Shown: in pieces, positions 1 through 55,059 of the stretch
Layout: every line of letters starts with the position of its first letter
Numbering within the stretch: the first letter of the stretch is position 1
Virus record (IMG/VR): IMGVR_UViG_3300047547_000250
Span: 1-55,059 of that record
Reading direction: 5' to 3' (one strand)
Source: a virus
Taxonomy: Duplodnaviria; Caudoviricetes
Length of the DNA: 55,059 bases
Translations under genes and position numbers: made by a program
The notes under the pieces: model-generated
The model's database searches: none
The model's input: the letters and a program-made list of their open reading frames with translations, nothing else
Told to the model about the DNA's origin: nothing

Positions 1-777
1 ACATGGGATTTTTCTGGTCTAACAGTTGTAAATGCCAACGTCACTTTAAGAAACGTCATGACATTTGATCAAATGTCATTCAGTGATTGCATTTCAATTA
101 CTGCAAGTTCATGTACAGTGACTAATAGCAAAATTAGAACAGTATCAACAACCGCAAACTCGTTGGTGCTTAATGTATCATCTAGTATTTCTAATTGTGA
201 CATAAACACAACTAAAATTTCAGCAGGTGTTGCTCTTACTCAAGTGTCAACACCTTCAATTTTCACTAATTCAAATTTTGTTGGTTCTGCATCTACAGGA
301 CATGCAATTGAAATAACAACACCCGGAACATATTCTTTTTCGGGTAACGTATTTTCTGGCTATGGCGCTACAGGCTCTACTAGTGCAGCAATTTATAACA
401 ATTCAGGCGGTGCAGTAACATTGAACATTGCAGGCGGCGGTTCTGTTCCAACGTATCGAAATGGTGCATCTGCTACTACAACAGTCGTTGCTGCTGCAAA
501 CGTTACATTGACTGGGTTGAAATCTGACTCTGAAGTCAGAGCATATCTAGGAACAGACTATGCAACATCAACTGAGTTAGCTGGCACCGAATCTTCTGGT
601 ACAAGTTTCAATTTCTCACAATCTGTTTCAGGACAAAACGGATATATTCAGATATTCCATGTAGATTACCAACCTATTACATTACCAATTACGTATTCAG
701 GTGTAGATCAATCAATTCCAATTCAGCAAACAACTGATAGACAGTACGCACGAGGATCAATCTTTACACCCGGTTAA
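1..777 (+). CDS. Virion structural protein with beta-helix-like Ser/Thr/Asn-rich region (5' partial)
   Basis: The frame is open from base 1 (TWDFSGLTVVNANV...), so the true start is upstream of the window. Composition resembles a parallel beta-helix (NSNF/GNVFSG/AIYNNSGG); neighbours are structural genes. Confidence 0.55.
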   Translation, partial: TWDFSGLTVVNANVTLRNVMTFDQMSFSDCISITASSCTVTNSKIRTVSTTANSLVLNVSSSISNCDINTTKISAGVALTQVSTPSIFTNSNFVGSASTGHAIEITTPGTYSFSGNVFSGYGATGSTSAAIYNNSGGAVTLNIAGGGSVPTYRNGASATTTVVAAANVTLTGLKSDSEVRAYLGTDYATSTELAGTESSGTSFNFSQSVSGQNGYIQIFHVDYQPITLPITYSGVDQSIPIQQTTDRQYARGSIFTPG

Positions 778-780
778 TCT

Positions 781-786
781 TAAATA
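781..786 (+). promoter_or_regulatory. T4-like late promoter core TAAATA
   Basis: TAAATA in the short gap before ORF 824, followed by an AAGGA RBS. The same hexamer recurs in other gaps before structural genes. Confidence 0.55.
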
Positions 787-823
787 GTCATAGAAGTATT
801 TTATAACATAAGGAAAATAATAA

Positions 824-2566
824 ATGGCAGCTTATACAGAACTTCCTATCGTTGATCCCGATGAGCTAGGGTATCACGTTGGTACAGAAGGAACATTTGC
901 AACCACATTCTCTGCATCAACTGAAGAATTGGTTATTAACGTTACTACAAAAACTATAGCGTTGAAAGTAACTGGTAACTTGGATCAAGATGGTGCAACT
1001 GTAAAGGCAGTGTACTCAAAACTAAAAGATGCATGGCGCTCAAATGCAACACTAATTAAGTTCCCATTCCCAATGGGTCCAATTACGGATGAACAGTTTG
1101 AATTGATTAACGGCTGGAACTGGGATAAAACTCAGTCATCAGGTGCAGCAACTCAAACAACTGTTGAATTGCTACGCACTGGTGGTTGGTCTGTAGTGTC
1201 TGGTGGTGTAGACTTAGAGCGTTGGACAAACGTCATTACTCTAGGTTCTCTAGGTTCCACTGACCAAGTTTACTACCAACAAGTTGATGCTGATACAGCA
1301 TCCGTAAACTTCAAGCTGACTGGTAAAGTAAACCAAGCTATCCAAGTTTGGTCTGATCCAAACGGCGACGGTAACGTCGCTGATGGCTACAACCGCACAA
1401 CGTACTTGAAGATATTCGTACGTGAGTGGGAAAAGATTTATGCACAGTCCGAAATATTCGATATTGGTGTGGCAACAATTCTACCACAAGCATATCGTTA
1501 TCCGTTAACAAACTCAGCTGACTTGAAGATTACAGTAACAACTGCTAATATTGGTACTGAGTTGGATACTGGGTATCCTGGCACGCCTGGTCTACCCAAC
1601 GTTGGTGTCTATGCCAACGTTCGCATTGACTACTTGCGTGACACTAACAGCAATTTCTATGTTGTTCGTGGTGACTTTGCATCTGCAACTGCATATGTTA
1701 TTGGCAACGTTGTTAAAGACACAGGTAACAGCAGATGGTACAAGTGTATTCTTGGTTACACCTCAACTGCGACTTTGCCTTCTGCAAACGCAACTAACTG
1801 GGCAGCATACGAAGGTGAGCGTCTAATTGGTAGCAACTATTATCCATTCACGATTATTGTCGATGGTGATACTGGTGTTGCTGCTTCTGGGTCTGGTGCT
1901 GCTAGAACTGGTCAAATTTATACTGCGGTTCAATACCAATTGAAACTTGCAACTGATATTGACGATGCAGTTGGCGCAGTTACTGGTAAGACTGCTTCTT
2001 CGTTGCTAAGATTCGTTGGTGATACGCTAGTTACATCTGCTGGTGTATATGTTGACTCGTTCAATGCACAAGATACTAACAGTATTACATTCACTGATGC
2101 ATTGGGGTCTGCTAGGACTTTCCCATATGTTGCTGCATTGACTGTTAACTTTGGTACCAACTTGCAAGATGACCAATATGCAAAATATTGGGTATTCTTT
2201 ACCAATGATGATGCTGGCTCCAATAGTGGTCGCGATTTCGCTACAACAAACGCTATTATTGTTAAAGATGCTGATGGCATTGATATGACAGGTGATGTAA
2301 ACCCAGCTTGGCCTACTAAGCGTGTATCAGTTTCACACACATACAACTATGATTCAAATGACCAACGTGGCGTGGGTACATACAACTCAGGTGATGGTGT
2401 AGGTGACTCCGCCAAGACCAATGCACCGATTACCGTAGTTGGTATTGGTCTAAGAACGGGTCAGTACGTTATTGCAACAGGTACTATTGAGAAATCAACC
2501 GGTAATTCAGTTACAATCACGTCATCGCTAGAAAGAAACTATAGTCAAGGTACAACGTATCCTTAA
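824..2566 (+). CDS. Virion structural protein with small CBM5/12-like insert
   Basis: 580 aa with RBS and late-promoter motif. The insert FASATAYVIGNVVKD...WYKCILGYTS...P...NWAAY resembles a CBM5/12-like module. Confidence 0.55.
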   Translation: MAAYTELPIVDPDELGYHVGTEGTFATTFSASTEELVINVTTKTIALKVTGNLDQDGATVKAVYSKLKDAWRSNATLIKFPFPMGPITDEQFELINGWNWDKTQSSGAATQTTVELLRTGGWSVVSGGVDLERWTNVITLGSLGSTDQVYYQQVDADTASVNFKLTGKVNQAIQVWSDPNGDGNVADGYNRTTYLKIFVREWEKIYAQSEIFDIGVATILPQAYRYPLTNSADLKITVTTANIGTELDTGYPGTPGLPNVGVYANVRIDYLRDTNSNFYVVRGDFASATAYVIGNVVKDTGNSRWYKCILGYTSTATLPSANATNWAAYEGERLIGSNYYPFTIIVDGDTGVAASGSGAARTGQIYTAVQYQLKLATDIDDAVGAVTGKTASSLLRFVGDTLVTSAGVYVDSFNAQDTNSITFTDALGSARTFPYVAALTVNFGTNLQDDQYAKYWVFFTNDDAGSNSGRDFATTNAIIVKDADGIDMTGDVNPAWPTKRVSVSHTYNYDSNDQRGVGTYNSGDGVGDSAKTNAPITVVGIGLRTGQYVIATGTIEKSTGNSVTITSSLERNYSQGTTYP

Positions 2567-2572
2567 TGTAGA

Positions 2573-2623
2573 TTGATATAGGGTGAACGTGTGATATAAT
2601 AACATTCACACGTTCACCCTTTT
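2573..2623 (+). promoter_or_regulatory. 15-bp inverted repeat (terminator-like) overlapping a sigma70-like promoter
   Basis: Arms AGGGTGAACGTGTGA 2580-2594 and TCACACGTTCACCCT 2606-2620, followed by TTT. TTGATA 2573-2578 and TG-a-TATAAT 2592-2600, with the -10 box in the loop. Confidence 0.55.
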
Positions 2624-2668
2624 CACATACTCTAAATAGTTTAACGAAACATACTAGAAAATACATAT

Positions 2669-3247
2669 ATGACTACTAGAAGTGAATATCGCAATGCTTG
2701 TTTTAGAGCCAAGAAAAACGTTCTAGCTGATAAGCAATTACCATTAATTGAAGAAATAAAAGTTCTGATGGAACCGCATCAGCACTGGAGTAATTTTTCA
2801 GTTGAATGGGATATTATGATAAACAAAGATAAACAGCTGTCTATCATTACACCCGAGTCAAATTATGATTATGCACATAATACATTGTTAGAAGCATCGT
2901 TGTTGTTTAGAAAAGATATTCCGTTTGATGACTTCGATGATCGTCAAATGAACATTGTGAACATTATTGATTCACTAATGCTTGATGGTGTAATGACGTG
3001 GGGTAACTACAATAAAGTATGGGGTATAGCACTAGATCCAGTTACTAAGCAATTTAGTACGTTGTTATATAAAGAAACAAAGAATCAGTTAGATGTAACT
3101 GATGAGATGATCAAAGCATCAATGAAAGATGCAGATGGTTCTGCATTTACGTCGCCAAAAACAGAAACTGTTTTAGAAGCAAACCCAATGGATGTTGCAC
3201 AACAAAAAGCATTCGAAGAGTTTTTAGCTAAAAAATATGCCAAGTAA
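2669..3247 (+). CDS. Hypothetical protein with internally duplicated W-x-N-[FY]-x-x-x-W motif
   Basis: 192 aa ORF containing HWSNFSVEWDI and TWGNYNKVWGI. TAAATA at 2633-2638 upstream. Confidence 0.6.
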   Translation: MTTRSEYRNACFRAKKNVLADKQLPLIEEIKVLMEPHQHWSNFSVEWDIMINKDKQLSIITPESNYDYAHNTLLEASLLFRKDIPFDDFDDRQMNIVNIIDSLMLDGVMTWGNYNKVWGIALDPVTKQFSTLLYKETKNQLDVTDEMIKASMKDADGSAFTSPKTETVLEANPMDVAQQKAFEEFLAKKYAK

Positions 3248-3257
3248 GGATTAACAG

Positions 3258-4616
3258 ATGGCAACATCATACGTTAGAGTACCACCGGACAGTACCGGCA
3301 AGAAAGTTTTTTCAAAAGAGCACGTAATAGGTGCCGATACTGTTCAAACACAGGTAATTCACGTTGCCGATTCAACTGACCCAACTCAAGCGCTAGCCAT
3401 CAATGCAACTGGTGCAGCTTCTGTAACATTTGCAGAAGGTCAGCCAACAATGTCTGGTTTTGGTTCATTGAAAACAAGTTCTGAAAGAGTTCTTGGCGTA
3501 TACGAAAGTTCACTGGATACATACGAAGCATTATTTTCAACTGTAACTGCTAATGGCGGGGTATCTAACTATACCCCAAGTGAATCAAGTCAAGTGCTAT
3601 TAGTAAACAGCACAAGTGGCAGTCGATCAATGATAATGACCAATCGTTATCATTATTATACACCTGGAACATCAAGTCTGTTTAAGATGACTGTTTCTTG
3701 TGGTGATGCAGGTAAAGTTGGTAATATTCGTCGTTGGGGTGCTTTTGATCAAAACGATGGCATCTTTTTTGAATTATATGAAACTACTGTAAATGTAGTA
3801 ATTCGTTCATCAACATCAGGTTCGGTTGTTGAAAATCGTGTTGCACAATCTGCATGGAATCACGATAAACTGAATGGAACTGGTCTTAGTTCACATACAT
3901 TGAACATCACTGGGATTAATGTATTCTGGATGGACTATCAGTGGCTTGGTGCAGGCAGAGTTCGTTTTGGTATCTACACACCAGATGGTTCTCGTGTTGT
4001 ATGTCATCAATTTGAAAATGCTGGTTTAAATTCTCTACCATACATGCGTACTGGTACGCTACCAGCAGCATTAGAAAACGTTAACACTGCGTCAACGGGT
4101 GCTTCAAGTGAATTACGTTCAGTCTGTATTGGTGTATATACAGAAGGTACATATGAAGATTATGCTTTCTGGAGATTTTCCGACGTTGATAGAAACATTA
4201 CTGGAGTAACAACTAATACCGTTGCATTCAGTATCAGAACATTATCTACATTCAACGGTAAGCATAATCACGTTGTTGTATACCCAGAAACATTGAATGT
4301 TTGGTGTGATCAACCAGTAGCAGTAACTATGTGGCAAGCAACAAGCGTAACTGGTGGAACATGGGATGCATTAGCATCTACATGTGAAGTAAACTATACC
4401 GGAACAGTTGATACAACAGGTTCACAAAAATTTAAAACTTTGTATTTCAATACCGGCGCAGAAGCATTCGATCTTGATAAATTCTTCGAGAAAAATGATG
4501 AAGGTATTCTAACCAGTGCGACTGGTGTCCCAGAAGTTTGGTCATTCTTAGTAACTAAACTTACAGCTGCTTCAACAAATGCATCGTTGAATCTAGGTTA
4601 CAAGGAATTGTGGTAA
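3258..4616 (+). CDS. Virion protein, beta-sandwich/lectin-like domain
   Basis: Motifs RYHYYTPG, RRWGAFDQNDGIFF, MDYQWLGAGRVRFG, CHQF and YMRTGTLP are typical of a widespread viral structural family. AAGGA RBS. Confidence 0.5.
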   Translation: MATSYVRVPPDSTGKKVFSKEHVIGADTVQTQVIHVADSTDPTQALAINATGAASVTFAEGQPTMSGFGSLKTSSERVLGVYESSLDTYEALFSTVTANGGVSNYTPSESSQVLLVNSTSGSRSMIMTNRYHYYTPGTSSLFKMTVSCGDAGKVGNIRRWGAFDQNDGIFFELYETTVNVVIRSSTSGSVVENRVAQSAWNHDKLNGTGLSSHTLNITGINVFWMDYQWLGAGRVRFGIYTPDGSRVVCHQFENAGLNSLPYMRTGTLPAALENVNTASTGASSELRSVCIGVYTEGTYEDYAFWRFSDVDRNITGVTTNTVAFSIRTLSTFNGKHNHVVVYPETLNVWCDQPVAVTMWQATSVTGGTWDALASTCEVNYTGTVDTTGSQKFKTLYFNTGAEAFDLDKFFEKNDEGILTSATGVPEVWSFLVTKLTAASTNASLNLGYKELW

Positions 4617-4619
4617 TAC

Positions 4620-5450
4620 ATGCTTCTGTCTCTATCACCAAACTGGTGGGAAGATTGGGAATTATACCACAAAGTTGTATTTGATGGTATTAATAGACTG
4701 ATCATAATCACTCCAAATGCTAGTAGCATATCAGTTAAAACTGATATCTATTCGGCATGGAAGGAGTGGCTCAGCTTGCGTGACAATGCAAAGTTCCTAC
4801 CAGCAATTAGAACAACAGGTGGTGACCCAACAGGTAATTCTCAATACACTGGTGATGTATACTTCTTGATTAATAATTGGAGAATACTAGTTGATCATAG
4901 TTGTGATGTAGATGGCGTGATCTACTCCGATGACTTTCCAAGTCCATTTATTCAACAAGAAGGTACTCAGATTGTTACAAACAAAGTATCTGCACTTGTT
5001 AATATTGTATCTACATCTGGTACAGTGGGTGGTGATGTACCAACAGCGTCTGAGGTTGCAAATGCAGTATGGACAAATACATCTAGAACTCTAACACAGA
5101 CACCTACATACAATGGACCATCAGTAGTTCAAATTAGACAAGAGTTAGATACAAACAGTTCAAAACTTCAACAGCTAGTAACCAATACACAAAGTATTCC
5201 TTCTGCTAATACAATTGCAGATGCAGTCAGGGTTGAATTGACTCCTGAACTAACAAAGATAATGACTTTGGAAAACAATCCAGGGTTAACAGTTTCTCAA
5301 GCAACAATGCTTGCAGAATTGTATGCAATCATGGGGTTAGATCCAACTAAACCTCTAATTGTCACACAAAATCAGAGAACTGCTGGTGCTGGTATAAACC
5401 AAAACATTACAACATCACAGACTCAAACAACTGTAACTAGAAATGTTTGA
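4620..5450 (+). CDS. Putative virion protein
   Basis: 276 aa. DIYSAWKEW...AKFLPAI...FLINNW resembles the N-terminal domain of ORF 824; the C-terminus has a VANAVW-type repeat. Confidence 0.5.
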   Translation: MLLSLSPNWWEDWELYHKVVFDGINRLIIITPNASSISVKTDIYSAWKEWLSLRDNAKFLPAIRTTGGDPTGNSQYTGDVYFLINNWRILVDHSCDVDGVIYSDDFPSPFIQQEGTQIVTNKVSALVNIVSTSGTVGGDVPTASEVANAVWTNTSRTLTQTPTYNGPSVVQIRQELDTNSSKLQQLVTNTQSIPSANTIADAVRVELTPELTKIMTLENNPGLTVSQATMLAELYAIMGLDPTKPLIVTQNQRTAGAGINQNITTSQTQTTVTRNV

Positions 5451-5808
5451 TACTCGTAATATGGCAACACTGGGGTTATACCCTGGGTTGACTACTCTAC
5501 GTTCAATTGCCAATATGGGGCATTTTGAAGTAGAAATAATAATTGAACCAGAAGTACCATCGTTTACAGGTGGTGGAGCATCTGGACCGTGGACAGTACC
5601 ACAAACTAAATATCTATTGAAGATCCGTGTCAGTCGAAAAGGCAAGACATGGGAATATAACTCGAAATTAAATCAGTCTACAGCAAAGGTGCTTGCAAAG
5701 TTTCTTGGTAGAGAATTGCCAGTAGTTAATGTAACTGATAGCAGATTAATAAAAACAGAACAACCAAACATTGAGGTAAGCCATGTTAGCACAACTAAAA
5801 TTGGATGA
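5443..5808 (+). CDS. Hypothetical protein
   Basis: 121 aa, overlapping and coupled with both neighbours. Confidence 0.6.
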   Translation: MFDTRNMATLGLYPGLTTLRSIANMGHFEVEIIIEPEVPSFTGGGASGPWTVPQTKYLLKIRVSRKGKTWEYNSKLNQSTAKVLAKFLGRELPVVNVTDSRLIKTEQPNIEVSHVSTTKIG

Positions 5809-6184
5809 AGCAGCTAAATTAGAATTTAGCGTTGCGATTTCAGGTACAGCAGAACCACCAGAGTACAGGTTTGTCGTTGAGCTAGACATGTTTTCTTTAA
5901 TGTTGAAATGTCGCCAAGTTGGTGAACAGATTGAAGTATCTATTCCACCATTAAAAAACATTACTGGTGCAGGCGATAAGGATGTTCGTTTAGAAGTTCT
6001 AATAGATGGCAAATTATTTGTGCCTCTAAAAGACGTTATCAATTTTGAACCATGTATTGAGATTGAATCAAAAGCAAAACCAGTTATTAAACCAGAAGAT
6101 ATGGTTAAGATTGGTCCAGTGTCTGTAAAGAAGCAGCCCGTAACTGAAGAAAAAGACGGATACTTAGTAATTAAGAAGGGTTGA
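5783..6184 (+). CDS. Hypothetical protein
   Basis: 133 aa with a GAGGT RBS. Confidence 0.65.
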   Translation: MLAQLKLDEAAKLEFSVAISGTAEPPEYRFVVELDMFSLMLKCRQVGEQIEVSIPPLKNITGAGDKDVRLEVLIDGKLFVPLKDVINFEPCIEIESKAKPVIKPEDMVKIGPVSVKKQPVTEEKDGYLVIKKG

Positions 6185-6185
6185 T

Positions 6186-8492
6186 ATGGTACAAGATAAT
6201 ACTGTAACAGGTGCTATTACAGAGGAATCAGTAGCATTTTTACTAGAAAATAAACTAGAAATTTTATCTGAGCAACAGTTAGAATTTCTAGTTGAGTCAC
6301 GTATTGACTTTATTAAGACAGCAAATAAAGACAAAATCAATACTGACCATGATCCTGAATCAGCAAAGATGAGTTCAGATGCTATTGTTGATCATATTGC
6401 ATCTAAAATTGACACATCTAAAAACAAAGCAAATACTCAATGGTTGGTTAATAGATACAAAGCAGGTGACTTTAAACTAGGTCATGGCAAAGATATCAAG
6501 AAAACAATGACCTCGTATGAGGCATCTAAAGATTTTCTTGAGAATAAAGATATAGGTTCATATAAATCAATATCACATCTTAAAGATGCATTAGTACCAG
6601 TACAAAGTGAAATCAAGTCCTTCAGTGAACGTAATGCTGAAGCTAAACGTGTAGACATGCCAGTTGTATTTGATGATGGCAGCAATAACATTGGATACAA
6701 AGTACCAAGTAGACAAACGTCCATAAACAACTATGGACCATCCGGCAAACTCGCTCATACAAATTGGTGTACTGCTGCCAATAGCTCAAGCAATATGTTC
6801 AATGGCTACAAAGGTGGTAAGTATACCTTACATCTGAACAATGGTCATATTCTTCAAGCACATTTTCAATCTAATCAACTTAAAGATATTAACAATTCAT
6901 CAATTGACTTGAATAAAGATAGTAGGTTTTCTTCTCATAAAGATACTATCAATGATTTCTTGAGCAAGACACACGAAGCAGAGGGTTCACCGACCACTAC
7001 TATTATCAATAAGCCCTCAATTTCATCAGCAAAATTTGATGAAATGCTACAGTCACATAAATCACTGATGGATTCAGTGAAATTAGACTCTAATGGTCAT
7101 GTGCCATACAATCAAGCACATAGACTACAGGATAGCACACTTAATATCGCAAACAGCATTAAGGATGCTGATATATCAGATCATCAATTCAATGAATTAA
7201 AGAGCTTTCATGGCATACATCGTACATCCAATTATGACTATGTAACTTCTCATTCAACTTTACAACATCATATACTGAATAACAAATTTGCTAACCCAAG
7301 TCATATTCATGAAGTTGCTAAAGACATAAACTTTAATGAGTTAACTTATGATAATAGAGAAGCCTTAGCAAAAATTGCAAAGCATCCTAATACATCAAGT
7401 GAAACCCATCATGCAATGATTGATGCAGCTCTTTCATCACCTAACAGTGATTTTATCAAAGATTATGCATCAAATGTATCACTGTATGGTAGCAATGTAT
7501 TGCCAGAACACTTAGCTAAAATTGATCACTTACACGGTCTAAAACACAATGCAATAATGAATAGTTCAGGTGCAGTTGTACCAGAACAATACTTCCATGA
7601 TTTAAAGGGATCAAGTGATGCACACGTTGCAATTTCATCACATCACAAGATACCTGAGAGTGTAGCAGATCATGTTTTACAAACAACGGATGATAAACAT
7701 ACACTGAACAATTTAGCAGTCAATCATGCTGTACCTGAACATATTGCTGGCTTAGCAATTGAAAAATCCAAATATGTTAACTTAACTGATTACATCAACC
7801 GTCCGACTGTTGATGAGAGAAGCATTTCTTCTGTTGCGTCTAGAGTTATTGATGGCCAAATAACATCGTCGTCAAATACTTGGTTACAGTCAAGGAAACT
7901 ACCTAGGCATATAGTTGAGCACGCTATTAACAGCAACGCAATAAAAAGTACAGTAAGTGAATATGGCAATTCAATTACAAACAACCCAAAAATCAAATCA
8001 GCTGATTTAGAAAAGTTAATAGATAATCCACATTATAATAGCAAAACTGGTGGGCATACAAATGCAGTTTTAAAATCACATGCAATAAATTCAAAAGTTA
8101 TTGATAAGCTATTTGAACATAATCATATCAATAGCGCAGCAACATCAACATTGTTAGATGAAGTTGATCCCACACATATTACACATGACCACATACATAA
8201 GATTCTTGACTCTAATGTAAATCTAAATTTGAAACATAGAATTTTAGTTGATCATTCTAAAGTTCAACTATCACATTTTAACAAAGTAAAGGGTGATAAT
8301 CGTTTCCATGGAGCTATTTCCAACTCTAAAAATGCACCACCTTCCATTTTACATGAATTATCTAGTTCACCGATGGAACACGTTCGTTTGAATGTTGCAA
8401 AGAATCCAAATACAGAAAATCGAACGCTACAAGCACTTAAAACAGATGCTTCACCTGAAGTAAGTCAAGTAGCAATTAAGAAGGCAAAATAA
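6186..8492 (+). CDS. Large His-rich protein with WCTA motif and C-terminal LRV/HEAT-like repeats; putative internal head protein
   Basis: N-terminal cluster of [LI]-x-E motifs, central TNWCTA motif, and AKHPNT/VRLNVAKNPNT helical repeats. Confidence 0.5.
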   Translation: MVQDNTVTGAITEESVAFLLENKLEILSEQQLEFLVESRIDFIKTANKDKINTDHDPESAKMSSDAIVDHIASKIDTSKNKANTQWLVNRYKAGDFKLGHGKDIKKTMTSYEASKDFLENKDIGSYKSISHLKDALVPVQSEIKSFSERNAEAKRVDMPVVFDDGSNNIGYKVPSRQTSINNYGPSGKLAHTNWCTAANSSSNMFNGYKGGKYTLHLNNGHILQAHFQSNQLKDINNSSIDLNKDSRFSSHKDTINDFLSKTHEAEGSPTTTIINKPSISSAKFDEMLQSHKSLMDSVKLDSNGHVPYNQAHRLQDSTLNIANSIKDADISDHQFNELKSFHGIHRTSNYDYVTSHSTLQHHILNNKFANPSHIHEVAKDINFNELTYDNREALAKIAKHPNTSSETHHAMIDAALSSPNSDFIKDYASNVSLYGSNVLPEHLAKIDHLHGLKHNAIMNSSGAVVPEQYFHDLKGSSDAHVAISSHHKIPESVADHVLQTTDDKHTLNNLAVNHAVPEHIAGLAIEKSKYVNLTDYINRPTVDERSISSVASRVIDGQITSSSNTWLQSRKLPRHIVEHAINSNAIKSTVSEYGNSITNNPKIKSADLEKLIDNPHYNSKTGGHTNAVLKSHAINSKVIDKLFEHNHINSAATSTLLDEVDPTHITHDHIHKILDSNVNLNLKHRILVDHSKVQLSHFNKVKGDNRFHGAISNSKNAPPSILHELSSSPMEHVRLNVAKNPNTENRTLQALKTDASPEVSQVAIKKAK

Positions 8493-9412
8493 TGGACTTT
8501 AAAATTAAAAAAATCGATGATACAACAAGCGTATATCATGATAGTTTAACAAATGATCCAATTGCTGTATGTAAGACCGTAAACAATAAGTACAAATCTG
8601 GTAAAACGTATCATATAGCATGGCATCCTGATGCCAGGAAGCTGTATTCGTTAACAAACGATTTAACACATACAAACTTTAGTACAACTGAGTCATCAGC
8701 AGCAGTTGGTACTCTTATTGAAAGAAAATACCACGAAGTTCAAAATTCTACCACAAAAGATCCTCTACATGCAGTGTTTGCAGGAAAGATTACAAAGCCA
8801 AATCAAACTAAAGACGCATCAGATGATATTGAGTTTCATGAATTTCATTTACACGATGCAGACAACAAGCATGTTGCATCAATGTATGTTAATTCAAAAT
8901 TAGCATCTGACATTGGTGTTAATCCTGAAAGTTTTAATACAAGTTACAACAATGACAAGTATAGATTAGCTCATCTAGTATTCCATGGTGAACAACCAAC
9001 AGCGGAAAAGTTTTCACAGTCAACAAAAAAGCACCCTGGCAATGACCCAATTGCAATGATGCATCAAGTGAGACACTGGTTGGATACAAAGGATAAAGAA
9101 CCTTCGTTTGTTGGTCATTACAAACAAACTGGATTACATGTCTATAAAACTAAACTAACTCCAGAGAATGCAACCATTGCATATGTAAATCATCTTAAAA
9201 GCGACTCTGCATATGATACCCATAAGTTTGAACATGTATCACCTACAGTGACTATAGCAAAGAAAAAATCTTCAAATAGTAGTATGTACTCAACTCATGG
9301 AATGTATGAAATCATTGATTCGTCTACACCCGGACAGTTGCATCACATCAAACATGAAATTCATCCAGTGGATAGCTATAAAACAGAACCATTGAACAAA
9401 ATTATTGAATAA
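8492..9412 (+). CDS. Hypothetical His-rich protein
   Basis: 306 aa, TAATG-coupled to the upstream gene. Confidence 0.6.
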   Translation: MDFKIKKIDDTTSVYHDSLTNDPIAVCKTVNNKYKSGKTYHIAWHPDARKLYSLTNDLTHTNFSTTESSAAVGTLIERKYHEVQNSTTKDPLHAVFAGKITKPNQTKDASDDIEFHEFHLHDADNKHVASMYVNSKLASDIGVNPESFNTSYNNDKYRLAHLVFHGEQPTAEKFSQSTKKHPGNDPIAMMHQVRHWLDTKDKEPSFVGHYKQTGLHVYKTKLTPENATIAYVNHLKSDSAYDTHKFEHVSPTVTIAKKKSSNSSMYSTHGMYEIIDSSTPGQLHHIKHEIHPVDSYKTEPLNKIIE

Positions 9413-9433
9413 ATACTCAAAAGGATACACCAA

Positions 9434-10339
9434 ATGATTAAAGGTAAAAGTTTTCTACAGCGTCTAGATGAATCTACATTTGATGAACAGATTGTAGCTA
9501 TTAGCAACAAAGTAACTACGGATACACATATTGATGATATTCGTGTAGTTGTCGAAGAATTAAAAACTGTTCCAGATTACAAAAAGCAATCTCTTGTTGA
9601 GTATATTGATAAGAATCGAGATAAATTATTGTCTCTTTCTACATATACTGAAGGTGACCCAGTACAAGTATCAGATGACTTTGCACCACATGCAAGCAAG
9701 CATGGTAAAGTGATTTCAAAAGGTGCAGTTGTTGGTTCATACAAAGTTAAATTTGAAGATGGTGAATATGATGTTCCTGAACATCATCTAACACGTAAAG
9801 ATTCAATTGCAACTGAATCACATACCATTGACGCTGCACCTGTTGAAGTTGTAGAACACAAATGCATTGCTGTAACGCATTCAGGCAAGTTTCTAAAAAT
9901 TATCCTTGAATCAATCGACGGTTCAGACGAACTAATTGAAGAACAATTAGGTGAATCTGTATACGTTGTATTTCCAGAATCAATTACTGAATCATTTGTT
10001 AATAATGTGTCTGAATCAATGACAGATGAACAACAAAAGAAACGTGAAGAAATTGTTCTAGCAATGAAGAATAACGAATCCGAGTTAAAGAAGCGTTATG
10101 GTGATAAGTGGGAAAGTGTAATGTATGCAATTGCTACTAAAAAGGCAATGGGTGAATCACTAGAAGAAGCAACTCAGGATGTTATCTTTAAGCACACTAC
10201 ATCAAATGGTACAATCAAAATCGTGAAACGTGGTGAATACTTTGATGTAGAGCAACTAGATAGTCATGGATCCATGGTTGACTCTCATATGTATAGCTCT
10301 GCAAAAGAAGCAGAGGCAGCAGTACAGGATTTGATGTGA
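9434..10339 (+). CDS. Acidic putative prohead core/internal head protein with SH3/KOW-like segment
   Basis: TAAATA at 9410-9415 and AAGGA RBS. Many [LIV]-x-E sites and a KKREEIVLAMK...RYGDKWESVMYAIATKKA motif. Confidence 0.5.
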   Translation: MIKGKSFLQRLDESTFDEQIVAISNKVTTDTHIDDIRVVVEELKTVPDYKKQSLVEYIDKNRDKLLSLSTYTEGDPVQVSDDFAPHASKHGKVISKGAVVGSYKVKFEDGEYDVPEHHLTRKDSIATESHTIDAAPVEVVEHKCIAVTHSGKFLKIILESIDGSDELIEEQLGESVYVVFPESITESFVNNVSESMTDEQQKKREEIVLAMKNNESELKKRYGDKWESVMYAIATKKAMGESLEEATQDVIFKHTTSNGTIKIVKRGEYFDVEQLDSHGSMVDSHMYSSAKEAEAAVQDLM

Positions 10340-10779
10340 ACAATGCTCTAATTAAAACATTGAACCAAGCTCTAGCAGACTCTTTTGAGTTCTATGCTAG
10401 AGCACATGGTATGCACTGGAACGTTGAAGGAACACTGTTTCCGTTGTACCATAAATTCTTTGGCGATATCTACTTAGAAGTGTATGGTGCTATTGATATT
10501 TTTGCGGAAGAAATTCGTGCAGCAGGTGGGTATGTTGGATATGGCACGGACCACTTCTCTAAATCTAATGTACTACCTGATACCAAACAAATCATGGGGT
10601 CAGATCTCGTTGCAATGTTAAACGAGCTTGACATGAGCAATGAAATTGTTTTAAAATCTCTGAATGCTGCGTTCTCTTTAGCAGAGAAAGATAATGCTCA
10701 AGGTCTAATGGATTTCTTGGCTGCTAGAATTGATGCACATAAAAAACATGCATGGATGATTAAAAGCTGCAATAAATGA
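10336..10779 (+). CDS. dps: Dps/ferritin-like DNA protection protein
   Basis: Ferroxidase signature HGMHWNVEG..F...H.FF..IY, D.FAEEIR and C-terminal HKKHAWM. Confidence 0.92.
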   Translation: MNNALIKTLNQALADSFEFYARAHGMHWNVEGTLFPLYHKFFGDIYLEVYGAIDIFAEEIRAAGGYVGYGTDHFSKSNVLPDTKQIMGSDLVAMLNELDMSNEIVLKSLNAAFSLAEKDNAQGLMDFLAARIDAHKKHAWMIKSCNK

Positions 10780-11351
10780 ATTTACTTGAAACAGTTCGTG
10801 AGTTTTTATTTGAGATGCCAGCAATGGCATATGTTTCAAAAAACGACCCATATCTAAGAATGAAAAAGAGTGGTGTGGATGTTAATGCACATTTAGCATC
10901 CACACCAATACATCGAACTGATACAGACACAATAACAAAAGTTGCTTTAGCTGGTAATTCAGATCAGTATGCTAAAATTGATAACAATCGAAACCCAATA
11001 TTCAGACTAGATACAACAAAAACAAGTCTAAGTTCGGTACCGAACAAAGTTGGTTCAAAGGTTGCATCGATGGTTAAGTTTAATACTGAATATCAATATC
11101 CAGATGTAAAGAAAGTATATGATCATCTATTGATCAACAACGACTTCATTAGAACAGATGACATACAATATCCAGGTGGTAAGAATACTTGGTTAAAGTT
11201 AGTACATGATTATGATTCTGAAGGCAAGCATTTATATATCCATGAGAATGATAAGTTAACTAAAGTCTTAGCAAGCCATATTGAAGCAAATCACTCTAAG
11301 ATATGGAACTCCGATAAAACTCATGTAGTAATATCAAATAGCTCTTTATGA
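10776..11351 (+). CDS. Hypothetical protein (possible internal head protein)
   Basis: 191 aa, ATGA-coupled; N-terminal LLE/LFE motifs. Confidence 0.55.
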   Translation: MNLLETVREFLFEMPAMAYVSKNDPYLRMKKSGVDVNAHLASTPIHRTDTDTITKVALAGNSDQYAKIDNNRNPIFRLDTTKTSLSSVPNKVGSKVASMVKFNTEYQYPDVKKVYDHLLINNDFIRTDDIQYPGGKNTWLKLVHDYDSEGKHLYIHENDKLTKVLASHIEANHSKIWNSDKTHVVISNSSL

Positions 11352-11743
11352 TGGATACTCAATATTTTGCATATACTGCATGTGATGACCTAGAAGACTG
11401 GGTACAAGGCGATATAGATTTCTGGGACGAACCAACTAGATGTAGGTTTCGTAAAAAGTATAATGATGGTGTATTCTTTATAGCATATGATTATGATACA
11501 TCAACGTTACATGAAACCAATAAACTGTGCATGATACCATATATCTTTCACACAGATCACCCAGAAAACATATTAGCTGATTTGGTTTTAACAATCGATT
11601 ACCTAATCAACAAAAAGAATGTATGTGTTACATTCTTTAAAGAAGATCAAGAATCAAATACAAGACTATTGCATGAGCTGCAAGCATTTCTTCCTGATAC
11701 TACAGTGAAACAATTTGATTACTTCACAATTTTAACGAAATGA
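11348..11743 (+). CDS. Hypothetical protein
   Basis: 131 aa, ATGA-coupled on both sides. Confidence 0.6.
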   Translation: MMDTQYFAYTACDDLEDWVQGDIDFWDEPTRCRFRKKYNDGVFFIAYDYDTSTLHETNKLCMIPYIFHTDHPENILADLVLTIDYLINKKNVCVTFFKEDQESNTRLLHELQAFLPDTTVKQFDYFTILTK

Positions 11744-12351
11744 TTGAACGAATTGATACACCCTCTGGTAGATTTTACAAAACTCCAGAGGGGTTTTTAT
11801 ATCCATCAGTTACAACTGTTTTATCGTCTATACCTAATCCAGGATTAGATGCTTGGCGCAATGCAGTAGGTGAAGATGAAGCCAATAGGATCTCCAAGAA
11901 AGCAACATCACGTGGTACAAAGCTACATTCATTCTGTGAAGATTACTTGCTTAAAAGAAATCCTAAACTTGATATGTTTGATAAAGAAGCATACAAAGGA
12001 TTAACAAAGCATTTGGATTTAATTGAACCAATTGCTATTGAGGAACAATTATATTCTAATAAACTAAGAGTTGCTGGAACATTAGATTGCTTAGGTAAGT
12101 ATGACAGTGAGTTGTTTGTTATTGATTTCAAGACAACATCTTCACTGAAACATGATGGTGAATTTGATTCATACTGGCTCCAAACTGCTGCATACTCTGT
12201 TATGGTATATGAACGGTTAGGATTAGTGGTACCAAATTTGCTGATTATTATGCAGGACCTAACAGCAGGAGAGTGTAATGTCTACCGACAAAAGAGTAAT
12301 ATATGGGTTCCCAAATTCAAATCGATTAGGGATGCTTACCAAGATAAATGA
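11740..12351 (+). CDS. PD-(D/E)XK (RecB/Cas4-like) phage exonuclease
   Basis: YPSVTTVL, RGTKLH, VAGTLD, IDFKT and QTAAY motifs. Confidence 0.9.
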   Translation: MIERIDTPSGRFYKTPEGFLYPSVTTVLSSIPNPGLDAWRNAVGEDEANRISKKATSRGTKLHSFCEDYLLKRNPKLDMFDKEAYKGLTKHLDLIEPIAIEEQLYSNKLRVAGTLDCLGKYDSELFVIDFKTTSSLKHDGEFDSYWLQTAAYSVMVYERLGLVVPNLLIIMQDLTAGECNVYRQKSNIWVPKFKSIRDAYQDK

Positions 12352-12925
12352 TCATTTCTTTCCTGATAGAGAAGATATTGAACAATCATATATCTATCTC
12401 AAAGGTGAAGTTACTGTAGCTTCATGTGCTGATTTAATTGAAAGTATATTGAGTATCAATTACCCAACATATACCGATGATGAAGATGGTAATGAAGTAC
12501 AAGATAAATTTCCAGACGTTATTAATCTATTGATTACATCAACTGGTGGTGATATGACAGCTGCGTTTGCACTGATTAATGTCATGCGTGGTTCTAGGAT
12601 CCCTATTAGAACTATTGTACTAGGTGAAGCATCATCGGCAGCACTATGTATTTTAATGGCTGGTCATCAACGTGTAGCTACACCCTACTCATCCTTAATG
12701 AGCCATCAGTTTATCTCTGGCGTTGAAGGTACCTATGATGACCTAGTAAATGCAACTACTGCGTTCAATGAATACTTTTCTAAGATGTTGAATTTTTATG
12801 TTGAGTGTACTGGGTTAGAAGAAAAGTTCATTAAGAAGAATCTACTGCGTGCATTGGATCATCACTTCCATCCTGAAAAAGCATTAGAGTACAAGATGAT
12901 TGATTTAGTTGAAGATCTACGTTAA
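12278..12925 (+). CDS. clpP: ClpP-like protease subunit (alternative start 12332)
   Basis: LLITSTGGD, GEASSAA (catalytic Ser), LMSHQ (His) and EKALEYKMID motifs. Confidence 0.85.
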   Translation: MSTDKRVIYGFPNSNRLGMLTKINDHFFPDREDIEQSYIYLKGEVTVASCADLIESILSINYPTYTDDEDGNEVQDKFPDVINLLITSTGGDMTAAFALINVMRGSRIPIRTIVLGEASSAALCILMAGHQRVATPYSSLMSHQFISGVEGTYDDLVNATTAFNEYFSKMLNFYVECTGLEEKFIKKNLLRALDHHFHPEKALEYKMIDLVEDLR

Positions 12926-12932
12926 AACAACG

Positions 12933-12994
12933 TCTAACACGTTTTTAACAGTACCTAGTACCTTGGTACTAATTTATAGTAAAAACGTGTTAGA
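12933..12994. repeat. Nested inverted repeat
   Basis: TCTAACACGTTTTTA 12933-12947 / TAAAAACGTGTTAGA 12980-12994, enclosing TAGTAC-CTTG-GTACTA 12956-12971. Confidence 0.8.
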
Positions 12995-13021
12995 AAGCGA
13001 TCTCGTAAGTTCTAGAGTACA

Positions 13022-13054
13022 AAGAGGGCGCAAGCCCTCTTGTCACGAAGTGAC
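13022..13054. terminator. Adjacent hairpins (GCAA tetraloop and GAA triloop)
   Basis: AAGAGGGC-GCAA-GCCCTCTT 13022-13041, then GTCAC-GAA-GTGAC 13042-13054. The U-tract is weak, so a terminator role is uncertain. Confidence 0.45.
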
Positions 13055-13121
13055 TCAGGAAACACACTAAAAATTACCTACAAATTTTTTTGGTCCCAAG
13101 AAATTTCAGTATACAATCATA

Positions 13122-13218
13122 AGTATTATTAGAGTATCAATAAGTACCTTTTAGTGCCTTCGGCACACTCGTTTCACTCGTAGAACTCTGAGTACAGATA
13201 GTATTATTAGAGTATCAA
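13122..13218. repeat. 19-bp direct repeat pair (iteron-like)
   Basis: AGTATTATTAGAGTATCAA at 13122-13140 and 13200-13218, flanking the hairpin GTGCC-TTC-GGCAC and CACTCGTTTCACTCG. Confidence 0.8.
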
Positions 13219-13278
13219 ATATAACCATATAGAATATTATATTAATACTAGATAAGGGTGTTGTCTTATCTTAACTTT

Positions 13279-13340
13279 AGTGTAGCATATTTTTCGTGAT
13301 CTGTCAACCCTTTTTTAAAAATATTTTTAAAATATTTTTG
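13279..13340 (-). promoter_or_regulatory. Near-consensus sigma70 promoter with UP element, pointing left into non-coding DNA
   Basis: Minus strand TTGACA (13307-13302), 17-nt spacer, TACACT (13284-13279) with TGn extension. A/T tract at 13311-13339. Confidence 0.75.
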
Positions 13341-13359
13341 GTACAGATCTAGATTTTTG

Positions 13360-13368
13360 TGTTACAAT
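13360..13368 (+). promoter_or_regulatory. Extended -10 promoter for the 13393 operon
   Basis: TGT-TACAAT about 25 nt upstream of the ATG. Confidence 0.45.
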
Positions 13369-13392
13369 CCATAATCATCACAGACTATTGCT

Positions 13393-13785
13393 ATGCACAC
13401 AAAAATTGCACTTGTTATATCAGACAAATACCCACAAGTTACACAGGGTAGGTTGTATTCCGTGCAGTCCATGAACGATACATTCGTTAAGATGGTCGGT
13501 ATCAACCACCCAATACCATTGAGTGCAGTATCCATAGTCGATGGTGTTGAACTAGACTCCATTGGAGCAAACAAGTTTTGCTATAAACGTTATACGCTTG
13601 TCGAGGAAACTGTCTTTGCAGAGAATATTGTTGGTTCAGATGAACTTTATGAACTGGCAGTCATTGACAGAACCAAAATTGAGTCGTATACTAAAGGCGG
13701 CGTCCAAGTTAAAAACTTTCGTGAAGCTCTTCTTCTTGATGACTGTAAAGAAGAAGTTATTAACCCCCAGTCAAAGGAAATTTAA
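13393..13785 (+). CDS. Hypothetical protein
   Basis: 130 aa ORF downstream of a promoter motif. Confidence 0.55.
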   Translation: MHTKIALVISDKYPQVTQGRLYSVQSMNDTFVKMVGINHPIPLSAVSIVDGVELDSIGANKFCYKRYTLVEETVFAENIVGSDELYELAVIDRTKIESYTKGGVQVKNFREALLLDDCKEEVINPQSKEI

Positions 13786-13788
13786 ATT

Positions 13789-14019
13789 ATGGCAAAGAAA
13801 ACTGTTGGTAAAGAAGCTCGTTTCCTAAATGCACTGCTTACTGGTAAAACCATTTCCCGTAAGCAAGCTAAAACTCAGTACAAACTAGGTAACCCTAGTG
13901 CAACTGTGCTGCGTATTCAGGAATCTGGTTATCAACTCCAACGACATTATGCAGTTAGCAAGTCTCGTGTTCCTGGTACAAAGATTAAAATTCGTACTGT
14001 GAAATACAGCATTGCGTGA
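13789..14019 (+). CDS. Small basic winged helix-turn-helix protein
   Basis: LNALLTGKTISRKQAKTQYKLGNPSATVLRIQESGYQL pattern; AAGGA RBS. Confidence 0.7.
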   Translation: MAKKTVGKEARFLNALLTGKTISRKQAKTQYKLGNPSATVLRIQESGYQLQRHYAVSKSRVPGTKIKIRTVKYSIA

Positions 14020-14040
14020 TCGAGTAGTTAAACTCAAAAG

Positions 14041-14071
14041 TAAGCCAGAGACATCAAAACTCTCTGGCTTA
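14041..14071. other. Intergenic stem-loop
   Basis: TAAGCCAGAGA / TCTCTGGCTTA, 11-bp stem. Confidence 0.6.
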
Positions 14072-14106
14072 ACTACATTTGTAGTTATTGTTTTGAAAGG
14101 AAAGTA

Positions 14107-15699
14107 ATGCACTGTTTAAATTGTGATTCATCTGATGTGACAAAGCATGGAACTCGTACATCCGGTTCTGGAGTAACGAAACAGCGGTATAAGTGTAAAG
14201 ACTGTGGGTATTCGTTCTCGGTGTCTATCAACGATGATACCACAGGTGACTTGTTTGTTGTTGATGAGATTGAAGCCCCGACATTCATTGATTTTAAGTA
14301 TGAGCGGTCAGAGGATTGGCTAAAAACCAATGTCCATTCAAAGCAACGTCTAGTGATTACATCTGCTCAAAACAATACACCTGTATCCCAAAATTTCCTT
14401 GCAGCAATCCAAACATACATTAAGCACAATGATGCAGGGTTGATAGTAATTCCTATAAAGTACAAAACTATAAACAGTGAAGATGATGATTTGGCATCTG
14501 TTTATGATGAGTCTATTGAGAGTTATTTGTGTGAAAACACGATTGAGTTTCCAAAGTACAATCTAAAAGTATATGCTGGATTGCGTATCCAAGCAACTGC
14601 TGAGAATCCATTGTCTGGGTTGGACCCATTGTCCAAGGGGCATTCTATCATTGTTGGGCATGCACAGGCACAGTTAAAGACGCTACCCAATATTGATAAG
14701 CGCATCAGTGATATCATTACAACAACGGGTGCAATTACAGAGAAGAACTATAGCAAGACCAAGTTAGGTGAGAAGGCACGGTTCAATCACTCTATCTCTG
14801 CTTTAGTTATTGAGTTTGATGAAACAACATATCATCTACGACATCTTAATTTTGATGATAGAACAGGTTCTTTCTGGGATATTGACACTCAGTATTGTGC
14901 AAATGATGTTATGTTCCAGGGTAATGTAGAAGCTATTGTGACTGGTGATGAACATGTCATTTTTAGAGATGAAGTTGTTGAGAAATGGACATACAAAGAT
15001 GACAAGTCCATGATCAATGTATTGCAACCAAAGTACATTGTACGTCATGATAGTCTCGATGCATACTCTATCAGTCATCACCACAAGAAAAGCGTATTCA
15101 CTCAATATGCTAAATGGGTGTCTGGCATTAATAGCATTGAAGATGAATTGCGAAAAACAGTTGATTATATCAATGAAACAACTCCAACAAATACAGTAAG
15201 TTTGATTGTCCAGTCCAATCACAATGAACATTTGTTGAAGTGGCTCAATGAAGTTGATATTTCAACTGAGCCATGGAACGCAAAGTTGTATCACTATTTG
15301 ATGTATCAGATGTTGAGTAATACAACGATGTCTACAAGTGGTGCATCATATCCAGACCCATTTGCACTGATTGCATCACCTTGGTTGAATACCAATGTTG
15401 AATTTGTATCACGTGAGGGTAAGAAGATAATGGGGATTGAAGTTGGTGCTCATGGTGATGTTGGTGTCAATGGTGCACGAGGCTCAGCTAAGAGTTTTGC
15501 ACGTATACCAGATAAGATGATTGTTGGACACTCACACAGCCCAAGTATTGAAAAGGGTTGTTATACTGTAGGAACTAGCTCTAAACTTGCGCTTGAATAT
15601 AATCGCGGTGCTAGCACATGGCATCATGCACATGTTATCATTCATCCCAATGGAAAACGACAAATGATTTTCATTACACCTGATGGGTGGAGACTATAA
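14107..15699 (+). CDS. Metallophosphoesterase-fold protein resembling T5 A1, with N-terminal IS1/InsA-like zinc ribbon
   Basis: CLNC...KHG...QRYKCKDCG at the N-terminus. Calcineurin-like motifs GDEH, RHD, SNHNEH, HGD.GVNGARGS, VGHSHSP and VGTS. Confidence 0.65.
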   Translation: MHCLNCDSSDVTKHGTRTSGSGVTKQRYKCKDCGYSFSVSINDDTTGDLFVVDEIEAPTFIDFKYERSEDWLKTNVHSKQRLVITSAQNNTPVSQNFLAAIQTYIKHNDAGLIVIPIKYKTINSEDDDLASVYDESIESYLCENTIEFPKYNLKVYAGLRIQATAENPLSGLDPLSKGHSIIVGHAQAQLKTLPNIDKRISDIITTTGAITEKNYSKTKLGEKARFNHSISALVIEFDETTYHLRHLNFDDRTGSFWDIDTQYCANDVMFQGNVEAIVTGDEHVIFRDEVVEKWTYKDDKSMINVLQPKYIVRHDSLDAYSISHHHKKSVFTQYAKWVSGINSIEDELRKTVDYINETTPTNTVSLIVQSNHNEHLLKWLNEVDISTEPWNAKLYHYLMYQMLSNTTMSTSGASYPDPFALIASPWLNTNVEFVSREGKKIMGIEVGAHGDVGVNGARGSAKSFARIPDKMIVGHSHSPSIEKGCYTVGTSSKLALEYNRGASTWHHAHVIIHPNGKRQMIFITPDGWRL

Positions 15700-15700
15700 G

Positions 15701-15725
15701 AAAAAGGACCCATTGGGTCCTTTTT
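15701..15725. terminator. Bidirectional intrinsic terminator
   Basis: AAAAAGGACCC-ATT-GGGTCCTTTTT between convergent genes. Confidence 0.85.
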
Positions 15726-15735
15726 GTTTATGTTA

Positions 15736-16596
15736 TTAAATCTTTAACCTTTCACATGTAGTAATCCATGATTTTACAAAACCACTGCGAACAATATCCT
15801 CTGGTCTAAATCTAAAACTACGGAATTCTGGCATTTGTGAACTGACAGCTAGAAACGTTTTAAACCCAGAAACGTCATTTTTCTTAAAATGTAAATCATC
15901 TTGGGAACCATCACCACAGAAGATTATTTTTGAATTCTTTCCAAGACGTGTAGCAACTGTGGAGATTTCCTCCCAAGAAGAATTTTGAAACTCGTCAAAG
16001 ATTATAATGGCATTATCAAACGTATCACCTCGCAAGAATGACGTTGAATGGAATTCAAGTTTACCCATATCAACTAATTTTTCATATGCATCTTTTTTGC
16101 CTGTTAGTGTAGAGAAAATGCTATGATATGGTGCCTGGAATGCTTCCATTTTTTCATTTATATCACCGGGTAAATGGCCTTGCTCTCTGGATTGAACACT
16201 TGATCTAATAATGATCAGTTTATTGATGTTTGTTACTTCATGATCCAGTACATCCAAAATTGCATGGTAGATTGCAATCATTGTCTTGCCTGTACCAGCT
16301 GATCCAAATAACACATACCCATCTGCTGCATTATCGGCCCAGCTCTCAAAGAAATCGTACTGTGTATCAGTCAGAGGTTTGATTTCTTTAATGTCCTGTA
16401 ATTTAACAACTCTCTGTCGAGTGTTACCAGTAGTTATATCAACTACATTCAATCCAGTTTCCTTTTCTAGACGTTTCTGTTGACGTCCAATTCGTTTTGC
16501 TTGTCTCTGTGTTTCTACATCTAGAAAATCTTGCTGCTTTTGAGTAGCTCTGCGTGAGTAGAATTTCGTTGTAGAAAACTGTGCAAGTTTTGCCAT
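15736..16596 (-). CDS. phoH: PhoH-family ATPase
   Basis: GSAGTGKT, FLRGDTF, DEFQN, TRLGKNSK, GD..Q.DL and DIVRSG motifs. Encoded on the minus strand (CAT at 16594-16596, TTA at 15736-15738); the track labels it + in error. Confidence 0.93.
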   Translation of the reverse strand: MAKLAQFSTTKFYSRRATQKQQDFLDVETQRQAKRIGRQQKRLEKETGLNVVDITTGNTRQRVVKLQDIKEIKPLTDTQYDFFESWADNAADGYVLFGSAGTGKTMIAIYHAILDVLDHEVTNINKLIIIRSSVQSREQGHLPGDINEKMEAFQAPYHSIFSTLTGKKDAYEKLVDMGKLEFHSTSFLRGDTFDNAIIIFDEFQNSSWEEISTVATRLGKNSKIIFCGDGSQDDLHFKKNDVSGFKTFLAVSSQMPEFRSFRFRPEDIVRSGFVKSWITTCERLKI

Positions 16597-16694
16597 TGTT
16601 GATACCCTAAAATAGAAAAAGAAAAGGCGCACTAAGGTTTGACCCGTGCGCCCGCTATTGACAAGATTGATGTGGTTGTTTAATCATGTAAACC

Positions 16695-16719
16695 TATTTA
16701 ATAAAAAGTTAACTAAATA
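16695..16719. promoter_or_regulatory. Back-to-back late promoter cores
   Basis: TATTTA 16695-16700 (TAAATA on the minus strand, toward phoH) and TAAATA 16714-16719 (toward ORF 16756). Confidence 0.55.
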
Positions 16720-16755
16720 GATGATACGTAGACATTTAACCTACAAAGAGATCTT

Positions 16756-19700
16756 ATGGCACTTGATACTAACATTGCACCCTACTTTAATGATTTTGAT
16801 GAATTCAAAAATTTCCATCAAATTCTGTTTAGACCCAGTTTTTCTGTACAAGCACGAGAATTAACTCAGCTACAGAGTATCCTTCGCGATCAAATTGCGA
16901 AGTTTGGTGGTCACATATTCAAACATGGATCGGTTGTAATCCCTGGTAACACTCTATCAGATCTACAAACACAATATATCAAATTAGAGGATACATTTGC
17001 TAGCGTAGCAATAGATGTATCAACATTTGATGGATTGACTGTTATTGGTGAAACAACTGGCGTCAAGGCAGTTGTTCGTGCAGTTGTAGCTAAAGACAGT
17101 ACAGATCCTAATACTTTGTATCTATCTTATATTTCAGGTGGTGGTGCAAATGGAGAATACTCAACGTTTGCAGCTGGTGAAGAACTGTATGTAGAAACTA
17201 GTCCAACAACTCGTGCTCAAGTTGTTGCAACTACACCATCAGGCATGGGGTCTCTTGCATTTGTAAAAGCAGGTACATATTTCATCAATGGTAACTTTGT
17301 AAATGTCGATGATCAAAAAGTAATAATCTCAAAATACACATCTACACCATCATGTCGTGTACTGTTGAAGATTAGTGAGAGTATTGTTACTAGTAACACT
17401 GATTCAACACTTCTAGATCCTGCTTCTGGGTCATATAATTTCTCTGCTCCTGGCGCAGACCGTCTAAAGATAAGTTTAACGTTAACAACATTACCACTTG
17501 TTGATGATGTAACTGATGACTATATCGAGCTTATGCGATATAACGCAGGTGTACTGGAGATGCACTCTAGATACCCAAAGTATTCAGAGTTAGAAAAGAG
17601 TATTGCTCGTAGAACATATGACGAATCTGGCGACTATTTGGTCAATGGATTTGAAACACGTATTCGTGAACACAAAAAAACACTGTACAACAATGGATTT
17701 GATGAAGCTGGTGATGCTGGAAAATATGTAATTGAGACATTACCAGGTAAGGGATATATTAATGGCATTGAAGTAGAGTCTATCTATGAACAACGACTTG
17801 AAGTTGATAAGGCTAGGACGAGTGCACATGTAAAACAAAACACGTTCTCTATCAATGCATTTTATGGTAGGTACATCTATGTCAGTGGGTTGATATCCCA
17901 ACCCAACTATAAACAACGTACAAAGGTTGACCTATACAATATCAGTGCATCTACGGGTGGTACCAAGATTGGTACACTTCGAGCTGTTGCTATTGATTAT
18001 GTTGCGGGTGATCCTGGGACAACTAATGCAGTGTATAAGTTGTACATTGATGAGCTGTCGCTTAATGTTGGGTACAAGATTGAAAACGTTGGTGGATTTA
18101 GGTTCACTGGTTCTTCAACTGGTTATGGTAAAGTTGTTCATAAACTAAGCATCCCTAGTGCTACTTTAGATTTCACAATTGGTGAAATTTTATCAAGTCC
18201 AACTGCAACTCGAGTTGCAACTGTTGCATACTACAATCGTTCACAGGGTATTGTATTTGCATATAAGCACGATGCTACTAAACAGATTCCGATCAAAGGA
18301 GACACAGTTACAGGTAGTAGTGGTAGTACACCTACAGGCAGCGTTACATCTGTTGAGAGCGTTGTTTCTCGTAACGCTCCAGCGGTATTTCCTCTACCTA
18401 AGTCATACGTTAAATCTATCGCTAACGTAACAACGTATGATATCACATATACTGTATGGAAAACATTGGTTCTAACAACCGATGCTTCTGGTAATGCTCT
18501 TCAAACCATAACTGATGGTGTGTTTACCACGCCTGAAGTCGGTACAACTGTTGCAATAGGACCAAGTGGCGTTGTAACAAACGATAAGTTATCAATTCAA
18601 ACAGAAACAACTTTTAGAATTACTGGTGGTCCATTGAGTAGCACAGTTATTGTATTAACTCAAGTTACTAAAGATGCATCAACTAATCCAGCTACACAGC
18701 CTAAGATTAAAACATTAACAACTGTAACGTTGAATAACGTTGTCCCAGCTAAGACTATTTCATTAGGAAAAGCAGATATCTTTAAGATTGTATCTATTCA
18801 TTCCAATGGAGTTGAAGTAACAGACAGTTATAGTTTGGATAATGGTCAGACAGATTTCTATTATGGTATTGGAAAAATAAAACTTACTAGAACTCTACCA
18901 ACAAGCAACTTAACTATTGTATTTGAATACTTTGAACACAGTGGTTCTGGTGATTTCTTCAGCGTAGATTCTTATAAGACTTTAGGGATTGAGGATGACT
19001 TATATGTAAGTCGCGTTCCAACATATGTATCTAGCTCATCATCTAGTGAGTTTTATCTTGCAAATTGTTTGGACTTTAGACCAACAATTGGTACTACTGG
19101 TGAATTTACTTCTGGTGGTGCATCATTAATAGATACTCTTGTTGTCGATGAAATTGTTGACACAACTGTAAAATACTATGTTCCTCGAATTGATGCAACG
19201 TACCTAGACCAAGATGGTAGTATTAAGATTGCAATTGGTATCCCCGATGAAGTCCCACAACTTCCTAAACTACCATCGAATGTAGCTCCTATTGCAAGAT
19301 TCTTTGTTAATGCATATACTGTTAACATTGATGATATTATGATGCGTGCTATTGGTACATTTAGATACCGCATGCAAGATATTAAGAAACTAGAAGGTCG
19401 CGTAAAAAACCTAGAGTTTGTTACGCAGCTAAACAGTCTCGAGACATCTGTTGTTTCATACAATGTAATTGATGCAGAGACAGGAATTGATAGATTCAAG
19501 AGTGGGTATCTCGTAGATAATTTTCAACAATATGATTCTGTATGTAACTATTACCTAAATGAAAATAGGTGTACATTCTTTGATCACAAGTTAAGTGCTC
19601 CAGTTGAAGATTTCCAAGGAAATATTACATTAATGAGTAGCTCTTCAAATTACTTGAATGTCTACAATTACTTGATGTTACCATACACTGAGTCTAAATT

Positions 19701-20364
19701 TATATCTCAAAATAAGTCTTCACGTGTAACAAACTTGAACCCATACATGGTGTTTTCATGGGAGGGATCCATGACAATTTCTCCAGCATCTGACACATGG
19801 ATTGAAACTCAAGAACTACCAACGATATTCAATACGTCTACAGTTAGTGCACCAACAGAGACACGAGTTGTTAGAGTTAGACGGAGAGTTAGGCCAACAC
19901 CGGTTCGAAATACATCGAATCCACCAACACCTCCAGCACCTTCTACTCCACCTAGAGTCACACCGGCACCAACACCAACAATTATTGTGGTTACGCCTAG
20001 GAATATTCCAATACCAATTCCGTTACCTGTACCAATTCCATTGATTGCAACAATTAGAGTACAGGCATGGGCAAGAGACCTTGGGTTAGTCAACCTTAAT
20101 AACCCATCTGATCCTAATTGGAATACTCGTGTATTTGTTACTGTACCAGCTAACATTGGTTCTCAAGTTAATAGAGTGATTGCGGACTGGATGGCTGAAG
20201 CAGCAACAGGTGTTCCATTTAATACTTCCCAGAAATGGGCATCAACGATTACGGCTTTGGGTACTGCATTATCCAATGCAACTTCTGTTAGAACAGCAAG
20301 TGGTCAGGCGTTTACAACGACTAGAGTTGCAACACCTGCACAGATTATTAATTTCTGGCAGTAA
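16756..20364 (+). CDS. DUF4815/VrlC-like virion protein, N-terminal part
   Basis: PYFNDFD..KNFHQILFRP..SVQARELTQLQSIL, APGADRLK, ARRTYDESGDY, RYRMQDIKKLE.RVKNLE and RFKSGYLVDNF motifs. Confidence 0.85.
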   Translation: MALDTNIAPYFNDFDEFKNFHQILFRPSFSVQARELTQLQSILRDQIAKFGGHIFKHGSVVIPGNTLSDLQTQYIKLEDTFASVAIDVSTFDGLTVIGETTGVKAVVRAVVAKDSTDPNTLYLSYISGGGANGEYSTFAAGEELYVETSPTTRAQVVATTPSGMGSLAFVKAGTYFINGNFVNVDDQKVIISKYTSTPSCRVLLKISESIVTSNTDSTLLDPASGSYNFSAPGADRLKISLTLTTLPLVDDVTDDYIELMRYNAGVLEMHSRYPKYSELEKSIARRTYDESGDYLVNGFETRIREHKKTLYNNGFDEAGDAGKYVIETLPGKGYINGIEVESIYEQRLEVDKARTSAHVKQNTFSINAFYGRYIYVSGLISQPNYKQRTKVDLYNISASTGGTKIGTLRAVAIDYVAGDPGTTNAVYKLYIDELSLNVGYKIENVGGFRFTGSSTGYGKVVHKLSIPSATLDFTIGEILSSPTATRVATVAYYNRSQGIVFAYKHDATKQIPIKGDTVTGSSGSTPTGSVTSVESVVSRNAPAVFPLPKSYVKSIANVTTYDITYTVWKTLVLTTDASGNALQTITDGVFTTPEVGTTVAIGPSGVVTNDKLSIQTETTFRITGGPLSSTVIVLTQVTKDASTNPATQPKIKTLTTVTLNNVVPAKTISLGKADIFKIVSIHSNGVEVTDSYSLDNGQTDFYYGIGKIKLTRTLPTSNLTIVFEYFEHSGSGDFFSVDSYKTLGIEDDLYVSRVPTYVSSSSSSEFYLANCLDFRPTIGTTGEFTSGGASLIDTLVVDEIVDTTVKYYVPRIDATYLDQDGSIKIAIGIPDEVPQLPKLPSNVAPIARFFVNAYTVNIDDIMMRAIGTFRYRMQDIKKLEGRVKNLEFVTQLNSLETSVVSYNVIDAETGIDRFKSGYLVDNFQQYDSVCNYYLNENRCTFFDHKLSAPVEDFQGNITLMSSSSNYLNVYNYLMLPYTESKFISQNKSSRVTNLNPYMVFSWEGSMTISPASDTWIETQELPTIFNTSTVSAPTETRVVRVRRRVRPTPVRNTSNPPTPPAPSTPPRVTPAPTPTIIVVTPRNIPIPIPLPVPIPLIATIRVQAWARDLGLVNLNNPSDPNWNTRVFVTVPANIGSQVNRVIADWMAEAATGVPFNTSQKWASTITALGTALSNATSVRTASGQAFTTTRVATPAQIINFWQ

Positions 20365-20421
20365 ATTGCTGCTATTAAGTAATCAATAAACACCTATTTT
20401 ACCTACTGGACATAATGTCAT

Positions 20422-22854
20422 ATGGCAACACAACGAATTGATACAAATAGGCAGTTGGTATCCTCAACTGCAATTGCATATATTAGACCGATAACGATTA
20501 CTATTGCAGCATCAAATCTTAAACCGAATACTCAAATGTATGCGTTTTTTGATTCAAATGACGTAAATCGGTATATGACGCAGGCTGGTAAGGCAAAGGG
20601 TGAGCAGCTTGTTACTGATGCAAATGGTTCAATAAGTGCAACGTTTGATATTCCTGGTATGATGTTTGCAACAGGGCCCCGAGAACTGTTGTTGATGGAT
20701 TCTCCATCATATAGTAGTCTAAGTATTGTTGGTTCTGCTATCGTTAAAGCATCCGCAACGTTTAATGCTCGTGGAACACTTGAAACATTCCAGACAACGC
20801 AAACAACAACTATTATTAACCAAGTAGCACCTCCACCAAGACGACGCGAAAACAGGGATCCGCTTGCACAATCCTTTTTTACATATGGTGTAAGTGGAGG
20901 ATGTTTTATTACTGGTATTGGGTTGTATTTTAATACCAAAGATGCGGCGTTACCTGTAATAGTTGAAATTCGTAAGATGGTTAATGGATATCCTGCGCCT
21001 GAATTAGTATCTCTGGATGCATATACATCTCTTATACCAAGTCAAATAACAACATCTTCAAACGCAAGTGCTGAAACACGATTTGATTTCTTGCGCCCGA
21101 TTTACCTAGAACAAGACTCAGAGTATTGTTTTGTTGTTCGTACTACATCCAGTAAGTATAACATTTTCACGGCTCGTTTAGGTGAAAAGTCTCTTGAGAC
21201 AAATACAACTATTTTTGAACAACCTTACATGGGGTCTATGTTCAAATCAGAGAACAATGTTACATGGACTGCTGAGCAGACTGAAGACATTAAGTTCAAT
21301 ATGTACAAAGCAGAATTTAATACAACAACTCCTGCTACATTAGAATTTTATGTTCATCCCAACAATGTATCACTTGAACCACAAGCATTTCAGACAATTG
21401 CTGGTTTACCTAGAGTCTTTATTACGTTCCCATTTAAGCATGGTCTAGATATTAATTCCAAACTTGGAGTTTCTGGTGATAGTTCAAGTAACTACAACGG
21501 TATTACTGGTGCAAACTTTACTGGTGATTTTACTGTAATTGATGTTGTTGATGAATTCACTGTTAGCTTTAATGCACTTGGTAATGCAACAAAATCAGGA
21601 AGCATAGAATCGACTGGTCGTGTGTATGACATAATTGTTAATGAAGGTGGTACTGGATATTCAAGCACTGTTCCTCCAGCTGTTGTTATTACTGGTACTG
21701 GTACAGGTGCTGTTGCAACTGCGGTTGTTAAAGACGGTAAAGTTGTTGATGTCAATATTACAAATATGGGTACTGGCTATGATGAGACAACAACTATAAC
21801 GTTCAACTCATCTGGTACAACTGGTTCGGGTGCAGCTGCAATTGCTATTACAACACAACAAATAACTATATCAACTAATCGTCCATTCCAATCTGTTAAA
21901 CCTGATATTTCAGTTGAAGTTCCACAAGGTACAAACGTTTCTAGTACATTGTCAACTATTCAAGCATCATATGACGATGGAAATGCTGCAAACTACTCTA
22001 ATGGTAAGACATATGATTTAGCTATTGGTGAGTTCAATGAATTGGACATTAATGCATTATCATCCAATAGAGTAAATGAAGTTCAATTATTAGGCGGTGT
22101 TGCATCAACAAAATATACAGTTACATTAAGTTCAGATAACCATAATGTATCACCCATTATTGATTTAAAAGAATCTGGTATTGTTCTACGAAACAATAGC
22201 ATTAACAACCAAAAAGCTGAAAACATTCTATCTACAAATTCTTCCGGTAGTGTTGTTTCAATTGACCTAATTCAAGGTGGAGCAGGGTATACATCTGTTC
22301 CAGATGTTGTTATAACAGGAACAGGTGAAGGCGCAACAGCAACAGCAACTGTCTCTGGTGGTGTTGTTACTGGTATAACTGTTACAGATCCTGGTACAGG
22401 GTACTATGGTAATGCATATGCTGTTTTAACTGGTGGAGGTTACACTACTAGAGCAACTGTAACTGTAACAATAACTGATTACAACTCAGAATTATCTGCA
22501 TCACTTGGTAGATCACAAGGTAGATACATCACAAAGACTCAAATTGTAGAACAAATCTCTACATCTATTCGTTGTTATGTGAGTGCATTCTCAAATGCAT
22601 ATTCTAGCTTCGAAGTATATGCTAGAACTGCTATGTCATCATCAAGCGAGTTTATTGATGAAAAAGAATGGAAGTTGTTAAATTGCAACATAGATAGAAA
22701 CAGATCACAGAAGAAGAATGAGTTCCTTGAATATGAATTCAATTTAGATGGTCTAAGTGAATTTGATTCATACCAACTCAAATTTGTTCTAAGAACAAAG
22801 ACTCCTTGGGAACCCCCAATTATTCGTAACTACAGAGCAATTATTTTAGCATGA
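20422..22854 (+). CDS. DUF4815/VrlC-like virion protein, C-terminal part
   Basis: YIRP..I...[39 protein letters not shown] and [10 protein letters not shown] motifs; two GG.GY..P.V.I.G.G.GA inserts. Confidence 0.85.
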
Positions 22855-23063
22855 CTGTTGTTGATTCAAATGGTAAGGTAATAGAAGGTATTATGCGAAC
22901 TGCAAATAGCGGTTTAGTTGTTACTGATACTATTGCATACAAAAAGTATCTCGCTGAAAAGCAAAAGAATGATAGACTTTCGTCTGTTGAAGCTGACATT
23001 CAAGAATTAAAAACTTCTATGTTGGAAATATTAAAAATTTTGAAAGCAGATAAAGACACATAA
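22851..23063 (+). CDS. Small coiled-coil protein
   Basis: 70 aa with D..AYKKYL and a heptad C-terminus. Such proteins typically follow DUF4815 genes in T4-like phages. Confidence 0.6.
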
Positions 23064-23064
23064 T

Positions 23065-23421
23065 ATGATCAAGACTGATCACGAATACTTAGATGTTGCA
23101 ATGAAGAATTATGATAACCCTTCATGTATAACGTTACAGGAGTTCAATAAAGACCTCAACCAATACGTTCATATCAAGAAGGGTGTTCGTCGGTATCTTG
23201 TTGATAACTCAACTCTTAGGAAGTTAGTTAACCAAGTGGTTATCTATTATAACTGCTTTGGTAGAGCAGGAACAGACTTACTGATATACAAAACGCATGA
23301 AGCAGATGTACTATCAGTATTAATTCCTATTATTTTATATCTTGGTAGATCTACTGACGCAATGGAAACATTAAACGTAACAGTAAATATAGATACAATA
23401 AAACAGTTATCAGAGTTATAA
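23065..23421 (+). CDS. Conserved T4-like hypothetical protein
   Basis: AMKNYDNPSC....EF..DL and N.VVIYYNCFG motifs. Confidence 0.65.
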   Translation: MIKTDHEYLDVAMKNYDNPSCITLQEFNKDLNQYVHIKKGVRRYLVDNSTLRKLVNQVVIYYNCFGRAGTDLLIYKTHEADVLSVLIPIILYLGRSTDAMETLNVTVNIDTIKQLSEL

Positions 23422-23423
23422 CG

Positions 23424-23786
23424 ATGCAATCAGCCAAACAATTTATTAGTCATGTTCTATGTTCGAATTTAAAAACACTCTTAACTGAGGATTATCCTCT
23501 TTCAACACAGTTAAGCGTGATGTTAATGATTCACAAAAACATGGCATATGTTGTTGAGGACACTGAAAAAGAAATATCTAAGACGTTTTCAAAGATTCTA
23601 TCTATTGTTGTTGAAAACAACATGATGCTTCCAGAGGAATTCTTTGAAGTCGAGGCCGCTGTCAAACAGATAACAGAAGAAGGTGAAAGTGCTGCACCAA
23701 CCAATGTTGTTGCTGGTATTGAACCAACTGTTCCTCGCATAAAAAGGAAACCTACAAATGATCCCATTGTCACCGACAGCAATTAA
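23424..23786 (+). CDS. Hypothetical protein (possible processed head protein)
   Basis: 120 aa with an ITEEGESAAPTNVVAGI motif. Confidence 0.55.
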   Translation: MQSAKQFISHVLCSNLKTLLTEDYPLSTQLSVMLMIHKNMAYVVEDTEKEISKTFSKILSIVVENNMMLPEEFFEVEAAVKQITEEGESAAPTNVVAGIEPTVPRIKRKPTNDPIVTDSN

Positions 23787-24147
23787 ATTTTTCATTGCAT
23801 CGGCTGTAACTGTTATCTTACTTGGTGGTGTTTATTACCTAGGGTATACACATGCAGAAGATAAATACACCTTGATTCTCAATGAGCAAAAGAGCAAGAT
23901 TGAGATACTAGAAGCAAGAGAAGAAAAAATCAATACTGTAATTGTAACAGAGTATAAAGATAAAATTGTGTATGTTACAAAGGTTGAAGAAAAGATTAAA
24001 GAGGTAACTCGAGATGTACTTGGTCCAGAAGTTAATCGTTGTGATATTGGCCCTGGGTTTATTAGCTTGCACAACGCCGCAGCCAACAATAAAGCCATAT
24101 CCACAAGCACCAGCTCCATTGATGACAGCTCCGGCTCCATTAAGTGA
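23758..24147 (+). CDS. i-spanin (Rz-like)
   Basis: N-terminal TM helix, coiled coil and C-terminal C..G.GFISLHNAAA; overlaps a lipoprotein gene. Confidence 0.85.
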   Translation: MIPLSPTAIKFFIASAVTVILLGGVYYLGYTHAEDKYTLILNEQKSKIEILEAREEKINTVIVTEYKDKIVYVTKVEEKIKEVTRDVLGPEVNRCDIGPGFISLHNAAANNKAISTSTSSIDDSSGSIK

Positions 24148-24304
24148 ATTGCCACCAAATCCTAATTTAGTTGATGTGTCAACTACTATAACTGGAAATT
24201 ATTCTCTTTATCATAAAGTCGCTGCACAATTAGTATCATTGCAGCAATGGGTCATTATGGTTAGAGAGGAGTCATTGAATGTCAATGGTAGAAATAAAGA
24301 TTGA
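24014..24304 (+). CDS. o-spanin (Rz1-like lipoprotein)
   Basis: Lipobox LLA-C, Pro-rich region and SLQQW; overlaps the i-spanin in another frame. Confidence 0.85.
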   Translation: MYLVQKLIVVILALGLLACTTPQPTIKPYPQAPAPLMTAPAPLSELPPNPNLVDVSTTITGNYSLYHKVAAQLVSLQQWVIMVREESLNVNGRNKD

Positions 24305-24686
24305 GCGAAAGCGATTTGTTGACGTTGATTTTTCATTTAAAAAACATCCATCAACCAATGATGTTGTTAAGAAAACAAATGAATTAGCAATCATTGCAGC
24401 AATTAAGAATCTTGTCCTTACTAAGCTCTATGGTAGACCATTTCATCCAGAGTTGTCATCGCAAGTTCATGACTTACTATTTGAGCCGCTAACTGCTGTA
24501 ACTGCATCTACTCTAAAACGGTCCATTAAGTATGTTATAGACAACTTTGAGCCGCGTGTTGAACTTTTGTTAGTCAACGTCAAGGACTCAGCTGACTTAA
24601 ATGCAATTGATGTAACAATTGTATTCAACATCATTGGGTTTTCTGAAACAGTTACAACACAATTCTTCCTACAACGGATGCTATAA
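24279..24686 (+). CDS. Baseplate wedge subunit, T4 gp25-like
   Basis: DVDFSF..HP, AIKNLVLT...RPFHPE and LLFEP...I.NFEPRV motifs. Confidence 0.92.
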   Translation: MSMVEIKIERKRFVDVDFSFKKHPSTNDVVKKTNELAIIAAIKNLVLTKLYGRPFHPELSSQVHDLLFEPLTAVTASTLKRSIKYVIDNFEPRVELLLVNVKDSADLNAIDVTIVFNIIGFSETVTTQFFLQRML

Positions 24687-26449
24687 TGACCGGCCAACTA
24701 AGAGTAACAGAGTTAGACTTTGATCAGATAAAAGTCAACTTAAAAGAATTTTTAAGAACAAAGAGTGAGTTCACGGACTATGACTTTGATGGTTCTGCAT
24801 TGTCTGTCATTATTGATCTTTTAGCATACAATACGCACTACAACGCCGTTATTGCTAATATGCTTATTCAAGAACTTTTCTTGGATACAGCAGTCAAGCG
24901 TCAATCTATTTCTTTGATTGCAAAACGCATGGGGTATATGCCTCGTAGCTACAGAGCACCTAAAGCAGTTGTTGATCTCGAAGTGTTTCCAGTTGGGAAT
25001 CCGTCTTCGTTGACGCTTGGTAAAAACGCAAAGTTTACGGCACAGCTAGAAAACTTTGAAAATGCTAACTTCATTACTCGTGATGCAATTACAATTGTCC
25101 CTAATGGATTAGGTAGATACATATTTGAGGATGTTCCTGTATATGAAGGTGACAACAATGTGTTTAGGTATGTTGTAACTAATCCAGTTGTCCAACAATT
25201 TGAAATACCTTCTATATTTGTTGATACAACTTTGGTTAGAGTGTATGTCCAAGAATCAATTGGATCAACTAATGTTGTTGAGTGGTCAAATGCTAATAGT
25301 TTAGTTGATATCAATTCAACGTCCAAAGTGTATTTCATTAAACTAAATGAAAATCTAAAATATGAAGTGTATTTTGGTGATGATTCATTTGGTAAATCCG
25401 TAATCCCTGGAAATGTTATTGTTATTGATTATGTTGCAACCAATGGTCCAGTTGCAAACAATGTATCAAAAATAACTTTTTCCGGATCAGTAAACGGTAA
25501 TAACAATACGCAAACAACGGTTGTAACGCCATCGTTTGGTGGTTCACTACCAGAAACAAACGATCAGATTCGCACAAATGCTCAGCGAAATGTAATGGTT
25601 CAAAATAGAGCAGTAACAGAATCCGATTACATATCCATTATCAACCAGATCATTCCAGTTGACTCTGTCGCTGTCTATGGTGGTGAGACGATTACCCCAC
25701 CACAGTATGGTAAGGTATTTGTATCTGTTAAACAGACTGGTACAACAAACCCACTAACTACATCACAGAAAACATCGCTCATCAGTGAACTCAAAAAACG
25801 TGCAGTAATGTCATTGGTGCATGAATTCATTGATCCAACATATGTCTACATTGGTATATCTGCTAGTGTTAGTTATAATGCCACTAAGACAACATTAAAT
25901 GTTGCATCATTTAATACCGTTATCACTAACAAGATCAAAGACTTTGCTACAGCAAATCTAAACGGTTTCAATAGCAATTTTGAATACTCTAAATTAGTAA
26001 CTGCAATTGATGCAGCGGATGCAGCTGTTGTATCTAATGATACTGCAATTACAATGCGTAAAGAGATTGATCTACTACATGGTATCAATCAAAAATATGT
26101 ATTTGATTTCAATACATCAATAAAACAGAGTAACTCCAAAGAAGATAACATTGTTTCATCACCAATTATTTTAAGTAGCGACACAGATAAGGTTGCTTAC
26201 ATTGATGATGTTGATGGTATTATGCGTGTTTTCTATAAGTTAAATAATCAGAAGGTTACTTTAATTGAGAATATAGGTACTGTTGACTATACAAAGGGAT
26301 TGATTACAATAAACGTCAATACCACTGTAGGGGAATCTAGTCACTTAAAATTCACCGTTGTTCCATCAAATAGAAACTTTATTCCTGGAAGAAATAACAT
26401 TCTAACAGTTCTAGACGCAGACATAAAAACTAAAATACAAGCAGTCTAA
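24686..26449 (+). CDS. Baseplate wedge subunit, T4 gp6-like
   Basis: LDFDQIK.NLK.FL, FTDYDFDGS.LS..IDLLAYNTHYN, QNRAVT..DY and PPQYGKVF motifs. Confidence 0.95.
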   Translation: MTGQLRVTELDFDQIKVNLKEFLRTKSEFTDYDFDGSALSVIIDLLAYNTHYNAVIANMLIQELFLDTAVKRQSISLIAKRMGYMPRSYRAPKAVVDLEVFPVGNPSSLTLGKNAKFTAQLENFENANFITRDAITIVPNGLGRYIFEDVPVYEGDNNVFRYVVTNPVVQQFEIPSIFVDTTLVRVYVQESIGSTNVVEWSNANSLVDINSTSKVYFIKLNENLKYEVYFGDDSFGKSVIPGNVIVIDYVATNGPVANNVSKITFSGSVNGNNNTQTTVVTPSFGGSLPETNDQIRTNAQRNVMVQNRAVTESDYISIINQIIPVDSVAVYGGETITPPQYGKVFVSVKQTGTTNPLTTSQKTSLISELKKRAVMSLVHEFIDPTYVYIGISASVSYNATKTTLNVASFNTVITNKIKDFATANLNGFNSNFEYSKLVTAIDAADAAVVSNDTAITMRKEIDLLHGINQKYVFDFNTSIKQSNSKEDNIVSSPIILSSDTDKVAYIDDVDGIMRVFYKLNNQKVTLIENIGTVDYTKGLITINVNTTVGESSHLKFTVVPSNRNFIPGRNNILTVLDADIKTKIQAV

Positions 26450-28695
26450 TGGGGGCAACTAGCAAACATCTAATAGAGCAACAGATTCCGTATCATATAC
26501 GTGAGTCGAGTCCTCTGTTCACTAAATTTTTACAGTATTATTATGAGTTCATTGAACAATCAGAAATCAATGAATTCATTCAAGATATACGTAGCATAAA
26601 TGATATTGATGAAGTAGATGTTGTTTTCATAAAACAATTTTATGAGGAATTCAAAAGGTTACCTCGTAATATTGCAACAAATGAACGTTTTGTTGCAAAG
26701 CACATATACGATCTCTATAAAACAAAAGGTAGCGAACGCTCAATTAAACTTTTGTTTAAAATTGTGTATGGTGATGATATCAATATCAGATATCCTAGTG
26801 AGTCAATTTTACGAGCATCCGATGGACGCTGGGTTCAAAGTAAGTTTGTAACGATCCAATTTGATGCTACTATACCATCTCAACTCGTTGTCCCAACTGG
26901 TGCAAGATTACTTTTCAATAACTCATTTGGGTCATATGAGATAGATGTCACTGCTGTTGAATTTATCACGACATCTAAGCTACGTGTATATTTCAAAAGC
27001 ACATCATCAGTAAACGTTGTAGCAGATCAAGAGATAACGCTCATTGATGCAAACGATCTTAGTTTAGTTGGTATTGTTACAACTGAATTCAGTAAACTTT
27101 CTATTATTGATGGTGGTTCTGGATGGAAACGTGGTCAGACAATTGTTGTTCCTGGTACATTCAAAGATACAATTGCTAGAGTTTCGCTTGTTGGTGCAGC
27201 TGGTAGCATTGTTGAACTAGATGTTATTGAATATGGTTGGACACACAACACCAATCAAACACTGATTATTACGGGTGCATACTCTGCTACGCTAGGGTTT
27301 GTAACATCACGACTTACAACAACTCGTGGGTATTATGAGAGTGATGCAGGGCAGATATCAAACTCAGAAGTTAAGTTACAGGACAATGAATTCTACCAAC
27401 AATATTCGTATGTAATTGATACCAACGTTGGTATTGAAACATTCAAAGATATTATTGGAATTGTACACCCAGCGGGTACACGGTATTTTTCTCAGCTTAT
27501 CAAGACAGCTAATATTGATGTCAGTTCATATATCACTGGCCAATATGCGCAAAGTGCTGGTACAATGTATCTACAAGATGTTGCAGATACAGATGACTCA
27601 AATATCAAATTCATTACTGGTAATTTGGCTGATACACCTGTAATTGTAGAAACAATAACGAATAAGACACTATCAACGTCTAGGTCCGATACTGCTACAA
27701 TCAGTGACGCACCTGCTAAGAGCTTCATTACTAGCAGATCTGAGATTCTATCTACACCTACGGATTCATCTACCTTGGCTTATACCAAGGTTGAAACAGA
27801 GACTATTGTTACATCTGAGGATATTACAGGCGTTTCAATTGCATCCAATTTAGTTGATACAGTTGCAGCACCAGTCGATCTAATCTCTAACAATCTAACT
27901 CGTGGTGCGTCTGATTCACAAGCAGTCGCTGACTCAACACCATCTAAGACAATTGTATCTACAGTTAACGAAACCGTTACAGTATCTGATACTCGCACTC
28001 TAAGTGCAACAGCGGTTACAGCTGATTCAGTAACTGTAACTGATCAGAATACTGTTACAGCAACTCTTGGATTGAGTGACACTGCTACTATAACTGAAGA
28101 TGCAACTGAGGCATTTGTTGTATCGTTGGTTGATTCACCAGCAATTACTGACTCAATAACTTCTAAAGTAATGTCATCTGACATCTATGACATTGCTACA
28201 CTTGGTGATACCCGTACTCTGAGCGCAACTGCTGTTGCATCTGATTCAGTAACTGTAACTGATCAGAATAGCAATGGACCTAGCATTACATTGAGTGATA
28301 ACAATGTTACATCAACTGATGTCATAACAAACATAGGACCAAGCCGTGACCTATCAGATAGTCAAGCAGTTGCTGATGGCATAACCAGTAAAACTTCATC
28401 TGTTGTATTGAATGACACCGCAGTAACTGGTGAGTCCATATCAGTTGCTGGAAATATTATAATTACATTGGATGATGCACCAAGTATTGTAGATGCACCT
28501 GCTAACACATATGTACTGAATCTATCCGATAGTACACCTGTTACCGACGCCTTGAGTATATCTCAGACTAAATACAATACAGATACAGTGACTCCAACTG
28601 ATGGAACTCCTGTTACCACGTTCGTTGTATATCAATCAGAGGATTATTTCTCTGAAGTATACGTAGCCTCAGAAACCATTATTAACATAACATAA
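26449..28695 (+). CDS. Baseplate wedge initiator, T4 gp7-like, with C-terminal acidic Ser/Thr repeat extension
   Basis: F..FLQYYYEF, YKTKGSERSIKLLFK, LQDNEFYQQYSYVI and HPAGT motifs, then about 370 aa of SD/TD repeats. Confidence 0.8.
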   Translation: MGATSKHLIEQQIPYHIRESSPLFTKFLQYYYEFIEQSEINEFIQDIRSINDIDEVDVVFIKQFYEEFKRLPRNIATNERFVAKHIYDLYKTKGSERSIKLLFKIVYGDDINIRYPSESILRASDGRWVQSKFVTIQFDATIPSQLVVPTGARLLFNNSFGSYEIDVTAVEFITTSKLRVYFKSTSSVNVVADQEITLIDANDLSLVGIVTTEFSKLSIIDGGSGWKRGQTIVVPGTFKDTIARVSLVGAAGSIVELDVIEYGWTHNTNQTLIITGAYSATLGFVTSRLTTTRGYYESDAGQISNSEVKLQDNEFYQQYSYVIDTNVGIETFKDIIGIVHPAGTRYFSQLIKTANIDVSSYITGQYAQSAGTMYLQDVADTDDSNIKFITGNLADTPVIVETITNKTLSTSRSDTATISDAPAKSFITSRSEILSTPTDSSTLAYTKVETETIVTSEDITGVSIASNLVDTVAAPVDLISNNLTRGASDSQAVADSTPSKTIVSTVNETVTVSDTRTLSATAVTADSVTVTDQNTVTATLGLSDTATITEDATEAFVVSLVDSPAITDSITSKVMSSDIYDIATLGDTRTLSATAVASDSVTVTDQNSNGPSITLSDNNVTSTDVITNIGPSRDLSDSQAVADGITSKTSSVVLNDTAVTGESISVAGNIIITLDDAPSIVDAPANTYVLNLSDSTPVTDALSISQTKYNTDTVTPTDGTPVTTFVVYQSEDYFSEVYVASETIINIT

Positions 28696-28697
28696 CT

Positions 28698-29132
28698 ATG
28701 AACGATCAAATCAAAGCTATTGGTGCATTGGATATTGTCTTAACTGACATTTATGGCAATGTAAAAGAACAAATCCATGTTCCTAACTTAGTTGTAACTG
28801 TGGGTAAAAACCACATTGCAGCGCGTCTAGGGAGCTCTGCAACTGCAATGTCACACATGGCCATTGGTTCAGGTGCTGTTGCTGCTGCTGCTTCCGACTC
28901 AGCACTTGGTACCGAACTAGGACGTGTTGCATTGACTTCTACAACCGTTAACACAAACGTGGTTACCTATGTAGCTACATTTGGTGCTGGTGTAGGTACT
29001 GGTGCAGTAACTGAAGCTGGTCTATTCAATGCCGCTTCTGCAGGCACATTGCTATGTCGCACTCTGTTCTCTGTTATTAACAAGTCAGCATCTGACACTC
29101 TTACAATTAACTGGAACGTAACGATTTCCTAA
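28698..29132 (+). CDS. Small tail fibre/collar-type structural protein
   Basis: NLVVT.G, HMAIGSG......DSALGTEL.R, VTEAGLFN and INK...DTLTINW motifs. Confidence 0.7.
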   Translation: MNDQIKAIGALDIVLTDIYGNVKEQIHVPNLVVTVGKNHIAARLGSSATAMSHMAIGSGAVAAAASDSALGTELGRVALTSTTVNTNVVTYVATFGAGVGTGAVTEAGLFNAASAGTLLCRTLFSVINKSASDTLTINWNVTIS

Positions 29133-29170
29133 AATCATTTTTGATTTATTGTAAGTAACTAAGGGCACAG

Positions 29171-31213
29171 ATGTCTATTAGGCCAGATTTTCATACAGAA
29201 CTAGCACAACTATTCCTAGACGATTTATCTTATCAACGAGCAAACTATTATTACTTTGTTGGTAAGATAGATCCATGGGGTAGTGAAGACATTGCTACAT
29301 CAACATCACCAACCTTTGCGTTTAGTGAGGATTTAGCATTGCGCGGAAACATGATGTTCGCAAAGAAAATCGGGGCATCTGATGTCTCCTTGGTATGTAA
29401 ATCCAATGAATGGCGCGCAAACATTGTATACGACATGTGGGATCACACTGTCGATATGTCAAGCAAAACATTTTATGTATTAACTGATGACTTCAGAGTT
29501 TATAAGTGTTTAGATAATGGAAATGGACTTGTTTCTACTATAAAACCAACTGGTACATCTGTTTATCCATTGCGTACTTCGGATGGGTATCTATGGAAGT
29601 ACATGTATACAATTCCTGTATTCAAAAGAAGCAGGTTCGTTAGTAGCACAGGTATTCCAGTACAAAGAGCTCTTACGGATTCGTTTTACAACAACGGTTC
29701 CATTGAGATTGTATCTGTAACAAATGGTGGGTCTGGATACAATGATATCCAGCTTACAAATATTTTCGTAACTGGTTCAACATCAGGTAGTGGTGCAACT
29801 GCAACTGTATCAGCTGTCAACGGTTTGGGTGCTATTACAGCAGTAACTGTTAATAATGGCGGCACAGGATATCTATATGGAGCTAGGTTAGTGGTTACAT
29901 CCACTGGTGGTTCTGGTGCAAAATTAACATTGACTGCTAACGGTTCCGGTGTCATTACTGCAATAACTCCAACAATTGGTGGTACTGGATACCAAGTTGG
30001 TGATGTAGTTGTTATTAGTGTTGGTGGTGCTGTGCTATATCCTGTTGTGTCCAGAGTTACTGGCTCCATAACAGATGTGATTATCAAAGATCCTGGTTAT
30101 GGATACTCATCTACTATTACACTGAACGTACAGGGCTCTGCACAGGACCCTGGTACAGGACTGTATCCTGGAAATTCGACAGCAATTTTAAAAGCAATCA
30201 AATCAGCTGGTTCAATTGCTCGAGTTACTATTGAAGATCCAGGACAAGATTATCCAGCTGATACAGCAACAACTATTACTGTCCAAGGTGATGGAACAGG
30301 TGCAGCATTTAGTCCAGTTGTTGTTGATGGTGTCGTTGTTGGTGTGATCATTGAATCAAAAGGATCTGGGTATACAACAATTGGATTGCAAATTGTAGGT
30401 GAAGGCACGGGTGCAGTTGCAACTGCATATGTTGGTGAATCAGACTTCATCTCTGACCAATCTGTTGTGGAACAAGCTGCTGTTGCTGGTGCAATACATG
30501 CAATAAAGATTACTGCTGGTGGAACTGGATATTCAGCATCACCTGTTGTTACAATTGCAGGGGATGGTACTGGAGCAACTGCAACTGCAACTGTTGTTGG
30601 TGGTGTAATTACTAGAATTGATGTTGATGCACCCGGTGAAGATTATACATATGCAACTGTCACTATTACAGATTCTACTGGTATCAGTGCTGCTGCATAT
30701 GCAATTATGCCGCCTGTTGGTGGCCATGGCAAAGATGCAGTAGACGAACTCTTTGCAAATGCAATTGTATTGAATACTTCACTTAAAGAATCGTTACAAG
30801 ACCAGAATATATCACAATTCTTTAGACAATTTGGTATTATCAGAAACCCATTAATTAATAATTCAACTAATTTTTACCTTCAACAAAGTGAAGTTCTATT
30901 GTATGCAGTTGTGTTTAACAACATAACCGGGCTCCAATTGAATGAAGTATTAAGTAAAAACAATTACAAGTTTAGGGTTGCGGATATTGATGGTACAACG
31001 GTATATCTACAAAACTTGTCACGTGGTACACCTGTAATGACTGGTACATTTACAGCGGATGTAGATCAATTGAGATCTTATACGTCGACATCAATTGTTT
31101 CTACTCCTACAATGAATAAATACAGTGGTAGCATTTTGTATGCAAACAACGTCAACCCATTTACGTTCAATGAAAACCAGGGCATTATTCTAAGAACATT
31201 TATTACATTCTAA
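29171..31213 (+). CDS. Baseplate wedge subunit, T4 gp8-like, with Gly-rich beta-repeat insertion
   Basis: FYVLTDDFRVYKCLDN, DGYLWKYMYTI, GGHGKDAVDEL and FRQFGIIRNP motifs. Confidence 0.88.
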   Translation: MSIRPDFHTELAQLFLDDLSYQRANYYYFVGKIDPWGSEDIATSTSPTFAFSEDLALRGNMMFAKKIGASDVSLVCKSNEWRANIVYDMWDHTVDMSSKTFYVLTDDFRVYKCLDNGNGLVSTIKPTGTSVYPLRTSDGYLWKYMYTIPVFKRSRFVSSTGIPVQRALTDSFYNNGSIEIVSVTNGGSGYNDIQLTNIFVTGSTSGSGATATVSAVNGLGAITAVTVNNGGTGYLYGARLVVTSTGGSGAKLTLTANGSGVITAITPTIGGTGYQVGDVVVISVGGAVLYPVVSRVTGSITDVIIKDPGYGYSSTITLNVQGSAQDPGTGLYPGNSTAILKAIKSAGSIARVTIEDPGQDYPADTATTITVQGDGTGAAFSPVVVDGVVVGVIIESKGSGYTTIGLQIVGEGTGAVATAYVGESDFISDQSVVEQAAVAGAIHAIKITAGGTGYSASPVVTIAGDGTGATATATVVGGVITRIDVDAPGEDYTYATVTITDSTGISAAAYAIMPPVGGHGKDAVDELFANAIVLNTSLKESLQDQNISQFFRQFGIIRNPLINNSTNFYLQQSEVLLYAVVFNNITGLQLNEVLSKNNYKFRVADIDGTTVYLQNLSRGTPVMTGTFTADVDQLRSYTSTSIVSTPTMNKYSGSILYANNVNPFTFNENQGIILRTFITF

Positions 31214-31225
31214 TAGGAACAGAAC

Positions 31226-31522
31226 ATGACGGTTACATTGCGCGTACTTACAAACACAGGTGACACCACAAAAGGAGCACCGCTTTCAAACGCTGAGATT
31301 GATCAAAACTTTATTTCACTTGGTACCAATCCTAAATTCAATGGAAATGAAGGATTGAAGTTGCCAGCTGGTACAACATCTCAACGTGCATCTACACCAC
31401 AAACAGGTGAATTACGTTTTAATACGGAGTTAGGGACTTCAGAAATATACAATGGTGCTGAGTGGACTTCTGTTGGTGGGTCTGATGTGTTTGCAAAAAC
31501 CGTTGCATTGATTGGTCTATAA
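31226..31522 (+). CDS. Short tail-fibre-like adaptor protein
   Basis: KGAPLSNAEIDQNF and LPAGTTSQR.....GELRFNT....EIYNG.EW motifs; TAATG-coupled to the RCC1 array. Confidence 0.65.
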   Translation: MTVTLRVLTNTGDTTKGAPLSNAEIDQNFISLGTNPKFNGNEGLKLPAGTTSQRASTPQTGELRFNTELGTSEIYNGAEWTSVGGSDVFAKTVALIGL

Positions 31523-32868
31523 TGACAGTAAGCAACAAGGTTCTCGTTGATAAAATATCAAATGGTATTGCTGCAGGTCCATCAGCAGAGGATCTTGCTA
31601 CCTTGTTGACTGCGAGAAAAGAGTTGCAATCAATGTTTTTTTCGGTTGCAACAGAAGCAGAGTTGCCTATTGCTAGTGAAAATAAAGGTCGCATGATTTG
31701 GGTCGATTCACTGAAAGGCTATAGATTCAGTGATGGGATTGATTGGGTTAAAAAGTTTCCAACACCAATTAGGTATGAAAATGTTATATGGACTTGGGGT
31801 GGGGGTGCTAATGGCAGACTTGGCGACAATACTACAATAAACAAATCCTCACCCGTATCAGTTGTAGGTGGGTTTACAGACTGGTGTAAAGTAAGCGCTG
31901 GGTGTTTTCACTCAGCTGCTGTTCGTACCAATGGTACCATCTGGACATGGGGTGATAGTTCTGTTGGTCAACTTGGAAACAACACAATTATAGGCAAATC
32001 CTCACCAGTCTCTATAGTAGGTGGGTTTACAGACTGGTGTCAAGTAAGCGCTGGTAACAAACATACAGCTGCTGTACGTACTAATGGTACTATATGGACG
32101 TGGGGTTATGGATTTTTAGGTATACTTGGTGATAACACTATCGCAAATAAATCCTCCCCAGTCTCTGTTTTAGGTGGATTTACGGATTGGTGCCAAGTAA
32201 GCGCAGGTAGTTATCACACAGCTGCTGTGCGTACCAATAGTACCATCTGGACATGGGGTGATAGTTCTGTTGGTCAACTCGGGGATAATACAATTGTATC
32301 AAAATCATCACCAGTCTCAGTAGTCGGTGGATTCACTGACTGGTGTCAAGTGAGCGCTGGTAATCAACACACAGCTGCTGTGCGTACCAATGGTACATTG
32401 TGGGCTTGGGGGTGTGCTGGTACTGGTAGACTTGGTAATAACGATGCTACAGTTAATATATCTTCACCAGTATCTGTAGTCGGTGGATTCACCGACTGGT
32501 GCCAAGTAAGCGCTAGAGGATGTAATACCGCGGCTGTACGCACCAACGGTACATTGTGGTCATGGGGGTGTGGTACTAATGGTCAACTTGGTGATAACAC
32601 TATTGTAAACAAATCATCACCTGTATCAGTTGTTGGTGGATTCACTGACTGGTGTCAAGTTGATGTTGGTAGTAATCACTCAGCGGCTGTTCGTACTAAT
32701 GGTACATTGTGGACTTGGGGTGGTGGTACATATGGTAGACTAGGCGATAACACTATTGTATACAAACCCTCTCCAGTCTCAGTAGCAGGTGGATTTACCG
32801 ACTGGTGTCAAGTGAGTACCATGTTACAAAACACCGTAGCAATTAGAAAAAGACAGATTGGATTCTAA
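31522..32868 (+). CDS. RCC1-repeat 7-blade beta-propeller protein, type A (A1)
   Basis: Seven ~51-aa repeats W.WG....G.LGDNT...KSSPVSVVGGFTDWCQVSAG..H; N-terminal LP...ENKGR.IWV; ends QIGF. Confidence 0.9.
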   Translation: MTVSNKVLVDKISNGIAAGPSAEDLATLLTARKELQSMFFSVATEAELPIASENKGRMIWVDSLKGYRFSDGIDWVKKFPTPIRYENVIWTWGGGANGRLGDNTTINKSSPVSVVGGFTDWCKVSAGCFHSAAVRTNGTIWTWGDSSVGQLGNNTIIGKSSPVSIVGGFTDWCQVSAGNKHTAAVRTNGTIWTWGYGFLGILGDNTIANKSSPVSVLGGFTDWCQVSAGSYHTAAVRTNSTIWTWGDSSVGQLGDNTIVSKSSPVSVVGGFTDWCQVSAGNQHTAAVRTNGTLWAWGCAGTGRLGNNDATVNISSPVSVVGGFTDWCQVSARGCNTAAVRTNGTLWSWGCGTNGQLGDNTIVNKSSPVSVVGGFTDWCQVDVGSNHSAAVRTNGTLWTWGGGTYGRLGDNTIVYKPSPVSVAGGFTDWCQVSTMLQNTVAIRKRQIGF

Positions 32869-34206
32869 ATGGCTCTAAATTTTGGAAAACTTGAGCTAGA
32901 CCTAGCTGCTGTATCAAAAAATCTTACAAAGGCATCTGATAAATTATTGTTCAGTAAGATACTATCGAAGTTGCAAAACGGCTCAGTAACTGTTGTTGGT
33001 TCATTTTCTTTATTGCCTGTACTATCATCTGTGGCTGATGGGTCTTTATATTTTACTGAGAGTGATGGTGCTTTATATGTTGCTGATAGTAGCATATCCA
33101 ATTGGAGATTGTTGAGTAAAACGTATTATGGTGCTATTTGGGGATGGGGCGGAAATGCACGTGGACAACTAGGTGACAACACTATTTTATCAAGATCATC
33201 ACCAATATTAGCAGCTGTCGGATTTACTGATTGGTGTCAAGTAAGTGCTGGTAGCTCTCACACAGCCGCTGTACGCACCAATGGTACATTGTGGGCTTGG
33301 GGGTGTGCTGGTACTGGCAGACTCGGTGATAATACCGCTACAGACAAATCCTCCCCAGTATCAGTCGTAGGTGGATTCACCGACTGGTGTCAAGTAAGTG
33401 GTGGAACAAGCCATACAGCTGCTGTTCGTACTAATGGTACATTGTGGGCTTGGGGTAATAATCTTAGTGGTAGACTTGGTGACAATACTATTACATCTAA
33501 ATCATCTCCAGTCTCAGTTGTAGGTGGATTTACAGATTGGTGCCAAGTAAGCGTTAGTGTTACTCATGCTATATCCGTTAGAACGAATTGTACTATATGG
33601 GCTTGGGGGGATAATACAGCTGGAATTCTTGGTGACAATACCATTGTATCTAAATCCTCACCAGTCTCCGTAGTCGGTGGATTTACAGACTGGTGCCAAG
33701 TTAGTGCTGGTAATGTACACACAGCGGCTGTTCGTACTAATGGTACTATTTGGGGTTGGGGCTGCAATACTAGTGGTAGAATTGGTGACAATACTACAGT
33801 AAACAAATCCTCACCAGTCTCAGTTGTAGGTGGATTCACTGACTGGTGCCAAGTGAGTGCTGGTTATAACACTGCTGCTATTCGTACCAACGGTACTATT
33901 TGGGCTTGGGGTCCTGGTATATGTGGTATGCTTGGTGACAATACTACAGTAAACAAATCCTCCCCGGTATCAGTAGTCGGTGGATTTACAGACTGGTGCC
34001 AGGTAAGCGTTGGATGTTCACACACATCTGCTGTGCGTACCAATGGTACTATTTGGAGTTGGGGGTGCAACAGTTATGGTGCTCTTGGCAATAATGATAT
34101 TGTATCAAGGTCCTCACCAGTCTCAGTCGTAGGTGGATTTACTAATTGGAAACAAGTAAGCGCATCAAACAACACAACTTTAGCACTTCAAGTAAAATCA
34201 GTATAA
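32869..34206 (+). CDS. RCC1-repeat beta-propeller protein, type B (B1)
   Basis: Same repeat; N-terminus MALNF..LE...FS.LP.LSSV..GSLYF. Confidence 0.9.
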   Translation: MALNFGKLELDLAAVSKNLTKASDKLLFSKILSKLQNGSVTVVGSFSLLPVLSSVADGSLYFTESDGALYVADSSISNWRLLSKTYYGAIWGWGGNARGQLGDNTILSRSSPILAAVGFTDWCQVSAGSSHTAAVRTNGTLWAWGCAGTGRLGDNTATDKSSPVSVVGGFTDWCQVSGGTSHTAAVRTNGTLWAWGNNLSGRLGDNTITSKSSPVSVVGGFTDWCQVSVSVTHAISVRTNCTIWAWGDNTAGILGDNTIVSKSSPVSVVGGFTDWCQVSAGNVHTAAVRTNGTIWGWGCNTSGRIGDNTTVNKSSPVSVVGGFTDWCQVSAGYNTAAIRTNGTIWAWGPGICGMLGDNTTVNKSSPVSVVGGFTDWCQVSVGCSHTSAVRTNGTIWSWGCNSYGALGNNDIVSRSSPVSVVGGFTNWKQVSASNNTTLALQVKSV

Positions 34207-34209
34207 ATA
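34202..34209 (+). promoter_or_regulatory. T4 late promoter consensus TATAAATA
   Basis: Exact TATAAATA followed by a TAAGGAG RBS and ATG 34228. Confidence 0.7.
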
Positions 34210-34227
34210 TAAGATTAAGGAGTTCAT

Positions 34228-34851
34228 ATGTTCGTTTTAGTACACAACGGTAGAGTTTTAGTTGGTCCAATGGGTTGGAACCGTGCCATGTTTGATGGTA
34301 ATCTTGAGAAATTGAAAATTCAATTTACGTTACCACGTGCAGAGCCAGATGTTTTACCATTAGTAATCAATGAAAACACTGTAATCAAACGAGTAGATTT
34401 TGATTATCCAGTATACAATCCAAAGATTCAATATCTAGAAGGTCCATATTGGGATCATACGCAAACTAATTCTAGAGCGTTTTACGAAGTAAAACCACAA
34501 CCTATTGAGTCAGTCAAGGCAAATTTGAAACAAATTGTTGCTGAGAATCGTTGGAAAAAAGAAGTTGCTGGTACAAAAACAACTATACAAGGAGTTGAAG
34601 TAACTGTTGATACTGCTCGTGGTTCACGTGACATATTTGTTCAAAAGTATCTACTGTTGCCTGAAAATGGAACTGTTGGCTGGAAATTTCCTGAGTGTTG
34701 GATGACTCTAACTAAAGCTGAGTTAGGTGCAGCAGTATCAGCTGGTGCATCGCATGTTGAAAATGCATTCATTTGGGAAGCAACTAAAGCTAATTTGATT
34801 GATTTTAGTGATACACTAGAGCAACTGAACGTTATCAATCTTGAAGAGTAA
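34228..34851 (+). CDS. DUF4376-like tail fibre assembly/accessory protein
   Basis: RW.KE.AG, TD/DT..S, WK....W..LT..EL and HV...F.WE pattern. Confidence 0.75.
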   Translation: MFVLVHNGRVLVGPMGWNRAMFDGNLEKLKIQFTLPRAEPDVLPLVINENTVIKRVDFDYPVYNPKIQYLEGPYWDHTQTNSRAFYEVKPQPIESVKANLKQIVAENRWKKEVAGTKTTIQGVEVTVDTARGSRDIFVQKYLLLPENGTVGWKFPECWMTLTKAELGAAVSAGASHVENAFIWEATKANLIDFSDTLEQLNVINLEE

Positions 34852-34859
34852 ATATCAGT

Positions 34860-36230
34860 ATGGCTGATATTAATCAAGAAGTTCTACGTCGAATGGTGTC
34901 CACTAAGTTGGGCACTGTTTCAGTGTCTTCTGATTCGTCTGACTTTTTAATAACTCAGGCTGCAAATATTTTAGAACCAACGAACAGAGAATTTTTTGTT
35001 GCAACTGCTAATGATCTACCCGATCTATATTTGAAAAAAATACCCAATGGTACCATTGTATATGTTGACTCACTTGGAACTCAATTAGTTTCAAACAATG
35101 AAAAATGGTATGGTTTAGATGGTAGGTTGTTTAGAGATGATGCTCCTAGTAGAACGATTTGGGCTTGGGGGTGCAATGCTTCTGGTCAACTTAGTGACAA
35201 TACTATTGTAGCAAAATCATCTCCAGTCTCAGTAGTCGGTGGATTCACTGACTGGTGTCAGGTAAGCGCTGGATTGAACTGGTCAGCTGCTGTACGTAGC
35301 AATGGTACTATTTGGAGTTGGGGGTGTAACACATATGGTAGACTTGGTGACAATACTATTGTAGACAAATCCTCACCAGTCTCAGTAGTCGGTGGATTTA
35401 CAGATTGGTGTCAGGTTGATTCTGGACGATACCATTCAATTGCAATACGTACCAGTGGTACATTATGGGCATGGGGACGAGGTAGTGTTGGTAGACTAGG
35501 TGATAATTCAACTACAAGCAAATCCTCACCAGTATCAGTAGTCGGTGGATTCACTGACTGGTGTCAGGTAAGCGCTGGCAATCAACACACAGCTGCTGTA
35601 CGTAGCAATGGTACTATTTGGAGTTGGGGATATGGGTGTAATGGTAGACTTGGAGACAATACTATTGTAGACAAATCCTCACCAGTATCAGTAGTCGGTG
35701 GATTTACAGACTGGTGTCAAGTAAGCGCTGGGTGCGTGCACTCAGCTGCTGTGCGTACCAATGGTACTGTTTGGGCTTGGGGTATCGGTGTAGATGGTAG
35801 ACTTGGAGACAATACTATTGTAGCAAAATCATCTCCAGTCTCAGTCGTAGGTGGATTTACAGATTGGTGCCAAGTAAGCGCTGGTGATGCACACACAGCT
35901 GCTGTTCGTATCAATGGTACTATTTGGAGTTGGGGTAGTAATATATGCAGCAGACTTGGTGATAATACTATTGTAGACAAATCCTCCCCAGTATCTGTAG
36001 TCGGTGGATTTACAGATTGGTGTCAAGTGAGTGTTGGTAATGCACACTCAACCGCTGTACGTACCAATGGTACTATATGGTCTTGGGGTAGTGGTAGTAG
36101 TGGTAAACTAGGTGATAATACTATTGTAGACAAATCCTCACCAATCTCAGTAGTCGGTGGATTTACAGACTGGTGCCAAGTGGGTGCTGGTGTATATCAC
36201 ACCGCTGCATTAAGAATAACAAATATATGA
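34860..36230 (+). CDS. RCC1-repeat beta-propeller protein, type C (C1)
   Basis: Same repeat; N-terminus VATANDLPDL....IPNGTIVYV...DGR..RDD. Confidence 0.9.
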   Translation: MADINQEVLRRMVSTKLGTVSVSSDSSDFLITQAANILEPTNREFFVATANDLPDLYLKKIPNGTIVYVDSLGTQLVSNNEKWYGLDGRLFRDDAPSRTIWAWGCNASGQLSDNTIVAKSSPVSVVGGFTDWCQVSAGLNWSAAVRSNGTIWSWGCNTYGRLGDNTIVDKSSPVSVVGGFTDWCQVDSGRYHSIAIRTSGTLWAWGRGSVGRLGDNSTTSKSSPVSVVGGFTDWCQVSAGNQHTAAVRSNGTIWSWGYGCNGRLGDNTIVDKSSPVSVVGGFTDWCQVSAGCVHSAAVRTNGTVWAWGIGVDGRLGDNTIVAKSSPVSVVGGFTDWCQVSAGDAHTAAVRINGTIWSWGSNICSRLGDNTIVDKSSPVSVVGGFTDWCQVSVGNAHSTAVRTNGTIWSWGSGSSGKLGDNTIVDKSSPISVVGGFTDWCQVGAGVYHTAALRITNI

Positions 36231-37576
36231 CAGTAAGTATTCAACCACTATACGACATAATCAACAATAAAGTAGCATTACCTGCTACTAAACCTGTTGA
36301 ATTAATGCAACTGTCTGAAGCAGCAAAGATGCTTGATAGTATTGTGTATCGTGTTGCTAACTTAGCAGCACTTCCACCGGCGGCTGAAAACAAAGGTAGA
36401 TTGATTTGGGTTGATGATATCCAGAACTATCGATACAGCAATGGTACAACTTGGAGTATTGAATACAATAGTACACAAGTTATTAATAATGATATATGGA
36501 CTTGGGGTAATAATACCTCTGGTAGACTTGGTGACAATACCATTGCAGACAAATCCTCCCCAGTATCAGTCGTAGGTGGATTCACTGATTGGTCCCAAGT
36601 GAGCGCTGGTTGTCAACACACAGCTGCTGTACGTACTAACGGTACTATTTGGACTTGGGGTAACAATGCTTCTGGTAGACTTGGTGATAACACTATTGCA
36701 GACAAATCATCCCCAGTCTCAGTTGTGGGTGGGTTTACAGACTGGTGCCAAGTGGGTGCTGGATGCGCACACACAGCTGCTGTTCGTACCAATGGTACTA
36801 TTTGGAGCTGGGGCATTAATACCAGTGGTAGACTTGGTAACAATGCTATTGTAACTAGATCATCCCCAGTCTCAGTTGTCGGTGGATTCACTGACTGGTG
36901 CCAGGTAAGCGCTGGTGATTATCACACTGCTGCTGTACGTACCAATGGTACTATTTGGACTTGGGGGTATAATAACTCTGGTAGACTTGGTGATAACACT
37001 ATTGCAGACAAATCATCCCCGGTCTCTGTAGTTGGTGGATTCACTGATTGGTGCCAAGTGAGTGCTGGATATTCACACACAGCTGCTGTACGTACCAATG
37101 GTACTATTTGGAGTTGGGGTGTTAATGCTGCAGGTAAACTTGGTGATGGTACAGTTGCAGCAAGCTCATCCCCAGTCTCAGTTGTGGGTGGATTCACTGA
37201 CTGGTGCCAAGTAAGCGCTAGCAGTGGTCATACAGTTGCTGTTCGTACCAATGGTACTATTTGGAGTTGGGGGTTCAATGGTTCTGGTAGACTAGGGAAC
37301 AACGCAGTTGCAGCAAGCTCATCCCCAGTCTCAGTTGTGGGTGGATTCACTGACTGGTGCCAAGTAAGCGCTAGCAGTGGTCATACAGTTGCTGTTCGTA
37401 CCAATGGTACTATTTGGAGTTGGGGGTGTGGTAGTTCAGGTCAACTTGGTGACAATACCATTGCAGACAAATCCTCCCCAGTATCAGTCGTAGGTGGATT
37501 CACTGATTGGTCCCAAGTGAGCGCTAGTGGTCTGATTGCGATCGCAATCAGAACATATTCAGCTAAAGGTTTCTAA
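36227..37576 (+). CDS. RCC1-repeat beta-propeller protein, type A (A2)
   Basis: Start revised to the ATGA overlap at 36227 (MTVS...); LP.AAENKGRLIWV; ends KGF. Confidence 0.9.
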   Translation: MTVSIQPLYDIINNKVALPATKPVELMQLSEAAKMLDSIVYRVANLAALPPAAENKGRLIWVDDIQNYRYSNGTTWSIEYNSTQVINNDIWTWGNNTSGRLGDNTIADKSSPVSVVGGFTDWSQVSAGCQHTAAVRTNGTIWTWGNNASGRLGDNTIADKSSPVSVVGGFTDWCQVGAGCAHTAAVRTNGTIWSWGINTSGRLGNNAIVTRSSPVSVVGGFTDWCQVSAGDYHTAAVRTNGTIWTWGYNNSGRLGDNTIADKSSPVSVVGGFTDWCQVSAGYSHTAAVRTNGTIWSWGVNAAGKLGDGTVAASSSPVSVVGGFTDWCQVSASSGHTVAVRTNGTIWSWGFNGSGRLGNNAVAASSSPVSVVGGFTDWCQVSASSGHTVAVRTNGTIWSWGCGSSGQLGDNTIADKSSPVSVVGGFTDWSQVSASGLIAIAIRTYSAKGF

Positions 37577-38919
37577 TGTCATTCAATTTTACTAATTTAG
37601 AAATGGCATTATCTGAGAAGATGTCTTCAGGTACGTCATATGATCTTTTGTTGTATACAAAAGCATTGAAATTTTTGTCTCAAAATCTTGTATCTACTGT
37701 AAGACAATTTTCAGATCTACCAACATTAAGTTCAGTCACTGAAGGTAGTTTGTATTTGGTTGAAACTGAGAACGTAGTGTACGTTGCAGATAAAACAACG
37801 TATGGTGGATTCTGGAAGCCAATTAAAACTGACTACAGTAGCAAGGTTTGGACATGGGGTAGTAATGCATGTGGTCAACTCGGTAATAATACTGTTGTAG
37901 CACTATCATCCCCTGTATCAGTTGTAGGTTCTTTTACTGACTGGTGTCAAGTAAGTGCCGGTTGTCGTATGACTGTTGCTGTACGTTCTAATGGTACTAT
38001 TTGGACTTGGGGTTGTAACAATGGTGGTGAGCTCGGTGATAACACCATTGTATCTAAGTCATCACCAGTCTCAGTCGTAGGTGGATTTACAGATTGGTGT
38101 CAAGTAAGTGCTAGTGAACATACAACTGCTGGTGTACGTAGTAATAGTACATTATGGACTTGGGGCACCAATGCTGCTGGTAAACTCGGTGATAATACTA
38201 CATTAAACAAATCCTCACCAATCTCCGTAGTAGGTGGATTTACTGACTGGTGTCAAGTAAGCGCTGGAATTATACATACAATGGCAGTAAGATCCAATGG
38301 TACTATTTGGAGTTGGGGGTGCGGTGCATGTGGATTGTTAGGTAACAATTCTACTGTTAATAGATCATCTCCAGTCTCAGTAGTCGGTGGATTCACTGAC
38401 TGGTGCCAAGTAAGTGCTGGTACTGGACATACAGTCGCTGTGCGTACAAATGGTACTATTTGGAGTTGGGGTTGTGCAACTAACGGTAGACTTGGTGACA
38501 ATACTACAGCGTGTAAATCTTCTCCAGTCTCAGTAGTCGGTGGATTCACTGACTGGTGCCAAGTAAGCGCCGGTGATATACATTCCGCTGCTGTACGCAC
38601 TAATGGTACTGTGTGGACTTGGGGTCAAAATCCAGCTGGTCAACTTGGTGACAATACTATTGCTAACAAATCCTCTCCAGTCTCAGTAGTTGGTGGATTT
38701 ACAGACTGGTGTCAAGTAAGTGCAATTTACAGACACACAGCGGCTGTGCGTACCAATGGTACTATTTGGACTTGGGGAAGTAGTACGGCCGGTCAACTTG
38801 GCGACAATACTACAATAAACAAATCCTCTCCAGTCTCTGTCGTAGGTGGATTTACTGACTGGTGTCAAGTAAGCACTGGTAGCTTACATACAGTCGCAAT
38901 TCAAAAGAAAGTACATTAA
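37576..38919 (+). CDS. RCC1-repeat beta-propeller protein, type B (B2)
   Basis: MSFNF..LE...FSDLPTLSSVTEGSLYL N-terminus. Confidence 0.9.
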   Translation: MSFNFTNLEMALSEKMSSGTSYDLLLYTKALKFLSQNLVSTVRQFSDLPTLSSVTEGSLYLVETENVVYVADKTTYGGFWKPIKTDYSSKVWTWGSNACGQLGNNTVVALSSPVSVVGSFTDWCQVSAGCRMTVAVRSNGTIWTWGCNNGGELGDNTIVSKSSPVSVVGGFTDWCQVSASEHTTAGVRSNSTLWTWGTNAAGKLGDNTTLNKSSPISVVGGFTDWCQVSAGIIHTMAVRSNGTIWSWGCGACGLLGNNSTVNRSSPVSVVGGFTDWCQVSAGTGHTVAVRTNGTIWSWGCATNGRLGDNTTACKSSPVSVVGGFTDWCQVSAGDIHSAAVRTNGTVWTWGQNPAGQLGDNTIANKSSPVSVVGGFTDWCQVSAIYRHTAAVRTNGTIWTWGSSTAGQLGDNTTINKSSPVSVVGGFTDWCQVSTGSLHTVAIQKKVH

Positions 38920-40280
38920 TGTCATTAATAAACGCTACTTCACTTGAAGCTACTTTAGCATCTGCGATTGCAACTGTTAATGCATCTTCACTTGAAAATG
39001 TATATTCATTAATTGATGCTAATAATGTAATTAATGTTGATGCAATGTTTTATGTACAGACAGCAAATGATCTACCAGATCTTGCTACTGTACCAATTCC
39101 TAATGGTCAAATCGTATATGTAAACTCTATATCACTACATGTCATATCATGGAATTATAAGTGGATTTCATTTGATGGTAGAGTGTATAGAGATGATTCA
39201 AATGTTAATACTATTTGGAGTTGGGGCTGTGCAGGTAACGGTAGACTTGGTGACGATACTAGTTTAGACAAATCCTCTCCGGTATCAGTTGTAGGTGGAT
39301 TTACTGATTGGTGTCAAGTAAGTGTTGGTGGTAGCCATACATCTGCTGTGCGTACCAATGGTACTATCTGGGCTTGGGGACAAGGTAGTGCTGGTAAACT
39401 CGGTGATAATTCAACTACAAGCAAATCCTCACCAGTCTCTGTAGTCGGTGGATTTACTGATTGGTGTCAAGTAAGTGTTGGTGGTAGCCATACATCTGCT
39501 GTGCGTACCAATGGTACTATCTGGGCTTGGGGTAGCAATGCTGATGGTAAACTTGGTGATAACACTGCTACGTCTAAATCCTCACCAGTCTCTGTAGTCG
39601 GTGGATTTACTGATTGGTGTCAAGTAAGTGCTGGTGGTAGCCATACATCTGCTGTGCGTACCAATGGTACTATTTGGGCTTGGGGTAGCAATGAATTTGG
39701 TAAACTCGGTGATAATTCAACTACAAGCAAATCCTCACCAGTCTCTGTAGTCGGTGGATTTACTGATTGGTGTCAAGTGAGTGCTGGATGTGCACACTCA
39801 CTTGCTGTGCGTACCAATGGTACTATTTGGGCTTGGGGTAGTAATGGTGCAGGTAGACTTGGAGACAATACTACTGTATCAACCTCTTCACCAGTCTCTG
39901 TAGTCGGTGGGTTCACTGATTGGTGTCAAGTAAGCGCTGGCATTCAACACACAGCTGCTGTTCGCACTAATGGTACTATATGGACTTGGGGTAGTAATGG
40001 TGCAGGTATACTAGGTGACAATACTATTGCTAACAAATCCTCCCCAGTCTCAGTTGTCGGTGGATTCACTGACTGGTGCCAGGTAAGCGCTGGTGATTAT
40101 CACACTGCTGCTGTACGTACCAATGGTACTATTTGGACTTGGGGTAGTGGTGGTAGTGGTAGACTTGGTAGTGACACTATTACGACTAAATCATCTCCAG
40201 TCTCAGTAGTCGGTGGATTCACTGACTGGTGCCAAGTAAGCGCTGGTGTTTATCACACCGCTGCAATCCGTACCACATAA
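38919..40280 (+). CDS. RCC1-repeat beta-propeller protein, type C (C2)
   Basis: VQTANDLPDL...IPNGQIVYV...DGRVYRDD N-terminus. Confidence 0.9.
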   Translation: MSLINATSLEATLASAIATVNASSLENVYSLIDANNVINVDAMFYVQTANDLPDLATVPIPNGQIVYVNSISLHVISWNYKWISFDGRVYRDDSNVNTIWSWGCAGNGRLGDDTSLDKSSPVSVVGGFTDWCQVSVGGSHTSAVRTNGTIWAWGQGSAGKLGDNSTTSKSSPVSVVGGFTDWCQVSVGGSHTSAVRTNGTIWAWGSNADGKLGDNTATSKSSPVSVVGGFTDWCQVSAGGSHTSAVRTNGTIWAWGSNEFGKLGDNSTTSKSSPVSVVGGFTDWCQVSAGCAHSLAVRTNGTIWAWGSNGAGRLGDNTTVSTSSPVSVVGGFTDWCQVSAGIQHTAAVRTNGTIWTWGSNGAGILGDNTIANKSSPVSVVGGFTDWCQVSAGDYHTAAVRTNGTIWTWGSGGSGRLGSDTITTKSSPVSVVGGFTDWCQVSAGVYHTAAIRTT

Positions 40281-40288
40281 ATAAGTGT

Positions 40289-41632
40289 ATGACAATTAGT
40301 AACAAACACTTAATCGACAAAATCAACATAGAAATGGTTGGATCACCAACTGACATTTCTGATGTAACTGCTCTAACTAAAGCATCAATTGATGTTAGAC
40401 AAGTATTTTCTGTTGCTGACTTACAATCTTTACCAGCTGCGTTACTTAATACTGGTAGATTGGTATGGGTTCAATCTATTAAAGATTACAGATACAGTAA
40501 TGGTGTTGACTGGGTAAGAGATTTTAACAGCACAGTACATTATGAGAATACAGTTTGGGCTTGGGGGTTCGCTGCATGTGGTGCATTAGGTGATAACAGT
40601 GTTACAAACAAATCCTCCCCTGTCTCTGTAGTCGGTGGATTTACAGACTGGTGTCAAGTAAGTAGTGGATGTGCTAGCTCAGCTGCTGTACGTACCAATG
40701 GTACTATTTGGAGTTGGGGATGTGCAGGTAGTAGTCAACTTGGTGATAATACTGTAGTTAGTAGATCCTCCCCTGTCTCAGTTGTAGGTGGATTCACTGA
40801 CTGGTGCCAGGTTAATGTTGGTTTGTGTCATACAGTTGCTTTACGTACTAATGGTTCTATATGGACATGGGGTTGCAATTTAAATGGTCAACTTGGTGAC
40901 AACACTACTATAGCTAAATCCTCACCAATCTCAGTTGTTGGTGGATTCACTGATTGGTGTCAAGTAAGCGCTGGTGGTAGCCATACATCTGCTGTACGTA
41001 CCAATGGTACTATTTGGGCTTGGGGTAGCAATGCTGATGGTAGACTTGGTGACAACACTACTATAGGTAAATCCTCACCAGTCTCTGTTGTAGGTGGATT
41101 CACTGATTGGTGCCAAGTGAGTGCTGGTAGTTTACATACTGTTGCAATCCGTACCAATGGTACTATTTGGAGTTGGGGGAGTAATATCTCTGGTAGACTT
41201 GGTGACAATACTATTGTAGACAAATCATCACCAGTCTCCGTAGTCGGTGGATTCACTGACTGGTGTCAAGTGAGTACAGGTGGTTCCCACACAGCAGCAG
41301 TGAGAACTAATGGTACTATTTGGACTTGGGGATACAATGCTTGTGGTAGGCTTGGTGATAATACTGTAGTTAGTAGACCCTCTCCAGTATCTGTAGTCGG
41401 TGGATTCACTGATTGGTGTCAAGTGAGTGCTAGTAATGGTCACACCTCAGCTATTCGTACCAATGGTACTATTTGGAGTTGGGGTTGCAATGCGTCTGGT
41501 CAACTTGGAGACAATACTATTGTAGCAAAATCCTCCCCAGTCTCTGTTGCTAGTGGGTTCAGTGATTGGTGTCAGGTAAGCGCTGGTAGCAATGCTACAT
41601 TCGCAATCAAAAAGCGTCAGATTGGATTCTAA
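40289..41632 (+). CDS. RCC1-repeat beta-propeller protein, type A (A3)
   Basis: Start revised to 40289 (MTISNK...); LP....NTGRLVWV; ends QIGF; TAAATA at 40278-40283. Confidence 0.9.
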   Translation: MTISNKHLIDKINIEMVGSPTDISDVTALTKASIDVRQVFSVADLQSLPAALLNTGRLVWVQSIKDYRYSNGVDWVRDFNSTVHYENTVWAWGFAACGALGDNSVTNKSSPVSVVGGFTDWCQVSSGCASSAAVRTNGTIWSWGCAGSSQLGDNTVVSRSSPVSVVGGFTDWCQVNVGLCHTVALRTNGSIWTWGCNLNGQLGDNTTIAKSSPISVVGGFTDWCQVSAGGSHTSAVRTNGTIWAWGSNADGRLGDNTTIGKSSPVSVVGGFTDWCQVSAGSLHTVAIRTNGTIWSWGSNISGRLGDNTIVDKSSPVSVVGGFTDWCQVSTGGSHTAAVRTNGTIWTWGYNACGRLGDNTVVSRPSPVSVVGGFTDWCQVSASNGHTSAIRTNGTIWSWGCNASGQLGDNTIVAKSSPVSVASGFSDWCQVSAGSNATFAIKKRQIGF

Positions 41633-42991
41633 ATGACACTGAATATACAACAAATAGAAAAAACAATCTCTGATGCTATTGAAAAAACTTTAAATGCAAA
41701 CGATGTATTGTTATTGAGTAAATCAATTTCATTGTTGAAAACTGGTGGTGTTATTGTTGTACCATCATTTTCTAATCTACCACTAATTGATACTGTTGAA
41801 TCTGGTACATTAGCATATGTAAAGACTGACAACTTATTGTATGTAGCAGATAAGAAAGATCTGTATGCTGACTTACATATTTGGAGATCGATTCAGAAAG
41901 ATTACATTTCAACTGTTTGGGGTTGGGGTGCTAATGGTTCTGGTAGACTTGGAGACAATACTACTGTATCCAAATCCTCTCCAGTCTCAGTTGTGGGTGG
42001 GTTTACAGATTGGTGTCAAGTAAGTGCTGGTGGCAATCATTCAGCGGCTGTTCGCACCAATGGTACTATTTGGGCTTGGGGGTGTGGTAGTTCAGGTCAA
42101 CTTGGTAGTGACACTATTACGACTAAATCATCACCAGTCTCAGTAGTTGGTGGATTCACCGACTGGTGTCAAGTGAGTGGTGGATTGTTTCACACAGCTG
42201 CTGTACGTAGCAATGGTACTATTTGGAGTTGGGGTAGTGGTAGTAGTGGTCAACTTGGAGACAATACGCTTGTAACTAGATCCTCCCCAGTATCAGTTGT
42301 AGGTGGATTCACAGACTGGTGTCAAGTAAGCGCTGGTGATGCACACACAGCTGCTGTACGTAGCAATGGTACTATTTGGAGTTGGGGAATTGGTTCTTGT
42401 GGTAGGCTTGGTGACAATACTATTGTAACTAAATCATCACCTGTCTCAGTTGTTGGTGGATTCACTGATTGGTGTCAAGTAAGCGCTGGTGGTAGCCATA
42501 CATCTGCTGTTCGTACCAACGGTACTATTTGGGCATGGGGTAATAATGGGTTTGGTCAGCTTGGCAACAATGATTTTATATCCAAATCCTCCCCAGTCTC
42601 TGTAGTCGGTGGATTCACTGATTGGTGTCAAGTAAGCGCTGGTGTGTACCATACATCTGCTGTACGTACCAATGGTACTATTTGGACTTGGGGGTGTGGT
42701 ACATGTGGATTGTTAGGTAACAATTCTACTGTTAATAGATCCTCACCAGTATCAGTTGTAGGTGGATTCACTGATTGGTGTCAAGTGAGTGCTGGTAGAT
42801 GTCACACCGCTGCTGTGCGTACTAATGGTACTGTGTGGAGCTGGGGTTCTAATGAGTTTGGTAGACTAGGTGACAATACTATTGTAGACAAATCCTCCCC
42901 AGTATCAGTCGTAGGTGGATTCACTGATTGGTCCCAAGTGGGTGCTGGTGGATGTCACGCTACTGCTATTAGAAAAAGATTAATGCTATGA
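41633..42991 (+). CDS. RCC1-repeat beta-propeller protein, type B (B3)
   Basis: MTLNI..IE...FSNLPLIDTVESGTLAY N-terminus. Confidence 0.9.
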   Translation: MTLNIQQIEKTISDAIEKTLNANDVLLLSKSISLLKTGGVIVVPSFSNLPLIDTVESGTLAYVKTDNLLYVADKKDLYADLHIWRSIQKDYISTVWGWGANGSGRLGDNTTVSKSSPVSVVGGFTDWCQVSAGGNHSAAVRTNGTIWAWGCGSSGQLGSDTITTKSSPVSVVGGFTDWCQVSGGLFHTAAVRSNGTIWSWGSGSSGQLGDNTLVTRSSPVSVVGGFTDWCQVSAGDAHTAAVRSNGTIWSWGIGSCGRLGDNTIVTKSSPVSVVGGFTDWCQVSAGGSHTSAVRTNGTIWAWGNNGFGQLGNNDFISKSSPVSVVGGFTDWCQVSAGVYHTSAVRTNGTIWTWGCGTCGLLGNNSTVNRSSPVSVVGGFTDWCQVSAGRCHTAAVRTNGTVWSWGSNEFGRLGDNTIVDKSSPVSVVGGFTDWSQVGAGGCHATAIRKRLML

Positions 42992-44355
42992 ATACATTAG
43001 ATACTCAATACAACGAGTCAAGAACTCAAGAATTAATCAATACACTAACCACTTCCACTAAGGAAGGGATGTTGCTTGCTGCAATATCAACAAATGCAGT
43101 ATCAGATAATCGCCAAGTATCAGTTGCAACAGCAAATGACTTACCAGATCTGTTTCTTACAAGAATACCAGATGGTACTATTGTGTTTGTTGAAGCAATC
43201 AATATGCATGTTATTGCAAACACAGAGCGATGGATGAGCTTAGATGGTCGAGTCTACCGCAATGATGCACCTAGTAGAACGGTTTGGAGTTGGGGGTGTG
43301 CTGGTAGTGGTCAGCTTGGCGATGACACTATCGTTGATAAATCCTCACCAGTATCGGTAGTCGGTGGATTCACTGATTGGTGCCAAGTAAGCGCTGGGTG
43401 TAATCATTCAGCTGCTGTGCGCATGAATGGTACTCTGTGGGGTTGGGGTAGCGATATTAACGGTAAACTTGGTGATAATAATTCAGTATCAACATCATCC
43501 CCGGTCTCTGTAGTCGGTGGATTTACTGATTGGTGTCAAGTAAGTGCTGGAATGCCCCACTCAGCTGCTGTGCGCACCAATGGTACTATTTGGAGTTGGG
43601 GTAGCGGTGCAGATGGTAGACTTGGTGATAATACGCTTGTAACTAGATCCTCACCAGTATCAGTTGTAGGTGGATTTACTGACTGGTGTCAAGTGAGTGC
43701 TGGTGGATTTCATACTGCAGCTGTGCGTACCAATGGTACTGTGTGGAGTTGGGGTAATAATACCTCTGGTAGACTTGGTGATAATACCGCTACAGACAAA
43801 TCCTCTCCAGTCTCTGTAGTCGGTGGATTCACTGACTGGTGTCAAGTGAGTGTTGGGTATGAACATTCAACTGCTATCCGTACCAATGGTACTATATGGA
43901 GTTGGGGTCTTGGTAGTTCAGGTAGACTTGGTGACAATACTAATGTAACTAGATCCTCACCAGTATCAGTTGTAGGTGGATTCACTGACTGGTGTCAAGT
44001 TAGTGTTGGTGTTTGTCACACTGCTGCTGTGCGTACCAATGGTACTATTTGGAGTTGGGGAAATGGATGTTTTGGTATACTTGGTGACAATACTATTACA
44101 ACTAGATCCTCCCCAGTCTCAGTTGTAGGTGGATTTACTGACTGGTGCCAAGTAAGCGCTGGTAGGTGTCACACCGCTGCTGTGCGTACTAATGGTACTA
44201 TTTGGACTTGGGGTAATAATAGTAGCGGTAGACTTGGTAATGGTACAGTTACGACAAGTTCATCGCCAGTCTCTACCGTTAGCGGGTTCACTGACTGGTG
44301 CCAAGTGGGTGCTGGTGGCTTTCACTCAGTCGCATTAAGAGTAACAGACATATAA
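42988..44355 (+). CDS. RCC1-repeat beta-propeller protein, type C (C3)
   Basis: VATANDLPDL...IPDGTIVFV...DGRVYRND N-terminus. Confidence 0.9.
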   Translation: MNTLDTQYNESRTQELINTLTTSTKEGMLLAAISTNAVSDNRQVSVATANDLPDLFLTRIPDGTIVFVEAINMHVIANTERWMSLDGRVYRNDAPSRTVWSWGCAGSGQLGDDTIVDKSSPVSVVGGFTDWCQVSAGCNHSAAVRMNGTLWGWGSDINGKLGDNNSVSTSSPVSVVGGFTDWCQVSAGMPHSAAVRTNGTIWSWGSGADGRLGDNTLVTRSSPVSVVGGFTDWCQVSAGGFHTAAVRTNGTVWSWGNNTSGRLGDNTATDKSSPVSVVGGFTDWCQVSVGYEHSTAIRTNGTIWSWGLGSSGRLGDNTNVTRSSPVSVVGGFTDWCQVSVGVCHTAAVRTNGTIWSWGNGCFGILGDNTITTRSSPVSVVGGFTDWCQVSAGRCHTAAVRTNGTIWTWGNNSSGRLGNGTVTTSSSPVSTVSGFTDWCQVGAGGFHSVALRVTDI

Positions 44356-44359
44356 AATG

Positions 44360-44403
44360 TTGATTATATAGTTACAAGGTTGTAAAATACTATGTAACTA
44401 TAT
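44360..44403 (+). promoter_or_regulatory. Sigma70-like promoter overlapped by an 11-bp inverted repeat
   Basis: TTGATT 44360-44365, 17-nt spacer, TAAAAT 44383-44388. Arms ATATAGTTACA 44366-44376 / TGTAACTATAT 44393-44403. Confidence 0.6.
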
Positions 44404-44416
44404 CCAATATTTCATT

Positions 44417-45100
44417 ATGACATCTTTGAATCTAACGCCATGTAATAACATGGCAGTTGAAAACGCATACATTATCACAATAAAAAACAATGAAACATCC
44501 GAGTTTCTTTCAGCTCGATGTCAACAATCCTGCATTGAAACAAATATGCCATACAGTATATGGCAAGCATTCGATGGTACAGGCAGTGATATTAAAATCC
44601 CAGACAATCTAAAAGATGCATCTTGGTTAAAATGGTTCAAGTTGTATGAAACATTTCTTTCACCAACAGAAGTATCGTGTTACCTATCCCATCTCTCATT
44701 GTGGGTACACTGTATGGAAATTGACCAACCCATTGTGATTCTAGAACACGATGCTGTCATGGTTGCACCCTATAGAAACCATTTTGGATTCAACCAAATT
44801 GTATACCTAGGATGTTCCGAACAAGCAAAGGGATGGAATGTAACACCTATACCACCCATGGGACAAAGAAATCCAAACTACAAATTCATGCTGAGAGCAC
44901 ATGCATATGCAGTGGACCCACATTCAGCAAAAAATCTTGTTGCACACACTCTAAAATATGGTATAAATGAATCATTAGATGTTACAATGAGGGCTGACAT
45001 TTTTGGTATCATTCAAGGTGGATTATTTGCATTTGATATACCCTACCATGAATCTACCATAAACAGCAGAAAAAAACATCCAGATGGAACAGAAAGGTAA
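44417..45100 (+). CDS. Glycosyltransferase family 25-like
   Basis: AYIIT, QAFDG, E.SCYLSH.SLW..C, IVILEHDA and AHAYAV.P..AKNL motifs. Confidence 0.8.
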   Translation: MTSLNLTPCNNMAVENAYIITIKNNETSEFLSARCQQSCIETNMPYSIWQAFDGTGSDIKIPDNLKDASWLKWFKLYETFLSPTEVSCYLSHLSLWVHCMEIDQPIVILEHDAVMVAPYRNHFGFNQIVYLGCSEQAKGWNVTPIPPMGQRNPNYKFMLRAHAYAVDPHSAKNLVAHTLKYGINESLDVTMRADIFGIIQGGLFAFDIPYHESTINSRKKHPDGTER

Positions 45101-45103
45101 ACA

Positions 45104-45649
45104 ATGAAACTTAATATTGGCTCAGGTGGTACGCAATACGAAGGTTATAAAACATGTGATTATGATCCTTTAGCAGAACCAGATTTTTTGTTCAACTTAG
45201 AAACAGATCGTTTTCCCTTTGAAGATAGTACAGTCGAATCTGTTATTGCACATCATGTTTTTGAACATCTCGGTGAAGGATACTTCAATTGTTTAAAAGA
45301 GCTGTACCGAGTATGTAAACACGGTGCAATCATCGATGTTCGAGTACCACATCACCGACATGATTATTTCTTCGATGATCCTACACATCGTCGACCCATT
45401 ACTGTTGGTGGAATGCTCTTGTTCAGTAAAAAGCATAACAAGCTATGCAAAGAACAAGGTGCTGCATCATCTAGACTGGGTGACTATTTTGATGTTGACT
45501 TTGAAATTGTTCAACATGAAATTGTCCCCTCTGGTAAGTACCGTGAACAGTTTGTTGGTATGGACCGAGAAACTGTTGAATCATATCTACGTGAACACAG
45601 CAATATCATTGAAGAAGTATGGATGCAACTAGTAGTCGTCAAAGAATGA
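45104..45649 (+). CDS. Class I SAM-dependent methyltransferase
   Basis: LNIGSG, FPFEDSTVE, HVFEHL, ELYRVCK.G and DPTH motifs. Confidence 0.88.
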   Translation: MKLNIGSGGTQYEGYKTCDYDPLAEPDFLFNLETDRFPFEDSTVESVIAHHVFEHLGEGYFNCLKELYRVCKHGAIIDVRVPHHRHDYFFDDPTHRRPITVGGMLLFSKKHNKLCKEQGAASSRLGDYFDVDFEIVQHEIVPSGKYREQFVGMDRETVESYLREHSNIIEEVWMQLVVVKE

Positions 45650-47001
45650 GAAAGTTTGATGCAAACCACGCAAGTGGTATTGTAATGGACTTACTGACCA
45701 GTGAAAAACGCAAAATTGCGTTTGAAATACTGGATATGTACTATATGCACGCTGAAACACTTTCGGACTTTGACATACTAGGTGGTCTTGCTCTAAAAGC
45801 AGAACATCGTCAGTTGTATCTAAAGTGTGCAGAAGCAGCGTATACCAAAGCAGAGACATCTGAACAGTTGTATATTGCTAGATCCAATCTCTATAAAGCA
45901 TACAATGCATTGAACTATCCAGAAAAGGCATTGTTCTACATTGGTCTAAATCTCAAAGTAACACCAGATGATTTTGAGACACAGACACAACGAGCATTCA
46001 ACCTAGCATTGCAAGGAAATCGTCGAGAGTCAGAGGATATTCTGTCTGGACTTGCAGTCAAGTTTCCTGATAGAGCAAAAGATCTTAAAAGTGCATTCTC
46101 TGGTAAAATGTTACGCAATGGCAATACAGCAGAAGGCATTTTATCATTCATTGAAACATTTAAACCCAAGAATGTACTGTTTGATGATGTCTTAAAAATG
46201 AAACGTTGGGATGGTATTCCTCGTCCAGGAAAAACAATCTATGTCGATGGTGAAGGTGGCATTGGTGATGAAATCATTAACATCCGTTTCTTTAAGCATC
46301 TTGAAGATCTAGGAATGAAACCAATTCTATATTCTGCTTGGTCTGAATATAGAAAAGATACTATTGAGTTTTTCAAACGAAATGGATTTGAGGTTACTAC
46401 CGATAAAATTACAGTTGATAGAACACAGCTATGGGTACCAATGATGTCCTTACCAGGATATCTTAACCTAACTGAAAATCAACTATGGTATGGTCCATAT
46501 CTAACACCACAACGAAAGAATCAATTAAAATTTCCAAATGTGAAATTAAAAATTGGTATCAAATGCTCAGGTAATCCATATTTCAGCCAAGACGAATATC
46601 GAAAAATCGATATTGATAAAATGTTGGAGTATCTACCCATTGATAACAACCAAGTATGTGTCTATTACATTGACAAACAACCATTAAGTGATTTAAAGTT
46701 TCCAGTAGTTGACTTATCTCCAAATATAAAATCATGGGAAGATACATTAGACATCATTGACCAAATGGATGTTATTGTGAGCTCATGTACGAGCTTGGTG
46801 CATGCAGCAGGTGCAATGGGTAAAGAAACTCATGTGATTGTTCCAATCGCTGAATACTATATATGGTCAACTACAAGCAAAACAACTCGTAGTCCTTGGT
46901 ATGGTGAAAACTTTCATGTACATAAGCAAACAAAGGTTAGAAGTTGGGATGAGCCACTTCAAGAAGTGTCTATAGTATTAAACAAATTGATTGAGAAATA
47001 A
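45646..47001 (+). CDS. TPR-like helical region plus GT-B (GT9-like) glycosyltransferase
   Basis: Helical N-terminus, then RWDG...GKTI....EGGIGDEI...RF, PMMSLP and D.IVSSCTSLVHAAGAMGK. Start revised to the ATGA overlap. Confidence 0.8.
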   Translation: MRKFDANHASGIVMDLLTSEKRKIAFEILDMYYMHAETLSDFDILGGLALKAEHRQLYLKCAEAAYTKAETSEQLYIARSNLYKAYNALNYPEKALFYIGLNLKVTPDDFETQTQRAFNLALQGNRRESEDILSGLAVKFPDRAKDLKSAFSGKMLRNGNTAEGILSFIETFKPKNVLFDDVLKMKRWDGIPRPGKTIYVDGEGGIGDEIINIRFFKHLEDLGMKPILYSAWSEYRKDTIEFFKRNGFEVTTDKITVDRTQLWVPMMSLPGYLNLTENQLWYGPYLTPQRKNQLKFPNVKLKIGIKCSGNPYFSQDEYRKIDIDKMLEYLPIDNNQVCVYYIDKQPLSDLKFPVVDLSPNIKSWEDTLDIIDQMDVIVSSCTSLVHAAGAMGKETHVIVPIAEYYIWSTTSKTTRSPWYGENFHVHKQTKVRSWDEPLQEVSIVLNKLIEK

Positions 47002-47774
47002 TGAACAAACAATATCATTTTATCACGGGGTTGCCACGGTCTGGTTCAACTCTATTAAGTTCTATTCTGCGACAAAACCCTAGATTTCATGCATCTATTA
47101 CTGACCCATTGGCCAGCTTAGTGCGTGGTGTTACAGATGAATGTCAGAATGGACCTGGAATGAAGAGTGAGGTTCCAATACAACGTCGACGCAACCTTAT
47201 AACCGGTCTTGTCAACGGTTTCTATCAAGATGTAGACAGTCCTGTTATTTTCAATACAAACCGTGCGTGGACGCTTCTCGCAGGTCTGACAGCGGATGTC
47301 TTTCCACAGTCAAAACTGATTGTATGTGTTCGTGATATCAAATGGGTACTTGATAGTTTTGAAGTTGCACATCGACGCAACCCATTGTCTAAAAATACAG
47401 TAACTGGTGGCAATGAAGGTACAGTTTACTCTCGAGTAGAAAATCTAATGACAGAACAAGGTGTTGTTGGATTCCCATACGTTGGCATTAAACAAGCTAT
47501 TACTGGACCTGAGAAGAAAAACCTAATTCTGATTGAATACGATGAGTTGTGTAAGAACCCCAAGCAAACACTCAAAGCAATCTATTCATTCATCGGTGAA
47601 GAATACTTTGAGCATGACTTTGATTCAGTAGAAGCATCGTGGGATGAGTACGATTCTGAAATCGGTATCAAGCTGCACGATGTTAGAAAAAAGGTAGAGT
47701 ATAAACCTCGAAACTTCATACTTCCACCTGACATATTAAGTAAGTACAACAACATGGAAGTTTGGAGATATTAA
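47001..47774 (+). CDS. Sulfotransferase
   Basis: 5'-PSB loop GLPRSGSTLL, 3'-PB motif VCVRD...VLDS, and I.YDELC.NP. Confidence 0.9.
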   Translation: MNKQYHFITGLPRSGSTLLSSILRQNPRFHASITDPLASLVRGVTDECQNGPGMKSEVPIQRRRNLITGLVNGFYQDVDSPVIFNTNRAWTLLAGLTADVFPQSKLIVCVRDIKWVLDSFEVAHRRNPLSKNTVTGGNEGTVYSRVENLMTEQGVVGFPYVGIKQAITGPEKKNLILIEYDELCKNPKQTLKAIYSFIGEEYFEHDFDSVEASWDEYDSEIGIKLHDVRKKVEYKPRNFILPPDILSKYNNMEVWRY

Positions 47775-47776
47775 AC

Positions 47777-48709
47777 GTGAATACAACATTTGTTATCAAC
47801 GGCGGTGCCGGTCGAGTTCTAACAGCTATTCCAGCACTAGAAAAATTTGCAAGATTGAATCCCGATAACGACTTCAAAGTCCTTGTCTATGGATGGGAAA
47901 ATTTGTACTGGAACCATCCAGTTCTACAGAAGCGGACGTTTGGTGCAGTTGGAAAAGGTACATTCGATTTGTTCATCAAAAACAATGAACTGATTGTTCC
48001 AGAGCCCTATCTACAACATGCATACTATAATCAACACCTATCGCTTGCAGAAGCATTTGATGTAGATATTAATAAGACAAATGACCACACAGATATCAAT
48101 AAACCAAACTTATACATCAGCACATACGAACAGATTAATATCAGACGTATTATTGCTGAGCTGAAGGAACAGCATAAAAAGAATAAGTTGGTTATTGTCC
48201 AGCCCTATGGTTCCACAATGACAATGAACAATGGTAGGCCATTTGATACAAGCCATCGAAGTATTGACGTTGATGACTACATTCGATTGATTTCCAAGAT
48301 TGATAAGAATGCATTGGTTGTGTATTTTGGTAATCCAGAATTTAGACATCCAGCAGATGATATTACACCTAACTTAAATCACTTCAACCCAGATTTGCGC
48401 ATGTTTATGTCGTTTATCTCTGAATGCGATTACTTTGTTGGTTGTGATAGTGTTGGACAGCACATGGCTAGAGCTTTCAATAAACCAGGTTCAATTATCA
48501 TGGGTTCTACATTTGAAAAAAATGTATCTTATCCTGATCACTTTAGAATTCTACGAAAGAAAGGCTTTGCACCAACATACAGCCCATTGAGGCTACCAGG
48601 TGTTGATGGAGATTTCGCTGATCGTTCGAACGATGGTATCATGTCCTTCAGCGAAACTGAAATCAATGAATTTGCAAACATCATTAATTTAGATCTAAAT
48701 GAGTGCTGA
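47777..48709 (+). CDS. GT9-like (heptosyltransferase-type) glycosyltransferase
   Basis: GGAGRVL.AIPAL, IVQPYGS and CDYFVGCDS..QHMARAFNKP motifs. GTG start with GGAG RBS. Confidence 0.75.
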   Translation: MNTTFVINGGAGRVLTAIPALEKFARLNPDNDFKVLVYGWENLYWNHPVLQKRTFGAVGKGTFDLFIKNNELIVPEPYLQHAYYNQHLSLAEAFDVDINKTNDHTDINKPNLYISTYEQINIRRIIAELKEQHKKNKLVIVQPYGSTMTMNNGRPFDTSHRSIDVDDYIRLISKIDKNALVVYFGNPEFRHPADDITPNLNHFNPDLRMFMSFISECDYFVGCDSVGQHMARAFNKPGSIIMGSTFEKNVSYPDHFRILRKKGFAPTYSPLRLPGVDGDFADRSNDGIMSFSETEINEFANIINLDLNEC

Positions 48710-49253
48710 TACTACCGATATTCCAGTAAACAAAGCTGCTATTAAACTCATTCACGCAGATGGCTTTTTCAAGGCAGGTGAATGTGAAGCAATGGCTAAC
48801 ACTGTTCGTACACTTCGTTTTGTTGACAAACCATATGGTAAGGAGATGGAACGTTTTTCAATTGTTCTACCTGGCATTGCACCCATATTTTCAAAAATGC
48901 TGGGTGAGGAAGTTGAAGTTGTTGAAGAATGTTCAGGTGTATTTCGTCGACCACTTGATACAGTAATTCACTTTGAGCATTTTGACACACTAGATGAATG
49001 GTGCTTTGTAGTTGCATTGGAACACAATACCCTGAACTTTTTCCATCATCTCAAAAAGGGTGGCACATATGGTGAAATTGATGCTAAGACTGTTTTAGAT
49101 GGTCATGAGTTCAACTACAGGAACATGTTTGAATGGCATATGCACTCCAATGTTCTTCTTGAACCCAATCAAGGTGTATTTTTTAGACCATGGTTGTTCC
49201 ATTCACTTCAAGATGGGTTAGTACAATACTATAGATTGAAGCGAAAGAAATAA
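48699..49253 (+). CDS. 2OG-Fe(II)/cupin-fold oxygenase-like protein
   Basis: D.FF, IHFE and N..VFFRPWLFHS, a putative H-x-E...H facial triad. Confidence 0.55.
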   Translation: MSADTTDIPVNKAAIKLIHADGFFKAGECEAMANTVRTLRFVDKPYGKEMERFSIVLPGIAPIFSKMLGEEVEVVEECSGVFRRPLDTVIHFEHFDTLDEWCFVVALEHNTLNFFHHLKKGGTYGEIDAKTVLDGHEFNYRNMFEWHMHSNVLLEPNQGVFFRPWLFHSLQDGLVQYYRLKRKK

Positions 49254-49255
49254 GA

Positions 49256-49284
49256 AAAAGGACCATTTGGTCCTTTTATTTTTT
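49256..49284. terminator. Bidirectional intrinsic terminator
   Basis: AAAAGGACCA-TT-TGGTCCTTTT followed by ATTTTTT, at the junction of convergent operons. Confidence 0.85.
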
Positions 49285-49476
49285 GCCCCATTCAATATTG
49301 TTCCATATTCGCTCATGTACATAAAAGAAACAAGTATTGAGAACTATTTGAGTGATTGCAATGGTACTAGATATCTGAATGTTACCTGTTGAAATCCATG
49401 CAACGGAGAATGTAGATACGCTTCCAATAAACCGCCATGTTATTGTTTTTAGTATAGAGCGTTTTGCCGAGTCCAT
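49276..49476 (-). CDS. DUF2061-like small membrane protein
   Basis: RSILKTITWR...YVHERIWN.I.WG; this family usually accompanies APS kinase. Confidence 0.85.
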   Translation of the reverse strand: MDSAKRSILKTITWRFIGSVSTFSVAWISTGNIQISSTIAITQIVLNTCFFYVHERIWNNIEWGKK

Positions 49477-49895
49477 AAGTTCTTGATATCTCGCATAATA
49501 CAGTTTACACTTTCATTCAGTGCATAGTTCTTGATTCGTAAATCAACACTAACTGGTGGTTCAAATATTGCATTGGTATCTGGAAATCGACCTTCATCAA
49601 TTGTATCGACCCATACAGTATAGTCCGCTGCAAAAATATTGCGGATTTCATTTGTTGGTGCAACAAAATCTGCAATAACAATATCAGCTGTGGATGTACT
49701 AGCCAAAGAATTCATTCGCGTAGCTTGTCTAATACGACCAATTGCACTGAAATCCCAATCGTTATATGCTTCGCGGATTGCATCAGCATTCAACCAATCT
49801 ACTGTCATGTCATGATCAATTAATGCGTCATGTAATGCGCTTGCAAGAGTTGTCTTACCGGCTCCTGGTAATCCCATAATCAAAATTTTAAGCAT
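49449..49895 (-). CDS. cysC: Adenylylsulfate (APS) kinase
   Basis: GLPGAGKT, NADAIR, DFS..GR..Q, ADFVAP and FEPP motifs. Confidence 0.85.
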   Translation of the reverse strand: MLKILIMGLPGAGKTTLASALHDALIDHDMTVDWLNADAIREAYNDWDFSAIGRIRQATRMNSLASTSTADIVIADFVAPTNEIRNIFAADYTVWVDTIDEGRFPDTNAIFEPPVSVDLRIKNYALNESVNCIMRDIKNLWTRQNALY

Positions 49896-50697
49896 AGTAT
49901 GTCATATCTGCTAGTGTATTGTATTGGTAACATCCTTTAAGATGTTCTGGAAACGCAATGGTATGTACTTTTGCATCATATGCAATTGCAACTTCGTCAG
50001 CAACTGATTGGAACGAGCGTGTAGTACCAGTGCCAAGATCAAAAATCCCATAGATGTCTCGATTGCTCATATTCCATTGTACTTCACATACGCGATCAAC
50101 ATGTACAAAATCTCGGAATATTGATTCGGATCCTTCAAATACTTTAATCACCCCATTGTTTAATGCTTGTTGCTTGAACTGATAGAATGGCGAGGCTTGT
50201 TTGTCTTTATGCCACTCAGAATCATTGGTTGCATATACATTGAAATACCTAAATCCTTGAACTGGGTAGTTATTATCCATAACAGCTTTGTCTACCAAGT
50301 ATTTGCTGTATGCATATAGGTTCAGCGGACCATCGTTGTTTCCATAAACACTCGCAGAGGATGAGTATGAAACAAATACATTGTTCATTATGCACGCATT
50401 CAATAAGTTGAGTGTATATGTAACATTTCGTGTCATAACTAAATTTCCATCCCAGCATGTTGTGTCACTCACTGCACCAAAATGGAATACTTTTTCAATA
50501 GTACCCGACTGTATTAAATTAACAACAAAATCTGGATGTACATAGTTTACAAACTTTGCACCTAATAGATTCTTGTATTGTCTACCATTGTCTAGATAAT
50601 CGGAAACAAGTATATTTTCTATACCAAGGTTGTTCAAATATTTTACAAAGTTAGAGCCAATGAAACCATAGGCACCTGTCACAAGAATAAATTTCAT
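49888..50697 (-). CDS. hldD: ADP-L-glycero-D-manno-heptose 6-epimerase
   Basis: TGAYGFIGSN, H.GA.SDTT, SSASVYG, PLNLYAYSK, GFRYFNVY, HK..QAS and RDFVHV motifs. Confidence 0.88.
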   Translation of the reverse strand: MKFILVTGAYGFIGSNFVKYLNNLGIENILVSDYLDNGRQYKNLLGAKFVNYVHPDFVVNLIQSGTIEKVFHFGAVSDTTCWDGNLVMTRNVTYTLNLLNACIMNNVFVSYSSSASVYGNNDGPLNLYAYSKYLVDKAVMDNNYPVQGFRYFNVYATNDSEWHKDKQASPFYQFKQQALNNGVIKVFEGSESIFRDFVHVDRVCEVQWNMSNRDIYGIFDLGTGTTRSFQSVADEVAIAYDAKVHTIAFPEHLKGCYQYNTLADMTYYA

Positions 50698-50993
50698 TCA
50701 TTAAACCAATCATCTGCGTTGAACGCTTTATCATCTATCCAGATATCGTAGCTGGGTTTATGCATTTTCAATTCATCAAACTTGGCACCCCATTCCGCTA
50801 ACTGTTTATGTGTTAACTCTGTGTAGTCAACTCCAGAATCCATCCCACGTGCAGTCCAATACACAATATAGTTACCAGCATCATATAGCTCGTTTATTCG
50901 AGCAATACGACTTTTAAATGGAATGGATTCTGCATATCCACCAATACCTTTAGGTGAACATATTGTCCCATCAATATCAATTACATACTTCAC
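50694..50993 (-). CDS. Minimal HAD-family phosphatase (possible GmhB function)
   Basis: DIDGT, WTARG, KP and IDDK, i.e. HAD motifs I-IV. Confidence 0.8.
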   Translation of the reverse strand: MKYVIDIDGTICSPKGIGGYAESIPFKSRIARINELYDAGNYIVYWTARGMDSGVDYTELTHKQLAEWGAKFDELKMHKPSYDIWIDDKAFNADDWFNE

Positions 50994-51345
50994 GTTGACT
51001 GTCTCCTGGCATTACTCGGTAGTTATCTTCAACTGAATCCGGTGTAGATACCTCAATGATATTACCTGCTTTGATACAAATCAACCTATGTGGCATCAAT
51101 GGTAAGTTTCTCCATGTATCGCCAATGTCTAGCTGTTGGGAATGTATAGATGCATCTTCAGTATCTATGTATTCAACAATAAATTTACCTGACAAAACAT
51201 ACCATGTCTCATCTTTCTGTGCATGGAAGTGCATTGAGAATTTTGCACCCTCATTAAAATGCATAAGTTTTCCACAATATTTGTCATTTGTTGCCCAAAT
51301 ATTCTCAAACCCCCAACCCTTTTCAACTAGTCCTGTCAGTTGCAT
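50977..51345 (-). CDS. Cupin sugar-phosphate isomerase-like protein
   Basis: KGWG.E, YCGK, SMHFH..KDETWYV and P..PHRL....EVST motifs. Start revised to 51345 (AAAGGA RBS). Confidence 0.8.
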   Translation of the reverse strand: MQLTGLVEKGWGFENIWATNDKYCGKLMHFNEGAKFSMHFHAQKDETWYVLSGKFIVEYIDTEDASIHSQQLDIGDTWRNLPLMPHRLICIKAGNIIEVSTPDSVEDNYRVMPGDSQREVCN

Positions 51346-52522
51346 TTTGAATCCTTTCAATGATAGCCGATGATGAATATGTACCCAGTGTTGGAACCAG
51401 TACAACTTTAGCAAGTTCACTACCAACAACATTTTTGTCTTTGTAGTCCTCACCTTTGACAATGATATCAGGTTTAATTCGTTTGATTACTTCGATAGGA
51501 GTATCTTCTGAAAAAATATGAAATTCATCTATTAGGTTCAATGCAGACAACATTGAAATGCGATCTTTCAAAATATTAATAGGTCGCATAGGTCCTTTGA
51601 GACGTGTAATAGATGCATCATCGTTGATACCAACAATCAGTTTATTGCCCATATGTTTGGCTTCACGCAATAGTTTAATGTGCCCAGGATGTAATACATC
51701 AAAACACCCATTGGTGAATACCACGACTTCTTTATGAATACCAATATCTGCTGGTGTTATTACATATGTACCATGGTGTTTAACTGCAACACCGGATGCT
51801 TTATTTGCTAACCTAACTGCATCAACAAACTCCATACCTTTATGTACACCATACGCAAGAACTGCTGTGAATGTATCACCTGCGCCGGTAACATCGGATA
51901 CTTCTACTGCTTCTGATGGAATGTGAACAAACCCAATACTAGGTGCAAACACAGCAACACCATCACTACCCATAGTAACAACCAAATAATCTGTATGCAA
52001 ACGTTTATATGCTTGCTCCATTTGTTGTTTAATGTTTTTAAGTGTTACTGTAGTTCCAACAAATGATTCAAACTCTTTTAGATTGGGTTTGATACAGTAA
52101 GCATAGCTATACACATCAAGTGATCGTTTTGGATCTACAATAATTTTTGTTGTAGTATGTACCAATGTAAATGGATATTTGAATTCATTGAATGCACCTT
52201 TGTTGTAGTCACTGAAGACAACAACTGATGCATTGTTTTTCTCGTGTTTCCATTGAATATCTTTTGGTGTTACATCAATGCGAGTAATATAATGACCATC
52301 TGCATATACTCGTTTTTTCACTGGGTATTCATTTGCAGTTGTGCAAAGGCTGACGTCTGACGTCAGCGATTGAATATTTTTAAAAACGTTGTTGGCACCA
52401 CCACATTTAAATTCACTGGATTGGAAGTCAACAACTGGTACCGGTGCTTCAGGGCTCAATCTCGTTGATGTTCCATAAATGTATTCATCTATGATGATAT
52501 CGCCATACACTGCAATGCTCAT
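51323..52522 (-). CDS. hldE: Bifunctional heptose-7-phosphate kinase / heptose-1-phosphate adenylyltransferase
   Basis: RLSPEAPVPV, GGA.NV, SDYNKG and DVTGAGDT (PfkB domain), then FTNGCFDVLHPGH, RLKG..RPI and VKG.DY (nucleotidyltransferase domain). Confidence 0.93.
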   Translation of the reverse strand: MSIAVYGDIIIDEYIYGTSTRLSPEAPVPVVDFQSSEFKCGGANNVFKNIQSLTSDVSLCTTANEYPVKKRVYADGHYITRIDVTPKDIQWKHEKNNASVVVFSDYNKGAFNEFKYPFTLVHTTTKIIVDPKRSLDVYSYAYCIKPNLKEFESFVGTTVTLKNIKQQMEQAYKRLHTDYLVVTMGSDGVAVFAPSIGFVHIPSEAVEVSDVTGAGDTFTAVLAYGVHKGMEFVDAVRLANKASGVAVKHHGTYVITPADIGIHKEVVVFTNGCFDVLHPGHIKLLREAKHMGNKLIVGINDDASITRLKGPMRPINILKDRISMLSALNLIDEFHIFSEDTPIEVIKRIKPDIIVKGEDYKDKNVVGSELAKVVLVPTLGTYSSSAIIERIQNATDRTS

Positions 52523-52546
52523 AAAAACCTTTACTAAATATATGAT

Positions 52547-52555
52547 ATTATAACA
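52547..52555 (-). promoter_or_regulatory. Extended -10 promoter for the hldE operon
   Basis: Minus strand TGT-TATAAT about 25 nt upstream of the hldE ATG. Confidence 0.5.
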
Positions 52556-52585
52556 CATTCTGTATCGTCACTATGCAAATGTGAC

Positions 52586-52591
52586 TAAATA
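52586..52591 (+). promoter_or_regulatory. Late promoter core TAAATA
   Basis: CTAAATA followed by an AAAGGA RBS and ATG 52619. Confidence 0.55.
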
Positions 52592-52618
52592 CTTAGAATA
52601 ACCTAAAAGGAAACTAAA

Positions 52619-53050
52619 ATGGCAGGCAAAGGCGATACTTTTGAAAACGATCTATTGAAGTTGATCTTCAATGCAACAGCAATTGCAAACATTGCAGACA
52701 ATGCTGCAACATCCCCACTAACCAGCTTGTATGTATCTCTACATACCGCAGATCCTGGCGAAGCTGGTAACCAAACTACTTCTGAAGCAACATACACTGG
52801 TTATGCTCGTGTTGCAGTTGCTCGAACATCTGGTGGATGGACTGTAACAACCAACACTGCTGTACCCGTTGCTGCAATTACGTTTGGTGCATGTACTGCT
52901 GGTTCTAGCACCATTACACACTTTGCTATTGGTACTGCTGTATCTGGTACTGGTAAAGTTCTATATGCTGGTGCAGTATCCCCATCCATTACTGTAACAA
53001 ACGGTATTACTCCTCAGTTAACTACCAGCACTACTATCACTGAAGACTAA
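52619..53050 (+). CDS. Small phage tail-fibre-associated structural protein
   Basis: END.LKLIFNATAIANIADNAA.SP...LYVSLHTADPGE...EA.YTGYARVAV.R motif. Confidence 0.75.
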   Translation: MAGKGDTFENDLLKLIFNATAIANIADNAATSPLTSLYVSLHTADPGEAGNQTTSEATYTGYARVAVARTSGGWTVTTNTAVPVAAITFGACTAGSSTITHFAIGTAVSGTGKVLYAGAVSPSITVTNGITPQLTTSTTITED

Positions 53051-53160
53051 TGATAGTATCAACTACTGGTAGAGCTTACGCAGTCAAAAAACGAACTAGG
53101 TTTCAGCGGTTTAAACTGAAATTGAAACAAGCCCTTGACTGCTTGATTTTCTGGAAGTAA
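53050..53160 (+). CDS. Small basic 36-aa ORF (not in track)
   Basis: TAATG-coupled; MIVSTTGRAYAVKKRTRFQRFKLKLKQALDCLIFWK*; ends exactly at a terminator. Confidence 0.5.
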   Translation: MIVSTTGRAYAVKKRTRFQRFKLKLKQALDCLIFWK

Positions 53161-53182
53161 GGGGCACTGGCCCCTTATTTTT
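53158..53182 (+). terminator. Intrinsic terminator
   Basis: TAAGGGGC-ACTG-GCCCCTTA followed by TTTTT. Confidence 0.8.
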
Positions 53183-53238
53183 ATACACACTATCTGAAAT
53201 CATTGTTCACTAAAACATAAAAACTAAAAATTTGGACT

Positions 53239-55059
53239 ATGATTACACATAGCTATTCTCTTGAAGATTACTTTTCCGAGATATACGGAGAAGCAATAGT
53301 TGCCGAGAATGGCTCATCTGCCGCTAGTTCATCTGCAACGTCTACCATAACTGGACTTATTTCCAGTACAGGTACAAGTTCTAGCGCTGCTACATCAACT
53401 GGCGTACTTCGTGGAACATCAAATCAAGCGGGTACATCAACAGCTACATCAACAGCTGCAGCTGGTATAACTGGATATTGGCCAACGACTGGTACATCTA
53501 CTAATAATGCCAACGTTATTGCAACTGGTATTACCATTGCTTCCGGTCAGTTCACTGGTACAACACCTGCTACATCCACTGCAACGTCAGTAATATCAGC
53601 TACTGGTAGATTCGCTGGTACATCAGATTCTACATCAACTGCTACTGCAACGCTAGCTGGTACTGATAGAGCTGATGGTACTGTTAGCGCAGTTGCTACT
53701 GCAACGTCAGTAATATCAGCTTCTGGTAATTTAGTTGGTACATCAGCTTCTACATCAACTGCTACTGCTACCCTAGCTGGTACTGATAGAGCTGCTGGTA
53801 CTGTTAGTGCAGTTGCTACAGCAACATCTACAGTTATAGCAACTGGTAGATTCGCTGGTACTTCAACTGCAACTTCAACATCAGTTGCTGGTATAACTGG
53901 GTACTGGCCAACAACTGGGTCTGTAACTAGTACATCATCTGCAACATCAACACAAACTGCAACTGGTACATCTGTTGGTACATCTGTTGGTACTGCAACT
54001 GCTACTGCAACGCTAGCTGGTACTGATAGAGCTGATGGTACTGTTAGCGCAGTTGCTAGTGCTGCTGCGACGCAGACTGCAACTGGTAGATTTGCAGGAA
54101 CGTCTACTAATAATGCTAACGTTATTGCAACTGGTGTCGCTATTGCATCAGGTCAGTTTACAGGATCATCAACAGCCGCTGCAACATCTACATCTACAGT
54201 TACAGCAACTGGTAGATTCGCTGGTACTTCAACTGCAACTTCAACTACAGCTGCTGGTATAACTGGGTATTGGCCAACAACTGGTACATCAGCTTCTACA
54301 TCAACTGCGGCTGCTACCCTAGAAGGTACTGATAGAGCCGCTGGTACTGTTAGTGCAGTTGCTACTGCAACCTCAACACAAACTGCAACTGGTAGATTTG
54401 CAGGAACGTCTACTAATAATGCTAACGTTATTGCAACTGGTGTCGCTATTGCATCAGGTCAGTTTACTGGTACAGCACCTGCTACATCCACTGCAACATC
54501 AACACAAATTGCAACTGGTAGATTTGCTGGTACTTCAACTGCAACATCAACATCAGTTGCTGGTATAACTGGGTACTGGCCAACGACTGGTACAGTGTCT
54601 AGCGCTGCAACTGCAACTGCTGGAATAATTGGTGTTATTGCATCTACAGGAAGCGTTACTGCTACAGCTTCAATATCTGGGACTTTCAGAGCTACATCAA
54701 ATCAAGTCGGTACATCAAATTCAGTTGCAACTGCTACTGCAACACTAGCTGGTACTGATAGAGCTGATGGTACTGTTAGTGCAGTTGCTACTGCTGCTGC
54801 AACACAAACCGCGACTGGTAATATAGTTGGTTCATCTACTAACACATCCACTGCGACTGCTACCCTAGAAGGTACTGATAGAGCTGCTGGTACTGTTAGT
54901 GCAGTTGCTACAGCAACATCTATTGCAACCAGCTACATTCCAACAACTGGTACATCTACTAATAATGCTAACGTTATTGCAACTGGCATTACTATTGCTT
55001 CCGGTCAGTTCACTGGAGCATCCTCAGGGTCAGCTACTGCAACATCGACACAAACTGCA
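53239..55059 (+). CDS. Long Ser/Thr/Ala/Gly-rich repeat fibre protein (3' partial, not in track)
   Basis: ATG 53239, MITHSYSLEDYFSEIYGEA..., open for about 607 codons to the window end; ~20-aa (60-nt) repeat units. Confidence 0.85.
   Translation, partial: MITHSYSLEDYFSEIYGEAIVAENGSSAASSSATSTITGLISSTGTSSSAATSTGVLRGTSNQAGTSTATSTAAAGITGYWPTTGTSTNNANVIATGITIASGQFTGTTPATSTATSVISATGRFAGTSDSTSTATATLAGTDRADGTVSAVATATSVISASGNLVGTSASTSTATATLAGTDRAAGTVSAVATATSTVIATGRFAGTSTATSTSVAGITGYWPTTGSVTSTSSATSTQTATGTSVGTSVGTATATATLAGTDRADGTVSAVASAAATQTATGRFAGTSTNNANVIATGVAIASGQFTGSSTAAATSTSTVTATGRFAGTSTATSTTAAGITGYWPTTGTSASTSTAAATLEGTDRAAGTVSAVATATSTQTATGRFAGTSTNNANVIATGVAIASGQFTGTAPATSTATSTQIATGRFAGTSTATSTSVAGITGYWPTTGTVSSAATATAGIIGVIASTGSVTATASISGTFRATSNQVGTSNSVATATATLAGTDRADGTVSAVATAAATQTATGNIVGSSTNTSTATATLEGTDRAAGTVSAVATATSIATSYIPTTGTSTNNANVIATGITIASGQFTGASSGSATATSTQTA

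What the first reader, a model, noticed from the sequence alone, without database searches (positions are those of the whole stretch)
31522..44355. Nine RCC1 propeller genes organised as three A-B-C triplets: candidate heteromeric, multi-specificity receptor-binding system
Seen: nine tightly coupled genes, each with a ~90-100 aa N-terminal domain plus seven 51-aa RCC1 blades. The N-termini fall into three classes in the strict order A,B,C,A,B,C,A,B,C. Class A has MT[VI]S..., LP...N[KT]GR[ML][IV]WV...YR[FY]S[DN]G..W and ends in GF. Class B has M..N[FI]..[LI]E...FS.LP...V..G[ST]L. Class C has V.TANDLPDL...IP[ND]G.IV[YF]V...DGR..R[DN]D. The array directly follows the gp8-like gene and a 98-aa fibre-like adaptor. 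Known: seven RCC1 repeats form a beta-propeller that binds ligands through its loops (RCC1, BLIP-II, UVR8). Inference: A, B and C assemble as an obligate heteromer docked on the baseplate through their N-termini. Three paralogous sets could give alternative or combinatorial (up to 3x3x3) adhesin heads.
Basis: partly seen in the sequence, partly recalled or inferred. Interest (0 to 1): 0.88.

Follow-up and report, generated by a model that had tools for sequence, protein, structure and literature searches.

The report
Tail-anchored RCC1 propeller gene triplets
A large T4-like phage carries nine neighbouring genes for seven-bladed propeller proteins, arranged as three copies of a three-gene set next to a tail-fibre chaperone gene; they most likely form a kit of host-binding heads on the tail, and whether the three types join in one complex is still untested.

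Summary
Nine genes (31522-44355) each encode an 85-96 aa N-terminal domain plus seven RCC1 blades (63 repeats in all). The N-termini follow the order A,B,C three times.

On trees, A and C are strongly supported clades and B is a grade. Within the window, triplets 1 and 3 pair in all three classes, so whole triplets were copied. Related phage contigs carry one, two or three A-B-[D]-C sets. Others read A-B-B'-[D]-C-A-C or B-[D]-C-B-C, or have fused 14- to 21-blade genes, so order and number are not strict.

Propellers group by genome, not by class, and their variable residues sit in loops inferred to share one face. The N-terminal unit also occurs as tandem repeats in tail-fibre proteins and ahead of collagen repeats.

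Best reading: tail- or baseplate-anchored binding heads with three docking classes and one chaperone. The A+B+C heteromer could not be tested, because the complex predictor was closed. I put it at about 0.2.

Multi-copy RCC1 virion proteins are already known in other large phages, so this is a new variant of a known kind.

The parts
29171..31213 (+). gp8-like baseplate wedge protein (680 aa)
   Evidence: phrog_438 baseplate wedge subunit, E 4.3e-98. Upstream genes match the gp6 family (phrog_219, E 1e-157) and a baseplate-wedge family (phrog_17744).
31226..31522 (+). 98-aa fibre-like adaptor; its stop overlaps the start of gene 1 by 1 nt
   Evidence: It matches the N-terminal ~50 aa of 18 PHROG families, mostly ~300-350 aa proteins of unknown function. 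Homologues precede the first propeller gene in relatives. The L146 homologue (216 aa) carries Peptidase_S74, the chaperone of endosialidase, at E 3.4e-14. No Pfam match for the window copy.
31522..32868 (+). RCC1 propeller gene 1, N-terminal class A (448 aa)
   Evidence: Pfam RCC1 x7 and WD40_RLD at E 4e-105. AlphaFold2 pLDDT 92.3. Foldseek against PDB gives UVR8, HERC2 RLD and RCC1 at E ~1e-35. In the class A clade.
32869..34206 (+). RCC1 propeller gene 2, class B (445 aa)
   Evidence: Pfam RCC1 x7; class.
34228..34851 (+). 207-aa DUF4376 protein, probable tail-fibre assembly chaperone, present in every related array
   Evidence: PF14301 at 29.7 bits against a cut-off of 25; 24 of 24 homologues match. 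phrog_10508 'tail fiber protein', E 1.5e-10. Model pLDDT 95.1. BFVD matches are DUF4376 phage proteins, including the S-SRM01 one. DUF4376 proteins are reported as tail-fibre chaperones in PMC7289586 and PMC7882524.
34860..36230 (+). RCC1 propeller gene 3, class C (456 aa)
   Evidence: Pfam RCC1 x7; in the class C clade.
36227..37576 (+). RCC1 propeller gene 4, class A (449 aa from the ATG at 36227; 4-nt overlap with gene 3)
37576..38919 (+). RCC1 propeller gene 5, class B (447 aa)
38919..40280 (+). RCC1 propeller gene 6, class C (453 aa)
40289..41632 (+). RCC1 propeller gene 7, class A (447 aa from the ATG at 40289)
41633..42991 (+). RCC1 propeller gene 8, class B (452 aa)
42988..44355 (+). 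RCC1 propeller gene 9, class C (455 aa)

Best explanation
The array is a lineage-specific triplication of a conserved host-recognition module of large T4-like phages, probably cyanophage-like. The module holds a small fibre-like adaptor, three propeller genes with three different N-terminal docking types (A, B, C), and one DUF4376 tail-fibre chaperone. Each propeller protein has two parts. The first is one copy of a ~80-aa unit (two helices plus a small beta unit with the LP...G...V...W signature). Elsewhere this unit is repeated in tandem along tail-fibre shafts, or it precedes collagen repeats. I infer that it anchors the protein to the adaptor, baseplate or fibre, and that it trimerises. 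The second part is a seven-bladed RCC1 propeller with a near-invariant framework. Its hypervariable residues lie in the S1-S2 and S3-S4 loops, which should share one face and would be the ligand-binding surface. The three N-terminal types mark three non-equivalent positions in the assembly, and extra triplets add further binding heads. I weakly favour class-specific docking of homotrimers over a mixed A+B+C trimer. Shown: gene anatomy, the classes, the fold, the duplication history, the homologies and the synteny. Inferred: presence in the virion, anchoring, oligomeric state, ligand binding and chaperone action.
For: Setting: the array follows the gp6-family, baseplate-wedge and gp8 genes and the adaptor in the window. 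In relatives it follows collagen-like tail-fibre genes.

Chaperone: the DUF4376 gene is present in every one of the 24 distinct related arrays aligned. DUF4376 proteins are required tail-fibre chaperones in Alteromonas phage V22 and in a Campylobacter prophage (passages read).

N-terminal unit: the A, B and C profiles are homologous (hhalign probability 95-99%). A profile of the N-termini alone finds 728 proteins at E<=0.001 in 1.84 billion. Among the best 150 are proteins with 4-6 tandem copies of the unit found with my class models (HMMER itself counts up to 11 matched stretches; P0001 and P0003 match tail-fibre family phrog_892). There is also one with collagen repeats after the unit (P0060), and nine others where it heads a large C-terminal region with no RCC1 blades, six of them checked without a significant Pfam or PHROG family.

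Classes: A and C are clades at 100/100 across genomes. In the window (1,7), (2,8) and (3,9) pair with support 97/93, 94/64 and 99/80.

Sets: one set in L118 (record 88% complete, exactly 3 N-terminal matches). Two sets in L120-type loci (6 matches in a 328-kb record) and in L139. 2A:2B:2C in a 100% complete 202-kb record.

Propellers: the fold is confirmed. Blade positions 8, 10, 11, 13, 20-22, 43 and 44 are hypervariable while about 30 positions are near-invariant. Propellers group by genome, not by class: 28 label changes against a shuffled mean of 28.9. Within a genome they share more identical codons at identical residues (0.42-0.59 against 0.28-0.39).

Precedent: RCC1 proteins were detected in virions by mass spectrometry in coliphage W70 (three consecutive genes) and in phage GAP32.
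Against: There is no virion proteomics or structure for this phage or any close relative, so presence in the virion is inferred. No complex prediction could be run, so oligomeric state and docking partners are open. The N-terminal unit matches no Pfam family (0 of 59 members significant) and no solved structure (best E 0.4). Its likeness to the adaptor motif is not significant (hhalign probability 0.4-9%). Atlas leads to trimerisation and T4 gp9/10 N-terminal domains score below the tool's own threshold. That the variable loops share one face follows from strand order in the DSSP string, not from coordinates. In 80 loci fetched with gp8 relatives, only 1 had any RCC1 blades and none had the array after gp8, so the link to gp8 is specific to this window. 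Balanced A:B:C numbers in several lineages fit a stoichiometric heteromer at least as well as independent homotrimers.
Confidence: 0.5

Rival explanations
1. One reading: one A, one B and one C chain join through their homologous N-terminal units into an obligate pseudo-threefold heterotrimer. Each triplet then gives one three-headed adhesin, and chains may mix between triplets.
For: There are three homologous N-terminal types. A:B:C numbers are balanced at 1:1:1, 2:2:2 and 3:3:3 in every array seen complete with classed N-termini. Whole triplets were copied in the window, with concordant pairings. A second group of relatives with short leaders also keeps three conserved leader types X-[D]-Y-Z. 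The unit occurs in fibre contexts that are trimeric. One database protein (P0010) carries a B-like and a C-like unit in tandem before one propeller.
Against: Order is not kept in 11 contigs that read A-B-B'-[D]-C-A-C, and B' is not orthologous to the second B of L120-type arrays. L138 duplicated only B-C. L114 has an extra Z. L105 has two A genes, one with a double propeller. Balance is shared by descent among several of these arrays, so independent cases are few. The same unit in tandem repeats and before collagen implies homotrimeric use. In P0010 the two units lie in series along one chain, not side by side.
Confidence: 0.22
2. Serial stacking: trimers of A, B and C stack head to tail on the adaptor in gene order, forming one long bottle-brush fibre with a ring of propellers at each level. 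The tandem-repeat fibres would be the covalent version of this arrangement.
For: The unit is a tandem axial repeat in other fibre proteins. The adaptor always precedes the first A. The periodic A-B-C order fits a cyclic interface rule. P0010 has B-like and C-like units in series.
Against: The orders A-B-B'-[D]-C-A-C and B-[D]-C-B-C break any simple cyclic rule. There is no structural evidence, and the model could not be tested here.
Confidence: 0.1
3. The RCC1 proteins are not tail parts. They act inside the cell or inside the head, for example organising DNA, as was speculated for the eleven RCC1-like proteins of jumbo coliphage phAPEC6.
For: The authors of PMC7247149 raise this idea and state that nothing is known of RCC1 function in prokaryotic systems (passage read). 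There is no direct virion evidence for this phage.
Against: The array sits between baseplate or tail-fibre genes and a tail-fibre chaperone homologue. The N-terminal unit is shared with tail-fibre proteins. The hypervariable loops fit an arms race at the cell surface.
Confidence: 0.07
4. The ninefold array is an assembly artefact caused by the repeated blade sequence.
For: The region is highly repetitive. The ends of one relative's contig meet inside a blade, with an exact 127-bp overlap.
Against: Blades are on average only 72% identical in DNA, at most 90%. All nine genes are distinct, intact and in frame. N-termini differ by about 60% within a class. Independent contigs from many samples show similar arrays.
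Confidence: 0.03

Closest known systems
RCC1-repeat virion proteins of large myoviruses: coliphage W70 (W70_237-239), Cronobacter phage GAP32 (GAP_001), and the multi-copy sets in 121Q, PBECO4 and phAPEC6
   Same: Tandem multi-copy RCC1 propeller genes in large phages. Virion association is shown by mass spectrometry for W70 (three consecutive genes, phrog_4219, the best PHROG match of window gene 1) and for GAP32. Eleven copies are reported in phAPEC6.
   Different: Sequence relation is remote: no such phage appeared among the 15 records matched by tblastn at E<=1e-5. The passages I read describe no N-terminal docking classes, triplet units or linked DUF4376 gene, and their function is stated as unknown. 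I did not examine those genomes myself.
Synechococcus phage S-SRM01 (Kyanoviridae) gp335-gp336-gp337 and gp344
   Same: An isolated freshwater cyanomyophage with RCC1 - DUF4376 homologue - RCC1 directly after baseplate wedge and 'long tail fiber distal subunit' genes, a third RCC1 gene nearby, and a downstream TPR, sulfotransferase and glycosyltransferase cluster.
   Different: It has short 28-39 aa leaders instead of the ~90-aa docking unit, only three propeller genes, and 46% identity over the propeller. The main text of the describing paper has no occurrence of 'RCC1' or 'chromosome condensation'.
Tail fibre plus DUF4376 chaperone pairs: Alteromonas phage V22 gp26/gp27, and the Campylobacter CJIE1 H-fibre with its downstream gene
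   Same: A DUF4376 protein is encoded next to the receptor-binding gene and is needed for its function (passages read).
   Different: Those fibres are not RCC1 propellers. Here one chaperone gene serves an array of three to nine propeller genes, and chaperone activity is not shown.
Branched multi-tailspike systems such as CBA120, G7C and phi92 (recalled, not checked in any call)
   Same: Several receptor-binding proteins encoded side by side, each with an N-terminal docking module that fixes its place in a branched complex.
   Different: Those are beta-helix tailspikes that form homotrimers. Here the heads are RCC1 propellers, and the docking hierarchy is unknown.
Eukaryotic RCC1-like domains (UVR8, HERC2 RLD, RCC1)
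   Same: The same seven-bladed fold: Foldseek E ~1e-35, TM about 0.72 by query and 0.85-0.89 by target.
   Different: Only 22-27% identity. There is no reason to expect Ran exchange activity. The blades here are unusually uniform (about 70% identical to one another).

Membership tests
RCC1-like seven-bladed beta-propeller (Pfam PF00415 / PF25390) | Seven ~50-aa RCC1 repeats scoring above the curated cut-off | tested here: met
   63 of 63 matches are above the cut-off, seven per gene. WD40_RLD scores 213-352 bits against a cut-off of 150 for the three genes scanned.
RCC1-like seven-bladed beta-propeller (Pfam PF00415 / PF25390) | Closed seven-bladed propeller fold | tested here: met
   AlphaFold2 model of gene 1 has pLDDT 92.3 and pTM 0.80. 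Foldseek against PDB finds UVR8, HERC2 and RCC1 at E ~1e-35. Only gene 1 was modelled.
Phage receptor-binding / tail-fibre protein | Encoded in the tail or baseplate module | tested here: met
   The array follows the gp6-family, baseplate-wedge and gp8 genes in the window and tail-fibre genes in relatives.
Phage receptor-binding / tail-fibre protein | N-terminal anchoring module shared with other tail fibres | tested here: met
   The profile search finds the unit in tail-fibre proteins (phrog_892), before collagen repeats, and on other C-terminal regions. Its anchoring function is inferred.
Phage receptor-binding / tail-fibre protein | Present in virions and binds the host surface | not testable with these tools
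   This needs proteomics, cryo-EM or adsorption assays. There is only indirect precedent from W70 and GAP32.
   Numbers are balanced in all arrays seen complete: 1:1:1 in L118, 2:2:2 in the L120 type, L139, the L095 type and the L105/L107 record, and 3:3:3 in the window. Order varies, and L138 (B-C duplicated, 5' end cut) may be unbalanced.
DUF4376 tail-fibre assembly chaperone (Tfa-like) | C-terminal DUF4376 domain above the Pfam cut-off | tested here: met
   29.7 bits against a cut-off of 25; 24 of 24 homologues match, best E 1.4e-12.
DUF4376 tail-fibre assembly chaperone (Tfa-like) | Encoded directly downstream of the fibre or receptor-binding gene it serves | tested here: met
   It always lies inside the propeller array, after B or after X.
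DUF4376 tail-fibre assembly chaperone (Tfa-like) | Required for folding or oligomerisation of the fibre | not testable with these tools
   This is known only for V22 gp27 and the CJIE1 protein. Foldseek against PDB gave 0 of 383 matches at E<=0.001, the best being prefoldin beta at E 0.06.
T4 gp8 baseplate wedge protein (upstream gene) | Match to the gp8 family profile | tested here: met
   phrog_438 at E 4.3e-98 over residues 5-243. The middle of the protein carries repeat-like matches to other structural families. No Pfam match.

The most novel reading that the evidence does not exclude
A, B and C are three diverged copies of one fibre-shaft unit that co-assemble into a pseudo-threefold heterotrimeric stalk. 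Each triplet then makes a single three-headed adhesin with three different hypervariable propellers. This would be the first heterotrimeric phage receptor-binding protein I know of. The phage would enlarge its host-binding repertoire by copying whole triplets, possibly mixing chains between them, with one DUF4376 chaperone keeping all propeller frameworks compatible.
Probability: 0.2. Interest if true: 0.85.

Novelty: new variant of a known kind. Interest (0 to 1): 0.6.

Why it matters
The papers I read say that the function of multi-copy RCC1 genes in large phages is unknown; one even suggests DNA packing. This locus and about 40 related contigs place such genes firmly in the host-recognition module. 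They also give them a modular logic: a portable fibre-type anchor in three docking classes, a constant propeller scaffold with variable loops, one linked chaperone, and growth by copying gene sets.

This makes the question testable in culturable relatives, Synechococcus phages S-SRM01 and BUCT-ZZ01. If the heads bind different receptors, it would show how very large aquatic phages widen or hedge their host range. The pattern of within-genome homogenised propellers with conserved anchors is also a clear case of concerted evolution in a phage adhesin family.

Tried and rejected
1. gp8-anchored synteny. I fetched 80 loci with gp8 relatives (of 212 confirmed). Only 1 of 80 had any RCC1 blades and none had the array, so gp8 adjacency is not a conserved feature.

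2. Homology between the 98-aa adaptor motif and the N-terminal unit. hhalign aligns them in register, but probability is only 0.4-9%. Rejected as unproven.

3. Pfam identity of the N-terminal unit. 0 of 59 members had a significant match; Mtd_N and DUF2793 each appeared once, at E ~0.02. The PDB sequence search found nothing significant, the best being a tailspike N-terminus at E 0.4. Atlas leads (PTL_trimer, T4_gp9_10_N, Mtd_N, collagen proteins) score 0.83-0.88 or TM ~0.5 on ~55 residues, below the tool's own reliability marks. I kept them as leads only.

4. Fold of the DUF4376 protein. The model is confident, but 0 of 383 PDB matches reach E<=0.001. The prefoldin-beta likeness (E 0.06) is not significant.

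5. Class signal in the propellers. I looked by blade index and by class and on a tree and found none.

6. T4 late-promoter motif. TATAAATA occurs once in the window against 4.9 expected by chance. Sigma-70-like and terminator-like sites are at shuffle level. Nothing can be concluded about internal transcription units.

7. Genomic context of the B+C fusion protein P0010. Its own contig was not found.

8. Literature. Searches turned up no paper describing N-terminal classes or triplet organisation of phage RCC1 arrays. Most 'RCC1' plus cyanophage hits looked like culture-collection strain numbers, judging from titles and abstract starts only. Supplementary files were not opened and may hold proteomics tables that bear on virion presence.

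The heteromer and homotrimer models therefore remain untested.

Full report
WHAT IS THERE. The window is a 55,059-bp IMG/VR virus fragment that CheckV rates 14% complete. Between 31522 and 44355 lie nine + strand genes of 445-456 aa. Pfam RCC1 matches 63 places, all above its cut-off, seven per gene. The blade landmark recurs with a spacing of exactly 51 aa in 52 of 54 intervals.

Each protein begins with an 85-96 aa non-propeller domain. Identity among these domains is 41-43% within A (genes 1, 4, 7), 35-43% within B (2, 5, 8) and 36-41% within C (3, 6, 9). Between classes it is 17-34%. The order is A,B,C three times, as reported.

Gene junctions are tight: overlaps of 1 or 4 nt, direct abutment, or gaps of 8-21 nt. 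It encodes a 207-aa DUF4376 protein that sits inside the first triplet.

Upstream are a gp6-family gene (phrog_219, E 1e-157), a baseplate-wedge gene, a gp8-like gene (phrog_438, E 4e-98) and the 98-aa adaptor.

FOLD AND BLADES. An AlphaFold2 model of gene 1, built on 38 homologues, has pLDDT 92.3. It matches UVR8, HERC2 RLD and RCC1 at E ~1e-35. The N-terminal part is modelled as two helices and three short strands.

Across the 63 blades about 30 positions are almost invariant. Positions 8, 10, 11, 13, 20-22, 43 and 44 are hypervariable. By the strand order in the DSSP string these fall in the S1-S2 and S3-S4 loops, which in a four-stranded blade lie on the same face. The invariant GGFTDW and NGT loops lie on the other face. 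This is an inference from topology, not from coordinates.

Blades are about 70% identical to each other whatever the gene, blade index or class.

RELATIVES. Searching IMG/VR with gene 3 gave 23 loci, and searching with a DUF4376 alignment gave 42. An HMM scan of these loci returned hits in 60:

- 8 contigs read (adaptor) A-B-[D]-C-A-B-C.
- L118 reads A-B-[D]-C and then stops.
- 21 loci from 11 contigs read A-B-B'-[D]-C-A-C.
- L138 reads (cut gene)-B-[D]-C-B-C.
- One 202-kb record (L105 and L107; direct terminal repeats, 100% complete) has an 18-blade gene, a 7-blade gene with a Gly-rich repeat (collagen-like) N-terminus, A, A with 14 blades, B running across the contig join, B, [D], C, C.
- Seven loci have three propeller genes with short 23-45 aa leaders, arranged X-[D]-Y-Z. 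The three leader types are conserved between phages.
- Two loci have fused 14- and 21-blade genes.
- The rest are fragments or variants, for example L114 with two Z genes.

Whole-record searches confirm exactly 3 N-terminal units in the L118 record (88% complete), 6 in a 328-kb L120-type record, and 6 in the complete 202-kb record.

The isolated Synechococcus phage S-SRM01 has RCC1 - DUF4376 homologue (E 1e-25) - RCC1 after its baseplate and 'long tail fibre' genes, plus a third RCC1 gene nearby.

Downstream synteny is conserved in all eight relatives compared: a methyltransferase-like gene, a 460-aa TPR-like gene, and in most also the sulfotransferase-like 257-aa gene and a 315-aa gene. Upstream, relatives have collagen-like tail-fibre genes rather than gp8. 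Among 80 gp8-relative loci only one had any RCC1 blades.

TREES. On 61 N-terminal domains, class A (19 rows) and class C (21 rows) are clades at 100/100. B is a grade from which both arise. In the window, genes 1 and 7, 2 and 8, and 3 and 9 pair (97/93, 94/64, 99/80), giving the same history in all three classes. Whole triplets were therefore copied in this lineage, separately from the second set of L120-type phages.

The propellers behave in the opposite way. On 46 propeller domains the class labels are no more clustered than when shuffled (28 changes against a mean of 28.9). Genomes instead form supported groups: L118 99, L120 100, L146 99, L119 99, L138 99. The window's nine rows sit in an unresolved bush and are not a supported clade of their own.

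Blades of one genome also share more identical codons at identical residues than blades of different genomes (0.42-0.59 against 0.28-0.39). Differences in codon usage (GC3 0.28-0.40) are a caveat. The picture is old, class-specific anchors joined to propellers that are homogenised within each genome.

THE N-TERMINAL UNIT. The A, B and C profiles are homologous (hhalign 95-99%). A profile of the N-termini alone finds 728 proteins at E<=0.001 and 198 at E<=1e-10 among 1.84 billion. I examined the best 150:

- Most are ~450-aa RCC1 proteins of class A, B or C, or short fragments.
- Ten have a B-like unit heading a C-terminal region of more than 500 aa with no RCC1 blades. P0060 has collagen repeats and tail-fibre PHROG matches. 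Six of the nine others were checked and have no significant family; three were not checked.
- About twenty hold the unit several times in one chain. P0001 has five ~85-aa copies; its N-terminus resembles a J-type central fibre domain (PDB 9ze4 chain N, E 6e-4) and it matches tail-fibre family phrog_892.
- P0010 has a B-like and a C-like unit in series before one propeller.

The unit is therefore a portable tail-fibre element used in settings that are normally trimeric. That last point is inference. The adaptor points the same way: its L146 homologue ends in a Peptidase_S74 intramolecular chaperone domain (E 3e-14), which is typical of trimeric fibres and spikes (recalled knowledge).

THE DUF4376 GENE. 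All 24 homologues match DUF4376. In the passages I read, V22 gp27 is described as an essential intermolecular chaperone for its receptor-binding protein and carries DUF4376. The gene downstream of the Campylobacter H-fibre is needed for fibre function, and its DUF4376 part is likened to phage Mu Tfa. I infer that the 207-aa protein is the chaperone of the propeller proteins. One shared chaperone could also help explain why propeller frameworks stay uniform within a genome, but that is speculation.

WHAT IT MOST LIKELY IS. It is a host-recognition module: adaptor, three docking classes of propeller heads, and one chaperone, copied three times here. I put about 0.8 on the proteins being tail or baseplate parts. 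I put about 0.7 on the three classes marking three non-equivalent positions in one assembly.

Balanced numbers, triplet copying and the recurrence of 'three' in the short-leader group speak for it. Variable order, B-C-only and single-gene duplications, multi-propeller fusions, and the homotrimer-type contexts of the unit speak against strictness. The complex predictor was closed. I give the heteromer about 0.2, serial stacking about 0.1, and class-specific homotrimers the largest share.

WHAT IS KNOWN. Multi-copy RCC1 genes are on record for large myoviruses. Three consecutive ones were found in W70 virions by mass spectrometry. GAP32 GAP_001 is a structural protein, with many copies noted in 121Q and PBECO4. 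phAPEC6 has eleven, and its authors say the function is unknown and suggest DNA organisation. The main text of the S-SRM01 paper has no occurrence of the terms 'RCC1' or 'chromosome condensation'.

My searches found no description of docking classes, triplet units or the DUF4376 link. The searches are limited, and supplements were closed. I therefore file this as a new variant of a known kind, of moderate to good interest.

Only gene 1 and the DUF4376 protein were modelled. Many related loci are near-copies from related samples, so independent evolutionary events are few. The host is not known; a freshwater picocyanobacterium is a guess from S-SRM01 and BUCT-ZZ01.

Noticed in passing
window 44417-52558: Right after the array lies a sugar and sulfate enzyme cluster. 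It holds a GT25 glycosyltransferase (44417-45100), a methyltransferase-like gene (45104-45649) and a 460-aa TPR protein whose Atlas neighbours include TPR plus glycosyltransferase-9 proteins (45619-47001). It also holds a sulfotransferase (47001-47774) and, on the minus strand, an APS-kinase-like gene, an NAD epimerase, a cupin, and a PfkB plus cytidylyltransferase (HldE-like) gene. The first four or five genes are syntenic with the array in most or all of the eight relatives compared, and S-SRM01 has similar neighbours. They might modify the tail proteins or the host surface; this was not tested.
   Followed up: partly
window 34202-34209: The only TATAAATA (T4 late-promoter-like) in the 55-kb window sits 19 nt before the DUF4376 start, across the stop of gene 2. 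One match against 4.9 expected by chance, so the count means nothing; only the position is suggestive.
   Followed up: no
window 28698-29132 and 52619-53050: Two small proteins resemble 'podophage GP4 fiber I protein gp80' (PF23140): weakly at 28698-29132 (E 0.0036, below cut-off) and clearly at 52619-53050 (E 2.7e-17). They bracket the region, and the second is followed by a 607+ aa ORF with no family match that runs off the window.
   Followed up: no
whole window; records G001-G005: CheckV rates the 55-kb window 14% complete. Relatives carrying the module are 127-329 kb records rated 70-100% complete (a 328-kb one at 77%). This points to jumbo T4-like phages, possibly above 350 kb.
   Followed up: partly
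window 33564-33839, 35717-35980, 36613-37197, 38253-38600, 40960-41256 (minus strand): ORFs of 87-115 aa lie antisense to the propeller genes and recur because the blade sequence repeats. The same antisense frames appear in relatives. They look like by-products of the repeat, not genes.
   Followed up: no
blades of all nine genes, 31780-44340: Cysteine is frequent at the hypervariable blade positions (18 of 63 at position 8, 8 at position 11, 9 at position 43, 6 at position 44), on top of a conserved Cys at position 37 (59 of 63). This could mean disulfides or metal sites on the variable loops.
   Followed up: no
L105 and L107 (one 202-kb record), L149, L150, and L010 (BUCT-ZZ01): Some relatives encode 14-, 18- or 21-blade proteins, that is two or three propellers on one chain, with or without one anchor unit. 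Heads can therefore be multiplied by fusion as well as by gene copying. In L105/L107 the contig ends meet inside a blade with an exact 127-bp overlap, so that one join should be treated with care.
   Followed up: partly
window 29171-31213: The gp8-like protein is 680 aa. Its middle (about residues 160-520) is made of Gly/Thr/Val-rich repeats that match many large 'virion structural protein' and baseplate families. Similar repeats occur in the 810-aa product of 20422-22854.
   Followed up: no
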